Source: Mesotaenium endlicherianum (Eukaryota). From it: DNA of 46,843 nt. Positions within the stretch are counted from its first letter, which is position 1. Every line of letters starts with the position of its first letter. The translations under genes and the position numbers were made by a program. The notes below the pieces were generated by a model. That model ran no database searches, was not told the origin of the DNA, and saw only the letters and a program-made list of their open reading frames with translations. The stretch covers positions 151,583 to 198,425 of the forward strand of contig WELA01000730.1 of NCBI GenBank assembly GCA_009602735.1. The letters run 5' to 3'. Positions 1 to 46,843 of this stretch are shown here, piece after piece.

Positions 1-7
1 GCTGCAG

Positions 8-236
8 CCGTGACGGAGGTGTACACGTGGGGCAACGGCGCCAACTACCAGCTGGGCACGGGGACAGCTGGCATCCAGCGAGCGCCCGCCCGGGTGGACT
101 CGCTGCAGGGCCTGGACGTGCGCGCCGTGGCCGCCGCCCGCTTCCACAGCGGGGCCGTATCTAACGCGGGTGACATCTTCACCTGGGGCTTTGGGCGCGG
201 GGGCCGCCTGGGGCATGCTGACTTTGACGTCCACAG
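8..236 (+). CDS. Exon of the RCC1/IBTK-like gene
   Basis: cag| acceptor at 7, RCC1 repeat, CACAG|gtac donor at 236. Confidence 0.8.
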
Positions 237-3200
237 GTACCACTACTAGTCCCGCCCTTCCTGCCCTTTCAGCCCTGCCCTTTAAACCCTGTCCTTTCAG
301 CCCTGCCCTTTCTGCCCCTTCCTGCCCCTCCAAAATCAACAGAGGGGAGTGCTGCCATGATGTGTTTTTTTTTTGGGGGGGGGGGAANNNNNNNNNNNNN
401 NNNNNNNNNNNNNNNNNNNNNNNNNNNNNNNNNNNNNNNNNNNNNNNNNNNNNNNNNNNNNNNNNNNNNNNNNNNNNNNNNNNNNNNNNNNNNNNNNNNN
501 NNNNNNNNNNNNNNNNNNNNNNNNNNNNNNNNNNNNNNNNNNNNNNNNNNNNNNNNNNNNNNNNNNNNNNNNNNNNNNNNNNNNNNNNNNNNNNNNNNNN
601 NNNNNNNNNNNNNNNNNNNNNNNNNNNNNNNNNNNNNNNNNNNNNNNNNNNNNNNNNNNNNNNNNGGTAGGAGGGACTGAAGAGGACTGGACCTGCCTGT
701 GTAAGGAGCAGTGTCAGGCTGGTGGGGGTGCGGCGGGCGGTGGGCGGCGAGTGGCAAGTAGCGGCTGCCTCGCTTTGCTGAAGAGCCGCAAGGGGGTGGG
801 TGGTGAGGGCAGTGGGCAGGTGGCGGTGATAAAGCCGCGCCAGCTGGCGGCGCTGGGGGTGGGGGCGCAGCGCCGGGTGCGCTCCATCGCGGCGGCCAAG
901 CACCACACCGTCATTGCCACGCACGCCGGCGACGTTTTCACCTGGGGCTCCAACCGAGGTGCGTGCATACGCGTGCGCGTGAGTGCATGCGCTTGTGCGT
1001 TTGTGTGCCTGTACGCATCTGTGTGCGTCCGTGTGTGCGTGCTTGGGTGTGCGTGTGAAGTTCTCCCTCCCCTCCCCCCAGCATGTGGAGGTGGTGCTGT
1101 AGAGCCCCAGAGTATCCAAGGCCTTCCTCCCGCTTCTTTCTGAGGCGCGGTGCGGGGGCTGGGCTGCCAGGTAAAAGCAAGCATCCCTCCAAGGACACGC
1201 TGTGCTTCCTCCCCTCCGCCTTCTCCAAATCCTCCTCCTTTTAGTGTTTAATGTCCTGTGCCAGCACCTTCACCATCACCTTTCCTCACTCTCACTCTAA
1301 CTCGCGCCCTCGCCGTCACTCCCACCCTTGCCGTCAACAGTCAGGCCAACGACGGGGACGAGCGCCCAGCCAGCGAGTGGCACATATGCTCTTACCAATA
1401 TTTGACAAGCAATTGCGCGGGGGGGCGGGGGCTTTGGGGGCGGGCGCGCTTCTGGAATTGCAGAGGGGCGGCTCGGCTACAACTCGGTGGACACGCAGCC
1501 CACGCCTCGGCGTGTGGCAGCGCTGCGCGTGCGCGTGGTGGCGGTGGCCGCCGCCAACAAGCACTCCGCGTGTGTGACGGAGGCGGGGGAGGCCTTCACG
1601 TGGGGTGGCAACCTGGAGGGCCAGCTGGGATACGGCACCTCGCACTCGCAGTCCAACTACGTGCCACGCGTCGTCGACTCGCTCAAGGGCACGCCCCTCG
1701 TGGCCGTGGCCGCCGCCAAGTGTCACACGCTGGCGCTCTCCGCCAATGGGGAGGTGGGCCACTGCTCTGCTCCGCACTGCTCTGCCCGAGCTCTGCTCCC
1801 CCCACCACCATCTTGTCTTGCTCGCTCTCATTCGCATAGCGTGCGGGGACTAGAAGTGGCTGCGGGGGTACGAAGTTGAGGGGGGGGGGAGTGGGGGGCG
1901 AGGCATAGTTGCTGGTAGCGCAGCACTGGGAGCACCCCCAGCTGTTGCTGCTGCAGCGCCACCCTAGCCCAAGGCAGCCCCCCCAGCCTGATTGCCGGGA
2001 CACGATTTCAATTGAGTAGGAGGAGGAGAGGGAGTGCCGGGGAGGGGGGGAGGGTTGGAGGGTGAATTTTGGAGGGGGAGGTGATGGAGGAGGTGAAGCG
2101 AAAGGGAAAGGGAGAGGGAGAGGAGGAGGGGAGGGAGAGCAAGCAAGGGAGGAAGGGAGGGATAGGGCGGGACAGAGGGAGGGTGCAGGGGAGGTAGGGA
2201 GGGAGGGAGGCAGAGAGAGACAGCAGCTTTGTCGCGTCGCTCCTCGCACCCCTCTCATCCAGGTTTTTACCCTTTTTGGGGGCGGCAGGTGTTCTCGTGG
2301 GGCTACCGGATGGTGATGCCGCGGCGCGTGGCCGTGGCGCGCGACAAGCGCAAGGCGGGCGCGGCCCCGCTCAAGTTCCACCGCAAGGAGAAGCTGCGCA
2401 TCGTAGCGCTCGCCGCGGGGCTGCGCCACTCCACGCTGCTCTCCGCCGACGGCCTCGCCTTCTGCTGGGCCTCCCACGACCCCTCCCTGCGCTGCCGCCA
2501 GGTGTGTTGTGTGCGTGTGTTCCCCTCCCTTGCATGCATGCATGCACCCCCCTCTGGTCCATCCTCTGCGGAGTTTGTCTTTCCGTGTGTTTCTTTTATC
2601 GTTCCGGTGTGGTGGCACCGAGTCAACCAGGTGAACACTGAGGGGGCAGCAGCAACAGCAGACAGATGGTGGTTGAAAAGTACCCAAGCTGCTGAAAGGG
2701 GCTGCCCCCCCTCTCGCCCCTCCCCTCCTCCCNGGCGGAGCTGTCAGGGCACCGCGCAGTGGCAGTGGCGGCGGGCAAGTACCGCACGGCCATCGTCACC
2801 GCGGCCGGCGACGTGTTTGCGTGGGACGGCGATGTGGCGCACTCCGATGCGCCCCCGCGGCCGGCGCGCGTTGCGGGGCTGAAGCGGGCGGCGCTCATTG
2901 CGGTCGGGGAGATGCACTCGGTGGCGCTCCTCCACCTCCACGTGCCGCCCTACCCCGCCAACCAGCCTCTGCCGCCCGCCGCCGCCCGCGCGGAGGCCGA
3001 GGACCGGGACGAGGAGGACCAGGGGCTGCAGCATGCGGGCGGCGTCGGCTACGACCTGGCGGGCAGCAGTCATGAGCTGGCAGGCGGGGGTGGAGAAGGG
3101 GAGGGCGTGGCGAGCCTGAAGGAGCTGTGCCAGGGCGTGCTGGCACGCCAGGTGGCGGACCCACGCAACGCGCTGCAGCTGATGGAGGTGGCGGAGTCCT

Positions 3201-4009
3201 TGGGGGCCCACTTGCTGCAGGCCTTCTGCGAGGTCCGCATCGGCCTGCCCGCCCCTGCCCGCCACCTGTCCCCCCTTCCATTTGGCCGAGTGAGGGCTTT
3301 CCGTCCTGCATGCATGTGTAAGCGGCATTGGCATTTGCTACTCGGCACTGAGCAGGGCCTGACCGGTGAGCCGGTCGTGAGGATTCAACTGCGTATGGAA
3401 AGTGAGTATCCGAACCGACCCACGTCGACCCATCTCAAGGCACCGGGGCTGGAGCTCTGCCAGAACTTGGGTACGGGGAGGGGCATGAGGGGACCTGAGG
3501 CCCCTGACCTTACGACGAGCAGGACCTCTGGTCTTGCTGCTGCTGCTGCTGGTGCTCTAGAAAAGGGGGGTGGCATTGGGCGAGGGCGTGGGCGTGGGTA
3601 TGGGCTCGGGCGCGGGTGGGTGTCGGCGAGGACTCGGATGCCAGCGGGCGAGGGGCCTGACTGGCGGGTGGCTGGCGGGCCGGGCGGCTGACGGGGCAGG
3701 TGCTGGCGATGCGCAATCTGGACTACATCCTCACCACGGCCCCGCACCAGCTGGCGCACTGCCGCCCGGCGCTGCTGGCCGCCTTCGAGCGCAAGCTGGC
3801 GCAGTGCTCAGGGCAGCCCTGGAGCCGGCAGCGGCTGCCCACCCCCTCCTCCTCCCACCTCCCCGCCGTCGTCAGCAGCGGCAACCGCGGCGCTTGCCGC
3901 GACGACGAGGGCGACGAGGAGGAAGGCGAGGGCGCCACCTGGCAGGACTCTCTCTCCACGGGAGCCACATTTGGCTCTGATGGCCTCAGCGGCGGTCATG
4001 CAGGCTCCT

Positions 4010-4040
<31 letters not shown>

Positions 4041-7000
4041 TTCTCCTCTTGGAGCTGTTGATATGGGGGAGGGGGCGGGAGGAGCAGGTGGTAGCTTTAC
4101 GCAGGGGCAGGCAGGGCAGCAGCAGGGCCAGGGGCAGGCTGGGGAGGAGGAGGCGGTGGCGAGGCAGCTGCGGAGCGTGCGCAAGAAGCTGCAGCAGATC
4201 GCTGACCTGGAGGATAAGCGCGCGGCGGGCGCGCCCCTGGACGCGCAGCAGCTGGCCAAGGTGCGCACGCGCCGCGCCCTGCAGGCGTGCCTGGCCCACC
4301 TGGAGGCGGGCGTGCTGCCCCCGCCGCTGCCGGCCATGCTGCCGGCAGCCGCGGCAGCTGCCCTCTGCAAGGACCCGGCCTATCTCGGCAGTGGTGGTGG
4401 GGAGGGGGGCTTTCCGCTCTTGCCGGGTGGCGAGGCGGGCGGAAACGCGGGCGGCGGCCCCCCGCACGAGCGTGGCAAGAAGAAGAAGAAGCAGCAGCAG
4501 CAGCAGGTCCCGCCTCCAGCGACGCCTGGGAATGGCGGCAGGGGCGGAGCGGGAGCCGGGGGGGCAGCGGCGGCGGTGGCGGCGGAAGCTGCAGGTGCAG
4601 CAGCGGCAGCGGCAAGGAGAAGGGAGCACTCGGCACCGGAGGAGGACGAGGAGGTGGAGGACAAGTTTGCGCACCTCCTCGCGCGCGTAGAGCTGGTGAG
4701 AGAGGGAGAGAGTGAGAGAGACAGAGAGGGGCCAGAGCCCCTTCTCCCCATGCCTGCAACTTGTGTCTTAAGTCGCCGTCATTGGACACTGGCATCAACA
4801 CCTGGCAGCATCTGACTTGACGACGAGAAAGAGGCAGTGGTTGTTTATTGCACCAAATTACACGTCTGGTGTGACCACGTGGTGCTGCCTCTGTTGCTGC
4901 TGCCGCCGCCACCGCTGCAGAGGCTGCTGCTGCTTCTGCTACTGCTGCTGGTGCTGTTTCTGCATCGCCGCATGATGGTTGTAATGACAAGACGTGCGTG
5001 TGCGCGTGTGCCTGTGTGTGTGTGTGCGCGTGTGGTGTGTGGGTGCGTGTGGTGCAGACGCCCGGCGGAGCGGCCTTGCCGCCCATGTGCCGAACAGAAG
5101 GCTGGCTTTCCCCCAGCGTGCCCGCCCCCCCCTCGCAGGACAGCTTGCATGAAGCAGGCACCCTGTCCTTCTCGTCCTCCTCCTCCATCCCTGCACCCCC
5201 CGCCCCCCGCTCGCCACTTGGCGCCGCCGGACTGGGCCCTGCTGCTGCTGCTGCTGCTACGAGCACAAGCACGCTCAAGAGCAGCGGCGGTGGCAGCGGG
5301 GGCAAACGCAAGGGCAAGAAGGGCGGCCTCTCCATGTTTCTGAGCGGCGCGCTGGAGTCCCCGGAGCCCCCCCTGCGGCCGCACGCCTCCTCCTCCTCCT
5401 CCCTCTCAGGTGCTTCTGCTGGCGCTCCCGCCAAGCCCGAGGGCCCTGCCTGGGGAGGCGCAACTGTGCGCCCCCGTGCAGCGGCCCCCGCAGCCTCTCT
5501 GCGCGACATCCAGACGCAGCAGAACGCGGAGGGGTCCACGCGCTCCCTCGCCAGCGTCCTCCTGCTGCCAGCTGGCAGCCCCGCCGCCGTTGCCGCCGGC
5601 GGCTCCCCCATGCAGCCGCGGCCGGCCGCCCCGTCGGCCCAGGCCACTGCGTGCCCCCCAGGTGACGCCACCGTGGTGGGCGGCAGGAATCCCAAGTCAA
5701 TCGCGTCAGGCTTCAGGGTGCCGGCCGCTTCGTCGCCCACAGCCGCCCCAGGTGGGAGCGGCGAGCGAGTGCCGGGCGGCGGCGGGCGAGCGGGGCCGAC
5801 TCCCGGGCTGGCTGAGGCCGCCATTGACAGCGGAGGGGAGGGGGGTGTTGCGCGCATGCGAATTCCGCTGAGTCAGCTCGTGAAGAGCTCTGCCCCTGTG
5901 GCAGTCAGGGGCGCCAGGGGCCGGGGAGGGCTCTCCGGGCCTGGGCCTGCTGACAGGTGTAAGGCGGAGAGCCCCCCCGTGTGGGCGGCTGCCAAGAGCT
6001 CCAGCTCTCCCTCGCAGTCCCTGCGCTACATCCAGCAGCAGCAGGTACTCTTCCTCACTGTGCTTCCAATTCCAAATTCCTTCTCTCCCCCCCTCGCCCC
6101 CCGCCCCTTCCTCCTCACCTGCTCCCCTCCCTGGTCCTTTGGCAGCGCCTCTTCTGTTTAGTCTTCAGCTATAGCCGCGTGCGATATACAGGTNTCGCTG
6201 ACCTGGAGGATAAGCGCGCGGCGGGCGCGCCCCTGGACGCGCAGCAGCTGGCCAAGGTGCGCACGCGCCGCGCCCTGCAGGCGTGCCTGGCCCACCTGGA
6301 GGCGGGCGTGCTGCCCCCGCCGCTGCCGGCCATGCTGCCGGCAGCCGCGGCAGCTGCCCTCTGCAAGGACCCGGCCTATCTCGGCAGTGGTGGTGGGGAG
6401 GGGGGCTTTCCGCTCTTGCCGGGTGGCGAGGCGGGCGGAAACGCGGGCGGCGGCCCCCCGCACGAGCGTGGCAAGAAGAAGAAGAAGCAGCAGCAGCAGC
6501 AGGTCCCGCCTCCAGCGACGCCTGGGAATGGCGGCAGGGGCGGAGCGGGAGCCGGGGGGGCAGCGGCGGCGGTGGCGGCGGAAGCTGCAGGTGCAGCAGC
6601 GGCAGCGGCAAGGAGAAGGGAGCACTCGGCACCGGAGGAGGACGAGGAGGTGGAGGACAAGTTTGCGCACCTCCTCGCGCGCGTAGAGCTGGTGAGAGAG
6701 GGAGAGAGTGAGAGAGACAGAGAGGGGCCAGAGCCCCTTCTCCCCATGCCTGCAACTTGTGTCTTAAGTCGCCGTCATTGGACACTGGCATCAACACCTG
6801 GCAGCATCTGACTTGACGACGAGAAAGAGGCAGTGGTTGTTTATTGCACCAAATTACACGTCTGGTGTGACCACGTGGTGCTGCCTCTGTTGCTGCTGCC
6901 GCCGCCACCGCTGCAGAGGCTGCTGCTGCTTCTGCTACTGCTGCTGGTGCTGTTTCTGCATCGCCGCATGATGGTTGTAATGACAAGACGTGCGTGTGCG

Positions 7001-8543
7001 CGTGTGCCTGTGTGTGTGTGTGCGCGTGTGGTGTGTGGGTGCGTGTGGTGCAGACGCCCGGCGGAGCGGCCTTGCCGCCCATGTGCCGAACAGAAGGCTG
7101 GCTTTCCCCCAGCGTGCCCGCCCCCCCCTCGCAGGACAGCTTGCATGAAGCAGGCACCCTGTCCTTCTCGTCCTCCTCCTCCATCCCTGCACCCCCCGCC
7201 CCCCGCTCGCCACTTGGCGCCGCCGGACTGGGCCCTGCTGCTGCTGCTGCTGCTACGAGCACAAGCACGCTCAAGAGCAGCGGCGGTGGCAGCGGGGGCA
7301 AACGCAAGGGCAAGAAGGGCGGCCTCTCCATGTTTCTGAGCGGCGCGCTGGAGTCCCCGGAGCCCCCCCTGCGGCCGCACGCCTCCTCCTCCTCCTCCCT
7401 CTCAGGTGCTTCTGCTGGCGCTCCCGCCAAGCCCGAGGGCCCTGCCTGGGGAGGCGCAACTGTGCGCCCCCGTGCAGCGGCCCCCGCAGCCTCTCTGCGC
7501 GACATCCAGACGCAGCAGAACGCGGAGGGGTCCACGCGCTCCCTCGCCAGCGTCCTCCTGCTGCCAGCTGGCAGCCCCGCCGCCGTTGCCGCCGGCGGCT
7601 CCCCCATGCAGCCGCGGCCGGCCGCCCCGTCGGCCCAGGCCACTGCGTGCCCCCCAGGTGACGCCACCGTGGTGGGCGGCAGGAATCCCAAGTCAATCGC
7701 GTCAGGCTTCAGGGTGCCGGCCGCTTCGTCGCCCACAGCCGCCCCAGGTGGGAGCGGCGAGCGAGTGCCGGGCGGCGGCGGGCGAGCGGGGCCGACTCCC
7801 GGGCTGGCTGAGGCCGCCATTGACAGCGGAGGGGAGGGGGGTGTTGCGCGCATGCGAATTCCGCTGAGTCAGCTCGTGAAGAGCTCTGCCCCTGTGGCAG
7901 TCAGGGGCGCCAGGGGCCGGGGAGGGCTCTCCGGGCCTGGGCCTGCTGACAGGTGTAAGGCGGAGAGCCCCCCCGTGTGGGCGGCTGCCAAGAGCTCCAG
8001 CTCTCCCTCGCAGTCCCTGCGCTACATCCAGCAGCAGCAGGTACTCTTCCTCACTGTGCTTCCAATTCCAAATTCCTTCTCTCCCCCCCTCGCCCCCCGC
8101 CCCTTCCTCCTCACCTGCTCCCCTCCCTGGTCCTTTGGCAGCGCCTCTTCTGTTTAGTCTTCAGCTATAGCCGCGTGCGATATACAGGTCGTTTCACTCC
8201 ACACTCCAGATTCCATCATTGCAGCGGAGTTGACGCGCATGCGCGCGGTGCTTTTGTCGGCGGGCGCAACTCCCAGGAGGAGCGGAACGCACATTTGCGG
8301 CAGGCGCAGGCCCTGGTGCTGTCCACCTCGCCAGGCCCAGGCATGGCGCTCCCCTCGGCCGCGCCCGACGCGGGCTCTGGTGGGATGGCGTCGGCCGCGA
8401 GCACCAACAAGTGGTACCGGCCGGAGGCGGACGCGGGGCCAGCCTCGCTGCGCTGCATCCAGATCGAGGAGGAGGCCATGAAGCAGCTGCGGCGCGCCTA
8501 CGGCGGCTCCGTGCGCGTCGTCACTCGCGAGGTCCAGCCCTGA
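8..8543 (+). CDS. 3' part of a multi-exon RCC1-repeat protein gene, IBTK-like (plant ankyrin/RCC1 family). The 5' exons lie outside the window.
   Basis: RCC1 repeats (VYTWGNGANYQLGTG, FTWGFGRGGRLG, FTWGGNLEGQLGYG, AAAKHHT), a coiled coil RSVRKKLQQIADLE, KRKGKKGGLSMFLSGAL, SLRDIQ/SLRYIQ/SLRCIQIEEEAM motifs and a C-terminal NKWY. GT-AG exons are readable at about 8-236, 813-958, 1464-1753, 2289-2501, ~2734-3232, 3700-4695, 5058-6044 (repeated at 7054-8040) and 8277-8543. Confidence 0.85.
388..665. other. Assembly gap (N run) next to poly-G
   Basis: Run of N. Confidence 0.99.
813..958 (+). CDS. Exon of the RCC1/IBTK-like gene
   Basis: Continues DVH-SGQVAVIKPRQ...FTWGSNR with AG/GT boundaries. 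Confidence 0.75.
1464..1753 (+). CDS. Exon of the RCC1/IBTK-like gene
   Basis: ttgcag| EGRLGYNSVDTQPTPRRV...ALSANGE |gtggg. Confidence 0.8.
2289..2501 (+). CDS. Exon of the RCC1/IBTK-like gene
   Basis: cag| VFSWGYRMVMPRRV...DPSLRCRQ |gtgtgt. Confidence 0.8.
2734..3232 (+). CDS. Exon of the RCC1/IBTK-like gene (acceptor lost at the N at 2733)
   Basis: VAAGKYRTAIVTAAGDVFAWDG...SLKELCQ...FCE |gtccgc. Confidence 0.7.
3700..4695 (+). CDS. Exon of the RCC1/IBTK-like gene
   Basis: cag| VLAMRNLDYIL...RKKLQQI...VEL |gtgag. Confidence 0.7.
4199..8189. repeat. Apparently identical 1995-bp tandem duplication (4199-6193 / 6195-8189) joined by a single N; probable scaffolding artefact
   Basis: Identical ORF translations offset by 1996 bp; the junction is an N at 6194 and the second copy starts mid-exon. 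Confidence 0.9.
5058..6044 (+). CDS. Exon of the RCC1/IBTK-like gene (duplicate copy at 7054-8040)
   Basis: tgcag| TPGG...KKGGLSMFLSGAL...SLRYIQQQQ |gtactc. Confidence 0.7.
8277..8543 (+). CDS. Terminal exon of the RCC1/IBTK-like gene
   Basis: cccag| EERNAH...NKWYRPE...SLRCIQIEEEAMKQLRRAYG...TGA. Confidence 0.8.
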   Translation, partial: EERNAHLRQAQALVLSTSPGPGMALPSAAPDAGSGGMASAASTNKWYRPEADAGPASLRCIQIEEEAMKQLRRAYGGSVRVVTREVQP

Positions 8544-9750
8544 GGAAGGACTGGCTGGCTGCACGAGGGCTGGCGATCGACGGCAGGGATTGCGCTCTGG
8601 GTGCCACCTGCGGCGGCCACCTGCGACGGCGGTGCTGAGGGCTGGCAATTGACAGCGGGGACTGGATATGAATTTGACTGGTCGTCTGGTTGAGTTTGAG
8701 CGGAAGGGTGTCACCAGTGCCTCTGCCCTTGCCTCTGACCGGGCAGGTTATTGATCCTTGCAGACGAGCATGAGTCCCAATGACTCGGTTGTCATGAAAA
8801 GAATCAATCTTGATGACAGGTTTAGAGATTGTTGGGCTACTCCTTGTACTACATAGATGGACAGGAGCCTTACACAAGGAGCGAGTATATATGCACCCAT
8901 AAGAATTATAGATCAGGCCACATTCTGGTGGGGTTGCCTCTTTACAATCTTTACAGAAAGCTTGTGCAAGCTGGGTGACTCTTTCTGTAATAATGCTATG
9001 GGAGAGAGAGAGAGATCTAGGCTTTTGTCAAAGAAATGGGCACTTTAAAACCCAACCCCGGGTGAAAAATGATCGAGCTTGTCTACATATGTCAATTTAC
9101 ATTGCGTTAAAGCAGGCTGCTATTTCGTTTTTTTGGCTGCTAGTTCGAAAGCATTGCCATGCTGAAGGTCATTGTCATATCAATCTCCTATGGACTCAAT
9201 AAACTATCAAGCAGATCCAAGTTCGCTGAAATAAAAGTGCGAGTGACTCTATCTGTCCAAGATATCACAACACAGTCGGCGCTACGCACTAAGACTACTT
9301 TTGTTTTCCTGTTCGACACTAACAGCTAAATGCAGCTTGTAGGTCTACGTATTTAAGTACTCGACAGTCGTCAAAGCAATGTACGATATCCTAAGATCAC
9401 AAGGTATTGAGCAATTACATGGCACAAGCTTCACCTTCTCCAGATTGGTGCCCGCAGACGTGCGCTCGCGCTTGCCTGCCTGCCTGCCGGCACACAAACA
9501 CACACGCACACAAAGGTACACACTTACGTACATGGGCGCGCAATACGCCCCACCCTACATGCCAGACTAAGGGGGTTGCCGCAGCTGCCGTCGCCCCTCG
9601 CACATGCAAACCCCAGACAGCCTCCCGCACACATCCAAGCAAGAGGGGCCAGCTGCTATGGATGCCCCCTTGCGCGCACCAGACGAGGGGGGGCAGCAGC
9701 TGCTGATTGTCCCCGCCCACAGGATATTCCGGGGGGGGGGGGGGGGGGGG

Positions 9751-10292
9751 NNNNNNNNNNNNNNNNNNNNNNNNNNNNNNNNNNNNNNNNNNNNNNNNNN
9801 NNNNNNNNNNNNNNNNNNNNNNNNNNNNNNNNNNNNNNNNNNNNNNNNNNNNNNNNNNNNNNNNNNNNNNNNNNNNNNNNNNNNNNNNNNNNNNNNNNNN
9901 NNNNNNNNNNNNNNNNNNNNNNNNNNNNNNNNNNNNNNNNNNNNNNNNNNNNNNNNNNNNNNNNNNNNNNNNNNNNNNNNNNNNNNNNNNNNNNNNNNNN
10001 NNNNNNNNNNNNNNNNNNNNNNNNNNNNNNNNNNNNNNNNNNNNNNNNNNNNNNNNNNNNNNNNNNNNNNNNNNNNNNNNNNNNNNNNNNNNNNNNNNNN
10101 NNNNNNNNNNNNNNNNNNNNNNNNNNNNNNNNNNNNNNNNNNNNNNNNNNNNNNNNNNNNNNNNNNNNNNNNNNNNNNNNNNNNNNNNNNNNNNNNNNNN
10201 NNNNNNNNNNNNNNNNNNNNNNNNNNNNNNNNNNNNNNNNNNNNNNNNNNNNNNNNNNNNNNNNNNNNNNNNNNNNNNNNNNNNNNNNNNNN
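9751..10292. other. Assembly gap (N run) flanked by poly-G
   Basis: Run of N. Confidence 0.99.
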
Positions 10293-11569
10293 GGGGGGGG
10301 GGGGGGGGGGGGCAATGGCGCTGCCCCGCATGGTACACACCAGCATAACCTTTGGGCAGCCTTCCGTGCACACACACGTTTCTGCTGTTGGCCCCCGCGG
10401 ACAGCCCCCGCCCAGTGGGATCTCCAGCACAAACACCTGCACACACATGTAGTCAGAGGGAGGCACCCGCAGCATACACCAGAGGGGGAGAGAGCTAGCG
10501 CTGTCCCAATTTCCACACAGAGGCACATCACATTCTCCACACACACAGCCATCGAGCATGCATGCCGCCAGCCGGCAATGAAGGTGCATGTATCTGTCTG
10601 CATGCATGGAGTCCCTCTCACGTGCACTCACTCAGCCCCAGGCGCATGCATGAGTGGAGTTGCTGCAAGCAGGGCTAGGGGCAAGGTGCGCATGCAGGCA
10701 TGCGGAGCCAGCTCACCACCTGAGCTTAACTTGCAGCAGCTGCAGGTTTGAAGGAGGAGGAGGAGGAGGATATTCCCCGACTTCGAGAGCCAGCAGGCAG
10801 GCAGGTAGGTGGGCAGGCAGGGAGGGTGCTGTTGAACTCCGACTCTGGCTGCCTTCCTTTCAGGTTTCTCATTCTAAACCTGCGTAGTTGCATGACCACC
10901 GTTCTGGCCGGATGGACCTGTTTTGTTAGGCCAGAAGACTCCAAGGCCGATGGGGGGTGGCAACCAGCGAAAGAAAAGAGGACGGTCGTGCAGACCCCCC
11001 CCCTGCAGGCGATGCTGATGCATGCACACATAAGCACCTTGGGCATGCATGCCAGGTGGAGCATTAAACTTCATCAGTTCTGCCTCAAGCACGCCACAAC
11101 CTTCTTGTCGGGAAACATTGGAGGCAGCCTGGAGCTGCATGATAGAAATGCCCCCGTCACAAGGGCGGCAGCATGCCACTCACTTTCTATCCCGGCAGCG
11201 GAGTTGGAGAAGGCTCCTAAGTTGCCACATGTCATGGCTGGCACGCGTATGCCAGATTTTGGAACAGGATGGAACCGTGCCCTGATGTGACAAGATTAAA
11301 TTTTAAGAGGGCATGAGAGGCGTCCTGTTGCATCTGAATGCCGCGTTCATGGATCACAATTGAGTTGGCCCTCAACGTGGCCTCTGCTTTGTTCGTGCCA
11401 CTCAAGGGCAGCAAGGTCAATACATAGTGAATAGGCTCAGTGTGACCCAAAGCACATCGTAGTAAGTCTCATTTTACCCCACTTTCAGCAGTGGTCTACC
11501 CTGCCTGTAACTTACACATAGAAGTGGAAGACAACATGCACCCTTCGGCCTTATAGAATGTACACCCTT

Positions 11570-11575
11570 TTTATT
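11570..11575 (-). promoter_or_regulatory. Candidate polyadenylation signal AATAAA for the UDG-like gene
   Basis: tttatt on + in an AT-rich patch about 230 nt downstream of the ORF stop at 11803. Confidence 0.3.
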
Positions 11576-11802
11576 TATAAAATGCTACGTACGACATACA
11601 TATTGTACATAGTGGAAGGCTTGACCAACCACGAGGCATTGCTGAAGGCTATATCAGTCCAGACATGGACATCTGCCACATAAGCCTCTTCGATATTTGA
11701 ATCATTTATCATTGCTACATAGTGCCTTAATCCCAGCTTCTGTACAGGCCTCTAGCACGCTCTACGCCGAGGGGGCAGGGCTAGAGAAGACCACCTTGCA
11801 TT

Positions 11803-13353
11803 TCACTCTGGCTGACTTCTCTCTTCTGCAATCGAGTGTAGTATCGCGTGTAGGGGTGTTGCTTCCAATGCCGAGCAGAGGTCTAATGAAGCCTCATTCG
11901 AGGCCAGCTTCCTTGCAACAATCTTGGACAAGTCGGCAGCCGGTGCCTTTTGAGGCGAGGCGGCGGAGGCCTCGGATGGTGGGGCCAGAAACCTCCTCCC
12001 CCTCGTGGAGCTGGCAGCAGGCGGGACAGGCTTTGTGCGGGTAGATGACACCGGCGTGGCAAAGTCACTGGCGTCCTTCGATTCCTCCAATGCCAAGCTC
12101 TCAGTCGCCGCTGTAAGCTTCTCAATCGTCGCCAGGTGGTCCTCGGACTGCTGGGACTCCTCCAGCGCCAGGCTGGCAGTCGCCGTTGTGAGCTTCTCAA
12201 CCTTCTCAATCGTTGCCAGGTCGTCCTCGGACTGCTGGCACTTGTTGAATGTCCCCTCCTTCAGGCCTGAGCCGGAGCTGGCACCTTGGGCGGTGCTTTG
12301 GGTAGGCCCATTGCCGTTGCTCCCTTGGAAGTCACTATTTACCGGTACATCGACAGCGTGTGAGTAGGCAGCCCGAAGGGCCCTTATTATAGCCTCATGC
12401 TGCCTGGCCTCCCTATTCGTGAAGTCCCTATACCAGGTGAAGGTTCCTATATTGTCTTTGACCTCGTCCTTGACCTCGTCGGTCACTTTGGCCAATAATT
12501 TCTCCTGCTCGGCTATGCACTCTGACATTATATCAGATGCCTGTACAAGCGTAATGTGAGTGCTCTGCAGTCTAGTCTCGTCCACTAGTGTTGGCAGCTT
12601 CCTCTTGCTGCTTCCACCACCCGTCAGGAAGAATGCATTATATATGTCACATACTATTTGAGTCAGAGCCTGCAGGCACTGGCTATCAGGTATCTTAGCA
12701 GCCCGCGTACACCGAAACTTCCTTGCAGCACCGGCAGGATGTATACAGCTATGCATGACTACGCTGCCCTCCAGCGGGCTAGGCATTTTGGCCTTTATTA
12801 TGGAGCCCATGCTAGCAGCCTCTTTTCCCAGGCATACCATTGGAATGGACTCGAGGCCTGAAGCAGGCAGCAGTAAAGCGAGGAGCTTGGTCACGCACTG
12901 CACTATTGTTACACACTCGTTGTGGCTGTCACTGGTGCCCTTTTCAGAACATATCCTGGCGTCAAGTAGCAGTATCCCGTAGTCCAACAAGGCATAAGAT
13001 TGTTTGAAGATCATCATGGACACCTCATGGGCGTCATTGGGGCTGATGCCGAGCATTTCGGACAGCTGGCTACACATAGAATTCGCCAGAACTACCACGG
13101 ACGGAGGGTCATAGGAGCCCACATATGCAAATGGGGCCCCTATGTATGGTATAATGGACCTGTCTCTAAATCCATATGGACTTTGGCCTATAATCAGGCC
13201 TCTTATCATCCTAGTGGTAGGCCACCGGAGGGCGTACCTGATAAACCCAGTTAATGCCTCCTCATACCTATTCCTGCCTATGAGAGTCAGACTATGTATC
13301 ATGGAAGCAACAGCCCTGCATGCATCATCTGTATTGAAGCGTTCTTGCGCCAT
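11803..13353 (-). CDS. Intronless family-1 uracil-DNA glycosylase-like protein (poxvirus D4-like N-terminal domain, aa ~45-215) with a long helical/low-complexity C-terminal tail
   Basis: Ordered UNG motifs: IIGQSPY (cf. GQDPY), GAPF, PPS, GILLLD (cf. GVLLLN), SH, VCLGKEA, HPAGAAR; 516-aa uninterrupted ORF. Confidence 0.75.
   Translation of the reverse strand: MAQERFNTDDACRAVASMIHSLTLIGRNRYEEALTGFIRYALRWPTTRMIRGLIIGQSPYGFRDRSIIPYIGAPFAYVGSYDPPSVVVLANSMCSQLSEMLGISPNDAHEVSMMIFKQSYALLDYGILLLDARICSEKGTSDSHNECVTIVQCVTKLLALLLPASGLESIPMVCLGKEAASMGSIIKAKMPSPLEGSVVMHSCIHPAGAARKFRCTRAAKIPDSQCLQALTQIVCDIYNAFFLTGGGSSKRKLPTLVDETRLQSTHITLVQASDIMSECIAEQEKLLAKVTDEVKDEVKDNIGTFTWYRDFTNREARQHEAIIRALRAAYSHAVDVPVNSDFQGSNGNGPTQSTAQGASSGSGLKEGTFNKCQQSEDDLATIEKVEKLTTATASLALEESQQSEDHLATIEKLTAATESLALEESKDASDFATPVSSTRTKPVPPAASSTRGRRFLAPPSEASAASPQKAPAADLSKIVARKLASNEASLDLCSALEATPLHAILHSIAEERSQPE
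12083..12240 (-). repeat. Two-copy coding tandem repeat in the UDG-like tail
   Basis: QQSEDDLATIEKVEKLTTATASLALEES / QQSEDHLATIEKLTAATESLALEES. Confidence 0.85.
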
Positions 13354-13410
13354 TCTCGCTGAATTCCTAGATAACCTGACAGAGTCTCTAACGTAGACGA
13401 GAAGTTAGCT

Positions 13411-13825
13411 TCAGCCTAACAACTTTGCCAATTTTACCCCAAGCTCGCCTTCAATGCCCCCCTCACCCTCTGCCTTCGTGCGCCTTCCGGACTGGTGCCT
13501 ACGATGCTTTTGCCCTCCAATATTGTTGCCTTCAGTGCTTGTCGGCCTCGAATTCGCGATTGAACGTGGTGAGGTACCGAGGAACTTAACGCATAGTTGC
13601 GATGTGCTAAGAAGGAAAAGGACGTTCCACATCTCTGGACGAGCGTCTTAGCGAGGACATCTCGTCTGCTGCCTAATATGTGCCGGAACTCTTTCATCAC
13701 TCTAACGCCAAAGTCTTGGCCTAATTGCTCCTATTGCTGCATGCACGGCTTCTCGACCTCCAAGAAACATTCCCGTCTCAGAGCTTCTCGCTCAACATTC
13801 GAACATGCCTCGGAGTGGCCTATTC
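13411..13825 (-). pseudogene. Decayed ORF of unknown function immediately upstream of the UDG-like gene
   Basis: The frame of 13434-13700 extends upstream through one TAG (EREALRRECFLEVEKPCMQQ*EQLGQDFGVRVMKEF); a second overlapping frame ends at 13411. Confidence 0.3.
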
Positions 13826-14724
13826 ATCAGACAAGTACTCAGACAAGTTTGAATGGTGCATACCAGTGCATACTCACTCATACATGCAGCGTTAATCACG
13901 TGGTATTGATCCGAAGCAAGCTGCCACATGGACAATGCATCGAGTTATTGTATGTAATCTAAGGCGCACCCCACGCTGCCGCATGCTGCCCGACGCTCAG
14001 CTATAGTTCGAATTGGCCTGCACAGGCCTGCATGCATGCTCATTGTGTTATGACCTAGTCACGCAGTTAACTCCTCACACGTGCTAAGTTGACTCGCTAC
14101 ACTTGACTCGTCATATAGTTGACTTCATTCAAATACACCAGCTCAGCATGTACATTCAGTCAGCTAGTTCATCTAGTCAGCTAATAACTAGCGCCATTTA
14201 TTCTAGCTGTCAAGACAGCATGTTAAGAATACTTCACACAGATCAATAGCTGAGACCACTAGATCTTGCATCCTCTAGGATTGACATATATTCTAATCCA
14301 TCCATTCACATAGATGACGATGCAGCAGTTCAGTGATCAGCAGCTTAGACTGATCTTGCTACAGCTTCAATTCTTCATGTATAAATGATGACTCTCGCTA
14401 TTGCAAGATCATCCTTCAATCATTTAGCAAAGCTCCTTCAAGTCTTTACTTCTGTATCTACTAAGTACATGCTATCACGTTCCTCAGCTTAGACTACCTA
14501 GGCCCTAATGGCTGAAGGTAGTACTAACTCTTCCTTACACATTGCTCACCTAGCTTGCATGCTTATTTTCAGTATAGTTATAACTTACAATGTGTACCAC
14601 GCTTGATATGGTGGGACACGCGCTATCCGCGAAAGTGGCCGCGGGGTTCGAACTTCGGACTAATAATACGAGGCTCGGACCCTGGGCCTAGCAATGTCGC
14701 AACTGTCCTCCCTTCTGTGAGTAC

Positions 14725-15350
14725 GCTCGCTATCCCTCTTTCGTAAACCCCCCTATCCTTCTTCTCGTAACCCCCCGCCATCCCTCTTTTCGTCCGCCAT
14801 ACCCCCCTATCCTTTTTTCGTGATTCCCCCTATCCCTCTTCTCGTAACCCCCGCCATCCCTCTTTTCGTCCGCCATCACTCTTTTTGTACCCCCCTATCC
14901 CTCTTTTTGTAACCCCCCCTATTCCTCTTTTCGTAACCTCCGCCATCCCTCTTTTCGTCCACCATCTCTCTTTTCGTACCCCCCAAACCCACTTTTCGTA
15001 ACTCTCGCCATCCCTCTTTTCGTCCGCCATCCCTCTTTTCGTACCCTGCTATCCCTTTTTTCATAAGTCCTGGAGCCTACTATCCCTCTTTTCGTTACCC
15101 CCCCTATATCCCTCTTTTCATAACCCCCGCCATTCCTCTTTACGTCCGCTATCCCTCTTTTCCTACCCCCGGGCCCCCTATCCATCTTTTCGTAACCCCC
15201 GGCATCCCTCTTTTCCTCTGCCATCCGTCTTTTGGTACCCTGCTATTCCTTTTTCGTAACCTCTGGTATCTTCCAACGAAACCCCCGCCATCCCTCTTTT
15301 AGTACCCCTGCCTATCCCTTCTCTCGGCCACCCGGCGTTCCCCTCTTCGT
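14725..15350. repeat. Degenerate ~19-24 bp minisatellite, core ATCCCTCTTTTCGT(AACCCCC/CCGCC)
   Basis: More than 20 visible copies; strongly pyrimidine-rich + strand. Confidence 0.9.
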
Positions 15351-15900
15351 ATCTAACGGTCTGGATCGATGGATCGATGGCAAGCCTCTGTCGGTCAGAC
15401 CCGTAACGACAATTATGTGCATTGATGTGCTGTACTCTAAAAGTACGGTAACGTCTTGGCGTTCTTATCCGCCCGCGGGCATGCATCGTTGGGACTAGAC
15501 CCCTCGGATTCATAACTTTTTGTGTGTTATTTGCTACTTTGGATGCTAAATAACCCGACTCAAACCAAAGGGATGACGAATAAACGCGAAAAGGTGTTGC
15601 TCAACAACCTCGGGCTTTACAAATTTTTCGTTCGATTTATAACAGGATGTTTTTATGCACTCCAATAACGCCTAAATGATCCTTCCACATTTTTTTGGAT
15701 GTTCTCCGAGACCATCTGAAACCCTTGCTGTCGGGCAGAGGATGTCTTCAAAATCCACACTTTTGGCGAATCGAGGGGCCTGGTTGGGTTGCATGGGACC
15801 CATAGAGGTCCCCTCACTCTAAAAACTTCCAGAGCCCGAACGGCAGGATAATGACGCGGAAATGATAATGACGCCCACTTTTTCGAGCGTTCACTGCTAG

Positions 15901-17152
15901 TGTCGCGACTGCTATCCACTTGACGGTGCCGCATGCGCAGCGCAGGTCACGGCCGCCCAGGTACGGGAAGTCAACATTGACTCACCGACCAGAGTTATCT
16001 CAATCAGCGGTCAGGTCAAAGTTGTTATCACTGTCAAAGTGGTCACGACACGTCAAACCCACACCCAGGAATGGATGGGGATTTGGACGGAGTAGTCAGC
16101 CGAAAGGCTAGGGGTATGGAACCAGCAATGAGCCAGCCCAGCAAGTGCCAAGAAAGGTACTGATCAATCGGCTATCCAAGCCAAGTACAGCAGGGATGTT
16201 GTAAAGGCATTGTGTGCCACCTCGGCCAAGACCCTCAGGTGACTAGTCACAGCTTGAGCGTTCATCTTAAACGCTGCCAGCCAGCCACATAGGCGTGATT
16301 GTCAGCTGAAAGGCTAAGCGGTCACGCGCGATCATCCCAATGCATGCATGCACGCTGAATGACAACTTCTAAGCGGTGTGAGAATTGCAGGGTAAGGACG
16401 GCATGCAAGCTAAGCGCTGTGACTAAGCACTGGCATTCTCGAGAGAGGATAATGTGTGGTGTCCGTGAAAGGCACGAGTCCTGCCTGAAGCTGCCTCATT
16501 CTTGCTCGCATCGTTGTGAAAGGAAGCTGAAGAAGCAGAAGGAGCACAAAGAAGAAGGAGTTCCCAAGGCCATAGAAGAATCGGGCCGCCACGCTTCTGT
16601 CGACGCTGGAAGATTTCTTCCTAGTGTGTCATAGAAAAGTTAGACCTCAGGAGTTCCCAAGACAGGATCTCGCTGGTAGAAAGTAGAGAGCTGCAGAATA
16701 GAATCTGTCAGGAGATTAGCACATATTTGGTACAAATGCCACAAGCGTGCGAGGGACACTTAAAATGGTGAGTGCTGTGTTAGTTTCCAAGTTCTCAAAA
16801 GTCTCAATTGTCGAATTGCTGATAGAAAGAGTAGTATTAACAAGTAAAGCTCTCAGTGAAGAACTAAGTGAGCCCAGCCGAGCAGTGAAGAGCTGTGAAG
16901 GCGGTGTTGAGCAAAGAGCTCAGACCAGGCCAGCATAGATGTGCAGTTTCAGACTTTTGTAAGCCGTGACTTGCGAAAGTTAAGCGAAAACCTTGAAGGG
17001 CAATTTCTCTGAATCCGGCATTGCCTGTTAAGCTGCTTAAAAGTGATTTTTGCAAACTACAAACTTGTTCATTCTGTAAACCCTCAACTTGGGCAAAAGC
17101 CTGTGTGGAAGTAAGACGCTTCTGTTCTTACTTCTGAGAACTTCAGTGTTGA
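15901..17152 (+). mobile_element. Putative 5' LTR/leader of the DNMT-bearing retroelement
   Basis: Non-coding block starting TGTCG and ending GTTGAC-TGG just before the gag-like frame; no partner LTR in the window. Confidence 0.3.
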
Positions 17153-17161
17153 CTGGTTTAG

Positions 17162-19066
17162 GTGAGCAAGAATTCCCAAGTCAGCTGGGGATTGAGACCT
17201 GTGAAGGTTGCCGGTGTTCAACCTGGAAGGGGACCCGGAGAAATTCAACTGTATATGCGGTTGAGGAGTGAAAGACTCTACCACTCTGTGGAGCCTGCAG
17301 AAGGTTTTGATTCTAACCAGAGTCCACGAGGAAGTGAGACGTCTGAGCATATTGACAACCGATGGAGTGAGCAACCGTCGAGAGACAAGTCTCGTCATAT
17401 CTCCGCAGGCGGTGAGAACCCGGATAACACACGAGCCTTTGCACTTGATTTGGGCAGAGAGCAAGACGTGTGGGGTGAAGTCAGTAAGTCCTGGTCATCG
17501 TTCAAAATGGCCGGTGATGATTGGGATGAAAATCCTAAGTTCAAGCTATCTGCGAAGTGTTTTAGCGGACAAACCAGCGGAAACGGTCTCACTTTCGAAG
17601 AGTTTGATGAGATCTATTGGGCAGAATTCTTTGAGAAGATCCGGAAGGATTCTTCTTATTCGCAATTTGTCGCCTTTATAGGCTTGGTTCAGTACTTGGA
17701 CAAGGATGTCTTGCTGTTATATCGCCAATTCTGGAAGGATGAGAATCTCTCCCAGGAATGGGCTTGTGGAGAACAGAATAGGGCAAGGAATTTGAAAATC
17801 CAGAAAGAGGCTGCGAAAGCCCGAATGTCTGCTTTATCTTCAAGAAGAACAGTGCCAACTGCACCTGTTGAGAGCATAGACTTAGGTGCACTAACACAAG
17901 AATTAACAGAGGCCATGAGGCAACTCACTGAGGGCCAGCAAAGGGCAGCCACTCAGAATGATGATGCCGGCTCTGTCGCAGAATTGCAAAAGGTGTGTGC
18001 AGAACTGTCTGAAAAGATTGCTAATGCTCAGGAACGAGTAACACGCAAAGCTGCACCTCTCTATGGTCAGCAAGACAATAGCACCACGACAGAGGCAAGC
18101 CATGCGCAAGCCTTGGCTAGCTGTCGTAAGGATATGGAGGCTGGGGATGACCAGCTAGACTCCAAGCATTGCCTGCGTCGTTTCTTTAAATTGCTTGAAG
18201 CACGATTCCCAAAGGATCGCAGTCTTAAGGTACACCATTATGTGCATTTAATCCGTCAGAAGAACAAGACAATCATGGAGGTCAAATCCAGATTGGTAGA
18301 CCTCGCCAAAAAGGCAGAAATCGTTGAGTTGAAAGCTCAGTTTGCGGAACTAAACGAGCCCAATGTCTACTATGATGCAGATAGTGCAGAAAAGGCCGTC
18401 TACAAAGGCGAGAAGCTGATGCCTGAAAAGGCTGTGGACGCAACGGCTGCCGAGCAAGCAGATCACAACCGTCTGGTGCCAAGGAATGCTGGGAAGCTTC
18501 CTCAGACTTTCCGGATGACTTTGGATGAAAAGGAGATCTCGCAGCCACGACAGGCCAGGCCCGGGACGCGTAAGACATTTAGTTTTTTGCTGGAGAAGCT
18601 GAAGGCCCTGGTGGAACACCGGATCCAGCATGCTCCTTTGCTTTCTCTTGCTGATTTGCATATCACTTACCCATTCACGGTTGAAGAAGCCGGACACCAG
18701 CTGGATATAGCTGAGGAAGGTGCGGATAGCGCCTCATTGCCCACCAATTTCAGCACCGTGAGAGTGCAGAACAGGGATGGTGCATTAATCTTCAACAACT
18801 GGGCAGCTCCCAACATTCTGTTGGATACGGGTGCATAGCCAGTCATTTTGGGAAAGCGAGCCGTGAAAGCTCTGGGATTGACGACAAGGGACCTGAAAGA
18901 AAGTCCTTTCCAGCTGAGAATTGCCTCAGGACAAGTCTCAAAGTCTTGTGGGATTACCCGCAAGCCTGTGAAAATCACAGTAAATCCAAGGAAACCTGAA
19001 GAGGCGTCACTACTCATAGAGTGCACAGTGACGGAAGCAGAGAACTCTTGGGAACAGAAGCACTGA
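17162..19066 (+). pseudogene. Retroelement Gag-like plus retropepsin (aspartic protease) region, disrupted
   Basis: Long ORF (likely ATG 17507) reaching ILLDTGA*PVILGK with an in-frame TAG at 18836-18838; the same frame continues to ~19040, then a frameshift before the protease LLG motif. Confidence 0.75.
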
Positions 19067-20535
19067 TTCCCTTGGGTATGGTCATTGATCTGCGGAAGCA
19101 GAGGGTGACTTACCAGTCAACAGATTGGCAGCCGACAGGAGAAATTCGTGTGAAGATGGTTTGCACAGGAGAAGCAAACCACGGATTGCTAGACTGCTGC
19201 GTTAACGACAGGTACCCAGAAGCCGCTGACAACCTCATGAAGCAAGAAGAGGAAGGCTATACGAGCATCAACATGCCAACACCCTTAGTATGGCAACCCC
19301 GACTCATGAAGCAGCTGGAAACTGTGAGTAATAGGGACCGCGGCCCGCAAGAGTTGCTGCCAGTACCCTACCCAGTTACCTCCACTGCAAATTTAATGCC
19401 TAGAGTTGAGCCGCTGCCGCAAGGCATTGTCAGGATGGAAGATCCTTTTCGCAAAAGGGGAGTAGTGGTGTTGGAATTATTTGCCGGACTTGGGTCTCGG
19501 ACCATAGCATTGATCCAGCGAGGAATACAAGTGGCCAAAGTCCTGTATGTGGACAATGACGACCACGCTTTTCTAGCATTCAAAGAAGTCATGAGTCAGA
19601 TGCAGAAAATGCATTATTTTAAAGGATTGGCGCCCGCATATAGCGATGTCGAGCGCATTGCCGAAGGCAACATTATTGATGTAAAGCCTGAAGGCCTGTA
19701 TGGCTACAGGATTGACTGGATCTTTGCTGGATTTCCTTGTCACCCGTTTTCTCAAGCTGGAAACCGGAGGGGATTCAGTGATCCACGAGCACAACACTGG
19801 GGATGGATGGTGAAAATCATCAGCATGCTGCGGGAACGACAGCACTACTACCCATCAGTGTTTGTGATTGAGAATGTGCATCCAGGAATGGATTATAAGC
19901 AGATGAAGCCAGGAGAACCATGGCTGATTTTCGACTCCACTTTGGGCCATCATGTGCTAATCAACGACGCCAAGCACGAAGGATTATCCCATAGGGCCAA
20001 GATATTTTGGATCAACGGCATGTCTATTGAGGTCCTGAGAGAGATGGAGGACATTCCACGGCGACCACCAACAGCCTTGACAGTGGAAGAGGCGCTGGCG
20101 GTGCATACCAGACCAGTGGCCAGGAGGGATTTTTATCCACAGTGTGTCATCAACGAACCAGGTCAGCCAAGGGTGGTATTGCCATCCTTCACAGCATATC
20201 CAAAATCCCGAGCCTTCATAGAAGGTGGACCAAGAATGGTCAAAAACATGCATGAAAGAGACGCTGTTTGGAGAGGGCCCAGTGCGGTGGAGAAGGGCAA
20301 ATGCCTTGGAATACCCGACATCATAGCTCGTCATACAGCCGGTGCTGTAGGGTCAGATGAAGCTGCAAAGATTTTCGGCAACATGATTGGGCAACACTCT
20401 ATGACTTGGTTGGTAGAAACAATCATGACGTGGCAGCAGCTGACCTTCACTGACAAGCCTATGCAGAGGCCAAGACCAGTGACAATTGGGGTCAATGTGG
20501 TGCCAACGTCTGATCAGACATATACTTTTTTCTGA
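19021..20535 (+). CDS. C5-cytosine DNA methyltransferase domain of a retroelement polyprotein; truncated at ~20511 by another LTR
   Basis: Motif I LELFAGLG (19471-19494), IV AGFPCHPFS (PC at 19735-19740), VI FVIENV (ENV at 19870-19878), VIII HRAKIFW, X IFGN (~20377); preceded by the protease C-terminus ELLGTEAL. Confidence 0.9.
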   Translation: MHSDGSRELLGTEALIPLGMVIDLRKQRVTYQSTDWQPTGEIRVKMVCTGEANHGLLDCCVNDRYPEAADNLMKQEEEGYTSINMPTPLVWQPRLMKQLETVSNRDRGPQELLPVPYPVTSTANLMPRVEPLPQGIVRMEDPFRKRGVVVLELFAGLGSRTIALIQRGIQVAKVLYVDNDDHAFLAFKEVMSQMQKMHYFKGLAPAYSDVERIAEGNIIDVKPEGLYGYRIDWIFAGFPCHPFSQAGNRRGFSDPRAQHWGWMVKIISMLRERQHYYPSVFVIENVHPGMDYKQMKPGEPWLIFDSTLGHHVLINDAKHEGLSHRAKIFWINGMSIEVLREMEDIPRRPPTALTVEEALAVHTRPVARRDFYPQCVINEPGQPRVVLPSFTAYPKSRAFIEGGPRMVKNMHERDAVWRGPSAVEKGKCLGIPDIIARHTAGAVGSDEAAKIFGNMIGQHSMTWLVETIMTWQQLTFTDKPMQRPRPVTIGVNVVPTSDQTYTFF

Positions 20536-20987
20536 ATTTAAACTCATAGGACTACCTCTCCACAAAATTTCAAAATTTGAATATAAGTCTAACACTCAAA
20601 CGAGATCGTCACTTTGTGCCTCACGCACGTAGGACGCACACGCGCTCAACACGTATCAAGCTCCCGCGCCTACAAATGGCACATGCTTAAATTCCTGATC
20701 TGAAACTTGACTATGACTCAAGGCAGGCCTCATACTAGGCCTCTCACATCATGTAGGACTTCTAGTGAAAATATTACCCACTCTCTCCTAAGTAGGCAAA
20801 AAGTAGCCAAAATCTGCCAACTTCTACCCTCGCGCTCGCCTACTTGTAAAACCCTCAAACATAGACAGATTTGAGTATCTTCCAAGCTCTTGCTCTCAAA
20901 CTTCTTTCCACTTCACATCTCTTAGTTATAAATTAACTCATGGGACTGGCTTGACCCTGCTTACAAGCACTATAAACAACTATAACA
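20511..20987 (-). mobile_element. 3' LTR of a minus-strand, probably Ty1/Copia-type element
   Basis: On the minus strand TGTTATAG...TGATCA, preceded by PPT TGAGGGGGGGGAG (20988-21000); interrupts the DNMT ORF. Confidence 0.55.
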
Positions 20988-21785
20988 CTCCCCCCCCTCA
21001 TCATGAAGGTAAGGCGCTTACCACTCGACTATCCAAGTCCAGATTTTACGCCTCTCTCGTGCTTGCTTGTATAGGCGCTGATTCTCCTAGCTTCATGTCC
21101 AAGTCTTTGTCATATATCTCCAAATTAGACAGGACATATCAGTCCCATAACACTTGGTCTCCTCCTCATAGGTCCGTATCCACAAAGTCGTAGTCTCCAT
21201 CAAGCGACGATAGTAGTCTTCACAAGGCATGAGCGTGTAAGCTCGCCAAACTCCATCATAGTCTCCTTCTTGGCTAGATGCTCACTCCCACATACTCCTA
21301 GTCCTCCTTGAAGGTAAGCCTTGGCACCAGGCTCCAAGAAACACATTTGGAACACCTCCAAGAACTCCATAACTTGGGCATACGCACATACTCTTAGTTC
21401 TTGCACCTCATCTTGTGCACGCACACACATGGTCTTGCAAGCGGGCTTCTCTTGAGCTCACTTTCTAGGAGCTCCTCCACTTGAGCAGTTGGGGTCTGCT
21501 CTATATATGAGCAAGGGGATCATACACCTCTACTTGCTCCACCAGCGATGCGCGCTCGCCAAGGTTGTTAGGACGCACGCTTGCTACATGCGATGACCAG
21601 GCCAAGGTCACCAACACAAGCGCTTCTCCTTCACCTTCACCTTCCCGCGTCGCTTCTTTGCTAGCGGGCTGAAGATGGCTACTTGTGGTCTTATCTACCT
21701 CCACCTATTTCACTATCTTCACTTGACCATACTCCTCCTTGGTCTTCACTTGACCCGTGCACTAAAGCACTAGAGGATAGGCTAT
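20988..21785 (-). mobile_element. PPT and decayed internal remnant of the same element
   Basis: Polypurine tract abutting the LTR; stop-riddled sequence. Confidence 0.4.
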
Positions 21786-22733
21786 TGTGACGTTTCTGCT
21801 TTTCGAGAGGATCTTTTCCTCGGTCTTCAAGGAATATTTAATTGAAGTGGAAAGAAAATCTACATACTTGTGCAAATTGACAAATCCTCGAGAAAGCGAA
21901 AATGAAAATTAACGTAAACTGTGTGCTTGTGAGAGTTGCACTCACAATGACTCTACAGGTATTTATACTTGCACACTGTGAGGCACTGGAGTGCTTCGAG
22001 TCACCACCTAGGGCACTGGTTCATGTCAACGAAATCAGGCAAAAGGGTACGACCCATTTCGGCTGAATGCTCAAAACGCGCCGTTTGGCCGTTTGGAGAC
22101 TTTTTGACGGTTTCCGAAAAACCGTTTCGCGCCAAACGGGCGTTTTCGCGTTCTCCCGACTTTCCAAGAAGTTGCGACTGTTCGCGGAGTCGCGTACACA
22201 TGCTTTCGTCATGAACCGGTAGTTTAAAAAGCTACTTTGGCCAATCGGTTAGGTGTGAACGCTTCACTGACAAGTCGCGTGTTCGAATCCGCTCGGATGC
22301 AAAGCGACTTTGCATATTTCGTTTCGTCTGACTCTTACGGCTATTTGTTTGTGTTAATGATACGGCTGTTTGTTCGTATTAACGACTGGTCGTAAATTCA
22401 AAATTTGTGACTGAGCATTATTCGAAATAATGACAATCAAAATAACTTAATCAAACAATGATTGATTAAGTCATCATCTCATAATTTAATCAAAGTAACT
22501 TTATGAATAATTATGTCATACTTTTGCGAAGTAGTCAAATTACGTTACGACGCTTTTTGCAATAGAATCTCGGTCGTTTCGCCAATCGACTGGGAATTAA
22601 TCGGCACACGCGTGTGACGAATAATTGAATGTGATGCAATCATTTATCAAATAATGTATGATAAACAGTATAACGTATTTTAGGAAATTTGGGAAAATGT
22701 CCAAAATACGCCTAAAAAGCTCAAATCGTTACA
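21786..22733 (-). repeat. Family B 3' LTR (~948 bp)
   Basis: TGTGACG...CGTTACA on +, homologous to 27989-28978; adjacent PPT ctcctcccccttaaaa at 22734-22749. Confidence 0.9.
22231..22315 (+). promoter_or_regulatory. tRNA-like Pol III type-2 promoter (A box, B box) plus hairpin, inside the family B LTR
   Basis: TGGCCAATCGG (22238-22248), GTTCGAATCC (22281-22290), ATGCAAAG-cga-CTTTGCAT (22297-22315). Confidence 0.6.
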
Positions 22734-22874
22734 CTCCTCCCCCCTTAAAAGAACTTAACGTCCTCGTTAAGCGTACGTCTTTCAAGTTTTAAATGTGTCA
22801 ATATTAGCCTTGGCTAGCGGAAAGCACTGGTGAGCGATTGGACTACGCATCATGACAGTGACGGAAAAGAGCGA

Positions 22875-25800
22875 TTAGTTTGCCGCGTCTCTTTTGCGTT
22901 TGTTCCTTGGCTTACGAATTGCACCGAGTAGCACACTTGCCGTCGTACAGAGCTGTTGAACGATAGCCCATCGTAACCAATATTGTTGAACCAGGTCCTT
23001 ACAATTAAGTAGGAATTCGTCCTGAGGTTCGTACGAGTTCCAACTGGAATCGTAATCAAGCCACTTTATCAAAAGCTCCACGCGTAGAGGCTTATGATGA
23101 GTGTAGCGGTGTCCTAAGACCTCCTCTACATCCCAGGCCTTATCATCATCAGCGAGTTCCAATTCGGGTGCTTGTGGCTTATAGCGGCCATTGGACCTAA
23201 ATAGCTTAAGTAAACTGACATGGAACACAGGATGCGTTCGCCCCATGTATTCAGGCAAATCCAGTCGGTATGCAACAGGGCCAACCTTTGCGATAACGAT
23301 AAAAGGGCCTACCCAGCAAGGCAGAAGCTTGCACTTTCCTGGGTGCTTGAGTTGGAGGTTTTTAGTTTGCAAATGTACTTTATTGCCAACTTGAAAACTT
23401 AACTTAGTCCTGCGTGTGTCAGCAAACGTTTTCTGCCGATCTCGAGCAGCGGCTAAAGCCAGCTTCGCGTTTTTGTGCACCTCTTGAAGAGAATGGACAA
23501 ATAGGCGTGCAGTTGGCACTCTCATGGTTGACAGCCCCGCCTCAGCGTAAACGACGCGCGTGAGAGGAGTGTGCGGATGTTGCCCATAGTCAAGGAAAAA
23601 TGAAGTTTCCTTAACACTTTCCTGATAAGCATTATTAACTGCGAACTCTGCGATTAAAAGGAGGGTGTCCCAGTCGTCTTGGCAAGGATTAACATAATGC
23701 CTAAGGAACTGTTGCAAAACGCGGTTCATTCGTTCTGTCTGACCATCGATTTGAGGATGGAAGCTAGTCGACATCTTAAGTTTTGTGCCGAAGTGCGAGC
23801 AAACTTCCTGCCAGAATTGGCTCGTAAATCTAGTGTCACGATCACTTATGATCTCTTTCGGCATGCCATGCAACTTGAACACGTGATCTACGAAGAGACG
23901 CGCGGTCTCGACGGCATCAAGTGATGGTTTAGTGGCCACAAAAAGTACCATCTTAGTGAAACGATCTACGACCGTTAACACCCCATTGTGTCCTCTATCG
24001 GTGTTAGGCAATTCCACGACAAAGTCGAGGCTAATGCTTTCCCAAGGAGCACATGCAAGTTCCAATGGTTGCAACTTCCCAGCTGGCAACGTGTTGCTCG
24101 GCTTATTCCTTTGACTTGTTGCGCAGTTGACGATGTACTCGGCAACATCAACCTTAAGGGACGGCCAAATGTACCCTCGGCGCAAAGTGTGTGGTTTTGG
24201 TAATTCCATGGTGACCTGAGTAAGAAGAGTCATGCGCTTCTCGTAGTAGCACATGTCTTACTCGGCCTTCTGGGACAGCAATGCGCCCATTGTGCCACCA
24301 AGAACCGTCCTCAAACAAAAAGTCTGAGTGTTCTTTCCTTTTATCCATACTGTCCATCGTCACGGCTACATCGCTCAAGTCAGTTCCCTAGAGATCTAGG
24401 AAAAACGGATCTTTGAGATAGCCCTCATGAAATAGTTGATGCAGGTCAAGTACTTCACAGGTTTGCATGCTACCCAAATCGGGTTGGCCCGCGTCACCAG
24501 GCCGTGCAACGCCAGTCGTCTGGGGGGGTACAGCAGAATCAAGGGTGGCCGCCCTTGAAACCTGACCGTTTCGTCCTTGCAAACTAGCAACAGTCCCCAA
24601 CATCAAGTGGTGAAGGGGAATTCGACTTAGAGGGTCCGCAACATTATTGCGACCAGGGCGATACGACCAGTTAAAGTGGAATCGTTGCAAGAACTCAGAC
24701 CATCTCGTCTGGCGCCTCGATAGCGTTGGCTGTATTTGAAAGCAGGGATTTGGGCAGTGATCCGTAACCACTGTTGAACCCTTGCAGCCTTCCAAATAAC
24801 ATCGCCAAGTCTTTAAAGCGTATATGACTGCCCAGAGCTCCTGCTCTGTCGTTGAGTAATTTTGTTCGGCAGGTGTCAGCTTTCGACTATCAAAACTGAT
24901 AGGCTTGCCTGCCTGCAGCAAAACAGCCCCTATTCCAACACCGGACGCATGGGCGACTACCTCGTAAGGCAAGTTGGGACCGGCTAACGAAAGAAGTGGC
25001 GCATTAGTGAGTGCATACTCAATGTGCTCAAACGCATGGTGCGTATTCTCATCCCAAGTGAACGGCTTATCTTTCCTTGTCAGAGCAGTGAGTGGCGCGG
25101 CCATCATTGAATAACCTTACATAAACTTACAAAAGTAATTAGCAAACTCGAGGAATGAACGTACAACATGTACATCTTTTGGGACAGGCCAGTCAGCGAC
25201 GCACGCAATTTTGGCTGGGTCAGGGCGCACCCCTTTCGAACCCACTATATGTCCCAAGTACCTCAGTTCATCCTTTAGGAAGGAACATTTCTTGAGCTTA
25301 GCGTACAGCTGTTGCTCACGAAGGATTTGCAACACCAACTCGAGGTGCTTGTAATGCCCGTCCCTGTTCTTTGAATAGACGAGGATATCGTCGACGTAAA
25401 CCTGGACAAGGTTCCCCAAGTAAGGTCTAAACAAATCGTTGATTGTACTTTGGAATGTTGCTGGTGCATTGGTAAGTCCAAAACTGAGGAATTGTATTGG
25501 AAGTGCCCAATAGGCGTACGAAACGCTGTTTTGGGGACATCCTCTGGTGTGATTCGAATTTGATGATAGCCTTGGGCTAAGTCAAGCGAGGACAACACGC
25601 ACGCCCCCTGCAACAAATCAAACAAATCATCAGTGCGAGGCAACGAGTAGCGGTTCTTGACCGTTATGTTGTTCAACGCACGATAATCAATGCACATTCT
25701 AAGCGTCCCATCTTTCTTTTGAACAAATAGGATGGGGGCGCCGAATGGAGAAGAGCTCGGATCAATCCATCCTTTCTCCAGCAAGTCGCTAATTTGGTCT

Positions 25801-26834
25801 TTCATTTCGTTCATCTCCAACGGGCTTAGGCGATAAATTGGTCGCCAAGTCGGTTGAGAATTGGGAAAGAGAGGGATTGTATGTCCAATACCCCTGTCAG
25901 GCGCAAGCCCGGCGGGTATTTCACTTGGAAACACTGATTTGTACTTTTGCAAAAGAGCAAAAAGTTCAGCTGTGAGGGTTTCCTCACGACCAGTAACGTC
26001 TATCATTGGCTCTTGCGTAAAGAGCGTAGTTGAAGTTGCTGGGGAATCGGGTCTTAGTAATCCAAAGAAAACATTTTGACCGTGGTTTGCCAAACGTCGA
26101 GCTTGCTTTATGGACAATAGAAGAGTCTTTGAAGGACTATCCAACGCCATAGCGGGCTTAAGGGACTAAAGGGTAAACTTCTTGGTCCCCTTGCGTACAA
26201 TGCATGTCTTTTGACTAAAGTCAAGCAATGCACTTGTTTGCGTAAGCCAATCATTACCAAAAACTGCGTCGATTCCATGCGGCAATTCAGTGACGTAGAA
26301 TTGTACGTGGCCGATGTATGACTGCACTTTTACTCGCAACTTAATCGATCCGATAATACAAACTAACAAGCCATCGCCAAGGCAAAGGGTCTCGTCCTTG
26401 AGTATTGGAAGCAACTTCATCCCTTGTGCAAAACGTGCACTAATGAAGCTTACTGATGCGCCTGAATCAATGACTGTGAAGCATGAACTGCCTGAAACTT
26501 TCGCGTCAAACGTCATGCTTAACCCCAAAGAAGCATTATGCATCACCAACAACGTCCTCGCCGTGAGAGGAATGTGGGAAATGTGGAGGTCCTTTTTCAA
26601 AATCCCATTTTGCATTGCTGTCCTTACGCGTAACCGAGTAATCGGGTTAGAGTACGCGCGAATATGTGTAAATGCACTAATATAAGTTGGTGCAAGACAC
26701 TTATGCATTTTCCTTAATCGAGATAAGTGTGCGTAACACTTGGCAAGGTTAGGATCATGCGGCTGGAAGTGCAAGAACATGGTATCATGGATGCACTCGA
26801 GTTCCTCAAACTCGTCAAAGCTCAACACTTGCAT
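22875..26834 (-). pseudogene. pol: Family B pol (protease, RT, RNase H, integrase, chromodomain) in frameshifted pieces
   Basis: [22 protein letters not shown] and YVDD; RH ASGVGIGAVL...TDH; INT SLDFV, SDRD, GQTER, VGPF; chromodomain WDVEEVL...IKWLDY. ORFs 26166-26834, 25275-26150, 25117-25434, 24388-25107, 22875-24254. Confidence 0.92.
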
Positions 26835-27769
26835 ACTAATATATTCCGAACGAAATATATCAATATCAGGTATGCCAGAGTGAACAAGAACCTTTGGTGC
26901 GAGCGCACAAACACCTAGAGTTTCCTACTCACTAAGTAGTGTTGGCAACAACTCAGAAGAAATTGGCACTTATCAAGTTAAATGCAATGTCAATCTTGAC
27001 ATGATTTGAGTGAGAGTTGTGATAAGCAGGGCAGTGTTCTTAACGTTTTCAAGCTCAAATCCATGTGAGAGGGGTGAGTCACAAATGGACGAGATAGAAC
27101 AGATGCAAAAGCATTGTGCCAAAGCAATAGAGAAAGGGAAACAATCCACAAACTCAAATGATAAGCGACAAAATCAACCCAATGTCAAAGAAACATGTCA
27201 AATCTGGTCAAAATGGGACCAAATACGGACGACAAGGTTTTGAATCCAGAAATTGTGCGCGCGAGTCAATTCTCGTAGAATGACAACAAGTGCGACAATG
27301 TCATGGAAGAGACCCGTGGGCAAAAATCCTTTGTGTATATCACAACACGCGCATAGCAACCAAGAACACAAGGTGGGTGGGATGGGTGGGGATGAGAAAG
27401 AAAGTCCCCTATGGACCCTTTTGGTGTGCAACGGTGCAAAAAGCCCCAAACGGGTGCAGATTTTGACTTAAATATGTGCAAGGGACTGAAGAAATAGGAA
27501 CCCTTCACCACAAAAGTCGAAATCGTCTGAAAAAGAAACAAGCGGCGTTGTTAGTAACGGCGAAAAAAGAAAGGTTCAATGGAAAAAACTCCAACAGCGC
27601 CTAGTTGGCCTAAGGGACCGTTGAGGTTGTCGCCGTGGCCAGCGGCAAGAGCGGCATCATTGCAGTTGCACCAACAACGGTTGCGTTGGCGCCGGCGTAA
27701 GGATTTTTCCGGAAATCCTAGGAAACGCTGGAAAATGGAGAAAAAATACCCCGTCAAAAGTGGCTACGA

Positions 27770-27893
27770 GAAGCGACCGTAGGTTCAGAGCAGAATTGGG
27801 ATGGGTGACCGTCCAGTTTGAAGAATTGCCCCAAACACATTTCTACGATAAGCGACCGTAGCCCAGGGCAGTACTGAGATGGGTGACCGTCCA
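27770..27893 (+). promoter_or_regulatory. Two 5S-rRNA-like internal control region copies in the family B leader
   Basis: TAAGC-N15-CAGTACT-GAGATGGGTGACC at 27849-27888 matches plant 5S TAAGC-N15-TAGTACT-AGGATGGGTGACC; a more diverged copy at 27770-27810. Confidence 0.65.
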
Positions 27894-27975
27894 ATACCAA
27901 AAATACCCCGAAATATGTTTTCCCAGAATGTATTCCAACCACTAAAAAAAAAATTCCTTGGAGAAACCGAGATTG

Positions 27976-27987
27976 GCTCCGATACCA
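27976..27987 (-). other. Primer binding site (tRNA-iMet) of family B
   Basis: TGGTATCGGAGC on the minus strand, 1 nt from the LTR end. Confidence 0.9.
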
Positions 27988-27988
27988 A

Positions 27989-28978
27989 TGTGACGTTTCT
28001 GCTTTTCGAGAGGATCTTTTCCTCGGTATTCAAGGAATATTTAATCGAAGTGGAAAGGAAATCTATATACTTGTGCAAATTGACAAATCCTCGAGAAAGC
28101 GAAAATGAAAACTAATAGAATTTGTGCTTGTGAAAGTTGCACTCACAATGACTCTTGCAAGTATATATACTTGCACAACGTGAGGCACTGGAGTGCTTTG
28201 AGTCACCACCTAGGGCACTGGTTCATGTTCAACGAAAAACGGTTGAATTGGACATAACCAAGTCGGCCTAATACTCCCACCGCGCCGTTTGGCCTTTAGG
28301 AGACTTTTCGACGGCTTCCAAAAAACCGTTATACGCCAAACGGGCGTTTTCGCGTTCGCGCGACTTTCTGAAAAGTCGCGATTGCTCGCGCGGTCGCGTA
28401 CGGATTAATTCGACATAAACCGGTAGGGATAGTAACGACTTTGGCCAATCGGTTAGGAGTGAACATTGTCAGCGAAAGGTCGCCGGTTCGAATCCGTCAA
28501 AATGCAAAGTAACTTTGCATATTATATTTCGTTTGACTTTACGACTATTTTCGGAACCGCGACGCGCTGACCGGGACGTCGCGGGACCGGTGGCTCCCTT
28601 GGGCCACAACTTGGTGTTTTCTTACGGGTTAGCGACATGTCGTTAACCGAAAACAATGACTGTTAATATCCGAAATAATGAAAATTATATCAACTTAATC
28701 AATCCGAGAATTATTACGTTATCATCTCATAATTAATCAAAGTAACTTTGTGAATAATAACGTCGTACGCTTGCGAAGTAGTCGAGTTACGTTACGACGC
28801 TTTTTGCAATAGTATCTCGGTCGTTTCGTCAATCGACCAAGAATTAATCGGCACACACGTGTAGCGAATAATTGAATATGATGCAATCATTTATCACATA
28901 ATACGATAAATAGTATAACGTACTTTAGGTAATTGGGAAAACGTTCCAAATACGCCTAAAATAGCTCGGATTGTTACA
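27989..28978 (-). repeat. Family B 5' LTR (~990 bp)
   Basis: TGTGACG...TGTTACA; homologous to 21786-22733 but visibly diverged. Confidence 0.9.
28434..28520 (+). promoter_or_regulatory. tRNA-like A/B box plus hairpin in the second family B LTR
   Basis: TGGCCAATCGG (28442-28452), GGTTCGAATCC (28485-28495), ATGCAAAG-taa-CTTTGCAT (28502-28520). Confidence 0.6.
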
Positions 28979-31262
28979 TAGGCGTCCGAAACGCTGTTTT
29001 GGGGACATCCTCTGGTGTGATTTGAATTCGATGATAGCCTTGGGCTAAGTCAAGCGAGGAGAACATGCATGCCCCCTGCAACGAATCAAACAAATCATCA
29101 ATGCATCAGTGCGAGGCAACGAGTAGCGGTTCTTGACCGTTATGTTGTTCAACGCACGATAATCAATGCACATTCTAAGCGTCCCATCTTTCTTTTGAAG
29201 AAATAGGATGAGGGCGACCAATGGAGAAGAGCTCGGATCAATCCATCCTTTCTCCAGCAAGTCGCTAATTTGGTCTTTCATTTCGTTCATCTCCAACGGG
29301 CTTAGGCGATAAATTGGTCGCCAAGTGGGTTGAGAATCGGGAAAGAGAGGGATTGTATGTCCAATACCCCTGTCAGGCGGAAGCCCGGCGGGTATTTCAC
29401 CTGGAAACACTGATTTGTACTTTTGCAAAAGAGCAGAAAGTTCAGCTGTGAGAGTCTCTTCATGACCAATCACGTCTAACATGGGCTCTTCCGTTAGTGG
29501 AAGTGACTGGAGAAGCAGGTCGCAGTAATCCAAAGAAAACATTTTGACCTCGTTTTGCCAAACGTCTAGCTTGCTTGATGGACAATAGAAGAGTCTTTGA
29601 AGGACTTTCTATGGTCATATCGGGCTTAAGAGACTGGAGAGTAATCTTCCTTGTCCCTTTGCGAACAATGCATGTCTTTTGACTAAAGTCAAGCAATGCA
29701 CTCGTTTGCGTTAGCCAATCATTACCAAAAATTGCGTCGATTCCATGCGGCAATTCAGTGACGTAGAATTGTACGTGGCCGATGTATGACTACACTTTTA
29801 GTCGTAACTTAATCGTTCCGAGAATACAAGCTAACGAGCCATCGCCAAGGCGAAGGGTCTCGTCCTTGAGTATTGGAAGCAACTTCATCCCTTGTGCAAA
29901 ACGTGCACTAATGAAGCTTACTGATGCGCCTGAATCAATGACTGTGAAGCATAAACGGCCTGAAACTTTCGCGTCAAACGTCATACTTAACCCCAAAGAA
30001 GCATTATGCATCACCAACAACGTCCTCGCCGTGAGAGGAATGTGGAAAATGTGGAGATTCTTTTTCAAAATCCCATTTTGCATTGCTGTCCTTGCGCGAA
30101 ACCGAGTAGTCGATTCAGAGTACGCGCGAATATGTGTAAATGCAGCAATATAAATTGGTGCAAGACACTTATGCATTTTCCGTAATCGAGATAAGTGTGC
30201 GCAACACTTGGCAAGGTTAGGATCATGCGGCTGGAAGTGCAAGAACATGTTATCATGGATGCACTCGAGTTCCGTAAACTCGTCAAAGCTCAACACTTGC
30301 ATATTAATATATTCCAAACGGAATATATCAATATCGGGTATGCCAGAGAGAACAAGAATCTTGGGTGTATGCAAACATACACCTAGAAGTTCTTGCTCAC
30401 TAAGTAGTGTTGTCAGTAGCTCAGAAGGAGGCGCAATGACTGGCTCCTGAGCTACGTCATCGGGACTATACCGCAAATCCTTTCTTGAAGGACACGTTTT
30501 AAAGGTATGTCCCTTTTTGCCACATGAAAAACACATACTTGGCGCCACCATGTGGGGACGAGTCTCGGTGTTATCAATCTTGCGAGGCTTTAGAGCATGT
30601 CCTTGTGGGTTGGCAATGTTTCCGCTTTTGGAAGGGTTATGCTGTTTCGGACGTCCCTTACGAGATGTATGAAAACCGGTATGAGGAGGACGTTTAGTGC
30701 AAACAGGCTGACGACGAGACTGTACGGCTGGCTCCTTTTGTTGTCTCGTCTCGCGAGCTACAGTGGACTTTGGGCGACCTTGAAATTCTTCAGGCGGGGA
30801 GGGTTTGTGGGTAGGCGTCGATGCCGAGACCTGCCGAGGGGTGGCAAGTGGGAGAGGCTGAAGAGTAACGTCGCCAGCGGTCCCAGATGTGCTAGCAACC
30901 CCCTGGACAGCCTGCAAGTATGAACGAATCGCGATGTTAATAACCATCTTGGAAACAAAGCGACTGTGCGCAATGAACGTGGCGAAAAAAGGGTTCAACG
31001 GAAAAAATTCCACAGCGCCTAGTTGGCCTGAGGGACCGTTGAGGTTGTCGCCGTGGCCAGCGGCAAGAGCGGCATCATTGCAGTTGCACCAACAACGGTT
31101 GCGTTGGCGCCGGCGTAAGGATTTTTCCGGAAATCCTAGGAAATGCCGAAAAATGGAGAAAAAATTTCCCGTCAAAAGTGGCTACGAGAAGCGACTGTAG
31201 GTTCAGAGCAGAACTGGGATGGGTGACCGTCCAATTCTAAGAATTGCCCCAAACAGATTTCT
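28979..31262 (-). pseudogene. Family B copy 2: leader, partial gag (zinc knuckle), protease and RT N-terminus
   Basis: CFSCGKKGHTFKTC knuckle, [18 protein letters not shown]; homologous to 25511-26960 and 27555-27845; a third 5S-like box at 31188-31228. Confidence 0.88.
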
Positions 31263-32133
31263 CCTGCTCATATGTCTCCATACTGAAGCAAAGGCTGCTC
31301 TATATTACTTATATCACTACCATGCTTGGGCAACCTTTTTATACTATAAAGTAGACGTACAAAAATCTGGTTGCATCCAAGTTAACACTTCTTGGAGCAC
31401 CTCCCTCTCCCCATCTCCTCCCTCCTTCAAGAGATTGAGATGCTAGCTTGCATCAACGTCTTCATGGCTGCCCTTAGCAACTTTCTTGCTTCTCCTCTCT
31501 ACCCTCTCTACACCCCTACAAGCATCACCAACCAAAGCTCCTCCTCCAAATGAAGCAACTAGGTAGCTCCGATACCATGTGAAAGGGGGAAGGGTGCGGG
31601 GAGTGCGTCCATACACACTCACGCACCCTCACCCGCGAGTGGAAGCGTGCACGAGGACCTTTCCTAGTTGCATACACAAGGTGGAGTGGCCTGGTGGTGT
31701 GCCACCCTTGCAATAGAAAGGGAGTTACATGAGAGTGGAGTGGAAAAGAACTCCCTTAATTAAGAAAAGTCGTGTACAAAATAAGAAGGGTAGACTAGGC
31801 TAACTAGGCTAGACAAGACTCCCTCTTTTATGCTTCAACTCTAAGTGTCCTCTCTAGCAAATTACCTCCAGGACCTTCTACTATGGCTCCTTCCATGTAG
31901 GTGACCTTGCCTAGTTGGACAAGCTAGCATACTCACACGAACACAATCACACTCTAGAATATTCTACTACACAATCCACTAACTCCTTATAGAGTTTCAG
32001 GAAATTCCACAATCACTTTGGCACTCTACGTAATTGTACGTAGTTTCTGGAACCCTCATGTTTCAATGTCCTACTTCTTGGACTCCAACCGAAATTTTTG
32101 TCACTGGACCTGTCCCAGTTACTGAATTGAATC
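31263..32133 (-). mobile_element. 5' LTR (from 31578), PBS (31566-31577) and decayed leader of another LTR element
   Basis: gctccgatacca-TGTGAAAGG on + reads as LTR end TTTCACA followed by TGGTATCGGAGC on minus; far end of the LTR uncertain. Confidence 0.6.
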
Positions 32134-32852
32134 TGTAATGAATCAGTATATTGGTAGATATAATAATCATTTAAATATAATAGTTAATTAAGTTCAGCCT
32201 GCTGAACTTTACGTAGTATGTAAGTCTGCTGGACTTTATATAGTTATCAGTTTAAGGACTCAGTCGGAAGCAGCAGGCTGAAGTCAACTTAAGTCAGCTT
32301 GCTGACACATTCTTTGACAGCCAGCTGACTTCCGTACTCGGTAGCAGCGAACTGCCTCGATATGCATCTAAGTGTGGTATGCTAGATAAATGGCAAGATG
32401 ACATTCCTATGATGGATGGCGATTCGGGATGATGGGAGATGGCGGTGGATTTGGTTAACCGAGGTCCTACCAACGTGGTTAACTCCCGGGTAGGTGGTGC
32501 CATCGCACTGGCCGTTGAACAGTAAACTCATTCCATGTACATATGCTAGGATTGCTCTCGAGTTCGGCATTCGGAAACGAGGCCAACTCTCTTGTACAGC
32601 TTACTTAGAGAAATCTGAATCCAAGGCGAGAAGCCATTGATACGCATTGTCTTCCAACCTTGCTTATGTACGAGTTTACAGATTGCATTATTGATGCTAG
32701 TTTACTTGCATTTGACTTACGAGTATTATTCACTGCTAGTGTGTTGTCCTTTGCCATTTAACCAGTTAACGGAAAATACCATAAAGATTACTTGCTGATA
32801 TAAAGATCTTTATTAATTGTTAATCGCCTATTTGGTAAGTCGATTCATTTCA
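32134..32852 (+). repeat. Family C 5' LTR (plus-strand copy, 719 bp)
   Basis: TGTAATGAATC...GATTCATTTCA terminal inverted repeat; PBS TGGTATCGGAGC at 32854-32865. Confidence 0.95.
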
Positions 32853-32886
32853 GTGGTATCGGAGCAGTTATCACAGTCTTCTTTGT

Positions 32887-34268
32887 ATGGTAAGGACAAG
32901 GTCTCAAACTAGCAACTCCCGAGACATGGAGAACCAGGATAACGAGAATGTCGAAAACCAGGCGAAAAGCCATGTAGCGGGAACCCGCACCTATTCTGAA
33001 GTAGTGGCAGATACTGCAGCTAGAAAGGCTGCAGATGTGGCAGCTGCTATTGCCGCAGTCGCAGCACAGCAAGCTGAGCAAGAGAGAGCCGGATTAGAGG
33101 CTGAACAATTAGCAAAGGCTGCTGAAGATACAGAAAGGAGGGAAGGACAGCCAGCTGACGAGCGCACGGTTGAAGAACTTATGGCATCCAGGGCCAATGT
33201 TCTTAACCCACCTCCTGCTGTACAACTCAATGTACCCCTAGGTCAAATACGTGACCGGCTGAATGCGGCAGGAATTGCTGCTGCAGGAGCGAGAGGGACT
33301 GTTGAGGACACTACTCAGCGAGTGGATGCCACTGCTGCTGCTGCATTTGCTAGACTTCCACCCCAGAGTGTAGACTTGGGAGCATTGTTCGTTCAAATGC
33401 AGTCGCAAATGGCGACCATGTATCAGTCCCAACAGGAGGACAAAAGAATCATAATGTCTCTACTGCGGGACAGAGACCAACTGGGTTCTCAAAGCACTGG
33501 TGGTGGTGGAAGAGGGCCTAGTAAGCCTAAGCCGAAACCTCCCCAGGACTATGATCCTGAGCGAAACAAGAAATATTTCCTGATCAATTTTCTCGTTGAT
33601 GTTGAGCAGTGGCTGGAGAACTATCCAAAGCTGCAAGATTACGCGAAGGTCAGGCACACCGGTGCGCTACTGAAAGGCAGTGCCGCAGACTGGTGGCAAT
33701 ACTAGAAAGGAGAGCGTAACGCTCAGAAACTCGGTGACCCTACGTGGGTAGTGTTTGTCGAGAAGTTGCATGAGAAGTTTGATGTCATCAACCAGCAGGA
33801 GAAAGCTATCTATGCAATGATCTCCTTGACACTGAAGCAGACCACTTCAGTTGCTGAGTTTGCTCAAAAGTTCCAAGAGAACATGATGAAACAGCTAGAC
33901 TTGCCAGAACGGTACAGGATAGCATACTTCAGGTATGGCTTGAAATACGAGGTCTCTGGTCATTTTGCTGAGAAGACGTATGAGAAATATGCTGACTTGA
34001 TCCAAGATGCTGATGCTTGGGATCAGCAGCAATTCAATTACAAGCGCCAGAGTAATGCTTTGGTATCTAAGGTTGTCAAAAAGCCCCACGGTTCCTACAA
34101 TGCAATTGAAGGAGACCAGGCTGAGGATGATCAGGGTGATGAATATGGGTATGAGTACAATGCTATGCAGTCTAGAGGGAGAGGTGGTTTCTCTCGAGGC
34201 GGCTATGGAAGAGGTGGTGGTAGGACTAAGCCGAGACCAGCCTCATCAAAATCAATTTGCTTCCATTG
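32887..34268 (+). pseudogene. gag: Family C gag with a premature TAG at 33703-33705, cut in the zinc knuckle by the next insertion
   Basis: Near-identical to gag at 40831-42309; ends ICFHC at the LTR junction. Confidence 0.92.
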
Positions 34269-34988
34269 TGAAATGAATCGACTTACCAAATAGGCGATTA
34301 ACAACTGATAAAGATCTTTATATCAGCAAGTAATCTTTATGGTATTTCCGTTAACTAGTTAAACGGCAAAGGACAAATCACTAGCAAGGAATAATACTCG
34401 TAAGTCAAATGCGAGTAAACTAGCATCAATGATGCAAGTCAGCAAAACTCATACATAAGCAAGGTTAGAAGACAGTGCGTATCAATGGCTTCTCGCCTTG
34501 GATTCAGAGTTCTCTCAGTAAGCTGTACAAGAGAGTTGGCCTCGTTTCCGAATGCCGAACTCGAGAGCAATGCCTAGCATATGTACATGGAATGAGTTTA
34601 CTGTTCAACGGTCAGTGCGATGGCACCGCCTACCCGGGAGTTAACCACGTTGGTAGGACCTCGGTTAACCAAATCCACCGCCATCTCCCATCATCCCGAA
34701 TAGCCATCCATCATAGGGATGTCATCTGGCTATTCATCTAGCATATCGCACTTAGATGCATATCAAGGCAGTTCGCTGCTACCGAGTACGGAAGTCAGCT
34801 GGCTGTCAAAGAATGGGTCAGCAAGCTGACTTATATGGACTTCAGCCTGCTGCTTTCGGCTGAGTCATTAAACTGATAATTATGTAAAGTCCAGCAGACT
34901 GACTATTAACTAAAGTTCAGCAGGCTGAACTTAATTAACTATTATATTTAAATGAATATTATATCCACTAATATACTGATTCATTACA
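34269..34988 (-). repeat. Family C 3' LTR (720 bp)
   Basis: Reverse complement of 32134-32852; PPT AAGTTGGAGGGAT adjacent at ~34989-35001. Confidence 0.95.
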
Positions 34989-35101
34989 ATCCCTCCAACT
35001 TAACTTGTTGTCGCCTCGACAACATTAAACTGCAGAAATTTTAAATAAGGGAACTGAACCTGACCAGCCTCCCTTACTGACTGCCTCTTCAGCGTGTCAC
35101 C

Positions 35102-36778
35102 TTAAGGGGTTGTTCCTGGGGCTTCAGAATCAGGAGACGGAGATCTGGACCTAGATCTGGACAGCCCTCTAGGTCTGTCAGCTGGCCTTCTAAAGAACCC
35201 TGTTTGCTCTAAAGTTGGCCCTCGAGGAGAACGGAGGATGGTGGCCTGCTCTTCAACCACTTGGGTGTTGATTCCCACATAGACAGGCATTCCAGTAGGA
35301 TGCTGAAATACATTGGCTAGAGGTACATGCCCCTGAGCGGAGGGGGAGGCTGGCATACCTCTGGCCCACCCGCGTGTCCCTCTTCTGGCACCCCTGTCCT
35401 CTGGGGATTTCTGTCTGTGTCTGCTGCCCAGTACAGTCAGATCAGCTTCTTCCCCTGCTTGGGCAGGTGGGCTGGGGGAGCGAGCGCGGGGTCCAGTTGT
35501 CGCCATAACGGGGATCACATTCCACACACCTGATCGTGGTTCTTTAGGAAGTGCCACTGCCTGTCCCTGGGTATCCTGAGTACCTGCTGCTGATGCTTCT
35601 CCTCTGCCTTGTTCTTCTTCCTCATCCTCCTCATCCTCCTCCTCGGAGAGAGTAGGGGTCTCGTCCACTAAGTCGTCCTGCTCCCTAGTAGACATGGAGT
35701 AGTCTACCGACCTCCCTTTCTTAGGGCGCGCTGGAGGTTGCTTGGCCTTCAGCCTACTGATATCTATCCGGCCTGCATTCTTTGCCCATTTGACAAAGGC
35801 ATGCTTTCCCTTAGAGAAGTACTCTCTTCCCCTCCTCCTATGTTCCTTGGTCTCTGCATTCATATTGCTCAGGCATCCATTCAGCCTGGGGTCCCAAGGG
35901 GCAATGTGAGGTGGTAGGATGAGATAGCCGTCTAGGCCATAGTGGAAGTCATCCGGTTGGGCTCGGTCACACTCCTGCTTCTTATTTGTGACGGTCATCC
36001 ACCTCCAGTCTGTTGGCTGCTGGTAGTACTGGGGTCCGTGCTCAGCCTTCCTCAGTTTACACGGGAACCAGTGGGGAGAGAACATCTGCTGTCCTGCTTC
36101 CCTGGCCAAGTACTCCCAGCTCCTTCTCTCAACTTCATTGTAAGCTGGCAGGAGTGTGAGGTAGAATACCGTATCCTTAAAGCTATCGGGCCGCATGCTC
36201 ACCATCCGGATGAGTCTCTGATCTCCCACTATTCCCGGTATGGGGACCGGCTTGTCCTCTGAATCATCTGCGAGATACCGGGCCTGCTCTGCTGTATAGC
36301 CCACCATCTTAGCATAATCTTCGTAAAGGACCACGCCGGTGTGTGTCTCGATGTACCTGTCCAGTGCTGTAGCTCCTTCCTTCTGTAGCAGTGTTGTCTG
36401 TTCCAGCCTGTTGATCTCCTGGGCTGCCAGCAATGCTTCCTTCAGGTTATCGAAGTTTTGGCCACCCACCACAGTATACCTGTAAGTGGCCAAGCTCTTC
36501 TGTCTGTCCGCTTCAATCTTTTTTCTTTTCTCCTCTTCTGCCGCTGCCGCTTCTTCTTGCTGTTTCTTCTGTCTCTCCTCCTCAGCCTTCCTGAGGTTTT
36601 CCGCTTCCTGATCCTTCTTCCTCTGTGCCTCTTCTGCCGCCTCTTGTTGTTTGCGGACCCTTTCTTGTTCTCTCCTGGTGAGGGACGTCGCCGCCAGCTC
36701 CTTCTGGTATTGCTCCATTGTCCTCCTGGCTTCTTCTGCCTTGCGCTTTCTGTCCTCCTTTTGTGTGGTGGGCGCCAT
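35102..36778 (-). CDS. Extra sense ORF (~558 aa from MAPTTQ) between pol and the 3' LTR; function unknown
   Basis: Long intact ORF in both tandem copies; charged coiled-coil N-terminus, aromatic-rich core, acidic and RS-rich tail; ATG at 36778 follows a TGCAG acceptor. Confidence 0.85.
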   Translation of the reverse strand: MAPTTQKEDRKRKAEEARRTMEQYQKELAATSLTRREQERVRKQQEAAEEAQRKKDQEAENLRKAEEERQKKQQEEAAAAEEEKRKKIEADRQKSLATYRYTVVGGQNFDNLKEALLAAQEINRLEQTTLLQKEGATALDRYIETHTGVVLYEDYAKMVGYTAEQARYLADDSEDKPVPIPGIVGDQRLIRMVSMRPDSFKDTVFYLTLLPAYNEVERRSWEYLAREAGQQMFSPHWFPCKLRKAEHGPQYYQQPTDWRWMTVTNKKQECDRAQPDDFHYGLDGYLILPPHIAPWDPRLNGCLSNMNAETKEHRRRGREYFSKGKHAFVKWAKNAGRIDISRLKAKQPPARPKKGRSVDYSMSTREQDDLVDETPTLSEEEDEEDEEEEQGRGEASAAGTQDTQGQAVALPKEPRSGVWNVIPVMATTGPRARSPSPPAQAGEEADLTVLGSRHRQKSPEDRGARRGTRGWARGMPASPSAQGHVPLANVFQHPTGMPVYVGINTQVVEEQATILRSPRGPTLEQTGFFRRPADRPRGLSRSRSRSPSPDSEAPGTTP

Positions 36779-37045
36779 CCTGCACATGTAACCAGGGCAC
36801 AAGTTAGTAGGATATGGACCTTTGTCATAGGGATTGCAGGAAGTATGTTAGTATTTAGTATAGTGGCTTCGCTGCTGTTTACCTTACAGGATGATTGCTA
36901 AAAGTTGACGTAGTTGCGATGCGCTACACATAAACGTATGAGTGTGTTTTTATCGCTCTCGCTCACTAACTGTCATATATTTTCCCCTCCAACTTAAATG
37001 GAGACAGGACCGCCTGTCACCTTCCCGTGTCAACTGAAATGACAG

Positions 37046-40000
37046 TTATGGAGGGACTCCAGCGGCCCGAAGGTGGAACCGTGTCAACGCCCCTTTGGCA
37101 TTGGTCAAGTGGTCCTTAAACTCCCAAGTGTCCCCAGAGGCATCGTAACCCTTCCATCGAATGAGGTATTTCATGACATATTTAGACGATCGACGGACCG
37201 AGCGAGCGTCTAAAATCTCATCGACCTCATATTCCTCAGGGTCGCCGTCCCGGACAGCGGGGACCGGTCCCGGTTGGACAGGGAACCGACCTGTGAACAG
37301 TGTATCACCTTTGATGTACGGTTCCAGGAAGGAGACATTAAAGACCGGGTGCCCCTTGTATTCAGCTGACATGTTCAGTTTGTAAGCATTCTGACCGACA
37401 CGACGGACCACCGAATATGGACCGACCCAGACAGGGCCAAGCTTTTTCTTGACCACACCAGGGAGGTACAGGTGCTGAGAATGCAGTTTGACTAAATCCC
37501 CCTTGGAAAATGTCAGTTCCCGACGGTGTTGATTAGCGTATTTTTGTTGGTTTTCTTGGGCCGTGTGCAAGTTTCGTTGGACTTCTGACAGGGTGTCAGC
37601 AAACTCCTGAGTTAACTGGAGGGAGACCGGGTTGTCAATCCCTTCAGGGTGAGTTAAAGATTCCCCTAGCACATCTAGAGGAGACTTAGGGACTCTACCC
37701 AGGCTGAGTTCAAAAGGAGTTTTGCCCGTTGACGCGTGCACCGCACTGTTGACCGCAAACTGAATTTGAGGCAACAGGTCATCCCAATTATCTTGTTTTT
37801 GGTTAATATATGCTCTCAGCACCTCCTGCAGAACTCGGTTAGTTCTTTCAGTCTGCCCATCAGTCTGAGGGTGGTTTGCTGTGCTGAGCAGCTGTTTGAC
37901 TCCCATTAACCCCATTAAAGCTCTCCAGAACTTAGAGGTGAATTTTGAGTCTCTGTCTGAGATGATATTAGAAGGGAGCCCATGTTGGCATACTACATGG
38001 TTGTAAAACTGTCTCGCTGTTTCGAGTGCAGTCACTTTGACAGTTGTGGGGATAAAAATGACCATTTTTGTCAGTTTATCCACGACTACCAGTATTGAAT
38101 CATGCCCGTTGGCAGTTCTTGGTAGTGAGACCACCCAGTCCATGGATATAGTTTCCCAGCGTCCCGCTGGGATGGGTAGCGGTTGCAAGAGACCTCCGGG
38201 TGGTGTGTGCCGAGACTTATTTCTCTGACACTGGTCACAGGACTTGACATATTTCAAGACCTCCCGGGGTAACCCCTCCCAATGATAATGTTTTGCCAGT
38301 TTGCCAACAGTTTTGGCCTGCCCCAAATGTCCACCCAGGAGACTGTCATGAGCTTGACTCAGTAAGAGAGACCTTATTTCCAAGTTATTAGGAATGACCA
38401 GCTTCAGCCTGCCTGAAGTGGTTTCAGTCACCCAGACCCCTCCCTTGAGCTTATACCCGAGTGCAGTAGCACGACACACACCAGTAGTGGGGCTGGGCTC
38501 AAATGTTGGGTCAGAAAGGTAGGCTTTCCTAAGTTGTTCAAGGAAGGACTTTTTCACCTTTAGTGAAGTGAGTGCACACAGGACTTTATCTACAGCATGC
38601 TGACTAAAGTTCCTTTCTTGCAAGTCAGGTCTTCTAGAGAGTGCATCAGCAGGATTCAACTTCCCTGGTTTGTAGTCGATCTGGACTTGGAACTGCTCCA
38701 GCATCTGGCTCCAGCGGTTCTCCCTCCTCGACAGCTTGGACTTCTTCTGAAAGTGGGTCAGAGCTAGATGATCTGTAATCACCTTAAAAGCTTTACCATG
38801 TAAGTATGCTCTCCACTGTTTGAGTACATGAATGATAGCTAGCAGCTCTTTATCATGCACTGAGTAATTAATCTCCGCTGGATTAAATTTCATAGACTCA
38901 TACAACACAGGATGCCACTCCTGCCGTACCTTACCATCCTTTGTGGTTTTGTCAGCAGGCTGCAACAAAATAGCACCCATGGCAAAATCAGAGGCATCAG
39001 TAACCACCTGCACCGGTTTGCTGGGGTCATACACGGCTAGCACTGGGGCAGAACAAAGGGCATCTTTAAGGGTCTGGAAGGCAGCCTGCTGCTCTTCCCC
39101 CCACACATACCCGATGTCTTTCTTAGTAAGGTCAGTCAGTTTACTGGCCTTTGTGGAATAATTCTCAATAAATCTCCTATAGTAGTTAGCCAACCCGAGG
39201 AAGGATCTAACTTCAGAGACAGACTGTGGTACTGGCCAGTCCCTTATGGTCTGGACTTTCTTAGGATCCACACTGATGCCCTCTTTACTGACAACGTGGC
39301 CTAAGAATTCAATACTTTCCTTAAAGAAATCACACTTGCTCATTTTAGCATACAAGTGATTTTTCCGCAGAGTGTCCAGCACTTTCTTTAAGTGTTCAGT
39401 GTGCTGAGCTTCATCTTTAGAGAAAATTAAAATATCATCCAGGAAAACTTGCACAAACTTATCCAAATAAGGTCTGAAAATGTCATTCATAGCACCCATA
39501 AAGGTAGCAGGAGCATTAGTCAGTCCAAATGGCATCACGTTGAACTCATAGTGTCCATAACGTGTGCGGAAAGCAGTCTTGTGTTCATCCCCCTCAGCAA
39601 TTCTGATTTGATGATAACCACTCTTGAGATCTATCTTACTGAACACCTTAGCGCCAGACAGGGTATCAAGCAAGTCCTCGATCCTGGGTAAAGCATACTT
39701 GTTCTTTACTGTAATTCTGTTCAGGGCTCTGTAATCCACACACATCCGCATACTGCCATCCTTTTTCTTAACAAATAGGATAGGTGCGCCGTACGGTGAT
39801 TTACTGGGAGAAATGTAACCATTTTCCTCCAGCTCTGCAATCTGTGTTTTCAACTCCTCGCTCTCCAAATAAGACAAGCCATAAGTGCGTTGCCAGGGTG
39901 GCTGGCTACCAGGTAATAGATCAATCCTATGATCTACTTCCCTTTTAGGGGGTAGTCCTGGAGGCATGTTAAACACATCAGTGTACTGAGCAACAATTTT

Positions 40001-40876
40001 TGCAGCAGTAGGGTGCTCCGGAGGGCTTACCTTTTTCTCAACCACTTCTTCAGGTTGAGGAGGTACCTCTCTTAGCAGCAGACAGAACATTCTGTCTTCC
40101 TTCTGGTTCCAGCTTTTGACGAACTCCATTGCATTCAGCAACTTGCATCCTTCTGGAAGCCTCTTCTTTTCCTTCATTTGCCATCCACACAGGACAAGAG
40201 GAAGAGCACTGGTGGGTGCCAAGTCAGTCTGCCCATCACTGGCTCCTCTCACTTTAACTGTACCTCTGCTCCAACACACTTCAGCTTGATGTCTATTAAG
40301 CCAGGACCTGCCTAGCACGAGATCATAAAAGCCAGTGTTGAGTACCTCAAATGTAAGCGTTTCAGTTAGAACTGCAATGCCAGAACCTAACTGGACCTCA
40401 ATAGGCTTGGTTATAACTCCTCCCGGGATACTTGAGGCATCTCCAAGGAATATTTTTCTATTCCCTTGGGTGACAGTAGGCAGCCTTAGCCGCTTAACTA
40501 AGTCCTTGTGAATAAAAGTATGTGACGCCCCTCCGTCAACAAATGCCCTCACCTTCCTACCTGCAATCATGCAATGCAGTAGGATAGGGGGGACTGTCTT
40601 TTCCTGACTTTCGCATTGTTCTCCTGACGTAGCAAAGAAATGTTGGACATCAGGTGGAACAAGAGCATCCAGAGTGTGCACTCTCTGGACGTCTATATTA
40701 CTGATGGTCTCCTTTATCTGTTTGTCAGGCATGCATAGTGAATCCAGTTCAGCAGGACCCATAATACCTGCTACGAGGGCAGCTAGTGACGACTCACTAT
40801 CTCTAGCATCCTCACAGTCAGTAGACTGGATTACTGACTGTTGCTGTCTTTTAAAGGCTGGTCTTTTCTCTCGACC
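37046..40876 (-). CDS. pol: Family C Pol polyprotein (PR-RT-RNase H-integrase-chromodomain); frame is open from 40876, first ATG at 40762
   Basis: [35 protein letters not shown] zinc finger, SMDWV, SDRD, GQTER, GPY; chromodomain YEVDEILD...YLIRWKGY...DTWE. Confidence 0.97.
40814..40855 (-). promoter_or_regulatory. -1 programmed ribosomal frameshift signal between gag and pol
   Basis: Slippery U_UUA_AAA (40855-40849), 7-nt spacer, perfect 10-bp stem ACAGUCAGUA/UACUGACUGU (40841-40814); pol is in the -1 frame. Confidence 0.8.
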
Positions 40877-42309
40877 TTAGGCAGGTGCTTGACCGGACAC
40901 TGTTCTCTGTAGTGGCCTTTCTGCTGACAATGGTAGCAAGTAGATTTTGCTGAGGCTGGTCTCGGCTTAGTCCTACCACCACCCCTTCCATAGCCACCTC
41001 GAGAGGGACCACCTCTACCTCTAGACTGAATAGCATTGTACTCATACTCATATTCATCACCCTGATTATCCTCAGCCTGGTCTCCTTCAACTGCATTGTA
41101 GGAACCGTGGGGCTTTTTGACAATCTTAGACACCAAAGCGTTACTCTGGCGCTTGTGATTGAACTGCTGCTGATCCCAGGCGTCAGCATCCTGGATCAAG
41201 TCAGCCAGTTTCTCATACTTTTTCTCAGCAAAATGACCAGAGACCTCGGATTTCAAGCCATACCTGAAGTATGCTATCCTATACCGTTCTGGCAAATCAG
41301 GCTGCTTCATCATGTTCTCTTGGAACTTTTGAGCAAACTCAGCAACTGAAGTGGTCTGCTTCAGTGTCAGGGAGATCATCGCATAGATAGCTTTCTCCTG
41401 CTGGTTGATGACATCAAACTTCTCATGCAACTTCTCGACAAACTCTACCCACGTAGGGTCACCGAGTTGCCGAGCCTTACGCTCTTCCTTCCAGTAAAGC
41501 CACCAGTCTGCGGCACTGCCTTTCAGTAGCGCACCGGTGTGCCTGACCTTCTCGTAATCTTGCAGTTCTGGGTAGTTCTCCAGCCACTGCTCAACATCCG
41601 CGAGAAACTTGATCAGGTAATATTTTCTGTTTCCCTCAGGATCATAGTCCTGGGGAGGTTTCGGCTTGGGCTTACTAGGCCCTCGGCCACCACCACTAGT
41701 GGTGTGAGACCCCAGTTGGTCTCTGTCCCGGAGTAGGGACATTATGATTCTTTTGTCCTCCTGCTGGGACTGATACATGGTCGCCATTTGCGACTGCATC
41801 TGAACGAACAATGCTCCCAAGTCTACATTTTGGGGTGGTAGATTAGCAAATGCAGCAGCAGCATTGGCATCTACTCGCTGAGTAGTGTCCTCAACAATCC
41901 CTCTTGCTCCTGCAGCAGCAATTCCTGCCGCATTCAGCCGGTCACGTATTTGACCTAGGGGTACATTGAGTTGTACGGCAGGAGGTGGGTTCAGAACATT
42001 GGCCCTTGATGCCATAAGTTCTTCAACAGTGCGCTCGTCAGCTGGCTGTCCTTCCCTCCTTTGTATATCTTCAGCGGCCTTTGCTACTTGTTCAGCTTCT
42101 AGTCTGGCTATCTCCTCCTCAGCTTGCTGAGCTGCGACTGAGGCAATAGCAGCTGCCTCATCTGCAGCCTCCCTAGCTGCAGTATCCGCTACTGCTTCCG
42201 AATAGGTACGGTTTCCCGCTACATGGCTTTCCGCCTGGTTTTCGACATTCTCGTTATCCTGGTTCTCCATGTCTCGGGAGTTGCTAGTTTGAGACCTTGT
42301 CCTTACCAT
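40831..42309 (-). CDS. gag: Family C Gag (492 aa)
   Basis: Retrotransposon capsid-like LKGSAADWW...FRYGLK, RGG box, [14 protein letters not shown] knuckle. Confidence 0.95.
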
Positions 42310-42330
42310 ACAAAGAAGACTGTGATAACT

Positions 42331-42342
42331 GCTCCGATACCA
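42331..42342 (-). other. Primer binding site (tRNA-iMet) of family C
   Basis: TGGTATCGGAGC on the minus strand. Confidence 0.92.
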
Positions 42343-42343
42343 C

Positions 42344-43089
42344 TGAAATGAATCGACTTACCAAATAGGCGATTAACAATTAATAAAGATCTTTATATCA
42401 GCAAGTAATCTTTATGGTATTTTCCGTTAACTGGTTAAACGGCAAAGGACAACACACTAGCAGTGAATAATACTCGTAAGTCAAATGCGAGTAAACTAGC
42501 ATCAATAATGCAAATCAGTAAACTCATACATAAGCAAGGTTAGAAGACAGTGCGTATCAATGGCTTCTCGCCTTGGATTCAGATCTCTCTCAGTAAGCTG
42601 TACAAGAGAGTTGGCCTCGTTTCCGAATGCCGAACTCGAGAGCAATGCCTAGCATATGTACATGGAATGAGTTTACTGTTCAACGGTCAGTGCGATGGCA
42701 CCGCCTACCCGGGAGTTAACCACGTTGGTAGGACCTCGGTTAACCAAATCCACCGCCATCTCCCATCATCCCGAATAGCCATCCATCATGGGGATGTCAT
42801 CTGGCCATTCATCTAGCAGGTGGTACTTAGATGCATATCAAGGCAGTTCGCTGCTACCGAGCACGGAAGTCAGCTGGCTGTCAAAGAATGTGTCAGCAAG
42901 CTGACTTAAGTTGACTTCAGCCTGCTGCTTTTGGCCGAGTCATTAAACTGATAATTATGTAAAGTCCAGCAGACTGATTATTAACTAAAGTTCAGCAGAC
43001 TGACTACTAACTAAAGTTCAGCAGGCTGAACTAAATTAACTATTATATTTAAATGAATATTATATCTACTAATATACTGATTCATTACA
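42344..43089 (-). repeat. Family C LTR shared by two tandem units (746 bp, with a ~26-bp internal duplication)
   Basis: PBS on one side and PPT (43090-43102) on the other; duplicated taactaaagttcagcag. Confidence 0.95.
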
Positions 43090-43202
43090 ATCCCTCCAAC
43101 TTAACTTGTTGTCGCCTCGACAACATTAAACTGCAAAAGCCTTAAATAAAGGAACTGACCCTGACCAGCCTCCCCTACTGACTGTCTTTTCAGCCTGTCA
43201 CC

Positions 43203-44879
43203 TTAAGGGGTTGTTCCTGGGGCTTCAGGATCAGGAGACGGAGATCTGGACCTAGATCTGGACAGCCCTCTAGGTCTGTCAGCTGGCCTTCTAAAGAACC
43301 CTGTTTGCTCTAAAGTTGGACCTCGAGGAGAACGAAGGATGGTAGCCTGCTCTTCAACCACTTGGGTGTTGATTCCCACATAGACAGGCATTCCAGTAGG
43401 ATGCTGAAATACATTGGCTAGAGGTACATGCCCCTGAGCGGAGGGGGAGGCTGGCATACCTCTGGCCCACCCGCGTGTCCCTCTTCTGGCACCCCTGTCC
43501 TCTGGGGATTTCTGTCTGTGTCTGCTGCCCAGTACAGTCAGATCAGCTTCTTCCCCTGCTTGGGCAGGTGGGCTGGGGGAGCGAGCGCGGGGTCCAGTTG
43601 TCGCCATAACGGGGATCACATTCCAAACACCTGATCGTGGTTCTTTAGGAAGCGCCCCTGCCTGTCCCTGGGTATCCTGAGTACCTGCTGCTGATGCTTC
43701 TCCTCTGCCTTGTTCTTCTTCCTCATCCTCCTCATCCTCCTCCTCGGAGAGAGTAGGGGTCTCGTCCACTAAGTCGTCCTGCTCCCTAGTAGACATGGAG
43801 TAGTCTACCGACCTCCCTTTCTTAGGGCGCGCTGGAGGTTGCTTGGCCTTCAGCCTACTGATATCTATCCGGCCTGCATTCTTTGCCCATTTGACAAAGG
43901 CATGCTTTCCCTTAGAGAAGTACTCTCTTCCCCTCCTCCTATGTTCCTTGGTCTCTGCATTCATATTGCTCAGGCATCCATTCAGCCTGGGGTCCCAAGG
44001 GGCAATGTGAGGTGGTAGGATGAGATAGCCGTCTAGGCCATAGTGGAAGTCATCCGGTTGGGCTCGGTCACACTCCTGCTTCTTATTTGTGACGGTCATC
44101 CACCTCCAGTCTGTTGGCTGCTGGTAGTACTGGGGTCCGTGCTCAGCCTTCCTCAGTTTACACGGGAACCAGTGGGGAGAGAACATCTGCTGTCCTGCTT
44201 CCCTGGCCAAGTACTCCCAGCTCCTTCTCTCAACTTCATTGTAAGCTGGCAGGAGTGTGAGGTAGAATACCGTATCCTTAAAGCTATCGGGCCGCATGCT
44301 CACCATCCGGATGAGTCTCTGATCTCCCACTATTCCCGGTATGGGGACCGGCTTGTCCTCTGAATCATCTGCGAGATACCGGGCCTGCTCTGCTGTATAG
44401 CCCACCATCTTAGCATAATCTTCGTAAAGGACCACGCCGGTGTGTGTCTCGATGTACCTGTCCAGTGCTGTAGCTCCTTCCTTCTGTAGCAGTGTTGTCT
44501 GTTCCAGCCTGTTGATCTCCTGGGCTGCCAGCAATGCTTCCTTCAGGTTATCGAAGTTTTGGCCACCCACCACAGTATACCTGTAAGTGGCCAAGCTCTT
44601 CTGTCTGTCCGCTTCAATCTTTTTTCTTTTCTCCTCTTCTGCCGCTGCCGCTTCTTCTTGCTGTTTCTTCTGTCTCTCCTCCTCAGCCTTCCTGAGGTTT
44701 TCCGCTTCCTGATCCTTCTTCCTCTGTGCCTCTTCTGCCGCCTCTTGTTGTTTGCGGACCCTTTCTTGTTCTCTCCTGGTGAGGGACGTCGCCGCCAGCT
44801 CCTTCTGGTATTGCTCCATTGTCCTCCTGGCTTCTTCTGCCTTGCGCTTTCTGTCCTCCTTTTGTGTGGTGGGCGCCAT
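43203..44879 (-). CDS. Extra ORF, second tandem copy
   Basis: Differs from 35102-36778 by 2 amino acids. Confidence 0.85.
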   Translation of the reverse strand: MAPTTQKEDRKRKAEEARRTMEQYQKELAATSLTRREQERVRKQQEAAEEAQRKKDQEAENLRKAEEERQKKQQEEAAAAEEEKRKKIEADRQKSLATYRYTVVGGQNFDNLKEALLAAQEINRLEQTTLLQKEGATALDRYIETHTGVVLYEDYAKMVGYTAEQARYLADDSEDKPVPIPGIVGDQRLIRMVSMRPDSFKDTVFYLTLLPAYNEVERRSWEYLAREAGQQMFSPHWFPCKLRKAEHGPQYYQQPTDWRWMTVTNKKQECDRAQPDDFHYGLDGYLILPPHIAPWDPRLNGCLSNMNAETKEHRRRGREYFSKGKHAFVKWAKNAGRIDISRLKAKQPPARPKKGRSVDYSMSTREQDDLVDETPTLSEEEDEEDEEEEQGRGEASAAGTQDTQGQAGALPKEPRSGVWNVIPVMATTGPRARSPSPPAQAGEEADLTVLGSRHRQKSPEDRGARRGTRGWARGMPASPSAQGHVPLANVFQHPTGMPVYVGINTQVVEEQATILRSPRGPTLEQTGFFRRPADRPRGLSRSRSRSPSPDPEAPGTTP

Positions 44880-45146
44880 CCTGCACATGTAACCAGGGCA
44901 CAAGTTAGTAGGATATGGACCTTTGTCATAGGGATTGCAGGAAGTATGTTAGTATTTAGTATAGTGGCTTCGCTGCTGTTTACCTTACAGGATGATTGCT
45001 AAAAGTTGACGTAGTTGCGATGCGCTACACATAAACGTATGAGTGTGTTTTTATCGCTCTCGCTCACTAACTGTCATATATTTTCCCCTCCAACTTAAAT
45101 GGAGACAGGACCGCCTGTCACCTTCCCGTGTCAACTGAAATGACAG

Positions 45147-46843
45147 TTATGGAGGGACTCCAGCGGCCCGAAGGTGGAACCGTGTCAACGCCCCTTTGGC
45201 ATTGGTCAAGTGGTCCTTAAACTCCCAAGTGTCCCCAGAGGCATCGTAACCCTTCCATCGAATGAGGTATTTCATGACATATTTAGACGATCGACGGACC
45301 GAGCGAGCGTCTAAAATCTCATCGACCTCATATTCCTCAGGGTCGCCGTCCCGGACAGCGGGGACCGGTCCCGGTTGGACAGGGAACCGACCTGTGAACA
45401 GTGTATCACCTTTGATGTACGGTTCCAGGAAGGAGACATTAAAGACCGGGTGCCCCTTGTATTCAGCTGACATGTTCAGTTTGTAAGCATTCTGACCGAC
45501 ACGACGGACCACCGAATATGGACCGACCCAGACAGGGCCAAGCTTTTTCTTGACCACACCAGGGAGGTACAGGTGCTGAGAATGCAGTTTGACTAAATCC
45601 CCCTTGGAAAATGTCAGTTCCCGACGGTGTTGATTAGCGTATTTTTGTTGGTTTTCTTGGGCCGTGTGCAAGTTTCGTTGGACTTCTGACAGGGTGTCAG
45701 CAAACTCCTGAGTTAACTGGAGGGAGACCGGGTTGTCAATCCCTTCAGGGTGAGTTAAAGATTCCCCTAGCACATCTAGAGGAGACTTAGGGACTCTACC
45801 CAGGCTGAGTTCAAAAGGAGTTTTGCCCGTTGACGCGTGCACCGCACTGTTGACCGCAAACTGAATTTGAGGCAACAGGTCATCCCAATTATCTTGTTTT
45901 TGGTTAATATATGCTCTCAGCACCTCCTGCAGAACTCGGTTAGTTCTTTCAGTCTGCCCATCAGTCTGAGGGTGGTTTGCTGTGCTGAGCAGCTGTTTGA
46001 CTCCCATTAACCCCATTAAAGCTCTCCAGAACTTAGAGGTGAATTTTGAGTCTCTGTCTGAGATGATATTAGAAGGGAGCCCATGTTGGCATACTACATG
46101 GTTGTAAAACTGTCTCGCTGTTTCGAGTGCAGTCACTTTGACAGTTGTGGGGATAAAAATGACCATTTTTGTCAGTTTATCCACGACTACCAGTATTGAA
46201 TCATGCCCGTTGGCAGTTCTTGGTAGTGAGACCACCCAGTCCATGGATATAGTTTCCCAGCGTCCCGCTGGGATGGGTAGCGGTTGCAAGAGACCTCCGG
46301 GTGGTGTGTGCCGAGACTTATTTCTCTGACACTGGTCACAGGACTTGACATATTTCAAGACCTCCCGGGGTAACCCCTCCCAATGATAATGTTTTGCCAG
46401 TTTGCCAACAGTTTTGGCCTGCCCCAAATGTCCACCCAGGAGACTGTCATGAGCTTGACTCAGTAAGAGAGACCTTATTTCCAAGTTATTAGGAATGACC
46501 AGCTTCAGCCTGCCTGAAGTGGTTTCAGTCACCCAGACCCCTCCCTTGAGCTTATACCCGAGTGCAGTAGCACGACACACACCAGTAGTGGGGCTGGGCT
46601 CAAATGTTGGGTCAGAAAGGTAGGCTTTCCTAAGTTGTTCAAGGAAGGACTTTTTCACCTTTAGTGAAGTGAGTGCACACAGGACTTTATCTACAGTATG
46701 CTGACTAAAGTTCCTTTCTTGCAAGTCAGGTCTTCTAGAGAGTGCATGAGCAGGATTCAACTTCCTCGGTTTGTAGTCGATTTGGACTTGGAACTGCTCC
46801 AGCATCTGGCTCCAGCGGTTCTCCCTCCTCGACAGCTTGGACT
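45147..46843 (-). CDS. pol: Family C pol, second tandem copy (end of RNase H, integrase, chromodomain); runs off the window
   Basis: Near-identical to 37046-38742, offset 8101 bp. Confidence 0.93.
   Translation of the reverse strand, partial: SKLSRRENRWSQMLEQFQVQIDYKPRKLNPAHALSRRPDLQERNFSQHTVDKVLCALTSLKVKKSFLEQLRKAYLSDPTFEPSPTTGVCRATALGYKLKGGVWVTETTSGRLKLVIPNNLEIRSLLLSQAHDSLLGGHLGQAKTVGKLAKHYHWEGLPREVLKYVKSCDQCQRNKSRHTPPGGLLQPLPIPAGRWETISMDWVVSLPRTANGHDSILVVVDKLTKMVIFIPTTVKVTALETARQFYNHVVCQHGLPSNIISDRDSKFTSKFWRALMGLMGVKQLLSTANHPQTDGQTERTNRVLQEVLRAYINQKQDNWDDLLPQIQFAVNSAVHASTGKTPFELSLGRVPKSPLDVLGESLTHPEGIDNPVSLQLTQEFADTLSEVQRNLHTAQENQQKYANQHRRELTFSKGDLVKLHSQHLYLPGVVKKKLGPVWVGPYSVVRRVGQNAYKLNMSAEYKGHPVFNVSFLEPYIKGDTLFTGRFPVQPGPVPAVRDGDPEEYEVDEILDARSVRRSSKYVMKYLIRWKGYDASGDTWEFKDHLTNAKGALTRFHLRAAGVPP

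Follow-up and report, generated by a model that had tools for sequence, protein, structure and literature searches.

The stretch of DNA analysed here (46,843 nucleotides; the window) contains a gene whose predicted product resembles the family-1 uracil-DNA glycosylases (UNGs), except that Ser stands at the position of the water-activating Asp and Asp at that of the uracil-reading Asn. A preliminary description had proposed a virus-derived, poxvirus D4-like protein that either recognizes cytosine or acts without catalysis. The locus raises the question of whether this is an enzyme with a new base specificity, a protein that holds DNA without cutting it, or a relic in decay.

The gene, its setting and its transcription

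The reading frame is intact, as had been described: all 516 codons of the ORF (P0001; 11803..13353) are open on the minus strand from 13353 to 11803. Alignment columns and codons likewise confirmed Ser58 (AGT, 13180..13182) at the water-activating Asp position and Asp131 (GAC, 12961..12963) at the uracil-reading Asn position, and Tyr60, Phe75 and His205 are where they had been placed. Reading along the same strand, a UNG family-1-fold domain (aa 1-240, 12634..13353) is followed by predicted long, coiled-coil-like helices (aa 253-309, 12427..12597; model helices H253-289 and H292-309, pLDDT 43-75) and by a Ser/Ala/Pro-rich tail containing an internal tandem duplication (aa 373-400 and 401-425, 12079..12237). 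An AATAAA at 11570..11575 (minus strand), 228 nt past the stop, is a candidate polyadenylation signal. Upstream, a unique stretch with low RNA coverage in runs X22 and X24 (13354..14563, minus strand) may be a 5' UTR or promoter region; it contains no ATG-initiated ORF of at least 100 aa, only short stop-to-stop frames, and no Rfam match.

The window is eukaryotic, with a GC-rich gene on the left and Ty3/gypsy chromodomain retrotransposons on the right, and within it the UNG-like gene is solitary among retrotransposons. Rfam and tRNA scans gave no match. An N gap lies 1.5 kb downstream of the ORF and repeats flank the unique stretch; positions 10330-14700 form one contig with a flat DNA depth of 61.5 (in one run, possibly the source run), and 62-100% of the words of the stretch were present in 16 runs, from four further studies, bearing the same species label; none of the indexed runs with the stretch was listed as RNA. 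Positions 11594 and 14486-14525 briefly match further DNA contigs of the same run, which could reflect related copies at other sites in the genome. A degenerate CT-rich tandem array of 19-25 nt units (14725-15330) borders the unique stretch. At 17162-20535 on the plus strand, a Gag-like ORF with a DTG protease-like motif at its end precedes an intact C5-cytosine methyltransferase ORF (19078-20535; Pfam E=1e-15), about 6 kb from the UNG-like ORF; this unit resembles methyltransferase-carrying retrotransposons. The GC-rich host gene contains a tandem duplication (about 4100-8160; spacing 1996 bp, 100% identity over the 300 nt compared) that is possibly an assembly artefact. The region 32134-46805 contains several Ty3/gypsy chromodomain elements that are nearly identical; one of them has intact gag (492 aa) and pol (1238 aa) and a duplicated 561-aa ORF of unknown family, and there is an inverted partial copy at 32683-34269.

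Since the three RNA runs (X21, X22 and X24, read at 6-13%) came without a host-gene control, they are weak evidence that the gene is weakly transcribed at best. In X24, the one run of three in which the ORF body was covered, RNA extended over 11498-14563 at a depth of about 1-4 in both mate directions; the depth ended in the bin 11498-11643, near the AATAAA at 11575, and was absent further down. Compared with uniform DNA carry-over, this confinement has a rough p=0.003, assuming about 21 fragments. RNA of X22 lay mainly at 13980-14700 with a little on the 5' end of the gene, and X21 had nothing on the gene. No splice joints were listed at this low RNA depth. Upstream of the gene, at 14195-14540, X22 contained seven polyA-library molecules with identical beginnings and ends, which may have arisen from a single fragment by PCR or represent a small transcript of their own.

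A UNG fold without the catalytic aspartate

P0001 alone stayed under the Pfam cut-off for UDG (E=0.03), returned nothing from PHROGs or NCBIfam, and gave an unusable single-sequence AlphaFold2 model (pLDDT 37); its ESM Atlas feature score to UDG clusters was 0.91, with no family cluster given. With an alignment of 22 sequences (21 relatives plus the query), AlphaFold2 reached a pLDDT of 84.8, and the best structural matches of this model were family-1 UNGs, headed by M. tuberculosis UNG (Z 13.4, rmsd 3.3, 190 residues aligned), in line with the UDG fold proposed earlier. Among cluster representatives, Z was 11.9 for Deinococcus UNG, 10.6 for the mimivirus enzyme and 10.4 for vaccinia D4; the other UDG families scored 8.6 (family 4), 8.5 (SMUG1), 8.2 (family 5) and 7.1 (MUG). 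Among predicted viral structures, an entomopoxvirus and a pithovirus UNG ranked first, and herpesviral ones had similar E-values. A family HMM built without the query matched P0001 at E=3e-48, and the family profile aligned GQxPY, F, PS, LLx(N/D), G and H with the same motifs of human UNG. The predicted UNG fold of the N-terminal ~240 aa is thus more than a chance resemblance. The order UNG domain, long helices, low-complexity tail recurs in most full-length members, with a small helical region at the end of several; over the long helices of the query, to which a region in the relatives is similar, coiled-coil chains match the family profile.

Within this fold (Z 11.4-13.4 over about 190 residues), GQxPY, Tyr, Phe, PPS, LLL, Gly and His follow in the order of family-1 UNGs, and the residues concerned in P0001 are Q57, S58, Y60, F75, S85, D131, G176, H205-P206-A207 and R211. 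The query nevertheless shares 11-18% identity with these enzymes, lacks their catalytic Asp, has Asp in place of the uracil-reading Asn, and bears a 270-aa helical and low-complexity C-terminal extension. The earlier claim that all family-1 motifs are present holds for GQxPY, F, PS, LLx, G and H, but the Ser of the Gly-Ser loop (here GK) and the HPSPLS Leu loop (here HPAGAAR) are absent. Of the four Ser positions with which UNG pinches the backbone (PMC1936997), only one (S85) is retained.

When 1.84 billion representatives were searched with phmmer, 23 relatives emerged at E<=0.001 (4 at <=1e-10). All 23 belong to this UNG-like family and stay below the Pfam UDG cut-off, and the 20 clusters looked up for them are without a name. 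The counts that follow refer to 22 rows, the query and 21 relatives, with the fragments P0004 and P0014 excluded. Position 58 is Ser in 9, Asn in 9, and Asp, Ala, Arg and Glu in one each; position 205 is His in 13/22 and Asn in 9/22. The HPSPL loop occurs in 0/22 rows and Arg211 in 17/22. Mean identity in the family is 22%, yet the pocket and fold columns are conserved (Gln57 21/22, Tyr60 22/22, Ser/Thr85 22/22, Asn131 20/22). On the evidence of these sequences, P0001 is an intact member of an undescribed, unnamed family of UNG variants, in which loss of the catalytic Asp is family-wide; because of this loss, the non-catalytic or binding role suggested in the preliminary description is plausible.

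In the eight-row clade of the metagenome locus L001, Asn occupies both catalytic positions (58 and 205). The motif-2 position of MUG is also Asn, and Asn at both positions is the pattern of this active family-2 enzyme, so that the missing Asp is not proof of inactivity. Asn can activate water, as N18 does in MUG (PMC4333384), and we therefore only infer that the family is inactive. In human UNG the same Asn/Asn combination is that of the laboratory variant D145N+H268N, catalytically dead according to PMC11162499.

Asp131 has a different distribution. Asn is present at this position in 20/21 relatives, including the two nearest (P0002 and P0003), as well as in the proteins of P0014 and L001, which lie outside the 22-row count; Asp is found only in the query and P0005 (N20 D2). 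With Asn in 20/21 relatives, Asp131 is not a family trait, and we rejected that idea. The query matches 19/20 of the most conserved columns, Asp131 being the sole miss, and on this alignment Asp131 is a specific lineage-level change in a sound protein. Private decay, which the preliminary description had linked to close homologs keeping the usual D and N, fits position 131 but not position 58, and elsewhere the protein shows no decay. P0002, P0003 and P0007 form, together with the two Asp carriers, one five-member clade (support 96/90); a sister placement of the two carriers is only marginally rejected (AU p=0.048), which is a hint of two separate origins. P0005 lies on a 163,709-bp contig and is the sole relative looked up that is far above the element size described below; both Asp131 carriers may be host-integrated copies.

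We found no special tie to D4, to which the gene had been thought closer than to cellular UNG. Among the 45 matches of the family profile at E<=10 were 41 cellular, herpesviral and mimiviral UNG sequences and no D4 chain, judged by the PDB entry codes that we took to be those of D4, and D4 was not in the top 50 entries of the structural search. Where D4 has GIDPYP, no Pro-rich loop, IPWN, no Gly-Ser loop and HPAARDR (PMC1936997), the query follows cellular UNG with GQSPY, PPS, LLLD and GK; the Leu-less loop HPAGAAR alone is D4-like, and three relatives have the exact D4 loop spacing with Asn for His. Motifs and scores thus favour cellular UNGs and do not support a special kinship with D4. D4 does share the UNG fold (Z 10.4, rmsd 3.5, 187 aligned) and the Leu-less HPA..R loop. 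According to PMC1936997 it is a 218-aa active enzyme with Asp in GIDPYP and with IPWN, and it offers a precedent for a role independent of catalysis, that of a processivity factor with A20.

Relatives on putative compact virus-like elements

The metagenome locus L001, of which 21.5 kb of a 31.4-kb contig were examined, has a family member among densely packed ORFs. Its neighbours include an 806-aa RPB2-like subunit (Pfam E=1e-13), a P4/D5-type helicase (Pfam E=2.5e-12), Pif1, an RNase H-NADAR fusion and a 691-aa ORF for a probable capping enzyme (TFIIS Zn ribbon E=0.0014, methyltransferase-like E=0.025). The last gave no PDB match, and its assignment includes what we take by eye to be guanylyltransferase motifs. 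Positions 1-21515 also contain many orphan ORFs; among the 20 ORFs in 21.5 of 31.4 kb no family B DNA polymerase, jelly-roll capsid or packaging ATPase was recognised, nor were terminal repeats.

Contig sizes extend this picture. The RPB2-like protein of L001 has 46 relatives at E<=1e-15, and of the 45 with a contig, 27 are on contigs of 20-37 kb, 1 on a longer one and 17 on shorter ones. For the UNG-like proteins, 20 clusters (covering 20/23 relatives) divide into 10 on 20-37 kb, 1 longer and 9 shorter. Four exact contig sizes are common to the two lists, and five relatives beyond L001 match RPB2-like proteins in contig size. The cluster pair of P0011 and P0074, one UNG-like and one RPB2-like, shares five more sizes, 6744, 10455, 24341, 26550 and 26552, which suggests an element unit of about 26.55 kb. 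Direct linkage of a UNG-like gene to an element is confined to the L001 clade, sister to the query's; in the query's own clade, the 33-kb contig of P0025 alone fits the element size range. Together, these data point to a compact, putatively virus-like element of 20-37 kb that carries the UNG-like gene, and the viral derivation proposed earlier gains support in this form: through its relative L001, the gene probably originated in such an element. No other L001 genes and no RPB2 remnant are detectable in the window.

The RPB2-like profile scored best against archaeal subunits and about equally against eukaryotic, bacterial, poxviral and asfarviral ones, and these near-equal scores permit no lineage assignment. 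A Quercus suber assembly is the named source of one RPB2-like relative, and this DNA is not necessarily the tree's own. Scans of IMG/VR with the query, A3, the L001 RPB2, P0002, P0006 and the RPB2 alignment found no relative; GTDB genomes gave archaeal RpoB only, and phage and plasmid collections no match.

Several known systems bear comparison. The element's own reduced two-barrel RNA polymerase subunit, helicase and probable capping enzyme recall the pGKL-type cytoplasmic virus-like elements (VLEs) of yeasts and other fungi (PMC13348850) and the Nucleocytoviricota. Points of difference are its D5/P4-type helicase, its UNG-fold gene and contigs that, at 20-37 kb, are far under giant-virus size. 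The NCLDV-like inserts of Physcomitrella offer a parallel in a nuclear genome of the plant lineage, with UDG, D5, capping and RNA polymerase genes of viral derivation, but they form multi-gene clusters whereas the window gene stands alone (PMC4083422); the one moss UDG row examined looks, by eye, like a conventional, decayed UNG. The word 'uracil' is absent from PMC13348850, PMC13533422 and PMC13524828, as is 'glycosylase' from PMC13348850. No description of the family or the element was found in the literature searched, which did not extend to subscription journals and bioRxiv supplements; supplements of giant-virus catalogues could contain the contigs. The L001-type elements are possibly an undescribed virus or virus-like group.

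A proposed captured pseudo-enzyme and its alternatives

That relatives lie on virus-like elements and that the catalytic residue is missing family-wide make a captured pseudo-enzyme likely, rather than a cytosine cutter. Our preferred reading, with a probability of about one half, is that P0001 is a captured DNA-binding pseudo-glycosylase from a virus-like element, a UNG fold without the catalytic Asp and the Leu wedge. The UNG domain would grip the element's DNA, and most members could still pocket uracil by way of Gln, Tyr, Phe and Asn; binding a partner would fall to the long helices and tail. The protein would then be a replication or transcription accessory factor of the element, matching the job of poxvirus D4 by analogy and not by shown descent. 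The window copy would have entered the host genome alone and have long been selected there as a protein; Asp131, we propose, was probably tolerated because no base is excised. That undescribed 20-37 kb self-transcribing DNA elements exist with a disarmed UNG as a core gene is a claim we make tentatively, at a little under even odds.

A slow but real glycosylase, acting on uracil or another damaged base to clean the element's DNA, with the window copy active or weakened, would also account for a pocket as well maintained as the columns of Gln57, Tyr60, Ser/Thr85 and Asn131 imply. UDG families 2-5 use Asn or Ser or substrate-assisted chemistry. Beside the water activation by Asn18, the MUG variant K68D raised uracil activity on mismatches (PMC4333384), and Arg211 could serve as a wedge, as Arg185 does in place of Leu in D4 (PMC1936997). 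Six different residues at position 58 and the alternation of His and Asn at 205 are unlike a catalytic site, however, and we consider this reading unlikely. We rate lower still the view that Asp131 switches the pocket to cytosine or modified cytosine, making the protein a natural C reader or a slow C glycosylase. Human UNG N204D, with Asp at the equivalent position, excises cytosine (PMC11162499), Asp131 is the query's one departure from the 20 most conserved columns, its two carriers share a five-member clade with a hint of two origins, and there is the methyltransferase ORF about 6 kb away. The engineered change was made, however, in an otherwise active and catalytically complete enzyme, whereas the query lacks the equivalents of Asp145 and of the Leu272 loop with its wedge; its nearest relatives have Asn, one transition is enough to produce Asp131, and the equivalent Asp in E. 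coli MUG conferred no cytosine activity (PMC4333384). The altered base specificity proposed earlier is thereby weakened, and cytosine specificity of P0001 is highly doubtful. Equally improbable is the fuller claim that such elements occur and that a eukaryote has, in addition, domesticated a copy now reading cytosine or modified cytosine in place of uracil, which would be the first natural UNG-family member to do so.

The remaining readings concern the window copy. It might be a functionless viral relic that has so far escaped a stop, with Asp131 as early decay: it is barely transcribed, its CpG o/e of 0.59 and TpG+CpA excess are like those of the neighbouring transposons, and no other element genes are nearby. 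We think this a poor bet, and general decay of the protein was rejected, given 516 open codons and 19/20 conserved columns intact. The 25 codon pairs of the internal repeat, picked by protein similarity, differ by 7.5 synonymous and 3.5 non-synonymous changes (dN/dS 0.11, Fisher p=0.0006), a sign of purifying selection that may predate capture; GC3 is 0.60 versus 0.33 in L001, and the RNA is confined to the gene region and ends near the AATAAA. Finally, the best solved-structure matches are cellular UNGs, the N gap is close by and repeats border the unique stretch, as might be the case if the gene were a diverged host or transposon-borne cellular UNG paralog with no relation to virus-like elements, or a foreign fragment misjoined into the scaffold. 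We regard this as very improbable indeed: all 23 matches are in the gene's own family with none at the Pfam UDG cut-off, the relative with known context sits in a polymerase-bearing element, and all runs with the stretch share one species label.

Here a whole natural family lacks the UNG catalytic Asp and keeps the pocket, one clade having exactly the laboratory's 'dead' Asn/Asn combination. The family offers a direct test of whether the UNG fold has been recruited repeatedly for non-catalytic replication factors, the role established for poxvirus D4. If Asp131 were truly a base switch, nature would have supplied its own version of the UNG variants employed in base editors. The family is, moreover, a marker for a compact element whose RNA polymerase is deeply divergent and which, in one cluster, has recurrent contigs of about 26.55 kb, and this element may be a larger discovery than the UNG-like gene itself.

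Follow-up and report, generated by a model that had tools for sequence, protein, structure and literature searches.

The window analysed here, 46,843 nucleotides of DNA from Mesotaenium endlicherianum, contains the remains of a retrotransposon in which a Gag-like region, a protease and a C5 cytosine methyltransferase (DNMT) follow one another in that order at 17162-20510, as the first-pass annotation had proposed (Table 1). Two plus-strand open reading frames cover this part of the window. The first (17162-18838, 558 aa) ends with the residues LLDTGA; the second (19000-20535, 511 aa) carries the methyltransferase motifs and includes the last part of the protease and, beyond ~100 linker residues, the whole of the C5 methyltransferase domain. 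When the window was read through with an X at both breaks, profiles built from relatives only matched the protease with 92 bits (positions 6-125 of 131) and the DNMT with 188 bits (positions 2-326 of 326), the two matches lying ~100 residues apart. The sequence had been described as frameshifted once, but we found two breaks, the TAG at 18836-18838 and a change of frame near 19043. Because of the stop, the frameshift and the shortened Gag, this copy cannot make the enzyme. It is a dead, decayed and 3'-truncated retrotransposon copy, a state that had been overlooked along with each of its signs: the in-frame TAG, the probable deletion at the frameshift, the loss of Gag sequence and a Lys in motif VIII.

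Table 1. Features of the DNMT-carrying retrotransposon copy and its borders (positions in the window)
Feature	Position	Strand	Remarks
Upstream non-coding stretch, possibly 5' LTR/leader of the element	15900-17161	+	Repeat and primer-binding-site search
Gag capsid-like region	17507-18310	+	Likely start Met at 17507, frame open from 17162; relatives-only profiles
Shortened Gag C-terminal part	18290-18511	+	~200-300 residues of relatives and the zinc knuckle(s) gone
Retroviral-type aspartic protease	18782-19165	+	LLDTGA at 18818; split by stop and frameshift
In-frame TAG	18836-18838	+	Within the active-site (catalytic) strand, directly after DTGA
Frameshift	19040-19047	+	A few residues missing that 7/7 aligned relatives keep
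Full-length DNMT3-related C5 cytosine methyltransferase domain	19450-20440	+	Motifs in canonical I-X order
Start of the post-DNMT tail (23 codons)	20441-20510	+	Rest of the tail not in the window
LTR-like segment of another element	20511-20987	-	TG...CA ends; truncates the DNMT element

The Gag-like region had no Pfam match. Its N-terminal helices and its F..L...F / RL..LA helix match those of relatives, and it scored 25.4 and 30.0 bits on two profiles built from the Gag of relatives, compared with 9.7 and 7.7 for the best shuffles (500 shuffles each). ESM Atlas leads for this region reached best scores of 0.85 and included gag/retrotrans_gag clusters, and a word-index search with it yielded none among 7990 candidates. 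The distance from the capsid helix to the spacer motif (RLPxSF in relatives, retained as KLPQTF at 18494) is 68 residues in the window versus 265-375 in all five relatives checked. This gap in Gag is in frame, and no zinc knuckle was found in any of the three frames of the window's Gag region. Neither a repeat partner for the upstream non-coding region nor a primer-binding site was found in the window.

At 20511 the GC content falls from 0.50 to 0.42 and the skew reverses, and the stop codon of the second reading frame (20533-20535) falls inside the LTR-like segment. That an LTR interrupts the element here had been claimed from the start: the TG...CA ends, the composition and a polypurine tract adjoining the segment at ~20988-20998 on the minus strand all fit an LTR, but no second copy was found within the window, and we infer its LTR nature from the former. 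Owing to the truncation, RT, RNase H and integrase are missing; the window holds no RT, integrase or LTR pair of the DNMT family, and no repeat partner of 15300-21785. The copy is surrounded by a nest of other Gypsy elements, whose integrases carry chromodomains. The Gypsy RT and integrase genes to the right were rejected as the missing 3' half, as they lie on the minus strand, have chromodomains and are 28-38% identical to the Pol of relatives.

We next consider the methyltransferase itself. Its domain matched Pfam PF00145 with E 1.3e-15 (58 bits against a cut-off of 22), has a methyltransferase fold and is free of introns, and motifs I, IV, VI, VIII and X stand in order (ELFAGLG at 19474, YVDND at 19546, AGFPC at 19726, ENV at 19870, HRAKIFW at 19990 and FGNMIG at 20374). 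A complete motif set with an intact catalytic Cys had been reported; the Cys (in AGFPC) is indeed intact, and the motif VI Glu and the first motif VIII Arg are present, but the second motif VIII Arg is replaced by Lys (19999), which occurs at that position in 0% of 131 relatives. The window DNMT keeps 32 of the 58 family-conserved columns, compared with 39-58 in relatives (n=131), which is the lowest conservation among 132 sequences, and it also departs from the family in motifs IX and X. FxGxG, PC, ENV, the first motif VIII Arg, W-x-N and GN are retained despite drift elsewhere. On these residues, it appears doubtful that the window DNMT is catalytically intact. When the domain of a relative was made to decay neutrally in simulation until 35% of its amino acids had changed, a mean of 5.55 stops arose and only 2 of 300 runs stayed free of stops, whereas the window's DNMT frame contains no stop; most of the divergence therefore arose under selection on the frame. 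Nor does the divergence look like plain decay, since C>T/G>A changes account for only 5 of 24 substitutions at conserved columns. The diverged family was active, and the window copy broke later.

The same origin would also be compatible with a family whose DNMT was already a non-catalytic or weak DNA-binding module, kept for its open frame or for binding nucleic acid in the particle, a reading we consider unlikely but worth weighing in full. The enzyme may have been inactive already in the live family because 26 of the 58 conserved columns are changed or gapped in the window and C>T/G>A decay would explain no more than 5 of 24 substitutions. The record-low conservation and the departures in motifs IX and X favour this reading, whereas the retention of the core motifs while other positions drifted speaks against it. 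The motif VIII Lys can be taken either way. The second motif VIII Arg of the family aligns with that of DNMT3A, and loss of the equivalent Arg in murine Dnmt3a (R202A) leaves <12% activity (PMC4802922); on the other hand, Arg to Lys is a single G>A step that may be decay limited to the window copy, and Lys at this position does not appear in the mutant table in the available text of that paper. Among relatives, motif IV reads EC instead of PC in 76 of the 136 scored, and the Gypsy-DNMT3 domain of Klebsormidium nitens gave no methylation in yeast, a result that its authors call inconclusive (PMC5890265).

Family profiles placed the domain closest to DNMT3. DNMT3A was the top solved structure with 85 bits, compared with 60 for DRM and 51 for HhaI, and a second ranking gave 97 versus 61.5 and 46. 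An alignment-based model of the domain reached a pLDDT of 89, shaped also by the family alignment (pLDDT 32 for a model made without it), and has a DNMT3-like fold: in Foldseek, the 12 best listed rows and rank 13 were DNMT3, with DNMT3B/3A first, and VIA-align gave DNMT3B a Z of 26.0 (rmsd 3.1, 277 aligned) and M.MpeI a Z of 24.9, a margin of ~1. With its motifs unrearranged, the domain thus resembles DNMT3A/B more than it does DRM, DNMT1, DNMT2 or bacterial enzymes by family profiles and Foldseek, which favours DNMT3 on the question of class raised by the first-pass annotation, although the single window sequence matched only M.HaeIII and M.HhaI in the PDB, and no DNMT3. In a DNMT tree with 14 prokaryote-type methylases as the sole kind of outgroup, from which 19 near-duplicate or broken protease-DNMT rows were omitted and in which 20 RNase H-DNMT rows were sampled, a branch with support 100 has the window DNMT on its retroelement side. 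It forms a long branch in no well-supported subgroup, and the tree program warns of long-branch joining.

A full HMMER scan of 1.84 billion representatives returned 491 relatives at E<=0.001. The best 150 of these are 23-34% identical to the window DNMT, with a maximum of 34%, and their layouts were called with our own profiles, seeded from relatives. The DNMT lies after the protease and/or before RT in 23 of the 150, and after RT/RNase H and/or before integrase in 68, often with a C-terminal PHD finger; a further 59 show the DNMT alone. The first layout, Gag-protease-DNMT-RT-RNase H-integrase(-PHD), is common in algae and liverworts, includes K. nitens KFL_013780020, Mesostigma viride, Closterium and Marchantia polymorpha, and provides the three best matches to the window. 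KFL_013780020 (P0012; match 12 of 150, E 1.5e-18) shows the order zinc knuckle, protease, DNMT, and near-full-length ORF1 copies in M. polymorpha are annotated as hypothetical proteins; protease-DNMT relatives of this liverwort include Mp4g09160, Mp5g06330 and MpVg00370. The second layout, RT-RNase H-DNMT-integrase-PHD, includes Scenedesmus. In metagenomes, 3 of 80 loci belong to the family (L001-L003). In viral contigs, a scan found 17 loci, all of which matched weakly and only at the level of motifs (E no better than 4e-6), and a word-index search with the window's DNMT yielded none among 1833 candidates.

The metagenome locus L001 is a complete element in which Gag-protease-DNMT continues into RT-RNase H-integrase-PHD, and the class is therefore Ty3/Gypsy. 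RT, RNase H and integrase, which the first-pass annotation had suggested looking for downstream in relatives, are likewise present in P0033 and P0200. The window has both a Gag, partial and without a zinc knuckle, and an aspartic protease, the latter in contrast to tyrosine-recombinase elements of the DIRS type; the relatives carry rve and H2C2 integrase domains, with a tyrosine recombinase in none of the 27 and 8 proteins scanned. The intronless, DNMT3-related domain in a Gypsy polyprotein, homologous to the retroelement DNMTs of K. nitens, marks this copy as a new, divergent representative of the Gypsy-DNMT3 kind already in print, so that the concept was, as had been noted, already known (PMC5890265).

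The relatives also suggest how the DNMT is expressed. Between DNMT tail and RT, both L001 and L002 have an in-frame TAG and, next to it, CAGTTA, which matches the CAR YYA signal of TMV-type readthrough; the chance of a CARYYA hexamer after an arbitrary stop is 0.15-0.3%. Since the two loci are 91% identical, they count as one observation. L003 is too decayed to reveal a junction signal. In TMV, the CAR YYA hexamer is needed for readthrough, which is ~10% efficient (PMC2754532). Among the protease-DNMT relatives with a complete DNMT, 36 of 46 end without RT shortly after the DNMT, some of them perhaps through contig ends, gene-model artefacts or decay, and in the other 10 the frame continues uninterrupted into Pol domains. 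In the clusters found with L001 (P0175-P0189), 14 of 15 end at an alignable position even though identity to L001 goes down to 51%. Because of these frequent early ends and of TAG-CAGTTA before RT, the DNMT is likely a Gag-side, high-copy component; many families would thus likely place the DNMT in the abundant Gag-side product and RT-integrase in a rarer readthrough product. For the window, we can only infer the stop and its readthrough, because the junction is lost and 23 tail codons survive. The frequent early end after the DNMT and the TAG-CAGTTA between DNMT and RT in relatives are new here.

The early ends could also mean that the window represents a non-autonomous derivative, a Gag-protease-DNMT element without Pol that is mobilised by a partner element and lacks the zinc knuckle as a family trait. 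The in-frame gap in Gag would suit such an element, as would the 36 of 46 relatives without RT, for which downstream DNA is covered in L001-L003 only; in all three of these family loci, however, RT does lie downstream. Moreover, no matching LTR follows the DNMT in the window, and loss of the nucleocapsid is expected to cripple packaging. We regard a non-autonomous derivative as improbable.

A host, viral or bacterial DNMT fragment that came to lie by chance beside a Gag-protease remnant in a nest of transposons is a still poorer explanation, and we judge it very improbable. It would account for protease and DNMT being in different frames, for the bacterial PDB matches of the single sequence and for the long tree branch. 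Beyond the TAG, however, the first frame continues as protease until ~19043, where homology shifts to the second frame, so the frameshift falls inside the protease and the C-terminal part of the protease is in frame with the DNMT. In tblastn, the window protease matched 8 relatives, all of them protease-DNMT proteins (best 40% over 77 aa); Gag, protease and DNMT find their matches in one set of relatives and in one order, the DNMT lacks introns, and all best matches are retroelement proteins. Protease and DNMT are both present, in this order, in 20 of the 150 best relatives, whereas the first-pass annotation would have been undermined by finding them unlinked in other copies. The in-frame protease end and the recurring linkage largely refute a chance neighbourhood and bear out the first-pass view of a retroelement polyprotein with a DNMT straight behind the protease, rather than a host gene fragment. 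The frameshift is likely a short deletion rather than programmed recoding, because residues kept in all seven aligned relatives are missing. That it and the TAG are both programmed recoding sites, by analogy with the readthrough stops of related elements, is hardly credible: the stop sits in the catalytic strand, neither it nor any other stop in 15900-21000 is followed by CARYYA, all 50 relatives have a sense codon at its position (Gln in 32), and the frameshift deletes what relatives retain.

Taken together, the observed domain order, breaks, truncation, homology of three domains to Gypsy elements with RT-RNase H-integrase downstream and DNMT3-like fold lead us to a reading that we hold with considerable confidence: a decayed, 3'-truncated DNMT3-carrying retrotransposon, Ty3/Gypsy by its relatives, that descends from an active element. 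On this reading, the ancestor likely produced Gag, protease and DNMT as one polyprotein and packaged it, and would have methylated its own cDNA at cytosines. In this ancestor, a stop behind the DNMT tail, with RT-RNase H-integrase made by occasional readthrough, would probably have set the DNMT at Gag-like copy number, as predicted for the best-scoring protease and DNMT relatives. By analogy with general Gypsy biology, the protease would then, with similar probability, free the DNMT inside the particle. Methylation of cDNA within the particle would follow from the same biology and from an earlier proposal (PMC5890265). We are less sure of the substrate and its benefit; the enzyme might act on newly made cDNA, with CG as the likely site, which would make the inserted copy look like host DNA or protect it from deamination.

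The two layouts bear on the history of the family. Elements with the DNMT between RNase H and integrase form one clade in the DNMT trees (support 98; 0.925) and also in the RT-RNase H tree (support 94; 39 versus 8 rows, single outgroup). One capture followed by one move of the DNMT fits both trees, and is suggested only, because the RT-RNase H tree has one outgroup and the DNMT trees are without host DNMT3. We tentatively propose, with some hesitation, that Gypsy-DNMT3 elements form a single old clade, widespread in the green lineage (streptophyte algae, liverworts, chlorophytes), whose DNMT was captured once, after the protease, and in one branch was later shifted to a place between RNase H and integrase. 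In many of its families a leaky UAG-CARYYA stop would follow the DNMT; each particle would then receive methyltransferase at a copy number like that of Gag, with RT-integrase(-PHD) rationed, and the window copy would be a deep, fast-evolving branch. With the DNMT ahead of a likely readthrough stop, a different enzyme dose is to be expected, and the dose bears on whether retroelement DNMTs mark their own cDNA or act on host DNA. The added value lies in the family, rather than in a dead copy of a published kind; the readthrough layout and the two DNMT positions, both seen in relatives, are worth following, and the tractable model M. polymorpha makes the question testable.

Gypsy-DNMT3 is named by only two papers among those that our searches of the open-access literature returned. 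We found them mentioned in PMC12344493, PMC6338049 and a 2026 preprint (bioRxiv 10.64898/2026.05.21.726589), with nothing on retroelement DNMTs in the available text of PMC9033089 and PMC6453930, and our search of open-access literature found nothing on readthrough in such elements or on their presence in bryophytes. The closest known system is KnitGypsy-Dnmt3 of K. nitens, which carries a DNMT3 in a Gypsy polyprotein (de Mendoza et al. 2018, PMC5890265) and, like the window, has an intronless, non-rearranged DNMT3-related domain. The paper's available text places that DNMT in a Pol ORF with RT and RNase H, as does its peer-review file, has no occurrence of the word protease and states a DIRS-like repeat layout for this kind. 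In contrast, many of the present relatives terminate behind the DNMT and have RT beyond a stop (10 of 46 continuous, 36 of 46 not), and the window copy is dead, with a domain <=34% identical to any relative. KFL_013780020 is a K. nitens relative with the protease-DNMT order.

SymbioDIRS-Dnmt3 of Symbiodinium is also a retroelement-borne DNMT3, and in the available text of the same paper its domains are the only such ones with de novo CG methylation in yeast (PMC5890265). It differs in being a DIRS element with a tyrosine recombinase, which the paper describes as an independent capture, whereas the relatives here have a DDE integrase and an aspartic protease. The EpiLTRs of Euglena gracilis are likewise LTR retrotransposons with a C5 methyltransferase, but theirs is sister to DNMT4 and accompanied by DAM and a chromodomain, and the preprint separates EpiLTRs from the streptophyte Gypsy-DNMT3 elements (bioRxiv 10.64898/2026.05.21.726589). 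For the stop, the nearest parallel is TMV-type UAG-CAR-YYA, with candidate readthrough in the rice gypsy element RIRE2 (PMC2754532). The TAG CAGTTA of L001 and L002 fits this consensus and similarly separates the polymerase from an upstream, more abundant protein; unlike in those systems, this candidate signal, seen in relatives and not in the window, would lie after protease and DNMT instead of after Gag.

In two related loci, L001 and L002, the reading frame meets an in-frame TAG followed by CAGTTA where the DNMT tail joins RT, and this arrangement likely serves programmed readthrough, as judged from the nucleotide context. Among the relatives matching the window's DNMT, a second layout, RT-RH-DNMT-INT-PHD, accounted for 68 of the 150 best matches (for example, the relatives P0010, P0018 and P0019), and Scenedesmus is among the organisms that carry it. 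One member has an extra Tudor-like domain and another an extra G-patch. By their predicted domains, these proteins are Gypsy elements that combine a DNMT with a PHD reader. Motif IV reads EC, not PC, before the catalytic Cys in 76 of 136 scored relatives.

We also examined the surroundings of the DNMT element in the window. The UDG-like ORF lies 3.7 kb upstream of this element and is oriented away from it, with a pyrimidine-rich repeat between the two. Over its N-terminal half, the encoded protein is similar to the uracil-DNA glycosylase superfamily (E 0.032 for Pfam PF03167, under the cut-off), and comparison with prokaryotic UDG clusters gave a score of 0.91 (ESM Atlas); a PDB sequence search returned 0 matches. 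The ORF has a GC content of 53% and the adjoining host gene one of 69%, and it is possibly a foreign or mobile gene. In the host gene with RCC1 repeats, positions 4199-6190 recur at a spacing of 1996 bp; the two copies, on either side of a single N at 6194, are 100% identical, and this is likely an assembly duplication. The first chromodomain Gypsy element has a primer site of iMet type, and another member of the same family is nested with it (compare 25510-26959 and 28978-30427); a search for a target-site duplication of the element found none matching. The other Gypsy family includes a partial inverted copy (32134-34269), and its extra ORF matched 0 families in Pfam or NCBIfam.

Features of the window and of two related loci
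Feature	Position	Strand	Remarks
Host gene with RCC1 repeats	1-8600	+	GC-rich
UDG-like ORF	11806-13404	-	intronless, 533 codons
Degenerate tandem repeat	14700-15350		pyrimidine-rich, ATCCCTCTTTTCGT-like units
Chromodomain Gypsy element	21786-31262	-	
Its LTRs	21786-22733, 27989-28978		83-85% identical
Another chromodomain Gypsy family	32134-46843		tandem copies 34269-38742 vs 42344-46843, 98%
Its extra ORF, 3' of integrase	35105-36847; 43206-44948		581 aa
TAG-CAGTTA	L001:5083-5091		
TAG-CAGTTA	L002:2081-2089		

The lineage of the DNMT element extends to Marchantia, where several "hypothetical proteins" of 1,280 residues correspond to its ORF1, the Gag-PR-DNMT frame (proteins of this type: P0191, P0219, P0220, P0226 and P0227); two of these Marchantia ORF1 proteins are carried by the V chromosome.

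Follow-up and report, generated by a model that had tools for sequence, protein, structure and literature searches.

The element and its two LTRs

The window analyzed here, a 46,843-nt stretch of Mesotaenium endlicherianum DNA, contains a Ty3/gypsy element at 21786-28978 that lies on the minus strand within a nest of other LTR elements. This 7.2-kb element encodes protease, reverse transcriptase (RT), RNase H and integrase in that order, followed by a C-terminal chromodomain, and carries LTRs, a primer-binding site (PBS) as well as a polypurine tract (PPT); all tested class features are present, and the element is a chromovirus. Its pol is interrupted by stop codons and one frameshift in the ORF table, and the chromodomain at the integrase end shows three aromatic cage residues (W..W..Y) in translation. 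The best matches to the integrase are 41-52% identical, the named ones coming from Closterium, Volvox and Haematococcus. The parts of the element are:

21786-22733, minus strand: LTR A, the element's 3' LTR (TG...CA, 948 bp)
21960-21967, minus strand: putative Pol II TATA box of LTR A, with a twin at 28162-28169 (function suggested by sequence)
22734-22750, minus strand: PPT, recognized from sequence
22875-26924, minus strand: pol, with protease, RT, RNase H, integrase, SH3 and chromodomain (Pfam, ORF table)
27973-27987, minus strand: PBS, whose first 12 letters equal the internal start of Helenus-1_SMo
27989-28978, minus strand: LTR B, the element's 5' LTR (990 bp, different subfamily)

We take the PBS at 27973-27987 to be of the tRNA-iMet type.

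The two LTRs are identical at 774 of 945 positions (82%), with identity reaching 93% at the predicted R/U5 end, 62-77% in mid U3 and 85% in distal U3. The element is flanked by GCTAT to the left of LTR A and TAGGC to the right of LTR B, with no target duplication in common. The left flank belongs to another repeat family, and other copies continue differently at this point in contig loose ends (runs X7, X5 and X20), while the right flank lies inside the RT of a sister copy that is 92% alike. This sister copy (28979-31262), into whose RT LTR B is inserted, is without a 5' LTR of its own. A single insertion as the source of both LTRs is ruled out by the missing target duplication, the 82% identity and the flanks from different families. 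Since the LTRs are only 82% identical and share no target duplication, they represent two subfamilies, and the element is probably a recombinant between these. The two-subfamily origin of the pair makes a comparison of LTR A with LTR B informative.

Several other features of the window were recorded. A host RCC1 exon at its start matches land-plant proteins, and a near-perfect 1996-bp tandem duplication, real or an assembly artefact, occupies a GC-rich gene region at 4199-8160. Among transposons lies a 511-aa stop-to-stop ORF (19000-20535, plus strand) in which Pfam recognizes a C-5 cytosine DNA methylase domain (E 1e-15), possibly a transposon-borne methyltransferase; a near-length search returned no relative at E<=0.001, and Atlas leads at 0.86 point to methylase clusters, one of them mostly Streptophyta. 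Upstream of it, a 558-aa ORF (17162-18838, plus strand) has no Pfam match. A second chromovirus family (family C) fills 32134-46843 with nested and inverted copies, including a 1276-aa open pol (37046-40876), a 581-aa ORF without Pfam match (35102-36847, twin at 43203-44948) and palindromes at 37240-37291 and 45341-45392.

A probable decayed tRNA fragment antisense to the element

Both LTRs contain, on the plus strand, a cassette resembling part of a tRNA gene:

22231-22296, plus strand: tRNA-derived segment of LTR A, with D-arm, variable-loop and T-arm remnants and no acceptor or anticodon stem
22238-22248, plus strand: A box of LTR A, with no variant at or above 5%
22280-22290, plus strand: B box of LTR A; position 22280 reads G in 99% of family depth
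28435-28500, plus strand: tRNA-derived segment of LTR B, with A box 28442-28452 and B box 28485-28495

An earlier note on this DNA had described an A box and a B box in both LTRs, identical in sequence while the intervening letters have diverged and oriented antisense to the element, and our analysis confirms this arrangement at near-tRNA spacing. The A box, TGGCCAATCGG at 22238-22248 and 28442-28452, is identical at 11/11 positions, and the B-box word GTTCGAATCC, found at 22281-22290 and 28486-28495 as its sole two matches in the window (0.06 expected), at 10/10; the inter-box stretch is identical at 18/26 positions and the letters after the B box at 1/6. The base preceding the B-box word is T in LTR A but G in LTR B and in 99% of family depth, and with the family-majority G at 22280 the B box becomes the full 11-letter consensus. 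Both boxes retain their CpG. The distance from T8 to G53 is 43 and 44 nt in the cassettes, compared with 46 nt in tRNAs with the same D-arm word (52-nt matches). Taken alone, the bare A- plus B-box consensus is a weak signal: 41% of window-sized shuffles, and 1% of LTR-sized ones, contain one pair or more. The cassette is antisense because pol, PBS and PPT all place the element on the minus strand. The TATA-like word lies about 265 bp from the cassette and faces away from it; its minus-strand position places the cassette in the predicted U3, pointing away from the Pol II start.

Since structure models penalize decayed stems, we turned to a profile that uses sequence alone, drawn from 60 tRNAs that belong to two unrelated bacterial genomes; tRNAs with the cassette's D-arm word were excluded, and one of 61 was left out because of a stray character. 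In this search the cassettes rank first and second in the window, LTR B at 17.0 bits (E 1.7e-4) and LTR A at 9.9 bits (E 0.028), above all shuffles (30 window-sized shuffles reached 8.1 bits at best, 300 order-2 shuffles of LTR composition 5.6); the third-best match in the window scores 4.9 bits. A weak T-arm-like word at 14661-14638 on the minus strand (4.9 bits, E 1), where no A box was seen and which adjoins a degenerate tandem array at 14722-15330, is probably a chance match.

The sequence profile places the cassettes at the top; dedicated tRNA finders do not recognize them, and the cloverleaf is lost. ARAGORN reported no tRNA gene in the cassettes, and at lowered thresholds it returned noise in which they were not singled out. 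Rfam RF00005 scored 12.3 bits on LTR B, under its cut-off of 29 and with broken pairs; it had no match on the LTR A cassette and nothing at E<=10 across 21700-29100. An intact tRNA gene is ruled out by the missing acceptor and anticodon stems, the lack of an ARAGORN gene and the sub-threshold Rfam score. The results support the derivation from a tRNA: the cassette would be what is left of a tRNA gene that has decayed and lost its cloverleaf, while its two promoter boxes stayed intact. Folding of the cassette as a unit gave z between -1.9 and 0.1 over both strands, nothing unusual.

A loose pattern of D-arm plus T-loop recovered 35 public loci (37 matches) containing 36 ARAGORN tRNA genes, and LTR B aligned to those tRNAs lacks one base on each D-stem strand. 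The tRNAs with the cassette's D-arm word, all from prokaryote or virus collections, are for Asp (19), Ile (12), Met (3), Gln (1) and Thr (1). The exact two-box pattern had no match in metagenome and viral contigs. Among 93 related chromovirus loci, none contains the strict tRNA-like pattern, and over their 506 kb the tRNA profile yields no significant score (the highest is 9.9 bits, E 0.31); because just 52 of the 93 show a PPT-like tract and TG with 200 nt beyond, and identity is 29-49%, this negative says little about the range of the cassette. Intron-bearing ARAGORN calls in these loci were rejected as false positives.

Palindromes and a CCAAT word around the cassette

The cassette is accompanied by short palindromic sequences, none of which has an assigned strand:

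22228-22238: second AAAG-N3-CTTT dyad, adjoining the A box
22297-22315: palindrome of LTR A (the earlier note's hairpin), with 8-bp arms and a 3-nt spacer
22492-22502: third dyad, within a block identical between the LTRs
28502-28520: palindrome of LTR B
28739-28749: further dyad of LTR B

The 8-bp stem with a differing loop described earlier is present in both LTRs (arms 8/8 and 8/8, loop 1/3); by chance, 13% of LTR-sized shuffles also contain an 8-bp stem. In LTR A, 26% of depth differs at the spacer bases 22305 and 22306, and the 5' arm does not vary. The motif AAAG-N3-CTTT occurs five times in the two LTRs (22228, 22301, 22492, 28506 and 28739) and seven times in the window, with 1.2 expected; the remaining matches are one duplicated site in another family. 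Together with 22301-22312, the dyad at 22228-22238 forms an 11/12 direct repeat around the tRNA core. Among SINE features no tail was seen, and the direct repeat is also a reiterated motif. Being a reiterated dyad, the hairpin probably does not belong to the Pol III unit. Its fixed spacer length, free spacer sequence, lack of any compensatory change seen and remote copies agree less with an RNA stem than with a site bound by a dimeric protein. Shortly downstream of the palindrome, LTR B alone carries a 46-bp G+C-rich insertion (28553-28598).

The A box, with its LTR B twin, is also the window's only match to the NF-Y CCAAT consensus, with a weaker copy at 22577-22588. Within U3, these palindromes and this CCAAT word probably act as separate enhancer sites for Pol II.

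Abundance and conservation of the cassette

Variation across the family was read from public contigs aligned to the LTR, by way of variant tables. In run X1, possibly the window's own source, 2376 contigs align to the LTR; their summed depth, which peaks at both boxes, is 45,000-52,000 over the cassette, 41,500-43,400 in adjoining bins and 50-100 for single long contigs. Although summed contig depth is no copy count, we infer with fair confidence that the cassette-bearing LTR exists in hundreds of copies. Contigs of two other studies (X5 and X7) span both boxes; for the X7 contig, 8 of 9 differences are listed, and those 8 lie outside the boxes. Other LTR blocks reach 258,000-287,000 in depth compared with 45,000-52,000 at the cassette, so some subfamilies may be without the cassette region or have diverged there. 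About 3% of aligned contigs continue into unlike sequence, and the 6 listed of 60 loose ends are all LTR-like. The idea that the segment is a SINE present in only a few LTRs, which the earlier note had named as one possible refutation, is not borne out, as the LTR to which the cassette belongs is a high-copy one in public contigs.

Contig variants at or above 5% fill 21 rows, with none in the A box and one place in the B box, 22280, where LTR A is the outlier; of the others, 8 places lie upstream, 8 between the boxes and 2 in the palindrome spacer. Within 22190-22307 (a choice with small end effects, and excluding 22262 as near-fixed), 0/22 box sites are polymorphic compared with 17/88 others (p=0.016), a contrast drawn from contigs that are not independent copies and whose clipped divergent ends conceal variants. 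It weakens to p=0.039 without 4 low-depth places, and merging linked sites as well brings it to p=0.11. Between LTRs A and B, 21/22 box sites are identical compared with 245/352 locally (p=0.005), or p=0.07 when set against the whole LTR. The non-box bases 22291-22296 and 22249-22261 are likewise without a 5% variant, and in contig loose ends A-box position 9 is changed in 15-16 contigs and the B box broken in 6. The selective retention proposed earlier has moderate support, which loses strength under the stricter counts; selection on the boxes is likely, not proven.

CpG content

The LTRs are rich in CpG, with observed/expected ratios of 1.61 and 1.82 (p 3e-4 and 4e-7), compared with 0.91 in the family interior, 0.81 and 0.43 in family C and 0.44-0.62 in three other segments. 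The excess covers most of U3 (22089-22733 and 28291-28978) against an A+T-rich background, and most neighboring elements are depleted. CpG transitions between LTR A and LTR B number 18/114 compared with 35/195 other transitions (odds ratio 0.86); in two family C pairs, pooled, they number 17/125 compared with 56/812 (odds ratio 2.1), and the difference has p=0.04 in a comparison of ten pairs of which none is significant alone and for which the family C pooling was chosen afterwards. The excess fits escape from CpG methylation, though it does not show it. Since it extends across most of U3 and the interior is undepleted, it need not stem from the cassette.

Discussion

The cassette points along the wrong strand to promote genomic RNA, the sense strand contains 57 runs of four or more T, and strand likewise rules out the cassette as a primer. 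Since orientation and length exclude Pol III promotion of the element's RNA, the boxes, if selected, would serve something else.

The reading that we put forward, at somewhat less than even chances, is that the cassette is retained as a docking site for TFIIIC or Pol III, which would hold the Pol II promoter of the LTR in an open state with little methylation. The family's ancestor would have captured the fragment from a tRNA gene or from a SINE with a tRNA head, which was copied into both LTRs through normal reverse transcription; the cloverleaf would then have been lost, while both boxes were kept antisense in the predicted U3. TFIIIC, which binds A and B boxes according to PMC13578239, would bind here, and the resulting barrier would keep the LTR's Pol II promoter open in silenced chromatin. 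In fission yeast, tDNA barriers block heterochromatin in either orientation (PMC2040200). Chromodomains with an aromatic cage are linked to H3K9me binding (PMC6317226); the element's chromodomain likely steers it to H3K9me chromatin, where an open U3 would be a gain. Of the three functions that the earlier note had put forward, the barrier gains indirect support from the CpG excess and the group I chromodomain, and the integration target gains none here. In a bolder version, which strikes us as doubtful, the tRNA-derived barrier would be an anti-silencing device that travels with this heterochromatin-targeting element, leaving its LTRs CpG-rich and free of methylation in hundreds of copies as neighboring families decay.

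Alternative explanations are taken here in descending order of probability. The captured fragment could serve Pol II only, its A-box letters being kept as an NF-Y CCAAT word amid a dyad enhancer and its B box remaining passive. The A box as the window's only match to the NF-Y consensus, the weaker copy at 22577-22588, the fivefold dyad in the two LTRs, and one subfamily that in contig loose ends retains CCAAT yet alters A-box position 9 all agree with this; the B box does not, since it is identical at 10/10 positions between subfamilies while its neighbors diverge (1/6 after it, 18/26 between the boxes) and, in 99% of depth, has all 11 letters of the consensus. We consider this account unlikely.

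It is a little harder to credit that the cassette is a passenger under no selection, left by an old piece of a tRNA or SINE that became fixed in a founder LTR and whose apparent conservation reflects a young dominant subfamily and alignment bias. Conservative counts give weak significance (p=0.11 and 0.07), the LTR pair contains 28 identical runs of at least 10 nt, several of them longer, copies with broken boxes exist, and the 11/12 direct repeat could be an old target duplication. The subfamilies are nevertheless 30% diverged locally, with losses that fall in the stems and spacer and spare the boxes, and the CpG is kept in both boxes.

Compatible with the docking-site reading, but improbable in itself, is an active Pol III promoter that produces a short antisense RNA regulating the element, self-limiting or as a decoy. 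Both boxes are intact, an A-rich stretch lies directly upstream in LTR A, and the 25 nt after the T-arm hold 8-9 T, similar to the approximately 8 given for algal tRNA genes in PMC13578239. Yet the first T4 lies at 22522 in LTR A and at 28548 in LTR B, predicting RNAs of about 290 and 115 nt with no conserved terminator; no conserved fold is seen (z -1.4 and -1.3), and the downstream body is the least conserved part (65/105). Because terminator position and body differ between the subfamilies, a conserved antisense RNA is doubtful. Reads on 22150-22345 numbered 1, 0 and 0 in three raw RNA runs, of which two were poly(A) and one was PCR-selected, that were 6-13% read and whose controls gave no organism signal.

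The last two alternatives are both very improbable. A tDNA mimic attracting integration of the family's own or other elements would parallel Ty3, which reportedly targets Pol III genes (10.1101/2021.07.27.453949), but no insertion lies beside the cassette in either LTR of the window, the two junctions seen are in an RT region and another family, and the integrase bears a chromodomain. A chance look-alike built from recurring U3 words, in keeping with cassette-like words at 22577-22588 and 22188-22195, the lack of an ARAGORN call and the lack of an Rfam match in LTR A, is opposed by scores of 17.0 and 9.9 bits compared with at most 5.6 in 300 order-2 LTR-composition shuffles and by the 36 ARAGORN tRNA genes in 35 public loci that the D-arm plus T-loop pattern recovered.

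Among known systems, the closest parallel is Helenus, a tRNA-type TRIMp3. According to PMC10886601, Helenus, like the element described here, has a tRNA-derived segment with A and B boxes in its LTR, conservation centered on the boxes, a non-functional tRNA structure and a proposed origin by SINE insertion into an LTR. Helenus differs in being non-coding and 311-1263 bp long, whereas our element is 7.2 kb, encodes pol and has a predicted TATA-type promoter; in consensus records such as Helenus-1_SMo and LTR-11_DR, moreover, the tRNA part lies on the PBS/PPT strand and can drive genomic RNA, whereas here it is antisense. Membership in Helenus/TRIMp3 is thus rejected: the boxes are present, but the element is neither a non-autonomous TRIM (under ~1.3 kb) nor carries its cassette in sense orientation. 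The same paper (Kojima 2024, PMC10886601) remarks that "not a few LTRs" in Repbase include partial tRNA, analyzes TRIMs only among these, and argues that an autonomous partner has to rely on Pol II and would probably not have LTRs of this kind in common with them. Cassandra and Ajax, of the 5S type of TRIMp3, also have a Pol III internal promoter in the LTR, but it is derived from 5S rRNA, the elements are non-autonomous, and the Pol III transcript of Cassandra is the element's RNA (same paper).

The tDNA/TFIIIC barriers of fission yeast (PMC2040200) likewise involve A/B-box DNA affecting adjacent chromatin independently of orientation; together with the B2 SINE boundaries (PMC8136502), they differ in being host genes or SINEs of yeast and mouse. 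The mouse B2 boundary halts the spread of open chromatin and involves CTCF (PMC8136502). No LTR-borne or algal tDNA barrier is described in the parts of these two sources that were examined. Chlamyvir-type algal chromoviruses share the Ty3/gypsy order of PR-RT-RH-IN-chromodomain, the aromatic cage and a tRNA PBS (PMC6317226); our element has no relative above 52% identity, the likeness resting on best-hit names, and the 93 related loci have no cassette. A literature search, outside whose scope lay most subscription journals and the Repbase entries, found no antisense tRNA cassette in an autonomous LTR, and the cassette in this chromovirus LTR appears to be a new variation on the tRNA-in-LTR theme.

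For the Pol III cassettes known from LTRs (Cassandra, Helenus and Ajax), the explanation given is that they promote a tiny element without coding capacity. If our reading is true, TRIMs that bear a tRNA part could plausibly have descended from a state like that of the antisense cassette; a neutral cassette would be a captured fragment of an ordinary kind. The barrier reading can be tested on hundreds of natural copies whose boxes are intact or broken, and if that reading holds, a cis-acting barrier would be a protein-free way for a retrotransposon to resist host silencing.

Follow-up and report, generated by a model that had tools for sequence, protein, structure and literature searches.

Reversed 5S rRNA promoter cores in the leader of a pol-bearing chromovirus with tRNA-type boxes in its LTRs

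We found that a 7.2-kb, pol-bearing chromovirus carries two tandem copies of the internal control region (ICR) of 5S rRNA genes in its internal leader, and a pair of tRNA-type A and B boxes in each of its long terminal repeats (LTRs). Both kinds of box are antisense to the element, and a third ICR lies in a fragmentary second copy nearby. This capture of a 5S promoter, in an unusual place and orientation, is real and well supported. The small-RNA promoters described in LTR elements (Cassandra, Ajax and Helenus) are all in miniature elements and have been read as the promoters of those elements. For the boxes described here we favour, with a probability of roughly 0.4, a role as sites on the DNA where TFIIIA and TFIIIC would bind and so form a chromatin barrier on both sides of the LTR promoter. 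Throughout, the window is the whole stretch of DNA that was analysed (46.8 kb; 46,843 nucleotides).

Results

Unit B (27847-27888, forward strand) consists of an A-box core, IE and C-box at the spacing of 5S genes. Unit A (27768-27810, forward strand) is its tandem duplicate, with a spacer one base longer, as is also the spacer of the ICR in the second copy (31186-31228, forward strand). A sequence-only reading had claimed 5S control regions at these three places, describing the one at 27849-27888 as having the 15-nt spacing of plant 5S rRNA. The places and the 5S identity were borne out by three nhmmer matches (E 1e-6 to 1e-3), and the spacing held for unit B (27850-27888) but not for the copies at 27771 and 31189. 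Exact matches to the 11-nt C-box core lie at 27800, 27878 and 31218, and the window has no others. The complete layout with the 15-nt gap occurs there once, at 27850-27888, and in none of 100 dinucleotide shuffles, a test that is partly circular on its own since the fixed positions of the pattern were picked with 5S in mind.

As a 5S reference we used metagenome contigs, which were scanned with a pattern taken from the motif in the window and gave at least 143 stretches. RF00001 genes were present in 17 of the 20 loci given to Rfam, and 31 full-length genes were obtained. A profile built from 16 of these 31 genes and run with nhmmer matched unit B (27847-27891, E 1.3e-6), the second-copy ICR (31189-31232, E 9.4e-5) and unit A (27771-27814, E 1.1e-3); the next match in the window had an E of 4.7, and the matches span 5S positions 51-96 only. 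With a profile of the only four genes that escape the search pattern, the three motifs scored E 2.9e-5, 2.1e-3 and 0.03, the next match being at E 1.4. The top ungapped 40-nt identity to one gene (L009) was 31/40, against 24-28 in 30 shuffled windows; the remaining two copies, at 28/40 ungapped, are inside the shuffle range. The C-box of the ICRs is the canonical plant motif, as given by Maiwald et al., except for its first bases, and those follow the variant found in genes of the L006/L009 type. The comparison with Rfam RF00001 that the sequence-only reading had proposed came back empty: cmscan of the whole window and of two short stretches gave no 5S and no tRNA down to E 10. A full 5S rRNA gene or pseudogene was rejected on this missing Rfam match, on flanks at chance level and on the lack of a fold. 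Neither viral contigs searched with the same 5S pattern nor a single-protein viral scan gave a match.

The ICRs sit 88-208 nt inside the primer binding site (PBS), in the internal leader, and nhmmer gave no 5S profile match in either LTR. A T4 run (27918-27921, forward strand), a possible Pol III terminator, lies 29 nt past the C-box of unit B; unit A and the second-copy ICR have only T3 at the corresponding distance. In the reference 5S loci the first T4 is 26-30 nt past the C-box in 133 of 178 cases among the matches listed.

The match to 5S has a distinct shape. Identity was counted against 15 genes of 119 nt, one 118-nt gene being excluded; these are metagenome genes and not the host's, so the host itself may account for some of the spacer difference. 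Unit B agrees with 5S at 7/8 of positions 51-58, 8/15 of positions 59-73 and 18/19 of positions 74-92. The same counts are 6/8, 8/15 and 17/19 for unit A, and 6/8, 7/15 and 18/19 for the second-copy ICR. Outside positions 51-92 identity is at chance level in all three copies (12-14/50 and 5-10/27). To judge from the sequence, this is the pattern of a promoter being retained and not of a gene in decay. The boxes of unit B (25/27) differ from its spacer (8/15) with a Fisher p of 0.005, and p was 0.03 for unit A and 0.008 for the second copy; because the copies share ancestry, the three tests amount to about one observation. The best match of the unit B spacer to any reference 5S spacer is 8/15 (54 distinct spacers among the matches listed), and the invariant or nearly invariant 5S positions between the boxes (62, 64, 66 and 73) differ in all three copies. 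The same pattern of kept boxes and changed sequence between them is reported for Cassandra (Maiwald et al., 10.1101/2023.07.14.548913). The A box is kept only in part, positions 52, 59, 60 and 62 being different, and within positions 51-92 the matches show no preference for invariant columns (p 0.4-1.0).

Units A and B form a 78-79-bp tandem duplication in the leader. This duplication arose after the spacer had diverged from 5S, because the two units share non-5S bases. Between them, 5S-invariant positions differ at 5/30 and other positions at 11/43, which is not significant (p 0.41). None of seven segments showed a 5S-like or significant fold (z -1.57 to +1.00 versus shuffles), which points to the motif acting as DNA. 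Selection on the boxes is probable, and we infer it together with the predicted binding of factors.

Related copies were sought among the contigs of four runs (three samples, three studies), which were aligned to 27300-29100 at 80% likeness; the best-matching run may be the window's own source. Every contig over position 27877 has the 5S base (12, 17, 2 and 2 contigs in the four runs, among those listed), so the base in the window is private to it. In one contig type unit B recurs after a 24-nt linker of another sequence. A second type, from two other samples, has a different spacer between A and IE, of 5S length by hand count. Among the differences listed, two further LTR variants keep the A-box sequence with different downstream spacers, and one run has a second B-box-like motif near 28585-28597. 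The ICR sites are covered by 12-17 contigs per DNA run and the PBS edge and LTR by about 50, among those listed; the lower count may mean that only a subfamily has the ICR leader, or that the remaining contigs are too divergent to align at 80%. Conservation across the family, which the sequence-only reading had put forward as a check, is thus partial: the motif recurs in related contigs from three samples, with different spacers, but in a minority of the family contigs at 80%. The evidence for conservation of the ICR within a subfamily, as judged from these contigs, is moderate. In other Ty3/Gypsy loci the ICR was found in 0 of 75, a weak control given that a PBS-like motif was present in only 6 of them.

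The element that holds these boxes lies on the reverse strand, as placed by its PBS, polypurine tract (PPT) and pol frames. It has the order protease, reverse transcriptase (RT), RNase H and integrase, a C-terminal chromodomain, LTRs, PBS and PPT, all as expected for a chromovirus (Ty3/Gypsy). The 5' LTR (27989-28978, reverse strand) has TG...CA ends, and the 3' LTR (21786-22733, reverse strand) aligns to it in two blocks with an unalignable stretch between; both are about 950-990 bp long. Since the LTRs are only 83-85% alike and no target-site duplication was found around the element, it is probably a recombinant of two insertions. The PBS (27976-27987, reverse strand) was identified from the sequence and is presumably of the initiator-Met tRNA type; the PPT (22734-22746, reverse strand) was likewise identified from the sequence. 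Pfam recognizes a pol remnant (22875-26924, reverse strand) with protease, RT, RNase H, integrase, SH3 and chromodomain, whose coding sequence is broken over five frames. By its integrase the element has named relatives in Closterium, Volvox and Haematococcus (43-52% identity), which makes a green alga the probable host. None of 141 metagenome loci resembled the element by blastn or tblastx. The sole TATA-like match within the 5' LTR (28163-28169, reverse strand) is homologous to 21961-21967 and is a predicted Pol II core promoter.

The stretch where gag is expected (26960-27558, reverse strand) has no long frame and no Pfam match. It occurs in further contigs of the same organism: the sites listed in 27330-27485 are covered by 3-7 contigs per DNA run (80% likeness), and therefore it is not restricted to this locus. 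Pfam found no capsid domain in any of 19 leader frames from both copies, and the same library does detect gag in a neighbouring chromovirus family. With no capsid match and pol in five frames, the element lacks the Gag capsid and intact pol of an autonomous chromovirus. The sequence-only reading had assigned the motifs to the leader of a pol-coding chromovirus; the pol domains and chromodomain agree with it, but the element is not intact or autonomous. Possibly the ICR-bearing copies belong to a subfamily that has pol only and takes its Gag from elsewhere. The capsid domain is missing in two different ways in the two ICR-family copies (26960-27558 and 30427-30980).

The second copy (28979-31577, reverse strand) is a fragment with a truncated RT, protease, zinc knuckle, ICR block and its own PBS (31566-31577, reverse strand). 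It is cut within RT and abuts the 5' LTR of the first element. The 286-bp leader block with unit A (27559-27844) is 94% identical to 30981-31262 in the second copy, whose PBS-proximal leader and LTR (from 31578) are both unrelated to those of the first element. What had been called a second element copy does hold an ICR at 31186-31228, but it is a fragment, truncated in RT, whose LTR is unrelated. Its open frame 29790-31181 has a weak zinc knuckle and no capsid. We found no longer homologues of this frame; Atlas matches were below 0.9 and in zinc-knuckle clusters only.

In the predicted U3 of the 5' LTR a tRNA-type A box (28442-28452) is separated by 32 nt from a B box (28485-28495), the pair spanning 28442-28495 on the forward strand. 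The 3' LTR has an A box and a B box with one mismatch, 31 nt apart (22238-22290, forward strand). These are the only two A and B pairs in the window, and any such pair was found in 4 of 200 shuffles, with a search pattern that was written with the motif already in view. A scan of the 75 control loci gave one match, in L216, where the sequence looks like a normal tRNA gene. At the LTR boxes themselves there is neither a tRNA gene (ARAGORN found no tRNA by default, and under relaxed settings gave noise, with none listed there) nor a tRNA fold. The B box is presumably an elongator-type T loop. When the two LTRs are compared the boxes do not stand out, many other 20-nt blocks being at 17-20/20. 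The earlier proposal that the family combines type-1 and type-2 Pol III promoter mimics stands insofar as both sets of boxes are present; their promoter function is putative. A hairpin of 7-8 pairs lies 3' of the B box in each LTR (28497-28528 and 22291-22322); the arms are conserved but the loop is not.

All boxes, of the 5S and of the tRNA type, are on the forward strand and the element (PBS, PPT and pol frames) is on the reverse strand, as the sequence-only reading had said of the 5S motifs. All of them point the opposite way to the element and so cannot be what transcribes it; by strand, a role as its sense promoters is ruled out. Kojima (2024, PMC10886601) argues that long elements must use Pol II. 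Two further candidates were rejected. If a TRIM such as Cassandra had been nested in the leader, a short LTR pair, PBS and PPT would be expected around the motifs, and none was seen. Self-priming by a read-through antisense RNA fails, by reasoning only, on the T4 at 27918, which precedes the PBS, and on an RNA end that would lie inside U5.

Discussion

We suggest that the boxes would act as a chromatin barrier. The 5S promoter cores of the leader would bind host TFIIIA, and the A and B boxes of the LTR would bind host TFIIIC. The bound factors would bracket the LTR's own promoter, some 275 nt either side of the TATA-like motif, and would limit the spread of silent chromatin. Measured from 28163-28169, the A box is 273 nt away and, in the opposite direction, the C-box of unit B is 275 nt away, a symmetry that may be chance. 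The leader sites would work only at the 5' LTR, where transcription starts, and the U3 boxes would be copied to both ends of the element. TFIIIA is described as the first factor on the ICR. Sites for TFIIIB and TFIIIC are reported to restrict silent chromatin in yeast, and tRNA genes to insulate in animals. The review text consulted gives no established case of such a barrier in plants or algae, and a study of a B2 SINE boundary points to CTCF. We counted the one-base insertion in two of the three ICR units against a barrier. The barrier role is speculative, a reading placed upon the 5S origin, retention of the ICR only, tandem duplication, orientation and geometry observed here. More doubtful still is the fuller claim that a capsid-less, pol-coding chromovirus subfamily keeps both kinds of reversed Pol III promoter flanking its Pol II promoter as TFIIIA/TFIIIC boundary elements. 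If true, this would be a retrotransposon with portable insulators, in which the 5S promoter is a chromatin element and not a source of element RNA.

The same boxes could instead be small working Pol III genes. Their short antisense RNAs, predicted to be about 125 and 200 nt long for the leader and about 95-115 nt long for the LTR, would restrain the element through pairing with its RNA, through head-on transcription or as a source for small-RNA silencing. The T4 run behind unit B, at the usual distance of a 5S terminator, and a predicted product that covers the leader adjoining the PBS speak for such genes, yet the other two units have T3 only, the predicted products have no significant fold, and by inspection no TATA-like motif stands ahead of the predicted starts. 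Plant 5S genes need an upstream TATA-like motif. We regard antisense RNAs as unlikely. An equally improbable account, in our judgement, makes the boxes neutral relics: a 5S fragment or the head of a 5S-derived SINE, together with the head of a tRNA-derived SINE, would have entered an ancestor of the family, been tolerated facing backwards and been copied along. The comparisons of the tandem units and of the two LTRs found no significant excess conservation of the boxes, and broken, recombined elements are nested at this locus. According to Garcia et al., who offer it as speculation, an element gains nothing from most of the rDNA modules it has captured, and with a SINE donor the box-only pattern could predate the capture, as Kojima proposes for Ajax (PMC10886601). 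Neutral copying does not, however, readily explain why 17-18 of 19 bases survive while the LTRs of the family drifted 15-17% apart, nor why duplication of the unit recurs with different linkers; the review by Garcia et al., moreover, knows no plant 5S-derived SINEs.

Still less probable is a role at the RNA level, in which the genomic RNA anneals to the sequences it complements (positions 74-92 of 5S rRNA, and the D and T arms of tRNA) for priming, dimerisation or packaging. Ty3 offers a precedent in its reported bipartite PBS, the U3 part of which pairs with the T and D arms of the primer tRNA; the A and B boxes here are within the predicted U3, and other contigs of the family restore the single mismatch of unit B in positions 74-92. 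Against this, a 5-6-nt A-box core at a fixed distance across a diverged spacer contributes little pairing, and the mismatches of unit B are G-U compatible in only 3 of 9 cases (hand count). The presumed elongator-type T loop of the B box also disagrees with the presumed initiator-type PBS. Integration tethering, by which the boxes would hold cDNA or copies already inserted at Pol III sites and thereby direct insertion to the vicinity of tRNA or 5S genes, or to sister copies, appears very unlikely. Ty3 and Tj1 are reported to integrate at Pol III genes and Cassandra to cluster at 5S loci, and the 5' LTR here does adjoin a sister copy; yet the junction is in the sister's RT, about 2.2 kb from the sister's ICR, and the 46.8-kb window has no tRNA or 5S gene. 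To our knowledge, Pol III-site targeting works through integrase and not through cis boxes.

The resemblance to Cassandra, Ajax and Helenus is in the captured material, and membership fails on location, size and orientation. Ajax, a nemertean TRIMp3 (Kojima 2024, PMC10886601), likewise has only boxes A, IE and C of 5S and no 5S fold, so that ICR-only capture is already known. It is, however, a non-coding TRIM of 421-434 bp with one ICR per LTR, thought to drive its own transcription, whereas here tandem ICRs stand antisense in the internal leader of a 7.2-kb element with pol. Cassandra (Maiwald et al., 10.1101/2023.07.14.548913; Kalendar et al. 2020, PMC7215508) shares the conserved boxes, variable spacers and canonical plant-type C-box. 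Its core of about 70 bp or more lies mid-LTR, in both LTRs, and the element is non-coding and transcribed from that core; here the 5S-like stretch is 42-45 bp, outside the LTR and reversed. The 5S sequence inside LTRs that marks Cassandra and Ajax is thus missing here, as are the short non-coding TRIM structure and the Pol III promoter transcribing the element that these two have in common with Helenus. In Helenus (TRIMp3, PMC10886601) each LTR has an A and a B box but no functional tRNA, and both LTRs here have such boxes as well (22238-22290 and 28442-28495). Helenus is non-coding and 311-1263 bp long, against about 950-990 bp for a single LTR here; the present boxes also face away from the element and are accompanied by 5S ICRs. 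Some non-TRIM LTRs in Repbase also match tRNA sequences, and were not analysed by Kojima (PMC10886601).

Among the metagenome loci, three (L069, L080 and L106) share a SINE-like sequence with a tRNA-type A-box-like stretch, a 5S ICR and a common conserved body, and show box-only 5S retention beside tRNA-like sequence elsewhere. MEG-TR and OS SINEs hold both tRNA and 5S heads. In 5S-derived SINEs (SINE3 and HaSE3, PMC3272025; OS and MEG, PMC10946416, Table 2) the similarity to 5S is likewise highest over A, IE and C, but these are non-LTR elements that use the promoter in sense, and in HaSE3 the tRNA head was swapped for a 5S head, the two not being held together (PMC3272025). Chromoviruses of algae and non-seed plants (Chlamyvir, Tcn1; PMC6317226, PMC2864245) have the same order of protease, RT, RNase H, integrase and chromodomain. 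The element described here differs from such relatives in that no capsid was found, and no Pol III boxes were found in 75 relatives, most of which have no visible leader. The table of rDNA-derived elements in a 2024 review lists SINEs, TRIMs and one DNA transposon, and no pol-coding LTR element; that review also mentions a read-cluster graph in banana that links 5S with a Ty1/copia element. The sequence-only reading did not recognize the combination of boxes as described, and we too found no such layout for LTR retrotransposons in open-access text, mostly titles and the starts of abstracts; a supplementary consensus of the Repbase type could hide one.

Capture of the 5S promoter would extend with this element to a probable alga, beyond the vascular-plant range of Cassandra, and the element is a possible intermediate in the origin of such elements. 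If the reversed cores are under selection, they show a second use of a small-RNA promoter, be it chromatin protection, antisense self-restraint or RNA pairing.

Other features of the window

A second chromovirus family in the window has gag (40831-42357) and an intact pol (37046-40876). Between pol and the 3' LTR it has an additional 581-aa frame (35102-36847 and 43203-44948, both reverse strand) that Pfam places in no clear family. It is present as a tandem of two copies that are nearly identical (98%). Ty3/Gypsy-like integrases are also encoded by sixty loci listed as prokaryotic (L157-L216), most of which are probably mis-binned eukaryotic contigs.

Pfam recognizes a C-5 cytosine DNA methylase domain (E 1.3e-15) in the frame at 19000-20535 (forward strand), and upstream of this frame are a 558-aa frame without an assigned family (17162-18838) and a protease-like motif. 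The region 17162-20535 looks like a methylase-carrying mobile element that is cut off near 20535. A 533-aa open frame without a Pfam match (11803-13404, reverse strand) is adjoined by a degenerate array of 19-24-nt pyrimidine-rich repeats (14725-15332). A GC-rich host gene with RCC1-like repeats contains an exact 1996-bp tandem duplication (4199-8160), which could be an assembly artefact.

Follow-up and report, generated by a model that had tools for sequence, protein, structure and literature searches.

The window, a stretch of 46,843 nucleotides from Mesotaenium endlicherianum (contig WELA01000730.1, positions 151,583 to 198,425), carries a Ty3/gypsy chromovirus with an additional sense gene, ORF3, between pol and the 3' LTR. 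We conclude that ORF3 is almost certainly a real gene under selection. It is preceded by an intron of its own and by a second polypurine tract (PPT), two features that go beyond the sequence-only reading of this DNA and that likely indicate how ORF3 is expressed. Extra sense ORFs were already known in chromoviruses; the ORF3 protein, its intron and the duplicated PPT appear to be new.

The element lies on the minus strand, in two copies in tandem. The 3' LTR of the first copy (34269..34988; 720 nt, TG...CA) is 3.9% diverged from the middle LTR (42344..43089), which is common to both copies. The terminal PPT (34991..35003) lies 2 nt ahead of the 3' LTR and is preceded by a 3' untranslated segment (35004..35101) with predicted hairpins (34985-35110, z = -2.9, with equal stability in one of 200 shuffles). 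Reading upstream, ORF3 (35102..36778; 558 aa from Met4) is followed by a 103-nt intron (36780..36882), a putative leader exon or internal promoter (36883..36984) and the internal PPT (36985..36997), which is identical to the terminal PPT at 13 of 13 nt and lies 48 nt past the pol stop. The 258-nt spacer runs from pol to the longest ORF3 frame. Pol (37046..40762) encodes protease, RT, RNase H, integrase, an SH3 domain and a chromodomain, and its PR-RT-RH-IN order with a C-terminal chromodomain in the Pfam scan identifies a chromovirus. The Pfam Chromo domain spans pol aa 1178-1230 and has all three aromatic cage residues. The best RT-RH matches of pol reach about 59-60%. An intact sense ORF between the chromodomain-integrase and the PPT, as first read from the sequence, is thus borne out by the frame itself, the Pfam Chromo domain and the PPT with its 3' LTR.

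Gag (40831..42309) encodes a Ty3 capsid and a CCHC motif and has at its end a slippery TTTAAAA (40849-40855), after which a stem-loop is predicted (z = -2.5, 1/200 shuffles). A -1 frameshift from gag into pol is likely at this site, and the element therefore looks intact. The primer-binding site (42331..42342) we take to be of the tRNA-Met type; together with the TG...CA LTRs and the PPT, it places the 8.8-kb element among Ty3/gypsy elements. The second copy contributes another ORF3 (43203..44879), with an intron (44881-44983) identical to the first, and the 3' part of pol (45147..46841), which is cut by the window end.

The two copies are identical over 3,039 nt (35557-38595). Their tandem arrangement may stem from recombination or from the assembly, and an exact 1995-nt duplication elsewhere in the window is a sign of assembly artefacts. 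That duplication (4199-8189), with an N at the join, lies in tandem in a GC-rich RCC1/ankyrin-type host gene and is likely an artefact itself. A tandem artefact would leave ORF3 unaffected; at least 20 sequencing runs, from seven studies and five organism labels, contain half of its words or more, and one of them may be the source sample. Near-identical ORF3 sequence (35102-37046) occurs under all five labels, with one substitution and one gap in 1475 nt in run X3. The labels may cover closely related organisms or mixed samples, or the element may have spread recently. Another copy of this family, the third in the window, consists of an LTR and a gag with a stop on the plus strand (32134-34269) and is broken inside gag exactly at the start of the LTR of the inverted tandem array, which looks like insertion of the array into a relative.

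The longest ATG frame of ORF3 (35102-36787) encodes 561 aa, and a start at Met4 gives 35102-36778 and 558 aa; no stop-free frame in 1000 shuffles exceeded 321 codons, against 561 in ORF3. Residues are numbered here from the upstream ATG. The protein consists of a charged helix (aa 8-105), a probable folded core (aa 106-345), a basic patch (aa 346-362), an acidic stretch (aa 363-402) and an RG/RS/SP-rich tail (aa 403-561). The motifs quoted in the sequence-only reading are all present, the NLS-like, RG and RS motifs being short enough to occur by chance, and a single GW motif is within chance. The K/E/R coiled coil described there looks instead like a single charged N-terminal helix. The segment is 78% E/K/R/Q/A with i,i+4 charge pairs at 25 of 94 positions and only 7 of 98 residues I/L/V/M/F, a composition that fits an ER/K single alpha-helix better than a coiled coil. 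Single-sequence AlphaFold was confident for a long N-terminal helix and nothing else (mean pLDDT 43). The core has F/W/Y at 27 and I/L/V/M at 47 of its 240 residues, as in a folded domain.

The place of ORF3 between pol and the 3' LTR could suggest an env-like product, either a membrane protein or one for cell-to-cell movement, and spliced expression, for which we present evidence below, is described for env-like ORFs as well (PMC7264820). The hydropathy scan found no hydrophobic segment that could serve as signal peptide or transmembrane anchor (best Kyte-Doolittle 19-mer 0.73), and the motif scan found zero N-x-S/T sequons for glycosylation and zero R-x-K/R-R sites for furin-type cleavage. 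Only three Cys lie past Met4. The env-like reading is largely refuted by these results and is very improbable, in agreement with the original view of ORF3 as a non-envelope protein.

Selection was first suggested by the tandem copies of ORF3, which differ at seven codons, five synonymously and two non-synonymously. That count is exact, though weak alone (p = 0.017-0.036), and all seven differences fall in codons 411-554. Contigs of four public runs were aligned over 35000-37100 at 80% likeness and gave 329 variant rows. Among the 40 best supported, 27 variants fall in ORF3, 19 synonymous and 8 non-synonymous, where 23-31% synonymous is expected (p = 1.6e-7 to 2.4e-5; rough omega 0.12-0.19). 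Counted from Met4 in the same 40 rows, 19 of 25 are synonymous, since two of the eight non-synonymous variants sit in the intron. The same test on pol, as a control, gave 16 synonymous variants of 28. The purifying selection hinted at by the tandem copies is supported by these counts.

Small indels point the same way: the seven rows comprise four compensating pairs, two intronic changes and one single base in a depth-2 contig. In a 1041-nt X12 contig the alignment runs through the acidic region at an offset of 12 nt, and among eight listed X1 contigs at 81-85% identity, four align gap-free and four have 2-7 gaps. The reading frame thus persists in diverged copies. Decayed copies of ORF3 also exist: among the best 15 of 33 deletion joints, 11 are deletions inside ORF3, seven of them frame-shifting, each in one contig. 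Five loose contig ends of 30 letters were translated; two from X12 are in frame (5/10 and 3/10 residues identical), which hints at more distant ORF3 relatives, two are open but unlike ORF3, and one has a stop. Run X1 alone gave 6086 contigs on 35000-37100, and the family therefore has many copies, contig depth not being read as copy number. The family is young and abundant, and ORF3 is kept in many of its copies under selection, as judged from the 40 best of the 329 variant rows.

No relative of ORF3 was found in any search. Whole ORF3 against 5.8 billion proteins, near lengths only, gave none among 7992 candidates, and phmmer with the core (261 aa) against 1.84 billion representatives gave none at E ≤ 0.001. 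Two ESM Atlas searches reached at best 0.86 and 0.90, sharing 110-119 of 256 features, which is chance level. Profile and sequence searches of Pfam, PHROGs, NCBIfam and PDB sequences produced no accepted match; weak matches to Borrelia_P83 and Obc1_C fell under the cut-off and were rejected. None of 81 pattern matches in metagenome contigs and none of 5 in viral contigs was confirmed. The fold predicted for the core was unusable (pLDDT 33), and Foldseek with this model, which is too poor to inform on the fold, returned nothing at E ≤ 0.001. The structure prediction and profile search of the core that had been proposed as a check thus identified neither fold nor family. An Rfam search of 34200-37150 gave one match at chance level. 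Tblastn of 16 related loci, which are distant (24-39% in integrase), found zero ORF3 homologues, and in the downstream DNA of 15 of these 16 most elements end soon past pol.

These searches bear on the possibility that ORF3 was captured, with promoter and 5'-UTR intron, from a host or another element and is now a passenger, the synonymous excess recording earlier selection. A short non-coding exon, an intron and then an ATG is a host-gene-like layout, and the duplicated PPT suggests a cassette added behind an older element end. However, selection is visible among young, near-identical copies, and the protein-database searches found zero cellular homologues. The composition of ORF3 also resembles that of pol rather than of the neighbouring host exon, both in GC3 (0.57, 0.49 and 0.89, respectively) and in CpG observed/expected (0.40, 0.40 and 0.93), and ORF3 is on these grounds a long-term resident of the element. 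The neighbouring host gene itself had one match, at 41%. The passenger explanation is improbable. The database searches and the GC3 and CpG values likewise give no sign of a transduced host gene, and the expectation that ORF3 would not prove a recognisable host gene fragment held.

A GT-AG intron of 103 nt (36780-36882; donor GTAAAC, acceptor CAG) ends 1 nt before the Met4 ATG. The 8.8-kb element contains two sense TACTAAC motifs, and both are intronic (36847-36853 and 36803-36809). A contig of run X1 has a precisely spliced joint (36778>36882; CT..AC ends on the plus strand). Among the best 15 of 33 joints, it is the deepest (473.5 versus 162.6 for the next and 57-87 for the other 13) and the only one with sense-strand GT..AG ends. 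Such ends arise in a random deletion at a probability of 0.0045 per register, so they alone are not decisive among 15 joints. The spliced joint was seen in a single contig from one run, and its short side is 20 letters long. Most simply, it would represent integrated copies made from spliced RNA, X1 being by our guess DNA.

Met4 is likely the true start of ORF3, because the intron ends just ahead of it. It has A at -3 and G at +4, and the two upstream ATGs in the leader have T at -3 and open short frames; one X12 contig alters the Met4 ATG. The upstream ATG that opens the longest frame thus lies in the intron, and this accounts for two indels and two apparent amino-acid changes at that place.

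The internal PPT coincides with a boundary among related elements. In four of the five contig runs (X1, X3, X4 and X12; n = 29 in X1), sister contigs match up to this tract and then diverge, leaving loose ends at 36981-36984. Beyond it the sister sequence, visible as 30-letter ends only, starts with TG and has a short motif in common with the element's post-pol spacer, where it stands at the start of the putative leader. Three related loci (L001, L003 and L010) have a purine tract and TG directly after pol. L003 also has a 365-aa antisense ORF about 1.2-2.3 kb downstream of the integrase match, probably outside that element. Possibly, then, the internal PPT marks the ancestral element end, and the ORF3 leader derives from the start of an LTR, which would give an internal promoter. 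Alternatively, the sister contigs could be diverged ORF3-bearing subfamilies with a conserved internal PPT. At 43129, one X3 contig has the same LTR and terminal PPT but differs 40 nt upstream, where it resembles the post-pol segment; it is possibly a same-LTR variant without ORF3.

RNA evidence comes from three polyA runs of the same species label, of which 6.9, 12.0 and 10.1 million records were read. LTR, gag and pol attracted 227, 333 and 200 reads, most with a likeness of 90-99% and roughly half overlapping the element only in part; only 14, 31 and 12 element reads were at least 99% alike. ORF3 had zero reads in all three runs (six bins, 35097-36890). This gives no support for expression. 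It is compatible with a silent young family and read-through from old copies, or with a strain that differs. No RNA run is among those listed as containing ORF3, and coverage in X3, whose status as RNA is a guess, was excluded as expression evidence. Three RNA reads of run X23 skip 159 nt at 38800-38958 with GT..AG ends on the plus strand, antisense to pol; this spliced transcript is probably host read-through of an old copy.

Taking intron, start and PPT together, we consider it very probable that ORF3 is expressed from a separate spliced mRNA, and we somewhat favor an internal promoter over env-type splicing. The ORF3 mRNA would start at a promoter in the ~100 nt past the duplicated PPT, perhaps left over from the start of an ancestral LTR. 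The intron would be removed efficiently from this short capped mRNA and mostly retained in full-length RNA, as the small part of the depth that belongs to the intron-less form suggests. The folded core and the basic and RG/RS-rich tails would then act on nucleic acid, and ORF3 could work much as caulimovirus P6 or foamy virus Tas/Bet do, by transactivation or by antagonising silencing. That ORF3 is a nuclear regulator is about an even bet, and we put similar weight on the whole proposal of a separately expressed, spliced, soluble nuclear regulator acting on the element's own transcription or RNA. A nuclear location and an anti-silencing or RNA-processing activity are suggested by short motifs only.

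Env-like expression of ORF3 from the 5' LTR leader, with a cytoplasmic particle or RNP-granule scaffold as the product and the internal PPT as a plus-strand primer only, is possible, though unlikely. Intron-less integrated copies would need a PBS-bearing RNA, so that LTR-initiated RNA would sometimes be spliced here, and an acceptor-like TTTTAG lies 15 nt upstream of the intron donor. The long charged helix and disordered tails would suit a scaffold, and in foamy viruses a central PPT is identical to the 3' PPT (PMC6669543). In contrast, the RNA reads include zero leader-to-ORF3 joints, in data where ORF3 itself has zero reads, and ORF3 has a basic patch and acidic and RS tails. Such patches and tails are more usual in nuclear proteins.

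The additional sense and antisense ORFs of plant LTR retrotransposons, of no known function, have been reviewed by Vicient and Casacuberta (PMC7264820). Neumann et al. report sense 3' eORFs in 18% of 782 Tekay elements; their eORF table gives none for the algal Chlamyvir (44 elements), Tcn1, Galadriel, Reina or CRM, and their account limits the aromatic-cage chromodomain to non-seed plants (PMC6317226). The aromatic cage and tRNA PBS of our element fit non-seed-plant elements other than Tcn1 (PMC6317226). The cage, the named RT relatives of pol and a neighbouring methyltransferase-bearing element like that of PMC5890265 would by themselves suggest a green alga as the probable host. ORF3 falls under the eORF-3'F definition (at least 250 codons, sense, separate from pol, before the 3' LTR) and resembles eORF-3'F and aORF-3S in position, sense, length above 250 codons and lineage-specific orphan status (PMC6317226, PMC7264820). 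It differs in lacking a transmembrane domain and, in the Pfam scans, any match to the CDD domains given for eORFs (PMC6317226).

Analogues in layout lie outside the chromoviruses. CaMV P6/TAV is the product of the last gene past RT, whose separate monocistronic RNA starts at a promoter inside a 106-bp spacer, and is a regulator and silencing suppressor (PMC5902531). ORF3 is like it in layout only, and CaMV is a pararetrovirus rather than an LTR element. The foamy virus accessory genes Tas/Bet lie before the 3' LTR on an internal promoter, and a second PPT equals the 3' PPT (PMC6669543). The 3' accessory gene and duplicated PPT are again a likeness of layout, whereas foamy viruses are retroviruses with env and their central PPT is inside pol (PMC6669543). 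ORF3 showed no homology to P6/TAV or Tas/Bet in Pfam, PDB sequences or the 1.84 billion representatives. Gene23 of maize Grande lies in the 3' internal region with its own promoter and a nuclear product (PMC7264820), but it is an antisense gene of a non-chromovirus, and ORF3 is a sense gene of a chromovirus. Bdelloid elements share a non-envelope accessory gene in the 3' internal region; their non-env ORF3s are recognisable enzymes or TM/CC proteins (PMC5408684), unlike the orphan described here. These and a 2026 atlas of Arabidopsis TE products (PMC13547354) depict such accessory genes as diverse. In the mainly open-access literature, we found no description of a chromovirus with an extra ORF, a private 5'-UTR intron and a duplicated PPT or internal promoter.

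The window contains further mobile DNA. On the plus strand, a gag-like/protease ORF precedes a frame that contains a C5 DNA methyltransferase (17162-20535; PF00145, E = 1e-15; TIGR00675), with no RT identified after it; the element resembles the Dnmt3-carrying Gypsy elements reported from Klebsormidium (PMC5890265). A different chromovirus family is present at 21786-31262 in two degenerate copies, which appear to be nested. An intron-less 516-aa ORF on the minus strand (11803-13353), with a weak match to the uracil-DNA glycosylase superfamily (E = 0.03), is possibly virus- or element-derived, and a degenerate tandem repeat array with units of ~65-120 nt lies at 14723-15320.

Extra ORFs are common in LTR retrotransposons, but for hardly any of them is it known how they are expressed or what they do. 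The intron of ORF3 is defined, its start is likely and ~100 nt are proposed as its promoter, so that its expression and effect are directly testable. As a selected orphan protein in a many-copy family, ORF3 could have a new activity in counter-silencing or RNA regulation. The duplicated PPT may be a trace of the way in which elements gain accessory genes of this kind. We suggest only tentatively that an algal chromovirus became a "complex" retroelement, in which an old LTR start, as internal promoter behind a retained PPT, would drive a spliced regulatory or de-silencing accessory gene. If true, this would be a convergence on the layout of foamy viruses and caulimoviruses, with a new protein family.
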